Source: Lama glama
Lineage: Eukaryota
Direction: 5' to 3'
Assembly: GCA_028534125.1 (NCBI GenBank)
Contig: CM052840.1
Location: 10,540,001 to 10,604,000, forward strand
Length of the DNA: 64,000 nucleotides
Made by a program: the position numbers and the translations under genes. How positions within the stretch are numbered: the stretch's first letter is position 1; each line of letters begins with the position of its first letter. Positions 1-64,000 of this stretch are shown here, piece by piece. Under the pieces are notes generated by a model. The model worked only from the letters and a program-made list of their open reading frames with translations. It searched no databases and was not told where the DNA came from.

Positions 1-408
1 AGGTAAGTTCATTCTTGTATGGTAAGCTGTTCCCAACATAAAGGGGGTTTGGTACTTAGATGTCCATAGCCCAGTGTTAACCGTATAATCCGTCCCATAA
101 TAGAGGAATGGTACATGCGCCTAACCCCTCAGAATAGACAAGAGGTGACTTCTTTGGTGTTGGTCTAGTTCTTTCCTGAGACTGGGCCTAGGTAGCATTG
201 ACAGAAAACTAATACTGATGTCCAGAGTAACTTAACGTTTGGTTGATGGGCCATCCATTGAGTTCCAGTTAGTGATACCTGTGGTTTCTAGAGTAGTACT
301 GACATTTCTTTCCTCTGAAATGAAATTTCTTAAAGCTACCAGTTGGATCTTTGTAGAGGAGATATCCACCTAGTTAACCCAGAAGTGACAAGGGCAGTTG
401 TCCACAAA
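1..408 (-). pseudogene. Decayed class I (gamma-like) ERV env, SU portion, resembling envR(b)/ERVPABLB-1
   Basis: Manual minus-strand translation across frameshifts gives CGQLPLS..TSGLTRWISPLQRSNW, GWPINQTLSYSGHQY*FSVNAT and LWDGL..LTLGYGHLSTKPPLCWEQ. These are collinear with my recollection of human envR(b) SU blocks (CWVCGSLP..LPWWVSPLQGKDW; WPINKTLNEPGH..FSVNET; IWDGFIWLT..GHLS..PLCWEQ). Stops and frameshifts are present. Confidence 0.75.
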
Positions 409-908
409 NNNNNNNNNNNNNNNNNNNNNNNNNNNNNNNNNNNNNNNNNNNNNNNNNNNNNNNNNNNNNNNNNNNNNNNNNNNNNNNNNNNNNNNNNNNN
501 NNNNNNNNNNNNNNNNNNNNNNNNNNNNNNNNNNNNNNNNNNNNNNNNNNNNNNNNNNNNNNNNNNNNNNNNNNNNNNNNNNNNNNNNNNNNNNNNNNNN
601 NNNNNNNNNNNNNNNNNNNNNNNNNNNNNNNNNNNNNNNNNNNNNNNNNNNNNNNNNNNNNNNNNNNNNNNNNNNNNNNNNNNNNNNNNNNNNNNNNNNN
701 NNNNNNNNNNNNNNNNNNNNNNNNNNNNNNNNNNNNNNNNNNNNNNNNNNNNNNNNNNNNNNNNNNNNNNNNNNNNNNNNNNNNNNNNNNNNNNNNNNNN
801 NNNNNNNNNNNNNNNNNNNNNNNNNNNNNNNNNNNNNNNNNNNNNNNNNNNNNNNNNNNNNNNNNNNNNNNNNNNNNNNNNNNNNNNNNNNNNNNNNNNN
901 NNNNNNNN
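409..908. other. Assembly gap (500 N, probably a placeholder size)
   Basis: N run. Other gaps: 13275-13488, 19891-20390 (500), 48445-48727, 49828-~50004, 60622-61121 (500). Confidence 1.
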
Positions 909-1237
909 TGAACTGTTCTATAGCTTTTCTCCAATTGAGCTTGCAAATAAATTAATGTTAGGAATCCCAAATGATCATCAAGTGGGCCAGTCAAGTCCAT
1001 GCAACAGAAATTTTCAAGAGGACCGCTTGCAAGTTTTTACCGTAAAATGAGCTGAAGTTCCTCACCATGGCTGCCCCTCTGCAGTGCCCTTAGAAACAGA
1101 ACTCCCCATAACTGAGTACTCACCAGGATGAAGGATTCCCTTCCCGTGTAAAGCTGGCAGCAGAGGACACCTTAAGAAAGGCCGATAACCTCGACCATAA
1201 TAGGAGAATGGACAGGACTTAACCCCATGGCCTGTGG
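909..1237 (-). mobile_element. ERV leader plus decayed gag matrix, copy A (no LTR upstream)
   Basis: Splice donor CTG|GTGAGT (plus-strand actcac 1118-1123), then ATG at 1109 giving MGSSVSK (myristoylation-type gag start). Decayed WP..SF.IP / LIYLQAQLEK matrix motif follows. Reverse complement of 19474-19807. Confidence 0.8.
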
Positions 1238-1659
1238 CTGTGAAGAAACGTGGGCATGGTTCTCAAGTTTCTTAAAAATGAGTATTAAGTTTAGATTGGA
1301 TTAGAAAAACTAATATTTGCTCTTCTGTTAATGGTTATGAGTAATAAATAATATGTAACATCTGCACAAGAATATTCAAATAATTCAAATAATTAAAATG
1401 AATCAAAATTAAATTTTCATAGTGGGAGCACTTCCCAGTTGTGTTCTAAGAATTTGTATGGCTGTAATAAAACTGCCTTAGGGCACTGCATTGGCCATCT
1501 GCTTGAATGGATGTTTTCTGTCTGTGTACTAGGGGACTGTGACAGAGGTCCAGCAGGGATGGGGACTGGAGAGAAACTCTTTTTCCATTTGACAGAAGAA
1601 AAGGACAGATTTCATCCAACCTATTCTTATTGTGGTTTATTGCCTGAGGTGTAACAAAG

Positions 1660-2700
1660 GCACCAAACAAAAGGACAATTCTAAATATTGGTGCCCTCAC
1701 TAAAAAGTAAACGACTAATAGAGAAATCGTTTTTCAAGTTGAGCTGTTTTCAATAATTTGCTTTAAATTAAAATGGAAGAATCGAGCTAATTAAATTGTC
1801 AGCTGATATATCACCAAAAATAATTTTTAATGATAACTGATTTTTCACATATAAGTCTGAAATATTTTAAGATACTGAGACGTTCATTGCTATTAAAAAC
1901 AGATTACTATTACAATATGTGTGAACATATTTCTTTAATCTATATTATATACATAATCACCAGAAACTGACACATTGTAATTGACTATACTTCAACTGAA
2001 AAAAAAATGTATTGTATACATGATCACACACACACAACACACACTCACGTGGTAGAAAATTTCTGCTGAATCTTGTCTCTTCTTGGCAATAAGTATATTA
2101 ATCATGAAAACATAAATAACAACAAAAATCTCCATGTATAGGCCATCTCGTTAAGAAAGGTAAATAATTAAAATTTACCTTTTTGTATTTAATAATTATT
2201 TGCTAAATTTATAACATATTATACTATTTTAATTGAATACTCTTCTAAACTCTAATGAGTAATTAATCCACAGGAAAAATTTAAATAGTTAAAATTTTAC
2301 AGAGACAGAATTAAAAGTAAAATTTATGTGCCCACTTTTTGTCACATAAAAGAATGGCAAGGTGAAAAATAAATGCTTTCAAACCTAAAACCTGTTAAGG
2401 AAATGCTATTGAGAGAACTAGGGAGAAATATGAATTGAAGGAAAAAAATAATGTAAAATTTCCTGTAAGGAAATATTTTCTACACATATTTTTTAAATGG
2501 GTAATAGTGGGCATACAATAGCTATGGTATTTAGATTCCTCTGGAGATGTTAAGAAGAGTATTGTAACCATTTTATTTTATAACATCAGCTTTGCAATAT
2601 TCTTTAAATGGCATCCATTGCAAATTTTAGATGTCCATTAAAAATTTTGTGAGAGGTTACATAGATTTAAAACTAAAAATGTTTAGAGAATACTACACTA
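1660..2700 (+). mobile_element. hAT-Charlie DNA transposon fossil (3' part)
   Basis: Blocks such as gctatggtatttagattcc and aaattttagatgtc..gaggttacatag, and a terminal gtttagagaatacta, resemble the recalled Charlie 3' consensus. Subfamily not assigned. Confidence 0.6.
1957..2008 (+). mobile_element. Extreme 3' tail of a young L1 inserted in the Charlie fossil
   Basis: caccagaaactgacacattgtaattgactatacttcaactg followed by poly-A; typical artiodactyl/camelid L1 3' terminus. Confidence 0.7.
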
Positions 2701-3274
2701 AAGTATATTAAAGTTTAGTATTATATTATTTCTAAGCATGAGAATTGCATTAATGATACTGAGCAAGAAGAATAATTTATCCTTGAATTTTTTGATGTAT
2801 AAAAATTTTATGTCCACAAGTAAATGTTGTGAAGAAAGACCTCAGGCTTTGTTCCTCTCCTATTCCTGAACTCATTTCTCTTGAATTCTGCAACCTTTAT
2901 TTCCTGATAGTTTTCCAAAACATTTTGTTGGCCAATGGGTCATAGAGGACTGGAAAGTCCCATATTAAGTAATTTAATTGAATCAAGAAGTCTGGTTCAG
3001 TTGGTGTTAAGTCTTATGCACCCTGCCTTTTTCAAGTTAGCTCTTACTGACAACCGTTGCTGAATTCAGACAAATTAGAGGGAAAATTCAAGGCTCTTGA
3101 CCAAAGAAAGCAAATATAACCAGAGACAACCAGGAGACTTAAAATGTGCCAAGGGACATGGAATCATGGAAAAAGTAAAAAAAAAAGTGTCAAAAACTCA
3201 TTAAAAATGAACACTAACACTAAAAACAGTTTATTTATACACCTGCAACAGGCATTACTTTTACATCGTGAGCA

Positions 3275-4050
3275 TTGATTGATTGATTCACATCTTCATT
3301 CAACATGTTCCACGCACTTTCCTAGAGGTCAGAATACACAAATGAGTAAGACATCAATTTCATGCCAGGAATGAGATACATAAACAAAAAGGGACACTAA
3401 CCCTGAAAGTAGGAGACTGAGTTAGTTGACTGAGTCATCCATGAAAGAAGCAACGTGGGCCTCAACTAAGGGGCCATGGGGATAGAACGGAAGGAAGCAT
3501 TCAAGATATCTGGACTTTTTCACATGTTGAAGTGATTGAATGGACATGAGGATGAGGAAAAAGAGGAAATCTTGATGTCTGCCTCAGACAGCTGAAGGAT
3601 GGGGATAGGGCTGGGGCTGGTACTCACTGCGGCAGAGAATATGTGAGGAACAGCTGGTTGGCAGGGGCAGGAGAGTTTCTACAGCACAAGGAAAGAAAGA
3701 TGCCTGGTAGATGGGCCTCCGAGGGTGGATCAGAAGTGATGTTTATTTCATGGGGTAATAAGATCACTCAGGGGTGGAGTTAAGGGGAGAAGTGGGCTGA
3801 AGGTGGAACTCTGAGGACTCAAGCATTTCGAGGGAGTGAGGAAGGTAAACCGACAAGGTGGCTGAGGGAGAGCAAGACTAGCCAAGGCTTTTAAGAAACC
3901 AGGTGAGGGAAAACCTGAAGTGTTCACTGGACTGATGGAGGTAATCTTGGCCAGAGGAGCTTTAGAGATGCAATGGGAGTTGGAGCAAGATTGCAGTGGC
4001 GGGGGGGAGTGAAGATAATGTGTAACAAATCCAGTTTATTATGCTTTGAG
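3275..4050 (-). mobile_element. L2 LINE fragments
   Basis: attcattcaa-like tail then purine-rich decayed L2 body; heavily diverged. Confidence 0.55.
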
Positions 4051-4319
4051 ATGTTGTTGAGAAGCCAGAATTCATCGGCCTTCCGATGAATTTAAGGATT
4101 CACTCTGAGTGAGGTTAAAATAGACACTGGAGAGGAGAGAAATTACTTTCTGAACCACAACAACAGTAACCCAAGCAACATCACACTAAAAACTAAACAA
4201 CACGAGGCAAGCTCCAAGCTGATTCCTCGGCTTTAAGTTCCCTACACTTTTTTCCTGAGTTTTTCCTCGATTTTCAAATAATTTCTCACAAAATGCCTAA
4301 TTTACTGGTCCTCCACAAT

Positions 4320-4430
4320 GGAAAACTCCATCAGATTAGAGACCAAGTCTGTTTCGATCACCACCATATCCCTGGAACTCAGCATGGGTCCTGGCACATA
4401 GTAATTGACCAATTAATAAAAATGAACTAA
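4320..4430 (+). mobile_element. L2 3' end
   Basis: aaactccatcag..tctgtttcgatcacc..cctggcacatagtaa motif. Confidence 0.6.
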
Positions 4431-4962
4431 TATGTAATATTTTAGAGAAATTACAGATGTCGTAATTGCTAGTACTTTAAACAGCAGAATACAACTGGAA
4501 TTTGAGAAGAGGAAGCCTGGGAGATTAGGAATCATTTCTTTGTCTTTTATTTGAGAAATGAAACAAATTTAAGTATATCATTCATGCAGCAAATATTTAC
4601 TGGGTGCACATGTGCTCATGATATGTTTGGGGGGTGAGAATCCATTTTGTTTCTTATAACTCTCTGTTTAGATCCTTCCTTAAATCAGCCTAGTTATAAA
4701 TAATGTGAATAAAAAGGACTTCTGCTGAACTTTGGAATTATTTGTAGTGAATGTTCTTTGTTAACATCAGACAGAACCAGTTATACCTTAAGCCAAGTTT
4801 ATCAAACATTTTCTAATATGCTGTTTCCAAACACAAGTATTGGCATATTTTTCCATGAGAGCAAGTTCTGTTAACAATGTCTGTTATTTGTATTCAAGAC
4901 AAATTCAATATAGGACTCTTTTTCTTTCATAAATGGCCCTCAACCTTCATTATAAACAAGAC

Positions 4963-5070
4963 ACACCTGGGAATTTGTTAACTCTGCAGATCCCAGAATC
5001 TATACTACAGGAATTCTGATTCTCAGGATTGGAGGTGGAACCTAAGAGATGGAACTTTTAATAAGCACTT
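4963..5070. mobile_element. MER5-like hAT MITE
   Basis: cacctgggaatttgttaa..gcagat..attctgattc..cttttaataagcact. Confidence 0.6.
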
Positions 5071-5784
5071 CATGTCTGAAAAAAAAACCTACCTATTTTT
5101 TTTGTCTAAAATGTAATGATCTAGGCTGCATTCCACCTCCCAGGGCAAACTTCATTTATGACGTCCTTATTAATAAGGACCAGAGACTAGTCCAGTGATA
5201 GGCAATCAGTGTTAAAGTTAATTGAAATCTAGATCTAACAGCTCTTCTCTCTTTGAACAATTTCCCCACGTTTAGAGAAGAGGACTTCTTTAATGGTTTG
5301 TGACAGGAGGATGGGATGGAGGTTATTTACAAGTAATTGTGTTGTGTGTTTCCACTTCAGATGACTTGCTGCTCAAACGTGTGCTGCGGCTTCTGCAGCT
5401 TCAGGGAGAGCAGTGTTTAGGGAGACCCAATACAGGGAAGAGCGAGGGGCAGATGTTACTTATGAGAAGTTCTTCTCTAAATAAACATAAGAGAAGAATT
5501 TGCTGGTGAGGAATACAGGGGAAGATGTGAACAGAGCATCAGTGTGGAAACATCAGTATGTTTAATAAATACCTAATAATAAAGGAGAAGTTTTGACATC
5601 AAGTGGACAACATCCTTCTATATTAATATAAAATATAAAATATTTAAAAAAGTGATTTGCCTACATAAATTAGTAACTAGTAGAATAATTCTGGAAGTTA
5701 AGACCGGAATGTCCTCCTATTTGCCTACTATTAGGGCCCTTTTCTATTTTCACAATAAATTGCTGACTAATTTTGATTAGAGTT

Positions 5785-5935
5785 CCCTGACAAGCAGCAT
5801 GAGCATCACCTGGGATTTTATTAGAATTTTGTCCCCAACCTCCTCTCCCCTAGATCTACTGAGTCAGAGATTCTGGGGAGGAGATGAGGTGCTTTGGGGC
5901 CCGGCAATCTGTATTTTAACAGGTCTTTTAGATGA
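5785..5935. mobile_element. MER5A-like hAT MITE
   Basis: cagcatgagcatcacctggga..ctactgagtcagagattctggg..ggcccggcaatctgtattttaacag. Confidence 0.75.
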
Positions 5936-7781
5936 CCTGTTAAAAGTCTTCTGGCTTTTTATACATGAGCTTTCTGTTTCATAACTTACAGGCAGAGGTA
6001 GCTCTAATGATAAGAATTTTTAATAACTGAACGCAATGACTTTACTCTTTGCTAATTGCAATACATTTCTTACTTTCCTGACACGTTGATTTAAGGAGCA
6101 ATACAACATCTGAGATGTTAACTTGTTTTAAGCGCTGCTTATAAAGAAATGTTTTAAGAATCATTCCATATAAAGTATTCATGTAAAATACTCACATTCA
6201 TAGTTCTTTTTGTTGACAGAATTTTAAAATAAATTTCTAAGTTATTATTTGAAAAGCTAAGGCAGTTGTGCCATTAAGCTTATTCTTTGTTGAAACAACA
6301 AATGATTCTGACGAATCTTATAAACTCTCGACACAGTCATATCATACTTTTATAAGTGCAATCAATTCAATTTTAACTTTTCCTCCACCTGTGGTTTTGA
6401 TTACTTATTAAATGCTTATTATCAAATGGACCTATTAGTCCAACTTCTCTTTGCCTCACTTTTCCTCTCCATAATTTAAAATATTAATCTCTGTATTTTA
6501 ATGAGGTCAAAATGCACTAGAATGATATCTCAAAAGTGCGTTGTCTCTTAGAGGCACTCTGTATCAGCAAGGCTTTTATTATTTTCCCTCATTTCCTTCC
6601 TCTCTCTGGGAGGGCACTTTTGAGATTATATGAAGTTGGAATTTATGAGTTTACACAAATACTGATCAACACAAGACCAGCACTTAAAGAAAAAGAAGTC
6701 ATTGCAAAATATTGTGAATTCTGGGACTGACAATTTTGTTTTGTGGGTTTTCTTCCTGAGGCTGTGTACCAGAAAGGGCAATAAAGGGTAAAACTCATTA
6801 GTGTATCATTATCTTTTGTCTGAAGGAAACAATGTGTGGCTTCTGGGCAGCCCAGTTGGTGTTTGCATTGGTTCTGAGTGTATTTCAAACCAGCTATATT
6901 GTTTAAACAATTCCCCCTCTTAAACATGAAAAGGACCACCACTAAACCACAGAGATGACGCTAAATTACTAGGTGATGATTCTTCTGGCTCCTAAAGGTT
7001 TCTAGATCTCTCACCGAAATCATGGATCTTTCTCCTAATGAGAAAGCTCAGAGCCTTTATGACAGACCTCCCATGTAGTCTTCCCTCTTCTGCCCCCAGG
7101 ATGCTCTGTGGACTTATGAGAAGCTTGGTTTGGAATCAAGGTCATGGAATTTTCTCCAGCCCTGACTCTTCAGCAGTTCCTTAGAAACTGCAAAGTATTC
7201 CCAGGTCTATCTGCAAACCCACATTTATCAGCAACTGTATAATCAACATGTTTGATAGTAAAAATCCAATCTGTTTTCTCTTTATCAAAATAAGGCTTAA
7301 ATGAATATTGGTGGTTTTATTTTATTCTGTCGTTCCCTACATTTACCTATCTTCCATAGGGATTTTCTTGGACTTTTTTTTGAACAGTGATATCAGAAGA
7401 CCATCTATGATGAAATCTTAAAAATATATTTCAGGTCATTTGGGAAGAAAATACCTTTCATACGGATTTCCAGTAAGTATAGTACCATATACTGTGTCTC
7501 CAAAAAGAATATTATTTGATTTATTTTTCAGGTAGATCTAGATTTTAATCATATATCTAGATTTTAAACAACAAAAAATGATTTCCTGTCGTCTGGTTTA
7601 TATTGGTTCCCAGTTAGGAAATTTTTCAGGTTTTAACGTCAGAGACCTAGAAAACGACAGGTGCCAAGAGAGTCATGGTAATTGAACCTTAATTCCGTGC
7701 CCGGATTGTGGGTTTTATTTTTGTTATTATGATGATCAAGTGCCTGATACGATCCAATGATGTAACATGCATTAGTAAATA

Positions 7782-8020
7782 GACAGTTAAGCAGTGATTT
7801 GCATTTACACCCTGGAACTAGACTGCCTGGGCTCCAGCCTCGTTTCCAACACTTCTTACTATTGAAAACCTGAGCAAGTTTTAAAATCTCTTTCTGCTGC
7901 GGTTTCCTCGTCTATGAACAGGGGAAAGAGACTCCGACCAGCTCATAATGTTGCAGTGAGGATTAAATAAGTTAACATGTATGAAACTTCCAGAGTAAGT
8001 ACATTTCCCAGTAAATATTT
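7782..8020 (+). mobile_element. MIR SINE
   Basis: agactgcctggg..gagcaagtt..ggtttcctcgtctat..gtgaggattaaataag MIR core. Confidence 0.8.
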
Positions 8021-9859
8021 GTCAAAGTAAATTCTCATCTTCCAAATAAGAAAACTGAGCTTCTACCATTATTATTAAGGGCCATGAATCACATGTATGT
8101 CTTTCTGACAAAAAGTTCCTTGGTTTTTCCACATATATCACAATGGCTCAAAATGAAAATTCCCTTTACCTTTTTGCAATTTAACAAGGTGCCTTTCCAA
8201 TTACATCATTTTAAGTCTCCAAAGAAAACCATAAAATAATATTTAAAAATGGAAACAACCTACTGTTGTCTGGAATTCTTACTAAACTTTTTTTTAACAA
8301 GGAGCCCCATATTTTTGCTTTCCTCTGTGTGTTCACACTTGGAGGCAAACAATTCAGGGACTGTCTGCTTCGGGCCTCTTCTGGCCATCCTACATTTCTG
8401 GAGGGATTATTTCCGCACATTTATAAACTGCTGGAGCCCATCCATGTGCCCTGGCACATTGGTTAGCAACTCTTCTTCAAGAGAAATGCCTTGAGTTTTA
8501 AAAAAATAATGTATAAATTTGTTGAAAAAATGTTAAAATTTCTGAAACATATTAATAGCCAGGAACGTACATAATGTCAGCAGAAAATAGAAGTCCTAAG
8601 ACATAGATCTACTACCTAATCCCCCAGCTTTCAAAAATCCAGATTCTATGTAGCATCAATCAAAGGCACGACAGAGATGCCAAGAGAGTGAAGGTAGCAC
8701 CTTATGAAGCAGCAGATTTTGCCATGAGTGTTATTTCTAGTCATTTCACAGGGAGAACCAGATTTCATAATTCTTGAAAATCACGCCTGTTAAATTCCTT
8801 TCATGTAACTTACAGATTTGGTTCTCACATTTCTAAGGATGTCAGTTTTTCACATTAATTCAGGCTGTAATTGACTGGCTTGTGCTTTGTGAAGGGATGA
8901 ATATTACTGGAAAAGCAAGGGAATAGAGAGATGCTAGTGCAGAAAGGAAAACTGCAGTTTTGAAATATTATCTGTCAAATTCTGCCATCAGTTGGAGGAA
9001 CAGGGCTAATTAAATCATTCATAAAAGGCAAAATCAATCATTTTCTGGCTGGATGTACTTGCTTTTTCTTTAAGGGATGTGCAAAATTCTGAACAGAAAA
9101 TAGAGTTAGTTTTTATGTGGAGAGAAATGTGTTCTCCCCTATTTTCTCTTTTGAGCTATTAAATCGTCCCAGGTCTGAAGGTCAGAGTTGGTAAGTGAAG
9201 CCTGAGTTTCTCAACTTGCTGTCTAGATGGATTCCTAAGAAAAGCCAACTCCATTTGAAAACTATGTTTTGATCAGAATTTTATCTCATTCAGAAACGTC
9301 CACCTCACAAAAAGAAACATCCTTTTCTGTAGCAACAAATTTCACTGTGATCCTGCTCCAGAATTTGTGCTTTTGGTTAAAAGAGGCTTTGGATAAAAAA
9401 AATTGTACGCATGGCTTGGCATTACTGAATACTAATTTGGAAAACACAAACTCCTAAAGTACAGATTGTCTTTACGAAAGGCAGCACTTTTTTTTTCCTT
9501 GATGAATTTGTTCTTTGACAGAATATCAGTTAATTCTAAAGTATTCCTGCGAGTTTTCAGAGTGTATTCAGTTGTTGTTGTCAGTGACGACGGTGTGTTC
9601 CTTTTTCAATTTTCCTGTGCAGAGGAGCAAAGCTGATTGTCAACTTCAAGAATCTTGGTGCAAGCCAAGTTTTAGGAATTGAGTCATTTAAAATGTGTCA
9701 AGCTAAAAACTCTCTTAACTATGTGAAGGAATCTTCAAGTGGATTCTTTTAAAAGGCAAATACTTTTGGAAGTTGAAGAATCACTCCTTCTCAAGTTTTC
9801 CAAATGTACGTTTCACATACTAGTTTCAGGGAAAACAAAGGATAGTGATGTACTTGGTG

Positions 9860-10105
9860 ATGCCTCCTCTCTAGGAGGAAATCCACTTCCTTGCTCTTTC
9901 CAGCGTTGACTCATGCATGGTTCCCTTTCTCTGTCTCGAAAGCCAGTAACGTTGCATCTCTCTGAGCATTGTTTTTTAACCACAGTTCCCTCTGACCACA
10001 GCTGGGAAAGGCTTTCCTACTTTGAAGACCCATGTATTATGTTGGGCCCACCTGGATTATCCAGGATAAATCCCCATGTTGAGATCATTAACCTAATCAC
10101 CACCA
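9860..10105 (-). mobile_element. MLT1 (MaLR) LTR fragment
   Basis: ttccttgctctttccagc..tgggcccacctggattatccaggataaatcccc..ttaacctaatcac. Confidence 0.75.
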
Positions 10106-11231
10106 TAGATTCCTATGTTCAGAAGCCAGAGTTGCCATAAGGTAAAACAGGATCTGTTTGGATTCAGTTTCTTTTATTATCTGACCACGTCTGATGATGA
10201 AATGGAACTTTTAGCCTTACTGCAGTAGGTGTGTGAGGGTGCTGGGGAGAAGTTTTTTTCTGTGGGATTGTCTGGCAAGGTGAGGAAAGTCAAATAGAAG
10301 GGTTCTTATGAAGTCGTGTCCCAGTGACGTCATGGTAATCTATCTTGTGCCTTACTGATGGGCTCATTTGAACCATTGGATAGATTTCGCTTTTTCAAAA
10401 TTGTCTATTACCACAATTTTTAAAATAAAGCTTGTTAACCTGGTGATTGCTTATTTGCATCAAAGAATTTAGGAAATACAAAAAGGCATGGGTCAGAACC
10501 AGAATGAACATAGAAAAATGACAGCTCATTTAATAAAATAGCAGACCCTTCCCATACTGCTGTTCTCATGGCCGCAGCAAAAGAACCATCTCATCTTGAA
10601 ATGACTTCAGCCCCCGTGGGCTCCTGCCCTACAGCAAGCTAGTGTCAATATCTACTTGACATATTGATTACAGAAAATAGTAAATTAATATATCAGATGA
10701 ATAGAAAACAAAACAGAAAAACAGACAACTTAAATCTGCTCAAAAATCACTAAATTCCAGGATTATCAGAAAGTCCCATGAATATATATTTAATGACTTA
10801 GAAAAATGGTAGTGGAGTGAGTATATTAGTTCTATAAATAGTCTTGAACTCTTGGAGAGCAGACATGTTGGTGAGGTACCTCCCAAGTGATGTCAGGGTA
10901 CTATTAATCCCTCTTAGGTTGATCCTTCTCAGATTTATTTGCACACTCCCTAAGACACTGACACTACCCTTACTGCTTGGAAGAAAACTATTTAATAAGC
11001 AAACACAGAGCCAGCCCTTACATTCACTACCCAAGGACCCTTGGCATTCTTAGGACAAGGTTGTTCCTCATGCTAGTTAACGTTTCAATTCCAAGGTTCT
11101 ATTTGTAGATGCTCATTGACCATCTGACAACCACATTGGGCCCTAAAAGTTTCTCGAGAAAAGGGAGTAGCTCAGCATCTCCTAAACCATAAATCTCTGA
11201 AAGCTGGTTCCACGGAATGATAGATTTCTAT

Positions 11232-12625
11232 GACTGCCTTTCTCTCTGTATCTTCAACTTTCGCGGTTTTAATTATGGTATGTCTCAGAGTAAATCTGTT
11301 TGGGTTCATCTTGTTTGGAACCCTCTGTGCGTCCTATAACTGGATATCTGCTTCCTTCTACAGGATAGGAAGTTTTCAGCCATAATATCATCAGTCATCA
11401 AATAAATTTTTATCTCCTTTCTCTCTCCTTTTCTTTTTCTGGGACCCCGTCCCCAGTGCAAATGATAGTAAACTTGTTGTTACCCCAAAGGTCCCTTAAA
11501 CTATTCTCATTTTTAGTTTGTTTTTCTTGTTTGCTGTTCTGATTGAGTGGTTTCTATTATTCTAGCTTCCAGATCACTTATGCTTTCTTCTGTATCACCT
11601 ACTTGCTATTAATTCCTTCCAGTGTGTTTTTCACTTCAGTTATTGTATTTTTTACCTCTGACTGATTCTTTTTTATAGTTTCTAGTTCCTTGTTAAATGT
11701 ATCACTGTGTTCATCGATTCTTTTCCCTAGTTCAGTTGGCATTCTTATTACTAGTGGCTTGGACATTTTATCTGCTAAATTATTTATCTGCTTCAGTAGT
11801 TGTTTTTTGAGGGCTTTTTTTCTCATTTCCCCATTTGAAACAGATTCCTCTCTCTTCTCATTCGGCTTAACTTTCTCTGTCTCTATGAAATAAGGTGAAA
11901 CAGTTCCGTATCCTGGTCTTGTGTGGATGTCCTTGTGTGGGAACGTCCCTATGCAGTCTGTGTGTGCTCAGTGCTTTGGTAGGAGGGCTGGGTATGAAGT
12001 GAGCACGGGTCACATCTTCCCTCAGGGTGAGCTGGCCGGAGATGGCGCTGGAGATGGAGGGGCTAGAGCTGGAGCCAGGTGTGAGCCAGGGCTTCTCCTT
12101 TGCTCAGTGGCTGTCACTGCCCTATTGGGGGCGAATTCACGTACCAGGGTGCTGGGTGCAGAATCCCTGAGGTTCGGGGGTGAGAGCTAGAGGGGGCAGA
12201 GGGGCATGCACTGGGACAGCTGTGGGAAACCACCCAGAGTTCTGGGCCATTTCCATTTGCTTCCTTTGCCTCGTGCCCAGGAGTAAGCAAGCATGTGTGC
12301 GCTCTTCAGGGGTGGAGTCTAGGCTTCTTATTGCCCTCCTGTCAGTCCCGCTGGTTTCCTGAGCTACTCACTCGCTAGGGAGGATCTCTGAGCCATGTAA
12401 TCCCTTTCTTTCCCTGTGTGCCCCCCTAGGCGTGCAGGTCCTGACCTGGTTGTGACTCTTTCTATCTTCCCTAACTCTGTGTGGATCATCGTTTACAGCC
12501 TTGGCTGTAGATGAGTCTTTCTGCCAGTCTCCGGGTTAGTTTCAGTGAGCATTCCTCGATGTGTAGATGTGTCTTTGATGTGTTCCTGGGTGGAGGTGAG
12601 CTCAGCATCCCCCTCCACCATCGTT
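11232..12625 (-). mobile_element. L1/HAL1 5' UTR plus decayed ORF1
   Basis: ORF 11599-11826 reads ELGKRIDEHSDTFNKELETIKKNQSEVKNTITEVKNTLEGINS, an L1 ORF1 coiled coil. GC-richer 5' UTR ends in ggaggtgagctcagcatcc..ccatc, the typical L1 5' terminus. Confidence 0.9.
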
Positions 12626-12859
12626 ATGACACATAGTTTTAAATAATAGTTATCACTAACCACTCTGACGTGGAAAAACAACAAATGAAATCATTCTTTT
12701 AAAAAATGGTTAATTTGCCTTGGACCCTAGAGAAAATATGTGAGGAAGGAAGAGTGCATTGGTACTTTGGTATGAAGTGGGGTGAGAAGTTGATGCCTGT
12801 GCCTGTGCAATTCAATTTTCTCAGTCCAGTAGGATGGGTAGTAATTTATCCTAGGATAG

Positions 12860-13800
12860 GGAGTATGGCATATTGAAAATATAAGTTTGGAGTTTAAGAG
12901 AAAGTTCCAGCTGGGGCTGTTGATCTACAGACCATCTGTAGTGAAGTGCATGAGGATAAGATCTCCCAGGATTAATGTGAGTTTTAAAAGAGACAAACAT
13001 CAAATCCTGGAGAAAACTGATATTTGGGATGAGCAGAGGCTAAAATTCCTTTGAATGAGATGGAGAAATTTGGAAGGGGGAGCGCCCAGAACCCAAGCAA
13101 GGCAAGAGTACCGTGGAGGTGGGTGCTGAGCAAAGTGGGATGCCACAGGATGTTAGAGAAGATAAGACTAAAATGGCCAATTAATTCCTAACAAATTAGA
13201 CACCTTAGTTGAAGCAGTTTTGGTTATGCTGTGGGATATAAACACAGAATTTTTCTCCCAGAAGCTAGAAGAGGNNNNNNNNNNNNNNNNNNNNNNNNNN
13301 NNNNNNNNNNNNNNNNNNNNNNNNNNNNNNNNNNNNNNNNNNNNNNNNNNNNNNNNNNNNNNNNNNNNNNNNNNNNNNNNNNNNNNNNNNNNNNNNNNNN
13401 NNNNNNNNNNNNNNNNNNNNNNNNNNNNNNNNNNNNNNNNNNNNNNNNNNNNNNNNNNNNNNNNNNNNNNNNNNNNNNNNNNNNNNNNAATGGGAGCTAC
13501 TTGAATATATTTAAATTGAGAGCAAAATATAGGAGGAGTGTGGAAATATAGGAAAGAAAAAACAGAATGCTGGACAAGATTAGATAGCTAATTCTCTGAG
13601 ATGGGAAGTAATGAGAAAAAAATAGCTGTGGAGGGAGATAAGTTTTAAGGATGAGGGAATTCATGCCTGGTCACCAAGCTGATCTCTGAAGCTGTCTCCT
13701 AGAGAACACAGACAAGGAAATGGGGTGAAGCTTAAGAAGCATGGTAATTGCAGGACATGGCACTGGAGGGAAGGAAAAATGGAGCCAAGACCTAAGGAAA
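12860..13800 (-). mobile_element. L2 LINE fragment spanning a gap
   Basis: Purine-rich decayed L2 body (..agaagataagactaaaatggcca..). Confidence 0.55.
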
Positions 13801-16800
13801 CAGCAAAAAAGTGTTCAGTAACTTCTACAAAAAATGAAGGTGTATTACCCTATGATAAAAAATAGAAAAAAATATCAATAATATAAATCCTACAAAATAC
13901 CCATGATTTATGCAATAACTTCCATCATGTTCTATAGAACTTTACTTCAGACGTTGAAACCAGACATGATTGACAGACTCCACCCCCATAAAAAAGCTGA
14001 ATTCTGCTTTATTAAAACTAATGAAACATTAAATATCAATATACTTCATATGTTTGAAACAACAGAATTCAAAACTAATGAAAGTCAATAAATTAAGAGA
14101 AGGACAAGCTGAAGTAGGATTGTCTGGAAAGTAAAATTTCTTGGCCACACTAACCTTCAATTTTATTACTCTTATTACTTATAAACTACCTAAAAAGCCC
14201 AGGGGTTCAAGTTGAGTGTGCCCCCAAATGCTAAGGTCTGCAGTTCTGTCTTGACTCTCAGACTTTTTATTTTTTTGAGAATACTTCTTATTTCCTCTTG
14301 ATTGATTTTCTTCTAGCAATGTCAACCCGTTTAAGTAGAACTGACATACAGTACCTCCTTAGGTCTAACGAAGAGCTGGGAACCTGGGAAAAGGTTTACA
14401 AGAGCATGGAATTATCAGTCATCCCCCCTCTGCCCACATCTGTATTAAAGACATGTAAAGACATTTCTAGAACCTAGTTTAGTAGACAGCATGTACTCAG
14501 TGAGAAACTATTTATTTATAAAATATTAAATTGAGTGAAATAAAATGTGTATATGCTCTCCCAAAATTAACCTGAAACTTGGCACACTGGCTAAAAATAC
14601 TTTGAAATATCTCTCAAAGGAACAATTTTTAGATACTGCATTTTAGAAGTGAAATAACTGTATCAGATAATTGGCAGCAATGTCGTTTTCCCAGGTACTT
14701 ATGCCAAGAGCATGGCAGACATCCATGATGGCTTGATGTAGATCAGAAAGGACTGAGACAGCATTTCATGCTTACAGAACTAGAGACATTTGGAAGGGGA
14801 AGTTAGCCTCATTTGCCATGTTAAACCCAAGCCATGTGCATGGAGCTGCTCTTCCTCACTAGCCAGGCCCTAGTCATCCCAGCCTTATTTACCACTCCCT
14901 CTGGATTTCTCATAATAGCCTGACGCATGCCAAATTGGTCAGAACTCCAGTTACGAAGTCTGATTGAAGGTCTTCCTGTAGATGACAAGTCTTTGTATGT
15001 GCCTAACCAGCCAGGATATCATCCCCTTTTCCAGGTCCATCCTCTGAACTTGCAGGAATGAACCATCTAAAAGTACTTAGGAAGAAGAGAAACACATACT
15101 ACCTTCTAGAGGAGAGGAGAGCCAAAGATCTCTCTTCTTTCCTGGATTCCCCACCCAAGGCCCTAATTTGCTTCTGTTATTAGCTGTTACAACATTCTCT
15201 TGATCATTCAGAACACCAGGCTCTCAACACAATGAATTTATACATTGATACATGGTTTTAAAATATGCATGAGCACTTCCAGGACTTTGAGAGACCCTCT
15301 TGAAATAGTGTGTTCAGACTCTCTGGAACATGTAATCTGTAAACACATGGTGAAGAAATGACTCGGAGGCTTTGGAGAGTGGAATGAGGAAAAGGGCAAT
15401 TGACTCATCATGATAAATAAACTCTGTGTAACACGGATGAAATGGAGATTTTAAACTGCAAAGTTATTGTAAATTTTCTAGTTATCTAGGTCTCTGAATT
15501 ACAAACACTGGAAACCCATTCTGCCTTCCTGCTTCACACTGACAGCAACACTTTGCTTGGTCACATTTGAGATCTTGTGGCTTTTGCTTCATTCCATTGT
15601 TGACGCCTCCTCTTTTGTTTTCTCAAAATGGAAATATTTGTTCTGTCTGCGTTCTAATTGCTTGCTTTGGTGTCTTACTATGCATGAGGGCTGTGGTAAC
15701 TCAGATGACTCAGGACCCCTTGCTATGTGCTGGGATTTCATATCTCATGACATAAGTTGGCATAGCTATCAGCCACCCTGTTCTATGCGCCTGCCTAAAT
15801 TGCAGTTATGTCTCTGATTGAAAGTCAGTATTATTTTATTCCTCTCTATAGAGAGGAAACCCAGAACTATCATTCTGTACACACACCAAACCACAGGAGC
15901 CTGGGTGAGGGTCTGTAATGATGTGGTCTCCTATACAGCTCATTTGCAAGCTTTCGACAAATCACCTGGACTTTTCTTTGTCTAGACTACCTCACTGCGT
16001 TGAAGAGCTCCTTTGCTAGACGGGTGTGGGGGTAAAAGGGCACGAATAGGCCTTCAAGTCTTGCCAAGAGAAGAGGAGAGAAAACCAGGATTAGAACCAA
16101 GAAAACAAAACAGAACCTGAAATCCTTGAAGGGACTGCTTCCTAGAGCACACACGCTAGGTTTAAAAGTGATCTGGGAGGTTGTGTTCTAGTAAGACTGG
16201 AATCACATCCATTAATAGCAGAGAACACATTAAACATTGTATAAAAATCCCAAGAAGAAATGGGCTTCTTGAGAGAAGACAGTTGCTAAGGAGGGAAGTG
16301 GCACTGCTCAGTTTCTCCCCTACCAGCACTGATGGGAATTCTTCTGCTTTGTTCTGCTTTCCTGGCATCGTCCCAGTTTGTTTTTTCAGACTGACAGAAA
16401 ATGGGCTTGTGTGGGACACTCTGACTTCTCTCTGGCTCATGCCTGTGGCGAACGCTAAGAGAAATTGGTTTTCTTGGCTCTAAGTTTCCTCGGATAAAAG
16501 GGTCGGCTCAGCTCTAATAACAGCAGGTTGCATTTTACCATTCTTAAGAGCGTGAGATGAAAATGAATGTTGATATGTCCGGACAGTATGGACGTAGGCT
16601 AGGGAGAGGAACCCCAAAGGGGCCCACAGATCGCTGCAGTAGACTGGAAGACTGTGGTACAAGACTGGCCCCTCCTGGGCTGGAGCTGTGACTTTGGTTG
16701 CCAACATGCTAAGGCTCAGAAACATCAATGTCTTTAGCCAAATTTTCAAGTCTCTGCTGGTTAATTCACTTCCCAAGTCTCCTCTGTTCAGTTCATTTCT

Positions 16801-17252
16801 TTTTCTCCCCATGCTCAAAGACTTAGTTGTTTCCTAGAATATGATGATTGGTTTCACTTTGCAGCTGTCTTTTGTCTCAATTATGTCTCCCTTGATGGAT
16901 CTAATTTTGAGTTTGATCGAGCTGTTAGTGGTCCACAAGTTTGAAGGATTTTTTTTCCCCTACCTCTATAAATTCTTTGTGCATTGCAAGGATATTTTTC
17001 TGGAATAAATATACTGATAAATCCTCAAACTGGATGTAAACTGAAGAACTGATCTGTGTTCGTTCCAGCAAGACAAGGAAATGACCTAGGTTCCTGTTTC
17101 CAAATCTGAGGAAATCATTGAGGCAAAAGCCATGAAGGGCCCAGAGTCTGTTTTACATAACTGGTCCTAGGCTGGGTGCAGATAATCTGGGCTGGGCGGG
17201 GCCATGCTTGCGTCTTTATCACATATTCTCTTCATTATTATATTGATTAACT

Positions 17253-17455
17253 CAGTGGTTTTCAGCCAGGTATGACTCTCCCTTCCCTGCCCCACCCAGG
17301 AAATATTTGTCAATGTTTGGAGTCACTTTGGGTTGTCACTGCTTTGGAATTTAGAGCGTAGAGGCCAGGAATGATGCTAAACATCCTACAAAAGGACAGT
17401 ACTCCACAAGAAAGACTTCACTCTGAGGTCAACAGGATCCAGACTGAGAAGCCAA
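17253..17455. mobile_element. MER20 hAT MITE
   Basis: cagtggttttcagcc..caatgtttggag..gggttgtcac..gtagaggccagg..atgctaaacatcctaca..tgagaagcc. Confidence 0.85.
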
Positions 17456-18921
17456 TTAGATTGATCTGCCAGATGGCTCTGCCACTCACTCACATTTCTC
17501 CAGATGCGTGGAATTCAGAACTCTCTCTATCCACTCCATAGCAACTGATTCAGCATTTTACTTTCTCAGGAGCTGATGCATTCTTCTTACAATGCTGGAT
17601 AACTCTTTGAATTTTTTCACTCAGTTCTGGCAGAACTGGAATCATCTGATGCTTTGGCATAGGAAATTTATGATCCAAATTAATCATCCATAAGACTTTG
17701 TTTATGCTTCTGATTTGGGACAAAGGTGTCCTAATTTTTTTGTGCTTAGTATGCTAGTATGTTTTTATCTTTCAAAAACATATTTAAGCATTCTAGTCAA
17801 TTGAACTTTCTTGCAAAAATTATTCATTGTCTCTGAGGAAAAAAGAGCTCTCTCCACTCTTATAAATTCTACAGGATCCCACCCAAAATTCACCTTCTTT
17901 CTTTGAAGCCTCATACTTTCCTTCTTACACATTCTCAAGATCCCACTGAAATAATTCTTCTGTGAAGCCTCTCAAACATAAGCTACTTTCCTTCCTAGGT
18001 TTCAGAAGCATTTTCTAGATCACTGTATCATGACTCTTTGTCTCTAATGTCAGCTCCCCCATCAGACTGAGAATTACCTAAGGCTGAGCCGGGCTCGCTT
18101 CACCTTAAGGTGGTTCTGCAGTCTGGGAGGGTAAGAGAGGAAGCACACTGTGAAATGTGTTGGGTAAGTCCAACACAAGTTCAGAAGGGACAAAGTACAC
18201 CTTAAAAAAATTTGACATAAACACAAAATATGTCATCAGTGGTAACTTGCTATAATATTAAAATCTACCTTGACATTAATCTTTCATAGGAATAACTAAG
18301 TAATTATATTTCAAAGGGTATTGATTTATAGGCCTGGCACTATTTCTGAAACTTGATCTCTTGAGAAATATCATATGTAATGTGGAACTACTATAATTTT
18401 TTACAGTACGGTATATCTACTCTATGAAAGTAAGAAGAGAATGAAAGGGGGTTCATATACTCAAAACGCTTCAACTGTGACTTAAAAAATTTTATATCAA
18501 TCAGTGGTTTCAAGCCAGTATAGGAAAAACAGTTCAATTCCTGTATTTCTAACCATTTTCAATTTTGCCTATACCCCTTAACACATCTCTTTCACTTTGT
18601 TGAGTGATCTTTAGCATTTAAAAATACGTGGTTTTAGTTTCCTGAGTGTTAAAACTCTGTTCCGTTTTCCTATCTTTATCTCTGGTGATTTGTGTGCACG
18701 TTGTAAAGAACTGTAAACTATCAGACTCTCTGGATCTTCCCATTCCTTCAGCATATGAAGTTATGCAAATCTCAGAGTTCAAAGCTAACATCAGGCACAC
18801 CAACTCATTCATGAGAGAAAATAAGCTTGAATATTGTATATCATTAAATATAGTACATCTAAAATATGACTGTTTTGCAAGGTCGTTTCATTAACCAAAA
18901 AAACCCCACCTTATTAATTAG

Positions 18922-19366
18922 TGTGAAAAAAAAATCAAAATGGACTCAGCATTGCTAAGATAGCTCTCTAAAATGGAGCCAGGAGACCACTAAGGAAGTG
19001 GGACTTACACACATCTTAGCCCGATAGAATCTAAACTCTGACCTCTTACTGTCTTAACACAGGCATCCCGAACATCTGCACAATGTTCCAGAAACTAAAG
19101 ATACTTATCGAACCCTTACCCTAAACAGCTCATGTCAGCCTAAACGTTAAGGACAAATATTTCTTTCTTGCATCAGAGCCAATCATAATTCTTGCCAGAC
19201 AATTTTAACAACCTTGTACCTTTGGACTCTATAAGCCCCTGAGTCTTTCGCTTCCCTAGTAAATTATTTCCTTTTACCTAAATCTCTGTCTCCTAGACTG
19301 CAATTCCTAAGACACCAAATAAAGCTCTCTGTGGTTTGGAGCCTCAGTACTGATTATTGTTCAACA
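18922..19366 (+). mobile_element. ERV1-type LTR (~445 bp)
   Basis: TG...CA termini (tgtgaaa..ttcaaca), aaaatggactc U3 start, CCAAT at ~19179, TATAA at ~19230, AATAAA at 19318-19323; followed by ERV internal sequence. Confidence 0.85.
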
Positions 19367-19890
19367 TTACACAGAGGCAGAACTGGGAGCCAGACTCTCC
19401 TCTGTCTCTGTTGCTGTGGATGCAAGTAAGGGGCCTCTGGGAGTCTCCTGAACTCTGTTGTCTCCTGGGTGGCCCACGGCCATGAGGTTAAGTCCTCTTC
19501 ATTCAGATCCTCCCATTTTGGCCGAGGTTCCCAGCCTTTCTCAGGGTGTCCTCTGCTGCCAGCTTTACATGGAAAGGGAATCCTTCATCCTGGTGAGTAC
19601 TCAGTTATGGGGAGTTCTGTTTCTAAGGGCACTGCAGAGGGGCAGCCATGGTGAGGAACTTCAGCTCATTTTACGGTAAAAACTTGCAAGTGGTCCTCTT
19701 GAAAATTTCTGTTGCATGGACTTGACTGGCCCACTTGATGATCATTTGGGATTCCTAACATTAATTTATTTGCAAGCTCAATTGGAGAAAAGCTATAGAA
19801 CAGTTCATCCAGAAAGAGAAACATATTTCAGTCAGTATTCTGAGGACTCCAAATGTAATAATGAATCCACCTTTGCTTCCCTTAGAGAAA
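19367..19890 (+). mobile_element. ERV leader plus decayed gag matrix, copy B
   Basis: Donor CTG|GTGAGT at 19593, ATG at 19607 giving MGSSVSKGTAEGQPW*, then DWPT**SFGIP / LIYLQAQLEK..ETYFSQYSEDSKCNNE..ASLRE. No intact primer-binding site recognised. Runs into a gap. Confidence 0.8.
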
Positions 19891-21009
19891 NNNNNNNNNN
19901 NNNNNNNNNNNNNNNNNNNNNNNNNNNNNNNNNNNNNNNNNNNNNNNNNNNNNNNNNNNNNNNNNNNNNNNNNNNNNNNNNNNNNNNNNNNNNNNNNNNN
20001 NNNNNNNNNNNNNNNNNNNNNNNNNNNNNNNNNNNNNNNNNNNNNNNNNNNNNNNNNNNNNNNNNNNNNNNNNNNNNNNNNNNNNNNNNNNNNNNNNNNN
20101 NNNNNNNNNNNNNNNNNNNNNNNNNNNNNNNNNNNNNNNNNNNNNNNNNNNNNNNNNNNNNNNNNNNNNNNNNNNNNNNNNNNNNNNNNNNNNNNNNNNN
20201 NNNNNNNNNNNNNNNNNNNNNNNNNNNNNNNNNNNNNNNNNNNNNNNNNNNNNNNNNNNNNNNNNNNNNNNNNNNNNNNNNNNNNNNNNNNNNNNNNNNN
20301 NNNNNNNNNNNNNNNNNNNNNNNNNNNNNNNNNNNNNNNNNNNNNNNNNNNNNNNNNNNNNNNNNNNNNNNNNNNNNNNNNNNNNNNNNNTCTCAGAACA
20401 GTTTCCCCACTTGGGCCCTCAAAATAAGTTTTCAAAGAATTTTACTATATTTAATTCAGAACCCACATTAAAAACAAACAAACAAAACAAAACCCCTCCA
20501 AACCCACACACAATTAGAGCAGGGAAGTTCTGACTTACCCTCAAAACTTATGCTTCACAAGCAGATTTAAGGAAAATTTCTCTCTGTCTCAACATAACAT
20601 TAAGGCAAAGATTACTACACAGTGACAAAGCTAAATCATCTCAGGAGGATAGAGTTCCTCGCTCACTAATCATTATCATCCACCAAGAACTAGTATGCTG
20701 TTAATACTTGTAAAGCTCTCTGGACTGGAAATTCATTACTAGCAAAAGTATGAGTCCATCTTTATTCTATGTAATTAATCTAATTTGACTTCCAGTCACT
20801 GCTTAGCAGAAATGGACCCTGACTTCCTTCTCCGTGAAGAATAGGATCTTTACTTGGGGGAACAGCGGATCTGTGAGCAGGAATGTGTTATAATTACATC
20901 TGTATTTTAAGAATATTTATCTGAAGGTATGTTTCTGTACTATTAGATGTTCCTCATTATGTTATACTCAGCCATTCTTTTAACAGAGGTTAAAGCTCAC
21001 CCAGAATTA

Positions 21010-21605
21010 CATTTGAGCTCTTTACCAAGGCTGTGACACTGCATAGGATCTGGCCCTTGCCTGCTTTTCCACCTCAAATTGTGCCACTGTTGTTTGCACA
21101 CTAAGCTCTGAGCACATTCACCTCTAACTTTTTTTTTTTTGCAGGGAGGGAAGTAATTAGGTTTATTCACTTATTTATTTATTTAAGTGGTGTTACTGGG
21201 GATTGAACCCAGGACCTCATGCATGCTAGGCAAGCACTCTACCACTAAGCTATACCCTCCCCCAACAATTACCTCCAGAAGTTCCTAGAAAACACATGGT
21301 CTGCTCTTTCCCGGCTCAGGAACTCTGTGCTTTTCTCCCAACCTCTATCTAACTGGCTTCTTCTTAGCTGATAACCCCTCCAAGGAAATTTCCCCACCTA
21401 CTCAATCTAAAGCAACACATACCATTTTCTACATAGCAACTAACAAAACTATTTATTATTTACTTGTTCATTTGTCAGTCTCTGCCGCTGTAAAGTGAAG
21501 GCATGGATGATACAGTCACGGTCCTTCAGGGTATCCCCAGAGCTTGGCAAGGTGACCAATGTGCACAAGAAGCTCAAAAATATTTGTTGAATGAATAAAT
21601 TGAAT
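21010..21605 (+). mobile_element. L2 3' region, interrupted by a SINE
   Basis: ctgcataggatctggcccttgcc..gtatccccagagcttggca..ctcaaaaatatttgttgaatgaataaat L2 tail. Confidence 0.8.
21129..21263 (-). mobile_element. Vic-1-type camelid tRNA-derived SINE
   Basis: Reverse complement GGGGAGGGTATAGCTTAGTGGTAGAG..GGTTCAATCCCCAG (A and B boxes), AT-rich linker, poly-A. Confidence 0.9.
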
Positions 21606-23635
21606 GAAGCAGAACTAATGTTATCAGACAACTGGAAAGATGTTCCATTGCTTAGCGATACACCTAAACAAGTTGTTCAGCATCTAATTATGGTGCTTTG
21701 TATTGAGGTCACAGTGGGACATACTGGCTCAAGTAGGTAGAATATCCTACGAATTTGGCATTCCTTATTTAGGTTAGTAGATGTCTAATCTCTAGGTGGA
21801 ACTTCCTCTTTGCACACTTGCTCCTTCTTCCCTGTGTCGCCCACCTCCAACACTTTCTGACCATTATTTCTCATGCGAGGCTTGGTAATTTTCCTCATGA
21901 TTGAGAAATGGACAGCTCTGGATGGCCATGGATTGAGTTGCCCAAGACTTGGTGGTAAGTCATGACCTGCTGAAGGAGAGAGAGTTTTCTGAAGTGGAAG
22001 GGGCCTTTGGAGGACATCCAGCAGTTTTTGAAACTGTTCCAGCAATCCAACTGGTAGGTGCAGTACCTTCCCTGGCAATCTGGTTTCCTGATTTACGAAG
22101 TATGGGGCTGTTTATCATGCTTTTGATGGAAAATAAATGACTTAATTCCACTGTATGATGAAGTTCATATTGGAAATATTTGAATAGGTTTTTCAGGCCA
22201 CAGTTCTACAATTGGCTATGAAATTTTACAGTCTTGTTTCAAGGATATAAAAGTCTACGACTGGAGCCTCTACTTCAGGCTACAAATGGAAGAATTATAA
22301 AAGCTGAGGCCACAGCTGTGACACATTCCTTCTTGGCTTTGGAACCAAAAATACAATGAAGTAAAGAGTCAATGTATAGAAATAGGTAGGTTTGATTGAA
22401 GACTACTTATAAAATCGAGTTTCACCTGGAAGATGAATTAAATAATACTAATTAACACATCCCATGATTTCTAGAGTGAAATGCAATCAGAACTGTAAGA
22501 CACTTCATTCCTAAGCCAAGTTCATGTGGAAGGAGATTATTTGGCTTATAATTATTTTTATTGTGCCGGTGGACACAATGAGACAACAACAAAACAGTGG
22601 TCTTTTGGATGTTTGCAGGGAAGATCTTCTTTTGTTTATCATGTTGAACTTCATCCTTAAACATTATTTACCATAGCTCCATAACATAATAAAACTCATT
22701 CTTCCCAATTCACAGTTAGAAAATAACCCAAAGGACATATTTAAATAAATTGTCCAGGGTGATACAGAAGGTCAGCATCCATGGCTCTGAATGGATGCTA
22801 AAAGTTTTATATTTTCTAGAGCTGTTACCATTAAAGTAGCTCCTCATGTGCCTAATTATCATCTATCTGACATCTCTGAACACAGACAGTAACTGGCAAC
22901 CAAGTCAAAATGGTCTCTGAATAACTAAAACAGGTGATGGGAAGTCCATACACAGAATCTCATACATTTTGCTAGAAGACCACCTCACATCTACTATCTT
23001 GCCCACAAGCCTATGTACTTTTATTTTCCACTGAATTTTAATAAGCTTAGTTAGTTGGTTTACCATTACTAATAAAGCAGATTTACCAGTGAGAAACAAC
23101 AGCACTGCAGGGAGGGAAAGGCATAGTGTTCTCATGTGATGCAGCACAAATTATACAAATGAGAATTGTCTCAGCCTCATAAGGATGACATGACTTAACT
23201 GTAAAGCATTTTGAATGGTCTTTGGCACAGAGCAGCATTATGGGGAGCAACCTGTTGCTGCGTGGAGTTGAAGTCCTTCATACAGAGAATACATGTAATA
23301 TATAGCTGATAAAATAATAAATGGATGAAAATTTGGTCATTCTTTATTTGCTCACTTTCAGTAAATAAAATAGGGAAGAATATTAAATATGAGCCTAAGA
23401 GGATAAAAAAAACTGGACTGAGAAACTCTTTCTGCCATTTAGAATGAGAGGTGGGTTAACCCTACATGGATAGAACATTAGAGAATTTAATAATAAATCC
23501 AAAACAAGATATAAGGGCAAGACTGAAGGAAAATCCAAATTAAAGTTTTATATGCCCTTTGGCCCCATACGTGCTTACAAATAATATCTTCAGGGAATCC
23601 TACAGGGAAATTTAAAGAAAAAACTTAGATCAGAA

Positions 23636-23745
23636 TCTTCTCCCTCCCCCTCTTTTGCTGTCTTCCTTTTCCCCTCCTCCCTTCTTTCCTCCTCCTCCTC
23701 TTCTTTTTCTTCTTTTCTTTCTTTTCCTTCTCTTTCTTTTTTTTT
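23636..23745. repeat. CT-rich low-complexity tract
   Basis: Near-pure polypyrimidine run with CCT/CTT units. Confidence 0.9.
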
Positions 23746-24109
23746 AATACTAGGCAATATGGTACACTGATCCAGTCCTTAGCAAAAATGTGAAGTAGAT
23801 GTTTAGATGTTTTCTTCTTTAACTCTCAGGCTCCTTTTCTTTTTTTCTTTTGCTTTACCAGTGTTGTACCTCCCCCCAGTCCATGTGGCCCCTCTCCTTG
23901 CGCACTTGTACACCAGCCTTGGCAACCCAGGGATCTTTGGGTTGACCTTCAAACATCCTAGTGGTATTGTTCTTTCCAAGTCATATTCCAAATTATGGAA
24001 TGGAAGGTGTTACTCTCTTTTAAGGGAATTCCAGGCACCAGAATTGCCAGAAGACCGGTTGGGAAGGCAATCCGGGGATGAGGATAACGTCCTGGAACAT
24101 GTCTGGAGG

Positions 24110-24300
24110 CAACGTACTGAGTGGGTAGAAAATGTGGGCTTTGGAGTCAGGTCAAGTTGAGTCTAAATTCTGGCTTCTCACAGCTGGCAGTGTGGCTTTG
24201 GGTCTTCATTTGTATGAAAGGAATAATAATAAAGCCTGATTCGAAGGGTTGCTTTAAAAATTAAATCTGATTGTGTTTGTAAAATACCTAATAATGCACC
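24110..24300 (+). mobile_element. MIR SINE
   Basis: gggctttggagtcag..gtgtggctttggg..gggttgctttaaaaattaaat. Confidence 0.7.
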
Positions 24301-25734
24301 CAGGTCACAATCCGGCATGGAAGTTATGAGTTAGAGTTTTGGAGGGAGATAGGCAGAGGACCTGACTTTTGCCCAAGGGGAAATAATTTGACTCTCAGGC
24401 TTCTAGAGAACAGGGATAACAATGCTCTTCTCAGGATTGTTACTAAGGCTTAAATGCATGTAAAAACCTTCCTCCAGTTCTTGGAATGAACTCTAAATAA
24501 GTGGTGGCTACTATAATAACAGTGATAATTAGGTTGCTCTACTGTTGTGTGGGCTCAAGAATTGATAGATGTTATCCTGTTGCCATTATTACTATTGCAT
24601 CATTAGTATTCCTGAACTCATTTGGGAGATGGATGCTCTCATTATCTAAACAAAGTAGAATCCAGACTCTCATCAGTCATTTCACACAGCATTTGTTACG
24701 TAAGGAAAACTAAGTCAGTGTTTGAGAGCTCTGTTATATTTTTCCAGGGGAAAGCTAAGGATATGCAACATCATAATAGAGAAATCATTTAACCATTTCT
24801 GTCTCCAATTACTACTTAGCAAGGGTCATTGTATGTACCTACCTGATATAACAAGGTGACTGAATCTATTTTTAATGCCATCTCAGGCTATGGAAAATAG
24901 TTTAGAGCACTCCAGGTAAGCCTCTGTTATGAAATAGGATTCCAGTTCAGCTGTGTCTAGTCATGCCGAAGTGCCCTAACTTATGTTCTGATAGAAAAAC
25001 ATTTGGTTGTCTCCTTGTGCATACATGGGGGAGAAGGGAAAAAAAGAAACCAAGGAAAGGATCTGACCTTCTGATACTCGCTTGCTCCGCACTGCGTTTT
25101 GGCCAGTGCACAAGTAAAGAACAGCTAGAAACTATAGGCCGGCCCCACTGTTCTTCCTCATGAGCTACAACTCCGCCAAAGCTGGATACGAAATCAGAAA
25201 GAGAGTATTACTGCCCTACTGAGGCACACTGCTTTCCGCAGATCATGTTTTCCCAAAGAGCTACCCCTGAATGTGACTTGCTTGTATTCCAGTAATCCTT
25301 TTTTTCATGATCATGATTGAGATCCTTGAGGAAAAGGTCGGGAATGAGACCATTGTTCCTGGCACGCAGCAAACCCCAGAAACCAGTGCATTCAGAGGGC
25401 CAAGGGCTGAAGGAGACTCCTGAGCCACAGGCCAGCAAACTAGCAGGAGATTTTAGATGCCACAAACCATATGCATTCACTCATACTGCGAGGAACTAGG
25501 GAAGAGTCGCCCAGTGGGTCTATTCTACTGTCCCAAGGACAACAGAAAACGAAACTGCTAACCAGATGATACGTGAGGGTTGCAAACTGCCGAGCATAGC
25601 AAGAACACCGTCTCTTCCAGGACAACGCGTGCTTCGTAATCCCTGCTAAGCAGAACCAGTGGTTTGAATTGTCATCGTTGCTCTGTTCCCATTTCATTTT
25701 GCTCAGAGGTAGCCCTTGCTATTGAATGTTGCCT

Positions 25735-25855
25735 GTGGTGTACTGTTTGTCTCTCTAGTGGACTGGGAGCCTCTGGAGGACAGGACCATATTTCAGTCTC
25801 TGTTTATATTTCTAGTGCCTGGCACATTGCAAACACTCAGTAAATGTCTGTTGAA
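25735..25855 (+). mobile_element. L2 3' end
   Basis: gactgggagcctctggaggacaggacc..gtgcctggcaca..ctcagtaaatgtctgttgaa. Confidence 0.8.
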
Positions 25856-27274
25856 CTCTTGACAAACTATGGCTAAAGTTCTAAGCTGACAGCCAGTTTG
25901 TTAACCATTATGTGTGACTTTGTGATAGTTAAAAAATGAGAGGTCTTTACTTTCAAATCCACATGCTCTAAGTTTTTCACGTAACCCACAAACATTTTCA
26001 AGGCACTTATCCTATGCCAACTACTGATGGGGTTAGGCAGATGGAAAAAGTATTTTTCTTTCCTTTACTGAGATTATTGAGTTTGTGTCATAAACCACAG
26101 TCTCTATATTCAGAAGCCATCTTAATAAATGTTTTTGGGTTTACACAATAGCTCTGTCATTTGAAACATAAAAATCAGTTGAACATCACAGCAATTAATA
26201 TTGACTAAACAACTCCAAACTTCAGCTAAGCAATGTTTCAATCGTATGGAGACAATCTGAATTTCAGCACCATCAAGAAACAATAGAAATACCTAATTCA
26301 AGATTTAAGAATGCATGTTAACTTTCACAGTGCAGTTTGGAAATTATGAAAGTATGCTTTCCCGTTGTCATTAACGGGCTTTTTGGGAGTCAAACTATTG
26401 TTCTGGTGTGTGGTGAGGAAAAAGACTCCAATGACTTCAGTGCCTTTGATCTTTTGAGTTTCTGAAGTTGTGGGATTTTGTATGCTACACTGATAATCTG
26501 GGAAAGTGCGCAATCACTATAAAAGGAAATTTTCTACCACTCCAAGAATAATCGTTTATAGCAAAACCACCCGAGAGAAACATGTGGGTACATAGCACCC
26601 TGAGGAAGACCAAAGATATTTTTACAACTGAGGATTGTTTTCTTCCCTTTGTATGAATCCATATGGTGCCGATTCAGACATCAGTCATGAGCAGTGCTGT
26701 CTTACTCAACCCCAAGAATAGAGTTCATATTTTGCTTCCAAATTTGGATAAAAGGAACTTTTTATTAGGAGTTAGCTGTTTTATCTTCCACAGCCCAATG
26801 ACTCCAGGTCAATGGCATGTAAATGCAACTGGAGTAGGATGGCAAACATAAATGAAGTAGTCGTGGAACATGGATTTTCAGCCGTGGATACATGCTGCTT
26901 GATCGACGCCCTGCACTTGCTGCTTCCTCTCCTGGATTCAGACGCCTGTGTGACTCTGCGAGGGATCATACTTCCTGCACAGTGAACAGTCCACCTGGTG
27001 CTGATCCTCATCATCATCTCGGGGCACCAGGGGTGAAGAACTGCTGCATCTCATTCACTCATCCATTCATTCTACAGAGAATGGTGAGGGAGATGCCTAC
27101 TGTTGGCTGAGGAGTCTGTCCCAAGAAAGAGATGGACTTTAAGTCCTCTCTTTGTCTTGAGCGTGTAGAGCCTCAGTGTTAGGTCACAGCATCAAGGCCC
27201 AGCTCCATATCTGATGTGTGACTTCTCTCAACTGAATTCTGTCCAGCTCCTCCCCCAACCCCAGCACAAACTTC

Positions 27275-27725
27275 CTCTGGGTCTGATGAAGCCTGAGATC
27301 TCTTTCTCAGAATAATGTTCCTAAGCTCAGAAATGTATAACACTACTTATTGTATATTTTATATTACATAATATATATTTTTAAACCAAAAGTGCGATAT
27401 AGATCTATATGGTCTTCTTTTTAACATACTAATAATAAGATCTAGAAGTAGGTGTAATAACTACCATAATTTTGAAGTAATGTTACATATAAGTGATATT
27501 CTGAGACATCTGTATGAACTGTAATGTGATGTGAAAATACCTCTCATTTCTATTGGTGACAAAGCTACTAGTTTGCTAATACTACTGTGGTTTGTTGTTC
27601 GTATTTGTAACGAAAGGGAAAGTGAAATTTCAGTTACAGGGTGGTTGAAATAAAGATGCACGTTTTTCCCATCCAAACTGACAAATTTTCCCAATTCACA
27701 GACTCCTCCAAGGTAAAGAAGTCCC
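27275..27725. mobile_element. hAT-Charlie non-autonomous element (MER119-like)
   Basis: taataactaccataattttgaagta..atttctattggtgacaaag..tgctaatactactgtggtttgttg..aaatttcagtta matches a recalled hAT consensus; exact name uncertain. Confidence 0.7.
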
Positions 27726-28749
27726 ATTAGAGATTTTTTAAAAATCTGCAACCACATAGAGCAAGCCAGTCCTCTTGAATTCTCCTGCTTCTCCTAAATT
27801 GTCTTTCAATCCACAAAATGACTTGTTTCTAGAATCTTCAGTAACCTTATCACTTTTCTAGCATAAGCTAGAATTCCTAATGAACCTAGGAAATTAGCAA
27901 GGTTTCCAGTTTATTACAACCAGCCCATGTAAGCCCAGAGGAATGAAGAATAAACTTGCAGGAACACCTTGGCATCCTCTAATAATAAAATTTTCTTTAA
28001 TTTTGGGATTAAAAAATCTGACAAGATGGTTCACTTTGTATTTTAAAGTCAAAGCAGTTTTTTTTTAAAAAGAGAATTAATTGAATTTTTTAAACAACAG
28101 TTTGATTTCCTTACTGAGAGGACCATTTTAAATAGGGAAGTGTAACACAAGGGATTAGTAACATAAGGGGAAAAAAACACCACCTTTTTCCAGGTCAAGT
28201 GACTCAGTTTGTCATTTGTTCAGCAGATGCTAGGTGTGTGTCTTTAGAGCTTTTTGAAGACTGTGCCTTTCAGCAGATAAGCCGGAGTCTCTGATCCTTG
28301 CTCCAAATTGGATGCAGCTGGATCTCAATAGAGAGACAACTAATTAAATACCAATTTTGCGCTAGGAAATAAAATGATAAGGAAGAAATGTCCTCTGTCC
28401 TTGAGAGGACTTAAAATTTAGTGAATGATAATTACATATTACAAAAAAATTTATGCAAGGACGACTAAAACCATGCTATACTGGACGGGGAGAAATACCT
28501 GAAATGTTGTAAAGAAAAGATTCGAGCTATTTTAATGACTAGACTTACATTATCAAACGGCTTTATTAACAAGGCAAAAATAATACCATACATTTTCAGA
28601 GCATCTGCAGACACCATTATAATTACCTGTTCTGGGCTCTTCACTATTCTTCCTAAAAACAGTGGCGCATGGCACCTTCCACATAGTACCTTTTCAATAC
28701 ATACTTACGAATAAGTGAATGAAAGTACAACATAGGAAGGGAAATGTGG

Positions 28750-28925
28750 AGGAGGGGGATTTGAAACACAGCTCTGCAACTTACTTGGCTGTATGACTTT
28801 TTGAAAGCTTTTAATCTCTCTAAGCCTTAGTTATCTCTTCTGTGAAATGGGGATCATAACAATAATGTTAGGATTTTTGTAAAGATTAGATGATTCCTAT
28901 AAAATGTTTAGCAAACAGTCATCTT
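28750..28925 (+). mobile_element. MIR SINE
   Basis: cagctctgcaacttact..gtatgactt..tctctaagccttagtt..tctgtgaaatgggga. Confidence 0.8.
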
Positions 28926-31900
28926 TCAAGAAATGTCAGCTATTGTCACGGAAGGAAGCATGTGAACTGATGTTTAGGACTGGGATGAAATACAATGATC
29001 CACGTCCACTGTATCGCTATGAAGAGTGAACGTGATAGACTGTAGACTTTCTCTAAGGCCACACTGTAAGTGTGAAAAATAGGAAGAGGTACGAATCCGA
29101 GTCTCCTGTGTTTCTTAGGTTAATGAGTTTTAATATCATCAGATAACCCTCTGACCTAGAGGTCAAAAGAGTCAATACCATTTGACCTTCTAAAACAAAT
29201 CAATGCTTCTTGTCTGCTTCCTTCAAAGTTTACATTCTCTGAGTTCACAGAAGTGAGATATCTTAAGTATTTTTTCCATACTGTTTGTCAAGTTGCAGTC
29301 TTGGGTATATGTGTCTGAAGCTACACATTTCTATATTGCTCCAAATATTTCATAAGGAGTAATGAGGGGTGGTCTCTGTAGGCTAGAGGACATGGCGTGA
29401 GACAAGAGCACATCCTCAGCAGGGGGGTTAAAATTGCCACAGACCTATTTTTCCCTCAGGTAGTCAGCTTGAGGGTGAATATTTTTCATCTGTTTATAGT
29501 CTATCAAATGGGATTTTTCTACAGGTATGAACCTAAATCAAGCAATAACCAATCTAGATTATTTTTATGTACCTAATTTCAATCATTTAGTTATAAGCTA
29601 ATGCTATAGACAGATGTTTGCTGTTTTTGTTTTTGTAAAAGCAAAGTAGTTTGCAAAGAAGTATTAATTCTTTTATGGGAGTTAAATGCAACCATGTATC
29701 TGAAAATATAAAGGATCGTGCTAGTGAAAACAACCATAATATCTTCTTCTTATTATTATTCAAAGAAAAAGCTCAATAGGGATCTGTTGAATGCATACTT
29801 GTATGAATGGTTATGCTCTAGGCTATCAAATATTACGGATCTCTTAATTAATAAAAGTGGTAGAAGATAAATTCCCAGGGTTGTGGGAAAGATTAAATTA
29901 GATAATATCCACAGTATGTCTATTATAATCTGGCACCTGTTAAACATTCAACAGATGTCAGATGAGTCTATTTGTAAGTGATTAATAAAAGAAAATTAAA
30001 GATCACTTGAAAATGTGATGATGTGATGAAATGAGATTCTTAACAAAAGCCAGTTGGAAGGGAAATCTCATGACAGAGCTGATGGATTTTTAAGCACAAT
30101 ATCACACATCTATCAACTTTCCCCAAATGCTGCTACTCTAATTCGAAAATATAATGCCTTACCCAGGGTTCATGCTATAAGTGCATAAAAGCGGAGCAAG
30201 GCGGCTTATTTTCCATAGATGAGATGAACTTCTTCACAGCCTTTCGAGTCACAGTTATAGAGCCAGATTGGATAACGTTTTTGATGCAGACGATGCAAGT
30301 CAACTTAGCATTTCACATGAGGCAGTCAAGTGTCCCCTGATCAATGTGTCCTCTTCCCACCCCCCTACTGTTTAAATAAATTGTAGGAGAGGAGCTGCTC
30401 TTGGAACTGCTATTAATCCATAACATCAAAGTCCTGTTTGGGAATATTTGTGTTCTTACTGTTATATCCTTCAAAAACTCTTCTTCAAGAGAATTTCCCC
30501 ATATGTTACAGATTTCCTTTGTTTCTAATTCCCTTGCATTCCTAATTCAGAAATATTTCCTTAATGTAACATACTCTTAAATTTGTCTTCTTATGAGGGT
30601 TATTGTGTCTCCCCAAATATTACGATCTTATATACTCGGCTTTACCTCTCAATTAGGTTTGTGCCTTCACAGAGGTTTCCCCTTCAGCCAGGAGATTTCT
30701 TTATTGGAAAATAAGTGAGAAAAGGGAGATGGAACCCAGAGTTTCTCTGACTGAAAGGATTTGGAAAGTGCTACACTAAAAAGTGAAAAACAGCCGTGGA
30801 GAGTCTTGGTCCTAGACTTTGGGTGATAAATCTTACCATTCCTCATACCCACCCCTCCCTTAGCCTCTAGGATTTATCTCTCCCTTTCTTATCGGCCATT
30901 ATCATACTGTTACAGCATTGTGTTTGGCTCCATAGTGACCCTGGATGAATCTTCCACTCTCATCCAAATTTTCCTAGCCTTGGGGCATTACGTAGTTCCA
31001 GACAGTAAATGGAAGGGCAGCAGAGGCTGATCTGGCTGAGAATGGGGGAGACATACAATGACCTCCCTTTCCTCTCAGACACCAAGGAATCTTCACTTTG
31101 TCCTAGAAAAAAAAAACACAAAACCTTTCTTCTATGATTTGAGGACACGACACCTCTTAGCAGAGTAAGTTGTACTGCAGAGAAGTAGTGATCAGAGGTT
31201 CCAAGGCTTCACTTACGCACACAAGGTCCTGAGCCCTTGGTGGGCAGCCCCTTGGCCTCCCCGGATCCACTCTTTCAGCAGCCTCAGGGTCAGTCTTTCT
31301 TGACACAGCTGTCATGGCTTCCCGCTCTCCAGTGTGCCTGCTCCCAGCCCAGTGTCCCTTCTGCCTTCTCCTATTCTCAGGTGTAACCTCAGCTTTTTAT
31401 CCCGAATGCGTTTGCTCTGGGCATTTCAGACATTGTGTTTTAAAAGTTCTTCTTTGAACTTTCTTGTAGGGCCCTCATGTTTAGTATGAGTTGTGTGGCA
31501 ATTGAATCAAAGGTGGCAAGGAGACAAGGGTGTTTCTGAAGCTAAAACTGCCAATTGGCTGAATTAGGATGAACATGCAGAAATGCTCACTGCCAGTCGC
31601 AGGTGATCCACTCTAAGAGTGATCATTATTTCTCTCTTGGGGGTACATTAATAGTTTGTACCTAGAATATGACTGATCTACGAAGGTAACAATAGTGCAA
31701 AGAAACAACGTATCAGTCATGAGTTTAAAAAAGGTTGGACTAAATTTTTGACCGTCTCTGAGCTTCTAAGAAGTAGATGATTAATGCTTCTTTTTTTTTT
31801 TTTAGCACATGTCTTAGTCTCCAGATACCACTAGGAGAAGCTATTCCAGCTTTTCCTGTTTTGAAACCAAATTTGCTTGGTTTCTGGAGGTACTATTGAT

Positions 31901-32381
31901 TGTCAGTGTGCAAAATGTACCTTTGTGGTCCTGAACTTGCATTTGAGACATGTTTTAAATGAAAGCTGGTTCTATTGATAAAACAGCTCATTAACTTCTC
32001 CCATAGAACAAACACAAGAAACCTTATTCTTTTTTGTTCTTTCTTTTCCCTGTATTCTGCCTCCCTTTATCCCACCCATCTCCTGACAGAGTAAAGATAA
32101 AGACTGCTTAAATAGGCTGCTTCAAATCTAAGAGTCAAGCTCATTAAAAGGGAAAGTGAGTTCTCTGCTAAATATGGTACTTTTCTTATTTTGCCAGGAA
32201 GCACCAATTCTGTAGATAAAAACAGAAATAAACCATTCTGAATGCTTTAGTCCCTTATTAAGACTCTAGAGTCTTTTTTCCAAAAGGAGGAGGATGCATA
32301 AAAGTTAGGGGGACATTTTTTAGCCATTTGGAGATTGGAGTCCCCCCTGATGGGGAGGCAGCATCACTTTTCAGTTTGCAT

Positions 32382-32398
32382 GCTGCCCCCTTCTGGTC
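32382..32398 (-). promoter_or_regulatory. CTCF core motif match
   Basis: Minus strand GACCAGAAGGGGGCAGC versus consensus CCASYAGRKGGCRS, in non-repeat DNA. Confidence 0.55.
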
Positions 32399-34493
32399 TG
32401 TATATACAGGAGGGTTAATAGTACATCAGATGTCTTTATTTCCATCCCACCACACTTGTGTGTGAGATACCTGCGCAGGCATGAGAATTTGCTTAAAAAT
32501 TCTCAGGGAATCTCACCAAAAGTTTATACTTGAAGCTAATTAGAGGAAATAAACTCATTTGGCTCTCGGATTTATATTTAAGAATATCAGTCTTTATACT
32601 GTCTCATATCCTTGTTGCTTCAACCGCCTTAGCTCCCACATGGCTCTGAGACTCCTCTCTACAAATAAGTGCTCCACCATACCACAGGCTGTGGGAAGTA
32701 TTCCAGAGCGGTGTGCATTTATGTGAACAGTTTGAGGACCATATTTTAGCCTATTGTTTGATCAGAATTAATTCTACACATTATTAGCTCAGGGTGCCCA
32801 ACTGACATTGAAAAAAAAAAAAGAAAAAGAACTCTTTGTCTGGTTTTGCTATCAGGATGATGGTGGCTGTGGTAGGAAGAGAAGTAGCTAAGCAAACAGG
32901 AAAGTAGATGGCACAAGAGGCCTGATTTATAATTACATACTTTCCCTTTCAAAACAATTTGTCTTATTTGCTGGAGCTTCATGTGATTTGTTTCAAGCCC
33001 AATACTCAGCACATTTTCCCCAGTTGAAACGCTCTGTTACTTTTCCCCTAAATCCTTAAAGGACTCTGATACTGAGGAAATGCCTGCAACCTGGGGTGAT
33101 TGTAGCAACCCTGGAATACAAACGTGGCTGGTCTAATTTGTTGTGTGCGTGTTCCTGTTCCTCTGAAGTCTCCTAGTGTCTGTCCTTGACCCAGGCTGGC
33201 CAGTCCTCTGCACATCAATGAGTACTCAGCACCCAGACTCAAGAGTCTAATTCCATTCCTTTGCCTGAGGAGGAAGATGCCTAAGGAAGAGGTGTTTAAA
33301 GAGATTTGAATGCATGTACCTCATTTAATATTACCAGATTTGTAACTTGAAGGTGTCTAAAATTCAGGCTGTACTAAGCTGCATAGGGAATGAATTTTTG
33401 AATACCTCTGTCAATGAAGAGTGATAGCATAAAACAATGAGCAACCAAAGCATTGTTTAAAACATCTCTTAATCCATACAAAGTATACATATTCACATTC
33501 ACGCAGTTGCTACCAAAATGCCCACCCTGCTTTAGAGTTTAAATAGTAAGAGGGAAGTGGGTCTCAATTTATTTCAGATGTTCTGTTCATGGAAGAGTGA
33601 CAAATATTCATAGTAATTCAAAACTACTACCCTTTTAACTACTGATAGAATTTAGTTGGGTCTATTAATTTATATTTATTTGAATAGGTAAATTCAGTTT
33701 CCTTCATGATGTAAAAAAAGAAAAATTTTATCTATAAAATCAAAAAAAATGTTCTCTCCTAAATATGATATGCACTTGCCATGTCTATTCTTTGATATGA
33801 TTTCAAAAATACTCTGTTAATTCATTAAAATCCAGCAGTGGCAAAAATAGGCAAAAAATAGTTTTCATGACTCCATGATATAGCTAAGCATACACTTCCC
33901 TAAATGACAAAGGAACATGTTTATCTGATTTTTTTTACAGGTCAGTGTAAATTCTCCATTGTAATATTTAAGACAACTACCTTTTTTTTTTAATACTTCC
34001 TATTTTTCTTGGTCAGGCACATGTCTTGGGGTAAGGACTGCCCTGATAACCAGGCATGAGTGAGGAATTGATTGTGAAGAATCAGTGGGTGGTTTGGATA
34101 TGATCTACTAAGAATCCACTGGGAAGAGTGTTATTGAGACTTCAGAAAACATTGGGGTTTTGTTTTGTTTTGTTTTTTGCAATTGCTCTTCCACCTGCTA
34201 TATATATTCTCTTACTGAACTAAAGTTCCAATCTGTGTATGTCTACTACTGCAGGAAAAGCTCTCTTTACAAGGGTTCAGAGAAGTTGAACTCCAGTACT
34301 TGGGGAATCACCCAAAACAAGACTAACCTTCTAAATGAGACTTTATTCAGTCCCCTCTGGCTTTTCCAGGGAAAGATTGAACCCATTAAGCAATGCTAAT
34401 TTAATCACAAGTAATCAAGAGGGGAAGAAGTTATATAACCATCTTCAAAATTCAAAATCAAACATGGTCAAGTCCCAAGAAATAGTTTTTTTT

Positions 34494-34523
34494 CGTTTGT
34501 TTGTTTGTTTGTTTGTTTGTTTT
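34494..34523. repeat. (TTTG)n microsatellite
   Basis: About six tandem tttg units. Confidence 0.9.
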
Positions 34524-35194
34524 TTACAAAATTCATGCTTCAGAATAAAAGGAGAAAGAGAAAGAAATAGCCAGAAGTCCACCAATTTTAGGATCAAATA
34601 AAATCACAGCAAAAATTGACATTTCCCTTACAAGTGTCATATTTATGGCACAGTTCTAATTCATGACATTTCAAAGTAGCAAGACATGAGGTCCTGGAAT
34701 TCATCCTGTCTGCGGGTGCACAATATAAATAAATGCACTTTCAACTGTAAAAATAAATCAGGTACACAAGGATGGTGTTTGACAACCACATTCTCTCTTT
34801 CTCTCCTTCAACCACAGCATAATGATGCAATGATATTTCACTCATGAGCTTAGTCCATCTTGGCCACATGCTTTAAAATCAAAACCATTCCCAAGTCCAC
34901 TGTGGTTCCTATTCCTGTGGGGAGGATATTAACCTGATCTGGGTAGGTGGGAAAAGTTCAAAGACTGCTTTCCAACAATCAGACAATGTTTGACTTGCTA
35001 TAGGTCATAACTATAATGGAAATCACCACGAGGTATATAAATCGGCTGCACGGCAACACACAGATGTTGATTTGTTTTTTTAAAGGGATCATGTTCAAGT
35101 TTGAAGGTCCTTGCTTTACATCCGTGGATAATTCAATAGGTGCATACAACTTGTGGCCCCAGACACATGCCCACAGCTTTAATTATCTAGGGTG

Positions 35195-35680
35195 AGTCAG
35201 GCGCGACATTTCACTCAGCGCTTTCTCTTCTTGCGGGCAACAGGATAAACCACGTCAATTACTGTGAGGCGCCTGGTGAAGGTGGAAATCAGAGAGAGCG
35301 TCTGAGGCAGCCTGGGCGTGACAAGCGCATACCTGCTTTGACGCGATGGCGCGGTCCTGGGGTCCCTGTCCGCCTCCAAGCTGTGTGGTCCCAGCACGGC
35401 GAAAGCTGAGTCACCGCCGACGTGTCGGGGCTGCAGGCGCCCAGGGAACCGAGCGCAGGCAGGAGCGCACGGAGAAGGGGTGCAGCAGGCAGCGCGCGCG
35501 GGGCGCTCAGGGCGGAGCGCAGGGCAGGCAGAGGCGCGCGGAGCCCTAGCTCCGTGCTCCGCGCTGTCCCCGCGCTTTGCGAGTGCTATCCACTCTGAGC
35601 CCCGAGCAAACCGCGCCAGCCGCCCCCCTGCATGGTCCCGCTCCGCACTTGTTTCCCATCTAATCCACAAACGCTGCCAC
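35195..35680. promoter_or_regulatory. CpG island / promoter
   Basis: Only CpG-dense, GC-rich, non-repeat stretch in the window. GC box on the minus strand (GGGGGGCGGC, ~35619-35628); AP-1 sites TGAGTCA at 35193 and 35407. Confidence 0.9.
35333..35600 (-). other. Probable non-coding first exon of an unidentified minus-strand gene
   Basis: GC box just upstream, and a good donor AAAGCAG|GTATGC at 35333/35332 at the island edge. TSS position is an estimate. Confidence 0.5.
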
Positions 35681-37019
35681 ACACACTGTTTCCCTTTCCC
35701 TCCTTCCAGTCTGTGGATTTACTGCCTTGTGGTCAGCTGCAACGTTTTTCTTAGCAGATTTCCAGTCCAAACCTCCCTGTTTATGTAGAGAAATTCTCCA
35801 TCCCGTAAACCCACAAAACCCACTCATTCCCTTCAGATCTTCTTCCTCCTTTTGTTGACGGGTTTGCAATGTGAAGAATGTACAAAGCCTGTGTGAGATT
35901 AGTCCTCATTCACACACACATCATCACCATCATCCCAGGCTCCTTTTGTTTTGAATAACTGAGGCTCAGTGAAATTAAAAGCAAGCTGAGCCTACTAACC
36001 TAAGTGAGAAATCAACTAATAAAACCTTGAATGAATTCAGTACAAAACATTCAATGCTTGAGTTTGTTTTCTGTTCCAAATAGCTCTTTGGTCGTCATCC
36101 TTACTTTTGTTTATTGAATGCAGAGGGTTTTTTTGTTTTTTGTTTTTTTTAACGCAAATCAGACTCTTCGGCATCCAGAGAACTTGGAAAAAGGACGCCA
36201 GACGATACTCTGCTGCGTGGGCTCGCTGTGTCAAACCAGAGGGCTCCAGAGCTGCCTGCATTCTTCCTCTTGGAATATTTTTTTGGTCTCTCCACTGATA
36301 GGCTCAAGACTGAGACTCTGTGTGCTTCACAAGCCAAAGAAGACTAGTCAGACTCTGCTGATAAAATTTTCTGGATTACATTTTTCATTGACTGTATATG
36401 TCAATAGAGATAAACCTTTACCCTCCTCAGCAGAGAAAGAGCCCAAGAAAATGTTGAGATTTTTTTACAAACTTGGCTGGGGAAATTAAGAACAAAATAA
36501 AGTTACACTGTGTTTTATAAAATAGGCCCTACCTTCGCCTTTTACCCCAAATTCATTTTCACTGGTGCCTATGGAAATTTTAATGACAGTTATTCTTGAC
36601 AAGAAGCCATTGCTTCTGAAATCACTGAGCTCTATTTTGATATTTGACTTGAAATTTTTTCCCGATGTTGTCCCCTTTTATACTATTTGGTGTTTGGTGT
36701 TCTGATTCCAGCCTAACTCATAACACATTTTGTTGCAAAATCACAGGAAACAATAATTAGTTCTTGAAATGTATTATTTCCAAACAGACTACCTTCTTAT
36801 TTGGGCACATTCCAGGAAGACTTCTTCTGAGAATAGGTCAACATAAAATAGCTGAAATTGACAAAAGAAATATAAAACAAAACCACATTTGGCCATTGGT
36901 TTCTGCCAACCACATCCAACTTCAAATGGCGTATCCTTATTGCTTTAATAACTCCAGTCCATTCCCTATCTTTAGGTAAGCTGTTAAAAAAACAAAAACA
37001 AAAACACAAAAAACACTGT

Positions 37020-37200
37020 CATAAACCTTTGAATGTGTAGAGTGCATTTCCTCTAATGGTCTTATCAATCTTAGAAACAAAGGAGTCATAGGTAACACTT
37101 TTCAGATTTTCCAGTGGAGAAATAGAGTCAGAGAAGGATGAAGTGACCTGCGTTAGGTTATGATGGTAGACAGTGAACAGAGATGGGAGATTGGATGACT
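37020..37200 (-). mobile_element. MIR SINE
   Basis: ..ttttccagtggagaaatagagtcagaga..aagtgacctgc..aggttat reverse MIR core. Confidence 0.65.
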
Positions 37201-37964
37201 GATTTCCTTATCTTTTTGAGATTATTTCTCTATACAAACTATTAACTAAAAAGTAAATGAAATGTTCCAGCCCGCCTTTGCACAACAGAGCTAACAATTC
37301 ATGAAATCATCTGACCAACCTGATAAACAGTTATTTTACATATGATCTGGGACAGATCATGATTTGTTCAGATAAGTTGCCAATAATTTGTACTCTCATA
37401 GAATTTCCTTGTAAGAAAAAAGAAAATAGTCTGATAAAAACAAGCAGGTTGTTATAGTTTCTGTTATTTTAGGGGCTCAGTATAGCTCTTTATGTCACTG
37501 GAAAGACAGTGTAAATAAAATCATGGATAACACAAAGTTAAGATAAATCTTAAACATCGTTTTAGGTGATAATACAAGCCTTCTTTTCCTCAGATAAAGA
37601 GCAAAACCAGATGATGAAGGAGACACCTCATGCACCCAATCAGCTGTATAATTAGGAGAAAACAGATCATTCATATTTACTTATCCTACATTCATTCTTT
37701 TTATCATTTTGCTACATTAAAAAGATTTTTTCGAAGACATTCCTCAAATGCTGCAGTTCAGTTAGCCCTTTATAAATGGCTAGACTGTGGTAATAAGAAA
37801 AACTGCATCTCAGCATGGATAATAGTGGCCTGCTTTGCAGAAAAATCCCATTTTATTCTCCACGCATTCAGTCACATCAGGATTATCCTTTTAGTTCAGT
37901 GTGGCACTTTTTACACAAGACAGTCACAAATTGGTGTATATTCAGAGGAGTTGATAAGGCATGA

Positions 37965-38140
37965 TTCTGCATATTTTCTTACTTGAATCTTTGAACAACT
38001 TTATAAGGGATATAGGGTAAGTGTTGTTAGCCTAATTTTTTAGATAGAGTTTGTATAGTAAAGTAACATAATTTAGTTACGGTTATTGGCACTAAAGGAT
38101 GGGACAATTCTGAAATGAATTCCAAGTCCAGTGCTCTTCT
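37965..38140 (-). mobile_element. MIR SINE fragment
   Basis: aatctttgaacaactttataagg..aattttttagatagag..ccaagtccagtgctctt. Confidence 0.55.
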
Positions 38141-38636
38141 GGAGAGAAATTAAAGGAGGGGGACAAAATTCAGGATAGAGAAGGACTTCTCATCATTAGA
38201 GCATTCAAGCAATTTCAAGCATTCAAAGATTTCCTGGCAAATTGATAATTTCCCAGTCATTGAAGTGGTCAGGAAAAGGGCTCACAATCATCTAAAGAGA
38301 TTATGAAAGCATTATTAAAAAGGTCAGACTAGATGATCCAGGTTTTATTTATAATTTCATTGAATGAGCTTCATGAAACATTATTAAGTTTTTTAAAAGA
38401 TTATGATTAGCTCTAAATATATTTCTGGACTAAAGGTGATAATATATGATCTTTTTCACATATCTCAATAAGTTCTCTGATGAATATGTATATTTGTAAT
38501 AAGAAAAAACTTTCAAAATAATATAGAAGAAAAAGAAGTTAGAATTTTTCCTCTATTATTCATAGATACAAAGTTCCTACATAACTAGTATACTGAAGAC
38601 TGATTCCACTTCTGGTGCTATAAGCCTCACATTCTT

Positions 38637-38767
38637 TTTTTTTTTTTTTGGAGGGGAAGCTACTTTTTAAAAAATACTAATTTATTTTTAATAGAGGTGC
38701 TGGGGTTTGAACCTAGGACCTTGTGTATGCTAGGCAAGCACTCTACCACTGTGCTATACCCTCCCAC
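38637..38767 (-). mobile_element. Vic-1-type camelid SINE with 15-bp TSD
   Basis: Same tRNA-derived head as 21129-21263. TSD aagcctcacattctt at 38622-38636 and 38768-38782. Confidence 0.95.
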
Positions 38768-40129
38768 AAGCCTCACATTCTTGATCTTTTCTATCTTGCT
38801 TTTTATTCCTTTTCCACCTTAGGTTGGATGCCATTCTAACACTGATATTTTTCTCTTTGTTATCTCTACATTCATCTTAATAGCTTTCTTTTACCTTCTC
38901 AATTTATTGATAAATCCGTAAATGTTTGTTTAATCTCTTTTATAGCTATAATCATTTTCCTTAGAGTATCATAGCAGGTTAAACTTAAAACTCCTTAAGT
39001 GATTTTGATACATGATAACTTAAAATTCTTCAATCTAATATATATTTTTCTGTATTTATTTTAAAGAAAGCCAGATATTCTGTTTATTAATGCTGTATAC
39101 TTATATCAAAACCTCCAAATGAAATATGCATTTATGATTCATTGATATATTTGAATCTATACACTTACTGTCCACAAATGTCTGCTGTTCACATGTATGT
39201 AATAGTATTTTTCTCTCTTATGTCACCATATTTCTGTCCCAAATGCATAAGAATGATTTGTAAGAGTTTTATAGCAAAAAATATAGCCCTTTGCTGTGTT
39301 GCATGAGAATGCCATCTGTCATGTTTCTATCACCCCAGCGGAACAGAGAACGGAACACATGAAGGAACTTGGGAAATTAATAGGAAAAAGAATGATCACA
39401 TATTCAACTCAAGCCGTATATTTTCCCTTAAGACCCAGGGAGCAGATGGCTGTGGATTTTTTTTTTATTAATTCATGCTTATTACATGTTAGCAATGCTT
39501 CCACATTGTACTTTTAGTCCTGAGATGTGGATAGGAAGAGGTGAAGATGGCAGACTCATAGTGAAGGGAAGATGGAACCACCTTTAACCTAAATGTGCTT
39601 ATGACATAGGCTAGGCAGCAAATATAGGAGATGACTAAAATAAGATTTAATAGTGACAAATATAATGAGGTAATGGCCTGGACAGTCCCATCATGATACC
39701 TGCCACTCACACAGATAAAACAGCAGACCTAGGTAGTTCCTTTGATGGCTATCAATGCATCCTTCTCGTGTGCTCCCGCCATGGCTACAGATCCCAAACT
39801 AGCTGGGCTCAAAGGCCAGTCTGCCACCATGCAGAGATAATGGTGGTTGACTGTCAGTCAAATTTCCTCTTTTAAGGATCTTAAGCTAGGGCTATCTATC
39901 TATCTACCTACCGTTGGAAGTGGATACAATAGTATAAGCTTAATGAGTCATAAAATCAGAGAAATCCCTCATCAAGTCTCAGGTAGCTATAAACATAGCC
40001 ATCTCTGTCCTGTTCCTTAGTGATTAAGTGATACGTTCTGATGGTGTACTCATTCTGAACAGGTGATCTGTGCCAAGCACGGATTAAGTCAGCATTATAT
40101 CACTTCTTTTATCATTGTCTTCTGTGAGG

Positions 40130-40365
40130 CAGTAGACTTTGGAGGCTAAGAAAATAGATTTGATTTGATTCCTGGCTCTGTCTGTCCCTTATCGGGTTTG
40201 CAACTTGGTGCAGTTTACCTAACCTTCCGAACCCTATTTTCCTTATCTATAGAGAGGTGATAGTAGCAGCATCTTGCCTTGAAGGTTATTGTGAGGGGGA
40301 AGTAACTAATGCAGGTAACACCAGTTACATGGAGTGTAGGACATAATATGTACTCAATAAATAGT
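40130..40365 (+). mobile_element. MIR SINE
   Basis: tcctggctctg..tttccttatctat..ggttattgtgagg..tactcaataaatagta. Confidence 0.75.
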
Positions 40366-41251
40366 ATCTAGTATTATGATAAGTCTTGGGGGAGGATGAG
40401 AATGAACATGGGGAAAATAGCTGAGAAATAATTTTTTGGCCACACAAAGCAACTGGAGTCTGAGTCTTAAGTTTCCAACTTTATATGTCACACATAAAAT
40501 TCTTTCCCAGATGCCTCATCCCTCTTTCATAGCTTATTCTTATTAGAATGTGTTTGATATTTATTTCCCATTTTGCCATTTGTTTTTTGTTATTATGAAA
40601 CAATTCTGGCATATAAAAAGTGTAGAGAATAATACAGCGAATAAGCGTGTGCCCACAACCCACATGACACCACACAATACAAAGCACAGTTAAAGCCTAT
40701 TTGAAGTTTCTATACACAGTCCCTTAAACCTCTCTCTCTCTCTCTCATTCTCAAGGCCTTCAATCTAAAATCCTACCATCCTTATTCTACCTTAAAATAA
40801 AAATTCTAGTTGGAGCCCACCGTTTGGGCAAAACTTTCCCCAAATGATAGTTCCATCTGATAGTTAGCAAAGAAAGAAGGTGATGCATAAAGGAAAGAAA
40901 CATTTACAGCTGGGCCCCAGACTCTGAAAACGGTTTTACTACTTAGGATTGTTAGATTTATTAGCTTTGAGAAAAAATGCTGCCACCATGTTTTTCTCAT
41001 CCGTTATTTTCAGACCATTGGTTTTCAAACTGCATACCCTGATCATTAGTGCATCATGAAATCAATTCTGTAGGTTGTGAGTAACATGATTAAAAATAAT
41101 GAAATAAGACAAAATAAAAGAAGAGTAACTTTTTTTAACACCAAAAATTGCAATATTATTAAATGAAAATACCTGCACATTTGGAATCAAGAACTTTTGG
41201 CATAGCAACGCAAAGAAAAAAAATGATTAAGTGTTTTTTTTTTTATTTGTT

Positions 41252-41450
41252 AGATTGCCAGATAAAATATAGAATGCCCAATTAAACTTGAATTCCAGAT
41301 AAATAATAAAAACTTTTTTTGGTATAATATGCCCCAAATATTGCATGAGAGACAGAAAATGATTTGTTGTTTTCTTGAAATTCAAATTTAACTGGGTATA
41401 CTGTACTTTTCTTTCTTTCTTTCTTTCTTTTTTGCTAAATCTGATACCTT
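41252..41450. mobile_element. MER53 palindromic hAT MITE
   Basis: ttgccagataaaata..aattaaacttgaattccagataa..ccccaaatattgcatg..gaaattcaaatttaactggg..ttgctaaatctg. Confidence 0.85.
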
Positions 41451-41456
41451 GAAATT

Positions 41457-42052
41457 ATAGGTAGAATTCTAAAACTGGCTCACTAAAACTCCTCATCTTA
41501 ATCTCTGGAACCTGTGACTATGATGAATTTTCACTTCTATGACTGTGTTATGTTATATACAGTTAACCTTAAGATAGAAAGGTTTTCCAGTGGGCATAAC
41601 ATAAGCAAATAAACCTTCAAAGGCAGAGAACTCTGGGTGATAGCAGAGGAGGAAAACAAAAAAGAGGCCAATCAGAGAGATTTCAAGTGTGAGAACTCAA
41701 TACTCCATGGCTGATTTTGAAGATGGAAGAGGCCACGTGAGAAAGAATGTGAGCAGCTTCAAAGAACTAAGGATGGCCCTTAGTTGACAGTCAGCAAGGA
41801 AATAGGGACTTCAGCATGAAAATTGCAAAGATCTGAATTCTGCCAAAATCTAAATAAGCTTTATAGTAGATTCTTTCCTAGAGCCTCCAGATAAGAAAAC
41901 CAGCCCAGCCAACACCTTGACTTTGGCCCTGTGATACTCAGCACACAGTACCGAGTCGAATCTATCTGGACTTTGAAACTACAGCTAGTATTATGGGTAC
42001 TGTATTTAGCTTCTATGTTTGTGGTATTTAGGCAGATGGAGAAAATGAATAG
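41457..42052 (+). mobile_element. MLT1 (MLT1E-like) solo LTR
   Basis: tttgaagatgga..cagcaaggaaatagggac..tgaattctgccaa..tagagcctccaga..cagccaacaccttga. Confidence 0.9.
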
Positions 42053-45000
42053 AGCTAGCATTTACATGCATTTTTTTCAAAGCATCACATGCATTTTTTT
42101 AAACTTGATTTTCACTAAGAGACAGCGGTCTTATTGCAAATTTTTAGAGCTATTCATTGATATTCAGACAAATAAAATGACTTGCTTAGGGCTCCCTGTT
42201 TTGGAACTGCAAATGGAACAAATTTTTATTTTTTTAAACAACAAATGTTGAAATAAAATAACTGAAATGAGGCATGAACGTTTGTGAGAACCTGGAAGAT
42301 TCCTTTGCTCTTTACTTTTTTATTCCACCCTTTATTTCCCAGATATTGAAGCCATCCTTTCGGAGAGTGTTTTTCTTGTTTGGTATCATGAAAGAGTTTT
42401 TAAAAGAAGTGAGATTTCAACAGGGGATTGAAAACGAAAGAGAGAGTTTGAAGGCATAAAGCTGCAGAGATTTAGCGGATTACGGGTCCATGTACAAGAT
42501 ACCAGGAGAACATTTTCAAAATTATTGTCATGTTACTTATAGAGATAATCATAGGCTTGAAGGTCCATTCTCCTGAGATGGGCATGATCACCAGCATCAG
42601 GTTCATTAACTCCTTTCACCCAGTACCAAATGCCAGTAAATCGGAGAATAATCCAGATGCCTCCCCAGTCCCTCTAGCAGTGTGAAAAAGGGCAGAGATC
42701 CTATTGTTGAAAGATTGGAAACCCTACATTTGAAGAAGAGTTTTCATCTTTCTAAGAACAGAGTCTGTGAGCAGGCTTCCGTAGCTGAGGCAGCAGAGAG
42801 ACTCACAAGACAGAAGTCATCAAGTTGGTAGAAATGTCATGGAACTGCTATGCATTCAGAGGTGATTAAATTCTAAATGGAAGTAAAGAGGAGAATCACT
42901 TGGTCTCACATCTTGAGAGCCATGAACTCTACTGGGTAATTTTACAGGCAAAATCAAGGGAAGCAAAACCTCTGAAATAAGAGGCCCTGTGTTTGGGTCT
43001 TTGCAAGATACAGATTTACTAAATTTTATTATTATTATTTAAAAATTTCCTCTAGCCCATGGGTTCTCCATGTTTAAAAACTAGTGAATTGATGTAGCCA
43101 ACTGGACCATCCAGTGGAGAGATTAGTCCCTATCCTTGTGAGAAGAGTGAACTAAGAAAGTTTGTCAGCCGCATAATGATCTATTCCTCTGACATGAGGG
43201 CCACACATATTTTTATTAACCTCCATGGTTCATGAAATGATCCAATAGCCCTTTAATCAGTGAAGATCTAATGTATGGCTTAAGATTACTGGAGATTTTA
43301 CCTGACCTCCAAAATTTGACATTCTAGACTAAGTTGTTTTAGGGCCAAAATTATGTAACATGGAATAGATAGTGTTTTATTACAAGTCACTTAAAAAATA
43401 AATCTATAAACTTCCAGAGCATTAATACAGATGCATCAAATGCCGGACCTGCTAGCCAGAACCCCTGCCCCACTCCCAGGCCAGGAGCAGAGTCAGTATC
43501 TCTTAGACACAGCAGAAGTAAATGCTTAGACTCGGGCTGCTGCTGGGGAATAGTCAGCTCTGTTATGTCCTGTATGAGCAAAACCCACCTTCAGACATAC
43601 TCTTCTCTTACATCAGTCGATATCCAGGCTCCAGGAGAGAATTTTTTTTCCCCTGTTACCTGGGATCTGGGTAACCGTGGCCAGTTCTAATACTTTGCTC
43701 TTCTGAGAGTGATGTGAAAAACCACTGCAGTGAAGTCTGCACGCTTATGTCATTGTCTTTCATTAGTGGTGACGATGACCACGATTCTAGCTACCATGTG
43801 ATTATTACAGGAAGCGCCAGGGTCTAGAGGAACTTAGGAACAGCTGTCTTTTTATCACTTATGATTGGAGACCGGAGTTGTGATTTTTCAACTTAGAACT
43901 AACCTACTTACTTATTAATTAACCAACTCCTTCAACAAATAATAATTATGACTAAGCACCAAACATTGTGTAGGAGACCCAGTAGGGGCTGGGATATAGA
44001 TGAGTGACATAGGTGATGGATTGATAATTATACAGTAGAACATGGTAACTGATGGAAGAGAAGTCTCAACTACACATTAAAAGACCATATAATTTGTGAG
44101 GTTGTTCTTATATCTCTCCTTAATATGCTTTTCCTGTCTACATTATTTAAATTATCTCCATTTATTAAAAAACAGGGATTTAGTAAACCCTCTTGCCATC
44201 CAGTTCTAGTCCCCCTTACAGCCCAGAGGAGTTATGCCGGATTCAGAGTGAATTTCTTGTTAGTGGCATTCAGATGACATCCAATGTAATTATACTAAAG
44301 TGACACATACATATATGTGACACACATATATATGTATATATACTAATTCCCTCTTGATGGAAAGAATCACAGTCTCATCCATATTTTTCTCTCTTCTGAT
44401 TTCTTTCACTTATTTTCCTTCTCTGTCCTTCCATACACACTTGGTCACACATATGGTGCCTCTCTGTGACACATGTCTGTCCTTGCCTTAGTCACTCTCT
44501 CACATGTTCACTGTCTTGGGCACAGACACACCCTCATCACTCATCCTGTCAAAGTCTCTTACATACCGACTTCCTCACTCTGAAATACACATGATCTCAA
44601 CTCTGTAATTTCCTGCAGATGCTCTATGTCCCTGGGGATACATTTTCTCTCCTTTGAATACAAGGCATTTCTCCAACAGCCCTGCTTTCACAGGCACACA
44701 CCCACATCTGCAGGCGCTCATGCTTTTACCACCAGCCACTCCTACACCTCGGGCTACTCACTGGTGATCCGAGTAGGGACAGGAGGCCGGAAGGGTGGAG
44801 GGGATACCAACAAGTAATCTGCCCCCACCCACATTTTCTTTTTCATTTGTTTTCCTGAATTTTTCTTCCTTTTTGGTAGACAGAACTTCTTGAGTTGTAT
44901 GGTATGGCTCTTTCCAAGCTCAGCTATGGTGCTAAGAATGAATGAAGATGAGAAGGCATTTGAGGAACCCTTACAATGATTGGAGGGGGCAAGGGAACAT

Positions 45001-45182
45001 TTCACTGTCCTCAGAGAGAAAGACCTGTCTCATGAAACAGTCACTCTTCTAAGAATTCTCACCACTGGAAGTATTTCCCAGTACCTTGACCTAAGGTACT
45101 GTGTCTCCACAAAACAAGTTGGAACCCTAGGATAAATGACACATTAAATAATGAGAAGTAATTATTGCATATTGACTAGTAT

Positions 45183-45391
45183 GAGGGATTGGCAAAACTT
45201 TTATGTAGTAAAAGCCAGATAGAAAATATTTTAGGCTTTTTAGCTACAATGGCTTAACTCTGCCACCACAGAGTAAAAGCAGCTATAGACAGTACATAAG
45301 TGAATGTGTGTGGCTGTGTTCCAATAAAACTTTATTTATAAAAACAGGCAGTGGGCCAGATTTGGATCATGGTCCAGTTTGAAAATCCCTG
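45183..45391. mobile_element. MER58A hAT MITE
   Basis: ggcaaaactt..gccagatagaaaatattttaggcttt..tggctgtgttccaataaaactttattta..gggccagatttgg..ccctg. Confidence 0.9.
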
Positions 45392-47782
45392 ACCTATATA
45401 GAGAACAATATGGATGAAATTTTCAAAAAATTTGCAAGAATATTTAGGACGGTCAGACAAAAAAAAAAATCAGCTTTGTACTTTGTGAAATGTTCTCTTT
45501 TGGTGACCCTAGAGTCTTGCTAAAGAGATAAGAGAGAATTTTATGAAGTAGTGACTGTATTACACAAGACAAACAGATAAATAACAATTTTTTCAACTAT
45601 GATTCCCAACTAGATTTCCATCAGAATCAGCCTGCTGCTTCTTACACAGGCAACTTTTTGTCTGATACTGCTGCTGGGTAAGGGGACAGTGTACCAAGAG
45701 AATGAGACCCAGGACAGAGAAATGAGGAAGTTGGAAGTGGGTGAGACCTTGATAGTGGGCATGTCTACAAGGGGCACACCTCACAAGAGGAGTTGGAAAG
45801 TAGGGCATCAAGAGGTGGCCAGGCCATCCGGATGGGAAAGGGATCACCAAAATCACGTTGAGCATTTCACGGACTAATTCTGATTCTAGCAACTGGAGGT
45901 CCATTAAGATTTAAAATTTTTTTTTTTTACCTGCCAGTAAAATCTCATCTAAAAAAGTATCTGCTTCCTGAGCCAGCTAGTTGTAGAGTAGCTGCAGATT
46001 TGCACGTTGTTGTACTGTTTTTCTTTTGCTCTTGAAATGCTATTTAAGTTTGGCAGCCATTTCTGAATGACAGAATATAGTGAAGCTTTTACAGAGAATT
46101 TGGTAGATATGTGCATAGAGAGATGTCTCTATAGTATATTGTTGAATGAAAGGAGAAGTTCTTATAGAAAAATCTCATGTGTGTGTGTGTGTGTATACAT
46201 ACCTAGACATGCACACACATTTGCCTAGGAAAAAAATTGTACAAGTATGTACAAATTTAAAACCATGATCATTTCTGGGCAGCATGGGACTACTAAGCTA
46301 TTATACTGTCTCCTTATTCATTTATCTCTTTCTCTCTGTCTCTGTCTCTCTCTTCCTCCACACAAGCAATGATTAAACTTAAAATTCGAAAGGGCAATGA
46401 GGATATTTCTATTTAGAATATATATATTTTTTAAATGTTTAATAGTCATGAATTCAATTCTAAAAGGAGGGATTATTCACATATTGAGACTATGGAAGAG
46501 AAAGCCTTACTCTTATTGACCCTGCCAGGGTTTCTTTGCCCTTCACATGGGTTGTTGGAGTATAGCTCACTTCCAGTCATGATGCAAGACTGTGTTTTAT
46601 CAAGGGAAGGGATAACCTTGTTCATACGATTAATATTGTCTGTGGGTCAGTAGTTGACTTGCCATATTAAGGGAAGAAAAATAGACACTGAAAGCAATGC
46701 CCTATGCAGTTTTAGGCAAACTTAACTTCTACAAAACCTTGTTCCTCAGTTCTGTAAAAAAGATCAATAACACGCAGCTTACAAGCGTATGAGGACTAAA
46801 TGACAACACACAGAAAACACCTAGCTGAGCTGACATATGGTAAGTGCCAAAAAAAATTGTTAACTTCTTTCCCTTTCTCACATTTTCTTTCTCTTCTGGC
46901 AACAGTTTTCCCAAATGAGAAGAAGAGGAAGAACTGGGTTAGGCCGCCATCTTTAATAAGCCCCATTGCGTCTTCTTCCTCAGATCCCAAGTTGTTTGCT
47001 TTCTCTGTCTCTCTAAAAAGGCAAATACCCACCTGGCAGAATACTGGGGGCAGAAACAGATGGCAAACCAGTCTGTGCTTTGAATAGCTGATATAATTCT
47101 ACTTTAAAACAAAACTCTAGAAATAACATTTGGAATAATCCAATTACGCATGACAGTATCAGACTTGAAAAGGAAATTTGACTCAGGCAGTTTTAATTTT
47201 AAATCAGAGATTTGGCTTACTGCATGGAATGTCATTTCCCCCTTACTCCTCAGTCCCCACTGAATCGCCAGCCCTGGCCCTGCCCCGCCCCACTATGCCC
47301 AAAAGACCACCAGGATTTACATAAGGTCCAGTTTCTTCCTATAAATGAAAGGCTGTCAGTGAAACGTGTGCATATTTCCTGATTTTCAGTGGTCTACGCA
47401 TCACTGCCACATGGTGTAAACTGGAGTGTCACACCTCCCTATTAGGAATATTGAGATTTTAATTGTAGGTAAAGATATTAATACCAATAATGTGATTTTT
47501 CATATAAAGGGGAAGCAGTTTCAACCCCAACATATCCCAAGCTGAACTTATACATTTTTCCACAGTCTTCTTCTGCTTCTGCATATATTTTCCTTTATGG
47601 TATGTCTTCTGGCTGGTATGTCTCTACAAAGGGGTGACTTTAAGAGCAACCAGAGAAATGATGGAGTGTATAGTCTTCAAACCATCTGTCTACCCTGAAA
47701 ATTGCTTCTCTCCACAGTTTTTCCTAGATGCTTGGCAGTGAGCTGAGATCAATGACACAGTACTTAGTGACTAGGGACAAGA

Positions 47783-50095
47783 CAGGCATACCTCAAAGAT
47801 ATTGCAAGTTTGGTTTCAGACCACTGTAATAAAGTTGACTACCACAAAAAATGAGTCACATGGATTTTTTGGCTTCCCAGTGCATATAGAAGTTATGTTT
47901 TCACTGTACTGTAGTCTATTAAATAAGTGTGCGATCGCATTACATCTAAAAAAACTATGTATGTACTTTAATTTAAAAATACTCTATTGCTAATAAATGC
48001 TAACCATGACCTGAGCCTTCAGCAAATCGTAAACTTTTTGCTGATGGAGGGTCTTGCTTCCATGTTGACAGCTGCTGACTGGTAGTTGCTGAAGGTTGGG
48101 ATGAATATGGCAACTTCTTAAAGTAAGATAACAATTAAGTTTGTCACAGTGATTGACTCTTCCTTTCATGAACAATTTCTCCATAGCATACAGGACTATT
48201 TGACCCCATTTTACCCACAGGAGAACTTCTTTCAAGTTTGGAGTCAATCCTGTCAAACCCTCCTGCTACTTTATCAACTAAATTCATGCAATAGTCTAAA
48301 TCCTTTGTTGTCATTTCTATAGTCTTCACAGTATCTTCACCAGGAGTAGATTCCATCTCAAAAAACTATTTTATTTGATTATGTATAAGAAGCAATCCCT
48401 CATCTGTAAAGAGTTTACTGTGAGATTGCAAGAGCTCAGTCCCANNNNNNNNNNNNNNNNNNNNNNNNNNNNNNNNNNNNNNNNNNNNNNNNNNNNNNNN
48501 NNNNNNNNNNNNNNNNNNNNNNNNNNNNNNNNNNNNNNNNNNNNNNNNNNNNNNNNNNNNNNNNNNNNNNNNNNNNNNNNNNNNNNNNNNNNNNNNNNNN
48601 NNNNNNNNNNNNNNNNNNNNNNNNNNNNNNNNNNNNNNNNNNNNNNNNNNNNNNNNNNNNNNNNNNNNNNNNNNNNNNNNNNNNNNNNNNNNNNNNNNNN
48701 NNNNNNNNNNNNNNNNNNNNNNNNNNNTCTCCAATAATAAGACGAAATTTGAAATTACTCCTCGATGCATGGGCTGAAGAATTGATGTTGTGTGAGCAGG
48801 CATGAGAACATGAATCTCACTGTACATCTCCGTTAGAGCTCTTGGGTGAACAGGTGCATTGTCAACAAGTAGTAATATTTTGAAAGAAATCTTTTTTTCT
48901 GAGCAATAAATAGTCAGTAAGCCATGTTGTAAACAGTCGTGCTGTCATTTATAGAGCACAGGCAGATTAGATTTAGCATCCTTCTTAAGAACTCTAGGAT
49001 TTTCAAAATGGGAAATGAGCACGGGCTTCTATTTAAAACCACCAACTGCACCAGCCCATAACAAGAGAGTAACCTGTCCTTGGAGCTTTGAAACCAGGCA
49101 TTGACTTTTTCTCCATAGCTATGAAAGTCTTAGATGGCATCTTTTCCCAATATATGGCTCTTTTGTTTACACTGAAAATGTGTTGTTTCAGTGCAGCCAC
49201 CTCCTTACTGATGTTAGCTGATCTGGATAACTTGCTGTAGCTTCTACATTACCACCTGCTGATTCTCTTTGCACTTTGATGTTAGGAAGACGGCTTCTTT
49301 ACTTAAACCTCATGAACCAACCTTTGCTAGCTTCAGACTTTCCTTCTGCAGATTCTTCACCTCTCTCAGGCTTCCTAGAATTGAAGAGAATTAAGCCCTT
49401 GCTCTGGAATAGGCTGTCGCTTAAGGGAATGTTGTGGCTTAGTTTGATCTTCCATCCAGACCATTAAAATTTTCTTCATATCAGTAATAAGGCTGTTTCG
49501 CTTTCTTATCATTCATCCGTGTGTTCGTTGGAATTGCATTCACATCTAGGGTAACTGTCGGGAACAAGAAGCCTAGCTTTTTGTCTTTTGACATGCCTTC
49601 CTCTCCAAGCTTAATCATTTCTAGCTTTTGATTTAAAGTAACACATACCCGGCTCTTCCTTTCACTTGATCTCTTAGAGACCACCGTGAGGTTATTAATT
49701 GGCCTGACTTCAATACTGCTGTGTCTCAGGCGATGGGGAGGCTTGAGGAGAGGGAGAGAGACGGTGGAACGGCCAGGCAGCGGAGCAGTCAGAACACAGA
49801 CACTTGTTGATTAAGTCCACCGTCTTANNNNNNNNNNNNNNNNNNNNNNNNNNNNNNNNNNNNNNNNNNNNNNNNNNNNNNNNNNNNNNNNNNNNNNNNN
49901 NNNNNNNNNNNNNNNNNNNNNNNNNNNNNNNNNNNNNNNNNNNNNNNNNNNNNNNNNNNNNNNNNNNNNNNNNNNNNNNNNNNNNNNNNNNNNNNNNNNN
50001 NNNNTGTTCAAAGCAGGGTTGCCGCAAATCTTCAACTAGTGAAAAAAACACAATGGCTGCAAAGTGCAGTAACGTGAAGCACAGTGAAGTCTGTG
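47783..50095 (-). mobile_element. Near full-length Tigger1 (TcMar-Tigger) with dead transposase
   Basis: caggcatacctc terminus at 47783 and decayed opposite end near 50095. Transposase remnants [40 protein letters not shown] and MESTPGEDTVKTIEMTTKDLD..NLVDK. Confidence 0.95.
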
Positions 50096-50139
50096 TAGTA
50101 GTTTCTGTGCTCTTCCCTCTGCAAGCGCTCCCCGCCATC

Positions 50140-51010
50140 ACCCCGGATTAGACACACCACCTCACGTCTATCTGACTGGCTTTCTCTCGGTTATCTCTGT
50201 CAACAACCTGCCTCACATATTCTACCAGACTAATCTTTCCAAACTTGCCTCTGATCATAGAAACTCCCTGTTTATAAAGTTTGAGCTGTTTCCTCATTGC
50301 TTAAATACTAGACCTCATAAATCTTATCTCAGTATTTAAGACTTCTCATAAACTCACCATTACAAACTTATCTGCCACAGTTCCCTGCACAAACGTTTGA
50401 TTCGTCTGGGACCACATGCCACTGTTAGTTATTTTTTGCACTGCGGTCTTATCCATGGCCTCTTGCATACACCATCAGACCTACAGAAAACATAACCGCT
50501 TCTTCAAACCTCATTTCAAACACCAGCTCCTCCATGGTATCTTTCAGGTCCTGCTTCATCCTTCAGCCTCTGAACTCTTACGTGGTTTGCACCTCTCAAG
50601 GGCTGGATCTTGCTCCAGGTTACATTTTTCCCTCATTACAAGCAGCCCTCTTCACGCTCTCGGTGATTCAGCCACACTGGCTTCCCTTCTGTCTCCGGGG
50701 CTGCTGTGTGTTTTCCTGCTTTGCTCACGTCCTCCCATTTGCTGGGATGCTGGTCGTTGACTCTTCACATGGTGGGAGCTGTCTCAACTCTCACGATAGC
50801 CCTCCTTAATAAAGTCTTAATAAGTCTTCCTTAATAAAGCTCATATAAGTGCATGTCCCTCTTTAGTCTCTCCATTTTACCTACATGACACCTTTTCCAA
50901 GTTGTAATTACAGCTGCACTTGTTTGTTCACCTATTAATTATGTCTTTCTCCACTAGATAGTGAACCTTCAAGGGCAGGCTTGTAATAAGGCTTTGTTCA
51001 GTGAATGAAG
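50140..51010 (+). mobile_element. L2 LINE 3' region
   Basis: ccagactaatctttccaaac..tctgatcat..tgtctttctccactaga..caagggcagg..gaatgaa. Confidence 0.65.
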
Positions 51011-53246
51011 AACATATACCATGCATGCATTTATGCTGAAATACTAAAATTTTGTTTTTATTAAACATCACAACTTCTTTATGCCTAACATCATATTGAA
51101 AATAGATGATTGATAAATACAGATGACTGTTGAATTCAGTTGAATGTGTGGCTTATGTACCTTCATGATTTGTAAGATTTTGAGGGCAGCAGTGGTACCC
51201 CTGTATAACACTACCTCTCACAAAATGTTGCACATTATAGTGCTAATTATATTTATTGAATTGATGGATAGAAAATTGAATTATTTAAAAAAACTAACTT
51301 TTATTTCTTCTAGAAACTAGTACATTAAATACATGTAAGTGAAATTATGAAGTCTTAGGTTAGATTATCACGATGAGTCATTATACTATCCACACAATTA
51401 AAGTGACAAATAGAAGGCATGTACAGATAACAGCATGTTCATATAAGACAGTACTTTTTGGCAATAATTGTAGTTTATAATGTTGTCAGGCCATTCAGCC
51501 TCATTTTCTTCTAAAAGAACTATATCGCCGTTTCTAGTTTTTTGAGGATTCAATGAGTATTATAATCAGTGACATCCACAAAAGGTGTCTGCATAAAAAA
51601 ACGCATTGTTTTGTTACTTTGGTTATCATGAGTCCAAATCTAAACATTGGCCCAGATCAGTAAAATGACATAGTGGAAAAAGTTTTGGCTTGAGTGTCTA
51701 TCTGAAATGGTTTTAAGTTTGGGTTCTACAATGGCCAAGTTTGACCCCAAGAAAACAATTTGTCTCTTTTTAACCCCAGTTTCTTTCTCCCTCTCTCTTA
51801 GCCTTGTATATTGCCTGGCACACAGTAAGTGTTCACTAAGTATTTTTTCTAATAAAAAATAAATAAGCAAATATCAAAATAAGAAAATAAATTGTTATTT
51901 CCTAATAACTTTCCTAATAATCAAGAAACAGCCAATTTATGTGGCTGAAGAAATAACTTCATTTCATGTATGTTGATTTCTGGCCTGAAGACATATTTAT
52001 TATCTGGTTTGAGGTTTTTTTTGTCAAACTTTGTCTCTTTATATTTGTCTCTCAATATTCTTTAGCGTAACTACTTTATTTTAAAGAAAATGATTAGAGT
52101 ATTGGGTAGATGTTTATATAAAGAGCCGTCAACACTTCTGTTCTCAGATCAAGTGGAATCCATTCTGAGCCCATCAGTTGCACATGGAGCAATGGTTTGC
52201 TCTTCAAGCTGAAAAGTCCACTTGATTTTAAAAATAGCTCTTCACGATGTGCTCCTGAAAGTGTCAGATGTGTGGCTCCAGCTCCAGTCAAATGAAGTGA
52301 GTAATTTTCAGTCACTTGTCCAGTGGTTGAGCCAAGAAGATAGTAAATATTTCTAGGTTTAACCCAAGGTGCTGGCTAACAGAGTACCTGGGCTGCTTCT
52401 TAGGGCAAATAAACAAGAATCCCCTGCAGCATTTACATTTGTCCAGTGTTTCTCAACCGGTTTCTCTCTTTCATCTCCACAGTGATTGTATGCCTCTCAT
52501 TTCCAACCACACTCTGGTGGTCTCGCTGCTAAATTATAACAAGCGTTTAGAGGGACAAGAGCTGTTTCCCTTGTCTCTGACTGTGTGCTTAGATTATATG
52601 AGCCATTGTGTTTATCCTTCTTACTCCTTGGTTTGCTTATACCATCTTGAGAAGAGACCACAACGTTTGCTTTTGTTCATTAAACTTTTTAAACATCATG
52701 CAAAGCATCACAACAGAACAGTATTGAGATAGTAGAATATATAAACAGATCAAGTGATTTCATCCGAAATCAAATGTCTAACTTTCAAGGGACTTGAAAT
52801 CGAGAGACAACTATTTTTAAGAGATTCTGAGAATTCACAAGGAGTAATTTTTTGTTTTAATATCTCAGTGATTATGTTAATAAAGGCATATTTGTTGCAA
52901 GGATTTTCTAACCATGTGCCTTGTTTTTTATGTTTATTTTTATAGATTATATGTGAATCTTCATGACTAGTCCTAGAATTTTATGGCTGGGAGTGATCTT
53001 AGAATTCGTTTCTAGTCCAAACTCCTCATTTCACAAATAAGATAACCAAGGGCTTAGTAAGAGACACACTCCGGGACCCAGAGATCATTAGTGATGGTGT
53101 GGTATGCCATCCCAAGGCGAGCCACCTAGCCTTCCTGACTGTAATTCCTGAAACACTTCAGTTGTTGTTTCATGAGCACTATGTTCATCATTTCAAAAGA
53201 GGAAGAAAAAAACCTTGCTATCAAAATATATTTAATTCTCCTAAAG

Positions 53247-53380
53247 ATGGTTTTTAACCTTCTTTTGGTCATAAATTCCTTTGAGAATTTGCTGAAAATT
53301 CCAGACTTTCTCCATAGAGAAACTTACATGTATGTAGAAATTCATATCCTATTTCATTAATCCATAGACTCCTGAAACCT
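53247..53380. mobile_element. Short hAT-Charlie (Charlie4z-like) element
   Basis: tggtttttaacct..ggtcat..cctttgagaatttgctgaaa. A similar fragment in the opposite orientation lies at ~63850-63936. Confidence 0.55.
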
Positions 53381-54829
53381 TTAATTTAGATTCAACGATG
53401 TATTTATTAAAAAATGCTTATCAAAATGGTGATGGCCTAATTACATTCCTATATTAAATCAATTTTGATATTAAATACCATTTGAAGTAATATGATGGTT
53501 ATTCATTAAGTGATTTACATTTCCTATTAACAGTAAAATTAATACAGTCACCCCAAATTTATTTTTGATTCATATGAACACACTATCGTAAATGATACAA
53601 CTATTTTGTGTCAATTTCTATACTCAGGTAAGTGGGTTTTGTTTGACATGATGGGGATACTTTATAGATAACACAAAATAAAACTTCGTGAGATTTCCTA
53701 GCGTATGTCTAATAGCAAATATATCCACAGCATTTAGATAATTATATCTACAGCAAAAGCTATTGATCCACACTTAGGAATAGGAGAGGAACTGTACATT
53801 AAAGCAGTATGTGTTATCTGATATTAAATGGCCAGGTTGTGGAGACACTTCTTTTGGGGTGGGAGGCTGACCTGAATCTTTCATCATACCCAAGTTTGCA
53901 TTTCTCAAAGACTGGTGTTTCATATCTCAGCCACGGAACTGTCAGGGCAGCTATGAGGGAAGACATTCACACTTAAAGACATGAAGAGAGGCCTTTAGTT
54001 TAAAAGGACACTCTGTTACCAGCTTCTAATCCAGCCTCTCCTAATGCATGTCCCACCAAGATACTACAAGAGACAGGAAACCAGCATGCAAATATATATA
54101 CATCTGGATAGAATTCGTGCTACCTGAAAAGTCGACTAAATTAAAAAATTTAAAAATACCTAATTAAAAAATATAGGTGCCAGTGTTAGTCTCCCTACTT
54201 GGTAAAGTTTGGTGGGGAAATCATCTTCCCCCAGCTGCTTACCCCCTGATTCAGATAAACAAACGTACACAAACTGGAATACACTGCCTGTATTTTGGAA
54301 GGTACTGCTTTGGCAGGTTTGTACTGCTCGGTGCTTCTTTTCTTGGTTCCTCCTTTCCTACATGCAGTTGGGGACTAACTCCCGAAATGCAGTTGCAGAG
54401 AGAAAGGGAGAGAAGATGGTGGCGTATTTTTCTTTGGAGGAGAAGTCCTCACAAGTGAAGCAAAAAATGTGGATGGGGTGGGAGGAGACTGCTAGGTGGA
54501 TGCACTTGCTGACAATTATGGTTGTCAAGTACTTAGTTTGGTCTCCAGTCACCAGTGACAATGAGATAGAAGATCCAGCCTCAGTCCAGCCAAGTGACAC
54601 GGTGAAAAGCCTTCCAGATTTTGCAATTGTTAAGGGGCTTTCATATCAACTAACCTTCCCCTCAGTCAATACGAAAACTGGGTTCAATGTAAGTCAGAAT
54701 AAATAGAATGAGCCTAGAGTGATCCAAGCAGGCTGCTGAGTTTGAAGTGCTGAGCTTTTCTGTCATTCTAGGATGAAGGAAAAACCGATAAATGTGATAA
54801 AATACCGTGGAGTAAGGGAACCGATCTAT

Positions 54830-55700
54830 CAGCATTTTGAAGAAGCCAAGTAAGAGCAGACTTCTGAATGCGACTGACTCCAGGCCCCGGAAAAGTTTTT
54901 GGAAACTGCTGAACAGTTGAGCAAGAGGTCAGGGGACACAACCTTTGTGCAACACAAGTGGAAGATCATAAGGAAACAGGGAATTGAAATAAACAGATGC
55001 TGGATAAGATTAAGAAGTACACTAGGTGAGAGAAGGGAGGCAAAAAACGAAAGCTCTAATACAGGATTAAAATTTGCATAGGATCCGCCCCACCCCCCCC
55101 AAAAGGAAACAAAATAAAAAAATAAAATTTGCAATGGAGATACAGAGGTAGAAATGAGACTCCAGAAAAAACAGATCAGTGATGTGGAAGCAGAGAAAAA
55201 TAGAATGTATGAAAATGATGAGATAAAAGATGTGAAGCAGAGAGAAGGGAGATGATCAGGGAAGATGCCCCCCCGCCCCCACCAAATGTAAGCAATGCTC
55301 AAAAACATTTGAGGAAAACATCTTATCTGATGGAAAATCTGTACATGTAAACCAAAATGCTGACAACATTCCTAGGGAAAAAATGGTAAGAGAAACATAC
55401 TAGATAAACTGATCGAAAATAATATTGATAGAGAAAATATTTACAAGTGTTCAGATAGACAGAATAAAAGTTTAACTTGAAAAGCACATGTATCAGACTG
55501 ACCTCAAACTTTTCCATGTAGTGGAGGGAGTTACAAATGTTTGATTAGAAAATGCTGGGACTTAGAATTTCCTTACAAACCAAATTGACTTTAGGTGGGA
55601 GGGAACCAGAAATACATCCTCAAATATACGTTACCAGGATATCTGAAGACTATTTGAAAATAATAAAGTCACAACAGAAATACCATGGTTTCAAAGAGTT
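54830..55700 (+). mobile_element. Old L1/HAL1 ORF1-region fossil
   Basis: A-rich; ..gatcagtgatgtggaag..atcagactgacctcaaacttt.. resembles decayed ORF1. No intact frame. Confidence 0.5.
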
Positions 55701-56164
55701 TGAAGCAGGTGTTAAAAACAAACAATTCTAAATGATTATTGCATATTTATTTACAAATCAAAATTATATCAGAGGTATTTTTGAAAGAAAATACCTTGTT
55801 AAAATAATTATTAAAAAAAAATAACTTGCCCTCTGCACCTTCAGGGTTACTAAGAAAAGAATCTGTGCACAAGACAGAAACAAACAAAGCACATAAACAT
55901 AAATAGCAAGAAAACAACAAAAACAGAAAATATTAAATCACATATTAATGTGCTCATGTGATGTTAAAAAAAAGCTAGGCCCCAAACTACATACACGCCA
56001 TGAGATCAATTTTATTTAAAATTATATATATGCCATTATACCCAGATATATACCCAAGATACTTAGAGGAGGAAATTACAGATTAGTTTTAGTATTATTA
56101 CAGTTTCCTATACATGGTTCCACAATAAACATGTATAATTTTTATATCCAGAGTGAATGAGATT

Positions 56165-56640
56165 AGCAAGACAGAAATAGACTCACAGGTACGGGGAACA
56201 GACAGGAGGTTACCAGTAGGGAGGGGAATGGGAGGGAATTTAGGATTTGGAGGTACAAACCACTATGCATAAAACTGACAGGCTACAAGGATGTAAGGCA
56301 CTGCACAGGGAAATGCAGCCATGATTTGTGATGACTTTATTTTATTTTTTTTTTACATTTTTTATTGATTCATCATCATTTTACAGTGTTGTGTCAAATT
56401 CCAGTGTTCAGCACAATTTTTCGGTCATTCATGGACATATACACACTCATTGTCACATTTTTTTCTCTGTGAGTTATCATAACATTTTGTGTATATTTCC
56501 CTGTGCTATACAGTGTGATGACTTTAAATGGGGTATAATCTATTAAAATGTTGGGTCCCTATGTCCTATACCCTAAACTAATATGATGTTGTAAATCAAC
56601 TATGCCTCAATAAAAAATGTAAAAAGAAAAAAAGAGAAAA
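56165..56640 (+). mobile_element. L1 3' end (artiodactyl type), host of a nested insertion
   Basis: acagaaatagactcacag..ggttaccag..gcacagggaaat..gttgtaaatcaactat..aataaa followed by an A tail. Confidence 0.9.
56340..56513 (-). mobile_element. Younger 5'-truncated L1 nested with a 13-bp TSD
   Basis: T-rich tail then reverse L1 3' UTR. TSD tgtgatgacttta at 56327-56339 and 56514-56526. Confidence 0.9.
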
Positions 56641-57494
56641 AGAAAATAACAAAAAAGGTTTTAAGAAAATTGATGAGAAAGAACATTAAGAAACTGACTC
56701 AGGTAAATAAACATCATCTCCAGTCCTGTTCCAGCACTTCTGTCTAAAGACAAGCCGAGAAGCCTTATATTTAACACTTTACCCTTGATTTCAATGTGTT
56801 TGGGCCACAGCGTGTACACATTAGTGGTTTATTTCTTCTAGGTTCTTAGAAATAAGTGGTTAAAATTCACTTTCAAAAAATGTTAAACAAATTAATAATT
56901 TAAAAAATGTGTTTAGTTGCTTCTAACAAACAAAGAAACCAACAGTACCATGTAGGCCTGGGTTTCATTGTTTTAATTTAATTTTTCATGAAGTCCACTG
57001 CTTTAGGCTTTCTGCAGGCCTCTATTTTGCATTTTAAACCCGGTACTTTGGCAAAAGCATTAGATTCCTTTGAGGAATATTGAGGCTGTTGTCAGTAATG
57101 ATCTTTCTCACGGGTTTCACGATTGGTGCAATTAGCCTTTGACGGGAGGTTGTAGTGGTACTCGTGGCACCATTCAGCCTTTCCACCTTAACCTGCTAGA
57201 ACCTGCCGGGGATAAAGTGATTTTTTTCACATTAACAGGTTCCTGTCATTTTTCCAGACCTGTGGGCCAAGTTTGGACTTGTGTTAACCATCTCCACACC
57301 TGTGCAATAACAATTTTCATATCATTTTAGAACAATAGCCCTTCTCATCAGATGTAGAGGTTAAGGACACTAAAGATCGTCTTGCTGACTTGTCCAGTTC
57401 ATTTATTTTCTAGCCGTTGTTTAGAGCTAACAAATCTGTACATTGACTCCAACTCTCTCCTCTTGTTAAGAAAAAAACTGATTAAAAAATCTGT

Positions 57495-57915
57495 TAGGTT
57501 ATATGTGGAATCTAAAAATGCTAAACTTACAAAAACAGACTGTAGAATGATGATTGCCAGGGGCTGGGTGTAGGGGAAACGGGCGGATGAGCATTTAAGA
57601 CTACAAACTTACAACTAATAGATAAGTAAGTTTTGCAGATCTAATGCACAACACAGTGATTAGAGTTAATCATACTGTATTACAAACTTCAAAGTTGCTA
57701 TGAGACTAAACTAAACCTTAACTGTTCTCAACAAAAAAGGAAATTATGTGACATGATAAAGGTGTTTCTTAATGCACTGTTGTAATCATATCACAATATA
57801 TAAATGTACCAAACCAACACCAATGGTTTGGTACGTTCATATACAGAAGTTTATTGTATATCCACCTAAACTTACACAAAAGTACATGTCAATTATATCT
57901 CAGTTTAAAAAAAAA
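57495..57915 (+). mobile_element. L1MA-type 3' end
   Basis: ttatatgtggaatctaaaaa..gattgccaggggctgg..gatctaatg..aaagttgcta..tgtcaattatatctca followed by poly-A. Confidence 0.9.
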
Positions 57916-58149
57916 TCTGTGTTAGTATTTGATCTGTGTATCTTTGGAATCCAGACTGCCAAAGAATAATTAATGTTTTGTAGTATTGAAAAAGAGAGAG
58001 AGAGAATATTAAATGTGTATGAAGTTATCAAACTTACATGCACCCTTGGCCCCACTGTCCCACTTTCAAAAATAGTGTGTTCACCAGAAGCCAATTCTGC
58101 TGTAGGTGGGAGGAAAGGAAATTTTAAACTCCTTAAAGGGAAATCACTA

Positions 58150-58573
58150 TGTATTGGTATTTTAGTGTTGCCAAAATGATGCTATGTAACATGCATCCCC
58201 CCAAATCAGTATCTTAACAACCATAATAATTTATTCCCAAGGATGTGCTAGTTGGCTAGAGTGGCTCTGCTCTTTGTAACTGAGCTAATTTATGAGTCTG
58301 CAGGGTTTTTTAGCTGTAGGTCTGTGGGCTGGCTAGGAAGCTCAGCCCCACATGTTTCTCATCTTCCTTGGAGCAGCAGGCCAAATAGACAAGTTCTTCC
58401 AATGGCACGGCAGAAGACCGACAGGGCTTGCTGAGCCAAGCAAACGCATCCAAAGCCTCCGCTTGCATCATGTCTGCTAACATCCCGATAGCCATCGAGA
58501 GTCACAAGCCCAAGTGAAAGGAAAGTAACCTTCTCAAGTGAAACTTGTTGAACAATAAATCAAACCTACCACA
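58150..58573 (-). mobile_element. MLT1 (H/J-like) solo LTR
   Basis: tgta..ttgcca..tgtaaca start; aaagcctccgcttgcatcatgtctgctaacatccc; tgaacaataaatcaaacctaccaca end. Confidence 0.8.
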
Positions 58574-58609
58574 CTTTGGTCGGCTACAATGCTCGTTGAA
58601 GAAATCTGC

Positions 58610-60621
58610 TTCTGACCATGATGAAGTAGCTTTTATCAGCCTAACTCTCTCAATGGGCACTATTATAAAAGCTGGATAAGATACAAAAACAATGGCCTGA
58701 AGACATCAGAAAGCAGCTAAGGTAGCCAGGACTTGAGAGGTCAACATTCCAGAGAGAGAGAAGCACATTGAGCTGAACACAACAACTGTCTTTGCCTTTT
58801 CTGCTTGGAGTTTACACCCCATGGCAGCACATGAACTAGAGGCCAAATGCAGAGTGGTGTATGGGGATTGCCCTTGGACAGGGACATTAGAGACCAATAC
58901 TTACAAGACATCCACTTCTTAGAAATCAGATCCCAGAGAGCAGGAAATTAAACCTCCAAGGCTTTGAGCCTAAAATCCTATGTGAAAACTTTCCTCAAGT
59001 TTTTAGTTGATGTTTAATATGTACGTCGATGGAACAAGAAACTTCTGAGAGTCTACAGAGTTAAGCAGAGATTTTTGGCAGTCTTGCAGGGCTGGAAAAA
59101 CAGAGGTAGGATTTTAGGATATGCCAAGGAAGAGGAGCTTCAGTGATTATTCATAGTCTTCAGTTGAGTCCACTGGTAGACAACTAGAAAATCCATAAAT
59201 ATTTGGAAATTAGGCAATACATTTCTAAATGACCCATGGGTTGAAGATAACATCAAAATGGGAGCTAGAATATCAGCAAATAAGAAAGTGTTTTGAAATA
59301 AATGATAATAAAAAATCATATAAAGTGATGGGATGCTGCTAAAGCAGGTTCTAGAGGAAAATATAAAGGCATATGTTAGAACAAAAGAAATACTAGAAAT
59401 AATTGATGCAAGTATTCATCAGATAAGCTAGAAAAAGGATAGCAAATTAAACCAAGAGTAAGAAATGAAGCAATAAAGCTAATGGTGGGTATCAGAGAAA
59501 CAGCAAACATAACACTGTACATAAAAAAAAGTAAAGCCAAACGTTCACTTTGAATAACCTAATAAAACAGATAAACTACTCAGAAGATTGATAGTCTGAA
59601 AAGAGAAAAACACCAATTGCTAGCACAACCATAGTTCCCACAGATAGTAAAGAAATTGATAAAAGGATATAGTGAACAACTTATACCAAAATTTGGAGAG
59701 TTATGGTCAAACAGACACAATTCTTCAAGCAGAATGGACAATTCACTAAAATCAAAGTCAGAAGAAACAGGAATTCTCACACAATACAAAAGTCAAATCC
59801 AAGTGGATCAAAGACATGCATATCTTTATGACTTTGGTGATAGACAAAAATTTCTTGAATATCAATAACTATAATAGAAAGGATTGATAGATTGGACTGA
59901 ATTAAAACTTAAAACTTCTGTTCATCAACAGACACCACTGAGAGTTTAAAGGCAAACCACGGTGTGGGAGAACAGACTTGCAATACATATAAAGGATTCA
60001 CATACAGACTATATAATTAACTCCTATAAAGAAGTAAGAGAAGGACAATCTAAGAGAAAAATGGGAAAAGATTTAAACAGCCCTTCACAGAAGAGGATAG
60101 CCACGGACAATTTTGAAAAAGTTCTATACATTATTATTCACCAGGGAATAGCAAATGGGGACCACAATGCAATTTCACTCCAAACCCACAAGACCACCTA
60201 AAATAAAACGGACACCAAGCATTGGCAAGGATGTGGAGGAACTAGAAATATGATACCTGCCAGAGAGAACATAAGTCAGTATGATCACTTTGGAAAATGT
60301 TTGACAGTATCTACAAAGGCTGAAAATATGTACATGCTATGGTATAGTAATTCCACTCCACTGTAGGTTTAGTTTCAATTGTTCAAAAACTGGAATAAAA
60401 GCAAAGATCCAGTATAACAGACAAATTGTGTTACAATTTACATAATGGAATAATACAAAGCAATGAAAAAGAATGTATAACTTTCACACAAAAATCATGA
60501 AGTTAATATTCTATGTCTTGATCTGGGTGATGGTTTCACAGGTGTGTTCATTCTGAAAAATCAAGCTGTACACTTTACTTAGTAATTGTGCACTTTTGTG
60601 TGTGTGATATTTCTATACAAA
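58610..60621 (+). mobile_element. Old, internally deleted L1M (5' end, ORF2 pieces, 3' UTR)
   Basis: atttggaaatta..atttctaaatgacccatgggt; aattaaaacttaaaacttctgttcatca; attggcaaggatgtggagga; cttgatctgggtgatggttt. Confidence 0.85.
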
Positions 60622-63600
60622 NNNNNNNNNNNNNNNNNNNNNNNNNNNNNNNNNNNNNNNNNNNNNNNNNNNNNNNNNNNNNNNNNNNNNNNNNNNNNNN
60701 NNNNNNNNNNNNNNNNNNNNNNNNNNNNNNNNNNNNNNNNNNNNNNNNNNNNNNNNNNNNNNNNNNNNNNNNNNNNNNNNNNNNNNNNNNNNNNNNNNNN
60801 NNNNNNNNNNNNNNNNNNNNNNNNNNNNNNNNNNNNNNNNNNNNNNNNNNNNNNNNNNNNNNNNNNNNNNNNNNNNNNNNNNNNNNNNNNNNNNNNNNNN
60901 NNNNNNNNNNNNNNNNNNNNNNNNNNNNNNNNNNNNNNNNNNNNNNNNNNNNNNNNNNNNNNNNNNNNNNNNNNNNNNNNNNNNNNNNNNNNNNNNNNNN
61001 NNNNNNNNNNNNNNNNNNNNNNNNNNNNNNNNNNNNNNNNNNNNNNNNNNNNNNNNNNNNNNNNNNNNNNNNNNNNNNNNNNNNNNNNNNNNNNNNNNNN
61101 NNNNNNNNNNNNNNNNNNNNNAAATTGTGTTACAATTTACATAATGGAATAATACAAAGCAATGAAAAAGAATGTATAACTTTCACACAAAAATCATGAA
61201 GTTAATATTCTATGTCTTGATCTGGGTGATGGTTTCACAGGTGTGTTCATTCTGAAAAATCAAGCTGTACACTTTACTTAGTAATTGTGCACTTTTGTGT
61301 GTGTGATATTTCTATACAAATTTATATCAAAATACTAGTGTGATGATAAACCTATATATGTGAAATAATTATATGTGATAATTTTATGCAGATATATATG
61401 AATGTAAAACTGTTCCTATAAGGAGTAACCAGTGACATTTTCTCTCTTATGTTACTTCAAAGCGTATGATTTTTATCACCCAATATAATAGCACTGCAAA
61501 TTAAGTGCCAGTGCCTTAATTAAAAAACACAACTCCTCCTTTCATCATTACATAATACAATTAATAACATACCTTCACGGTGACAAAGTATTCTCTAGAA
61601 ATATTTCTTAAGTATAGTCTGAATGTGAAAATTTGATCCTATGTTTCTAGAGATAACTGAAATCAGTGATGAGTGTGGATGCTAATTCACTCCCCCATGT
61701 CATCTAGCGCCATATGCAGATCAACTCAGGTGTTGCTAGTAACTATTGTGTGGCAATCAGCTCTAAGTGCTAGTAACAGTGTATGGGATTGTACCAAAAA
61801 GACAAGTTGTTCAAGCTGACAGCTTCACTAGAAGACAAAAGAATTACCAGAATTGTCTTTTATCATTAAACACATTACTCCCATTTGAAATCAAGGGCAT
61901 CACTGATTGATATCTGAATAGTTCATTAACCTTTTAAAAAAAAAAAAGCAGGTCACAATTTTACAGCAGTTTTGACAAGCACACAGGGCCACTTCTGTGC
62001 TCTCTAAATGCGGCAGGGGCAAGAGGTCCTCTCTAACACACAAAGGATGTTCAGAGCTAAAATGATTCCCTCACTATACCCTGGAATGAAACAAAATGAG
62101 GGGAAAAGTCTGCATCCTGATAGTGGAGACAGGGTCTGGAGTTAGATCAAATGCCTTGCATGTGGCTAAGTGTATCTTTTACGATAGCATGAATTTTTCA
62201 CAATGTCAAATCTATTATAGTTTTTAGGTTGTACAAGGAGGAGGACTGAGAAACATTTCAGTTGGCAGGTAGAATGGATATCTGACTCGGTCTAGAGGCC
62301 ATCCTTTCTTTAATTTCCAGCCAAACAAAAGGGAGGTTTTGGGGTTTTTGTTGTTGTTTTGTTTTATTTTGTTTTGCAAGTCATATCAATTATCAGCTAT
62401 AGGCCCACCATGCTATCCTGTAGTTAATTAGCCTTTGCCCTTGGTTTGATTTAACTAGACAATGTGTCAAGCAACAGGACACAAATCTTTTGATCTTAGT
62501 TTTAATATAAAATCTGTGCCCACAAAGTGTCATTTTCACTTAAATTTCTGATATGTTAGCTGGTCTGAATCTCTTCACCAATTACAAGGGTTAAACGTTC
62601 AGACCTAGTTCTCTTGTGTCAAATAGTCCCATACCATCAGGGCAAGGCAAAGAGAAGGTAGGATCATTCAGCAATGTTTCTCCTTGAACTTGTTTTGTTG
62701 CCATTTAGGGTAAAGAAACTTGGAGAATCAAACTGCTGATGTTGACCTGGCTAAACAGGTCATTTTAAGGAATTTCTCTCTGCTCTTCACTGAGGAACCC
62801 AATATGTCAAGAAGAACTCTTAATAAGAGAGATGAAGGTTCAACTCTTTTATATTTTTGAGGCTTTGGAGGCTGATGCCAGTATAGGTGCTCTGAGGTCA
62901 GGCCCACTACCTTTCTGTCCTGAGGTTGTGACTGGTCTGTGCATTCTGGTTTTAAGGGCACGTGGGAGCAGAAACACAAACTGGGTACTGCGTCAGTTAC
63001 AAACGAAGTGGTTCTTGAGACTTTTGCTGCTTTGCTGTGAAATTTGCATCTAGGGAAAAACTGGAACTGTGCTCTAGGCACCACATATGCTTCATGTGCA
63101 CCAAATAAAGTTCTGGCACCTTCGCCTCCTGTTCACTGATTTCCGTTCACGACCTGCATCACTTCCTTCTTCTCTGAATGTCAGTTCACGTGCTGGTCCC
63201 CTGCAGATGCTTCAGAATGGCTCTTCTTTTTCCCCCTGGCCTCTGAAATGTGATCAACTAGACCACTGTCACTGCAAACCATGATTGGGAAAATAATATT
63301 TTAGAGCCTGGGAGACACTGTGAAGTGCCACAGTGGGTGACTGTCCTTAGGCAAAAGACACAAAAGTGACAAATCATGTGATATGTCTCAAAGATTTTAA
63401 TGATTCAAACAAATGTTACCAAATAAGTAGATTTGGAAGAAAAATATCCATAAGCTTAAGTGCCAGTGTATACTGGAGAGCATCTGAGATTCACCACCCC
63501 TTGGTATGCCACAGTCTCCTCTTATTTTATTTATCTAGTTTTTCTTTGAGGCAGGGTAAGAGGGAATAATATTAGAATATTAGAATTACACTAATATTTC

Positions 63601-63686
63601 TGTAGCACACAGCTAATTTCTGTCTCTCACTAATAAACTTGTCTCACCCTACCTTCTTAAGGATTTGCAAAACCCATTATTAAAAA

Positions 63687-63728
63687 GAAGAAGAAGAAGA
63701 AGAAGAAGAAGAAGAAGAAGAAGAAGAA
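63687..63728 (+). repeat. (GAA)14 microsatellite followed by poly-A
   Basis: Fourteen uninterrupted GAA units. Confidence 0.95.
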
Positions 63729-64000
63729 AAAAAAAACCCTGCTCTATAAGTTTTATTAACCTGCCGCCTGTTGTACATGCAAAAGAATTTATTGTCAGTG
63801 AACTGACAAGCTGGTGAACTGAACACAAGATCATGCACAAATGCATGTGTTAATATTCCTGGGAAGAGGGGGCATACACAGCTTTCTTCAGATTCTCAAA
63901 GCAATCCCATGCTCTGAAAAAGTTAAGAGCCACTGCAACTGGAATTGCTTCATTCTTCAGACACCCCAAGTCTCTGGGTTTTATTTTATTGAAGTTGTAT

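Follow-up and report, generated by a model that had tools for sequence, protein, structure and literature searches.

The stretch of Lama glama DNA analysed here (64,000 nucleotides, hereafter the window) carries two inverted, outward-facing copies of a sequence that by eye looks like a decayed class I endogenous retrovirus (ERV) of PRIMA4/HEPSI-like type, covering its leader and the beginning of gag. The arms, the segment between them and the adjoining gaps are as follows.

409-908, no strand: fixed-size 500-N gap abutting the left arm, probably hiding the left ERV continuation.
909-1171, minus strand: left arm core, running outward towards the gap and comprising the putative end of the ERV leader, a splice-donor-like site and the decayed beginning of gag.
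1172-1237, minus strand: left shoulder, diverged ERV leader without an LTR upstream.
1238-19473, no strand: spacer of 18,236 bp, a candidate invertible segment, containing a 214-N gap.
13275-13488: sized 214-N gap within the spacer, joining the two arm-bearing contigs.
19474-19544, plus strand: right shoulder, defined by pairwise alignment.
19545-19807, plus strand: right arm core, with splice-donor-like site at 19593 and ATG at 19607-19609.
19808-19890, plus strand: 83 bases of gag-like sequence between the end of the right match and the gap.
19891-20390, no strand: fixed-size 500-N gap, probably hiding the right ERV continuation.

Self-BLAST of the whole window returned three non-trivial matches, the top one pairing 909-1237 with 19807-19474 in inverted orientation (E 5e-144). 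By pairwise alignment this match consisted of an ungapped core of 263 bp (909-1171 / 19807-19545), identical at 260 positions (98.9%), and a shoulder (1172-1237 / 19544-19474) with 10 substitutions in its 65 aligned bases, 7 of them transitions, and 3 indels, corresponding to 85% identity over aligned bases and 76% when gaps were counted. Divergence rose from 1.1% in the core to 15.4% in the shoulder, a step not attributable to chance (Fisher p 8.9e-6), and inward of 1237/19474 homology was absent (alignment score 198 versus a shuffle mean of 201). The core mismatches (left/right 1025/19691, 1143/19573 and 1146/19570) comprised two CpG transitions and one non-CpG transition, with G or C in the left copy and A or T in the right at all three (chance 0.25). 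The initial annotation had described a near-identical inverted pair with three mismatches, two of them CpG transitions, beside an abrupt, indel-bearing drop in identity; each of these observations was confirmed, with the extent set at 263 bp (909-1171) because 1172 is already the first shoulder mismatch. Its further statement that both arms point outward and end at 500-N gaps held for the orientation and for the left arm, but the right match stops at 19807, 83 bases short of its gap.

PRIMA4, HEPSI1 and HEPSI3 belong to the HEPSI supergroup (MER4 group) and are described as old, with LTR divergences of 13-31%; by eye, the N-terminal Gag frames of the arms clearly resemble the Gag starts published for PRIMA4/HEPSI elements, a likeness that is unscored (PMC4724089, supplement 3). 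The ERV gag identity first proposed was upheld in part, in that this likeness and a retroviral-type splice donor at 19593, shortly upstream of the ATG at 19607, speak for it, whereas profile searches did not confirm it: gag matches numbered zero in a Pfam search with three right-arm frames, in a PDB search with one frame and in word-seeded searches, and an Atlas search for gag gave no usable match. A full HMMER search returned two weak unnamed matches, which were counted neither way; their matched stretches, 4 in one and 6 in the other, lay far from the N-termini. Five short motifs sought in the supplements of PMC4724089 had no relevant place there. Three further features bear on the retroviral assignment.

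1-408, minus strand: decayed env-like sequence that shares its strand with the left gag and follows it, beyond the gap, in the order of proviral genes.
18922-19366, plus strand: LTR-like element of 445 bp with TG...CA ends and AATAAA at 19318.
20391-20460, plus strand: possible LTR 3' end with which the right outer contig begins.

On the left side, gag and the env-like sequence are collinear across the gap, and the frames of 1-408 look by eye like published PRIMA4a Env; three frames of this stretch gave no retroviral match in Pfam and one sub-threshold unrelated match. The similarity to PRIMA4/HEPSI elements, which are human, concerns Gag N-terminal and Env SU frames, by eye and unscored; pol would lie in the gaps. 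The stretch 20391-20460, which may by its resemblance be an LTR 3' end, did not match the LTR-like element at 18922. This latter element, whose 4-bp flanks agree at 3/4 bases and after which no primer-binding site was evident, may be an unrelated solo LTR; no second copy was found in the window when eight stretches were aligned on both strands, and although 3/16 alignment scores lay a little above the highest value from only 10 shuffles, we read these as noise. No LTR was found upstream of the left copy and no LTR pair in the window. The outer flanks did not match each other, and the outer ends of the arms are consequently out of view; the left outer flank, compared with the right arm, gave a gappy alignment scoring 161 against a shuffle maximum of 159, which was treated as noise.

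Stops in every reading frame were common to both copies across the shared span, as a frame-by-frame comparison verified for the gag stops reported initially, and copying therefore came after gag had decayed. The arm sequence itself is old, since it is as CpG-poor as its surroundings (CpG observed/expected 0.07-0.23 versus a background of 0.21). The core gave an age estimate of 1.2-2.9 My, while the shoulder, as the putative unconverted edge, would correspond to some 17-43 million years of divergence. The shared stops and the step from 1.1% to 15.4% support the earlier proposal of gene conversion, and we infer, with a probability of roughly 0.6, that a local inverted ERV pair was homogenised non-reciprocally, once or repeatedly; the conversion, its ages and the copy number all belong to this inference. 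Two decayed PRIMA4/HEPSI-type class I copies, lying inverted and outward-facing 18.2 kb apart, would have arisen as two old insertions of one family or through one old inverted duplication. After gag decay, intrachromosomal non-allelic recombination would have transferred the sequence of one arm to the other with no exchange, in one long tract or in repeated tracts, the last copying falling roughly 1-3 million years ago and the shoulder remaining as the inner edge of homology. Inside both gaps the homogenised arms would extend some way, so that the short-read assembly broke there. A homogenised tract beside older, diverged homology, one mark of concerted evolution, is present here, and ectopic conversion among LTRs provides a precedent (PMC4921805).

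The geometry of the contig ends was also informative, one feature outside the structure serving as internal calibration.

60423-61320, no strand: exact overlap of 199 bp between contig end and contig start on either side of the third 500-N gap.

Such an overlap occurs at one of the six gaps in the window (gap 60622), where it mimics a 'direct repeat' that is demonstrably false. It calibrates K-1 as 199 and points to an assembly built at K=200, a literal value that we presume for DISCOVAR/w2rap-type assemblers. For Supernova, the literature gives only k-1 overlaps plus an effective k near 200 (PMC5411770), and 500-N joins are reported for a 3D-DNA/Juicebox assembly (PMC10320752). The right-arm contig stops at 19890, exactly 199 bases beyond the last arm difference (19691), and in a toy assembly-graph simulation (K=200, a plain unitig model without read-pair resolution) two separately assembled copies merging into a collapsed repeat likewise ended 199 bases past their last difference. 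Both copies are therefore probably real and run on into the gaps, and this geometry supports the initial suggestion that the repeats continue, identical, inside them; under the 199 rule the shared length would be ~346 bp, of which 263 bp are visible. The end of the left arm, 116 instead of 199 bases beyond the last difference, needs an extra assumption, the simulation having reproduced this end either with a heterozygous site at 908 or with a third copy differing at 1108. An end '199 bases after the last difference' provides a cheap test by which, in such assemblies, a real collapsed repeat can be told from a chimeric end.

An assembly artefact is improbable, be it a chimeric contig end at the left arm that passes from an old diverged remnant into right-locus reads (or those of its other allele) or a 214-N join between contigs that are no neighbours. 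Both arms do lie at contig ends beside placeholder gaps, in a window where one of six gaps generated a false repeat, and the left end departs from the simple 199 rule. However, the right contig end at 199 bases implies a second sequence with the left-type base in the graph, the left contig extends 263 bases beyond the step, farther than K, and three differences in 263 bp is a high number for alleles; the three mismatches also argue against a single contig end pasted twice. Furthermore, a simulated heterozygous inversion between diverged copies (scenario 5) halted both contig ends at the shoulder. The same result, together with the swapping of flanks, led us to reject crossing-over or heterozygous inversion as the origin of the identity, contrary to the initial annotation, which had admitted crossing-over as a source of the pattern: crossing-over alone cannot yield it, because a crossover exchanges flanks without making the copies alike.

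The abruptness of the single step, directly adjoined by a perfect 25-bp run of the core (1147-1171), and the left copy's want of an LTR would also suit a young inverted segmental duplication or template switch, which we consider unlikely. A stretch beginning in the right ERV would here have been copied once, 1-3 Mya, into an old related left ERV, guided by the diverged leader, the unit possibly including host DNA and having further copies, with no continuing homogenisation; a third copy would account for the 116-base left end. Yet both outer flanks resemble ERV continuations while failing to match each other, as fits ERV-limited arms, and a variant in a third copy would have no particular cause at 1108/19608, since this position holds the T of what appears to be the gag ATG; the idea of a decayed CpG at 1108, which would have favoured a third copy, was abandoned on this account. 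Mechanistically, such a duplication shades into one long conversion tract.

Very unlikely, in our estimate, is a dispersed young non-autonomous ERV1 family whose lesions came from a master element, the closeness and orientation of the two copies being coincidental. Alpaca has large clusters of short non-autonomous ERV1 elements and a reported LTR burst at 1.5-4 Mya, which the core age overlaps (PMC8605555). In a young family each copy would be preceded by an intact LTR and a primer site, which was evident in neither case: the left copy lacks both and has a leader diverged by 15%, and after the right LTR-like element no primer-binding site is evident. In the toy graph, a family identical to the left core placed the left contig end ~195-199 bases into the core (near 973), not at 263 (909), and even given a third copy the two arms would share their state at 1108 against it and stay sisters. 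The initial annotation had two separate insertions being kept identical, but one recent long copying event or an old inverted duplication would look no different here. Against the conversion reading itself, the visible shared sequence amounts to only 263 bases and the outer arm ends are out of view.

As expected of arms that mediate NAHR inversions, the copies are two, inverted and on one chromosome in the assembly (their contigs joined through the sized 214-N gap) and exceed 90% identity (260/263). If the paired arms were resolved by crossing-over, the spacer would be inverted; it is a possible inversion of a kind well known in mammals, and that both orientations segregate is a tentative prediction, rather unlikely to hold. 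Arms of known NAHR inversions range from 654 bp to 24.2 kb (PMC6748972), versus 263 bp seen and ~346 bp inferred here, the remainder lying in the gaps. Hi-C scaffolding is known to place short pieces in the wrong orientation (PMC7672694; 10.1101/254797), and, should the arms be real, the orientation given to the 19-kb block in the reference is not to be trusted and the candidate inversion would be missed by SNP arrays and short reads. Strand skew gave no usable asymmetry for orienting the block. Nothing points to a phenotype or an effect on a gene. As to the putative first intron in which the initial annotation placed the segment, a CpG island at 35.2-35.7 kb has a minus-strand splice donor at 35332, downstream of which neither a splice scan nor a protein search identified an exon; the scan was rough and yielded 18 plus-strand and 23 minus-strand candidates and no gene model. 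Two exon-like, phase-compatible plus-strand stretches (5361-5505 and 7360-7472) did not make its candidate list, the former having no protein homologue, and exons thus gave no orientation for the block; Rfam found only a tRNA-like SINE head.

Retroelement-derived inverted repeats are already known around human inversions of 7-21 kb, among them HsInv0347 (THE1C, 1.6-kb arms, 7.1 kb), HsInv0341 (L1PA3, 6.2-kb arms, 20.8 kb) and HsInv0114 (old TE pieces, 2.7-kb arms, 14.7 kb), with HsInv0403 including MER41C and MER4A parts (PMC3961182, Table 1). These share with the llama pair inverted, highly similar retroelement arms, comparable spacer size and NAHR as the route to inversion, but have validated orientations and full arm lengths, whereas the llama pair has 263-346 bp visible or inferred, a single assembled orientation and arms of internal ERV1 leader/gag sequence. 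The FLNA-EMD inverted repeats, which we take to be HsInv0389, were invoked initially as a parallel. This was too strong for 263-346 bases, given the 11.3-kb arms of HsInv0389 (46.8 kb; PMC3961182). FLNA-EMD corresponds to palindrome P24 in a primate X survey whose palindromes had to have arms of at least 8 kb with at least 99% identity; there, arms are kept alike by conversion and roughly half of the spacers have different orientations in different primate species (PMC8327919). Like the llama pair, these palindromes have arms far more alike than their apparent age, a proposed conversion and an expected spacer inversion; they are, however, large segmental duplications whose arms or spacer contain genes and whose concerted evolution is proven across species, while the llama spacer holds no known gene and arm identity is 98.9% over the visible 263 bp, compared with above 99.8%. 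Two ERV bodies could approach 8 kb but would probably not exceed it.

We give a low probability to the far-reaching version in which gene-free ERV bodies are held at ~99% over several kb by repeated conversion throughout camelid evolution, with the spacer flipping recurrently and segregating within a gene's first intron. If true, it would be a purely retroviral counterpart of the FLNA-EMD repeats and would test, free of selection, whether closeness and an inverted arrangement suffice to sustain concerted evolution. If the arms are real, a pair of functionless ERV remnants is in any event a clean case for asking how long conversion holds inverted repeats alike without selection on arm genes. 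Dead proviruses also serve as recombination substrates, with conversion patches, in HERV15 at AZFa, in HERV-H t(4;18) and in LTR-LTR conversion. The AZFa proviruses are in direct orientation and give deletions. Both HERV cases are instances of ectopic ERV recombination (PMC3292815), the HERV-H pair lying on different chromosomes, unlike the local llama pair, and the conversion in PMC4921805 involves LTRs, whereas the llama arms are internal gag sequence.

Self-comparison of the 64-kb window returned three non-trivial matches: an inverted pair of outward-facing, gag-like endogenous retrovirus (ERV) remnants (the arms), an exact 199-bp direct match, and a SINE pair. Pairwise alignment of the arms yielded a near-identical core, ungapped and with three mismatches over 263 bp (two of them CpG transitions), and inward of it a diverged shoulder in which 10 of 65 aligned bases were substituted and three indels were present (identity 85% on aligned bases, 76% counting gaps). 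The step in identity from core to shoulder was significant (Fisher p = 8.9e-6), stop codons were identical between both cores in all three frames, and no further homology between the arms was found inward of 1237/19474. The features concerned are as follows.

909-1171 versus 19807-19545: left and right core
1172-1237 versus 19544-19474: left and right shoulder
1238-19473: spacer between the arms, 18,236 bp
409-908 and 19891-20390: 500-N gaps enclosing a block of 18,982 bp (two contigs joined via a 214-N gap)
18922-19366: LTR-like sequence, 445 bp, upstream of the right element; 4-bp flanks agree at 3 of 4 bases

The inverted pair, visible as 263 bases bordering two gaps, is probably genuine. 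The initial annotation, which described near-identical gag copies bracketing ~18 kb and ending at gaps, was accurate overall on self-comparison and alignment, although it was one base off and overlooked the 83 bases between match and gap on the right.

Judged from the sequence, the arms have a retroviral anatomy. An ATG at 19607 follows 14 bases after a strong splice-donor-like site at 19593, and by eye the arm frames resemble the Gag N-termini of PRIMA4, HEPSI1 and HEPSI3 (unscored; comparison with 35 of the 47 entries of PMC4724089 supplement 3), the likeness being scattered across three frames and interrupted by stops. Minus-strand frames of 1-408 likewise resemble PRIMA4a Env by eye (unscored; PMC4724089 supplement 4), and the HEPSI supergroup is characterised as old in PMC4724089. 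Because the arm frames are gag-like and those of 1-408 env-like, the left element reads as leader, gag, gap and env on one strand, with no 5' LTR. The LTR-like sequence could be a solo LTR with no connection to the adjoining gag remnant, since its flanks match imperfectly and no primer site is evident after it. None of three right-arm frames matched Pfam, one arm frame searched against PDB gave no match, word-seeded searches left the arms unmatched, Atlas gave no usable match, and a full HMMER search returned two weak unnamed matches, each in multiple stretches. The CpG content of the arms was as low as background.

The contig ends bear on whether both copies are real. Three of the six gaps in the window are exactly 500 N, and fixed 500-N joins are described for one 3D-DNA/Juicebox assembly (PMC10320752). 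At gap 60622-61121, the flanks 60423-60621 and 61122-61320 overlap exactly for 199 bp; this duplicate reflects overlapping ends that the assembly left unmerged rather than a direct repeat of biological origin, and the true gap size is probably zero. Assemblers of the DISCOVAR/w2rap type work with a literal K of 200. Abutting edges in de Bruijn assemblies overlap by k-1, and the effective k of Supernova is near 200 (PMC5411770). Past 19691, the last base at which it differs from the left arm, the right arm runs on for exactly 199 bases, and in a toy unitig graph (K=200, random sequence, five scenarios, read-pair resolution ignored) two real copies stop at their merge, 199 bases past the last difference; the data therefore probably included another sequence that carried the left-type base and matched the right arm perfectly over at least 199 bases. 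The left arm ends 116 bases past the last difference, not 199. Both distances were reproduced in two of the five scenarios, a heterozygous site at 908 and a third copy that departs at 1108 from the two arms alike; one apparent support for the third copy fell away because 1108/19608 is the T of the gag ATG and not a decayed CpG. If a whole family shared the left core sequence exactly, the contig would have ended near 973, and had diverged copies flanked a heterozygous inversion, both ends would have stopped at the shoulder; the observed ends fit neither. As modelled, the geometry is strong circumstantial evidence for real copies, short of proof because read-pair resolution is ignored. That two local copies are real is likely, and an assembly chimera is unlikely. 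The geometry also opposes a dispersed young family, which nevertheless draws genuine support from alpaca, where clusters of short, non-autonomous ERV1 elements occur and a burst is reported at 1.5-4 Mya (PMC8605555); with the LTR missing as well, we regard this origin as very unlikely.

Because both cores carry identical lesions, copying came after decay. The transfer was non-reciprocal, since a crossover swaps flanks and cannot make diverged copies alike, and crossing-over, which the initial annotation had named beside gene conversion, was rejected as the source of arm identity. Gene conversion between the local inverted ERV pair, in one tract or many, would best account for the arms (probability about 0.6). 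A one-off inverted duplication, with further copies possible, seems unlikely. After correction, the core diverges by 1.15% and the shoulder by 17%. At a mammalian substitution rate of 2e-9 and the camelid rate used in PMC8605555, the core would date to 1.2-2.9 million years and the shoulder to 17-43 million years, the latter from 65 bases (95% interval 8-26% raw) and presuming initially identical copies.

The arms and spacer resemble human NAHR inversions with retroelement-derived inverted repeats. Human inversions of 7-21 kb whose arms, 1.6-6.2 kb long, consist of THE1C, L1PA3 or old-TE sequence are tabulated in PMC3961182 (Table 1); NAHR products, with arms of at least 654 bp, make up 24 of 45 inversions, 21 of the 24 with mixed haplotypes (PMC6748972); primate X palindromes undergo conversion and their spacer is often inverted (PMC8327919); and ERV-mediated NAHR (PMC3292815) and LTR conversion (PMC4921805) are documented. 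The llama pair has the orientation and identity of this class, with a visible core of 263 bp, and is a candidate member. Searches of openly licensed papers listed no publication on this locus and none on camelid inversions flanked by ERVs; passages of PMC13629690 contained nothing bearing on ERV arms, and a term search of PMC5880406 had no hits. The proposed spacer inversion cannot be read from one assembly because a flipped block would look identical at both joins. An inverted repeat of wholly retroviral origin that is long-lived and flips again and again appears unlikely.

The putative placement of the block in a first intron is based on a CpG island at 35220-35700 (GC 0.66, o/e 0.86), probably the non-coding first exon of some gene, and a plausible minus-strand splice donor within it at 35332, for which splice scan and homologue search found no further exon or gene name. 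Inside the block, 5361-5505 and 7360-7472 (+) are exon-like and phase-compatible, with ordinary splice scores; the second carries one in-frame stop, a homologue search with the first found none, and both are probably due to chance. Also inside the block, an open stretch of 122 codons at 11602-11967 (-) resembles L1 ORF1. The tRNA-derived SINE copies at 21129-21265 and 38638-38769, which resemble a camelid SINE, are 77% identical, and an Rfam tRNA match (21188-21259) lies inside the first. At 56327-56526, a short insert of retroposon-like build begins T-rich and is bounded by a perfect 13-bp target-site duplication (56327-56339 = 56514-56526); it looks young, and its host sequence is presumably an older L1-like 3' end.
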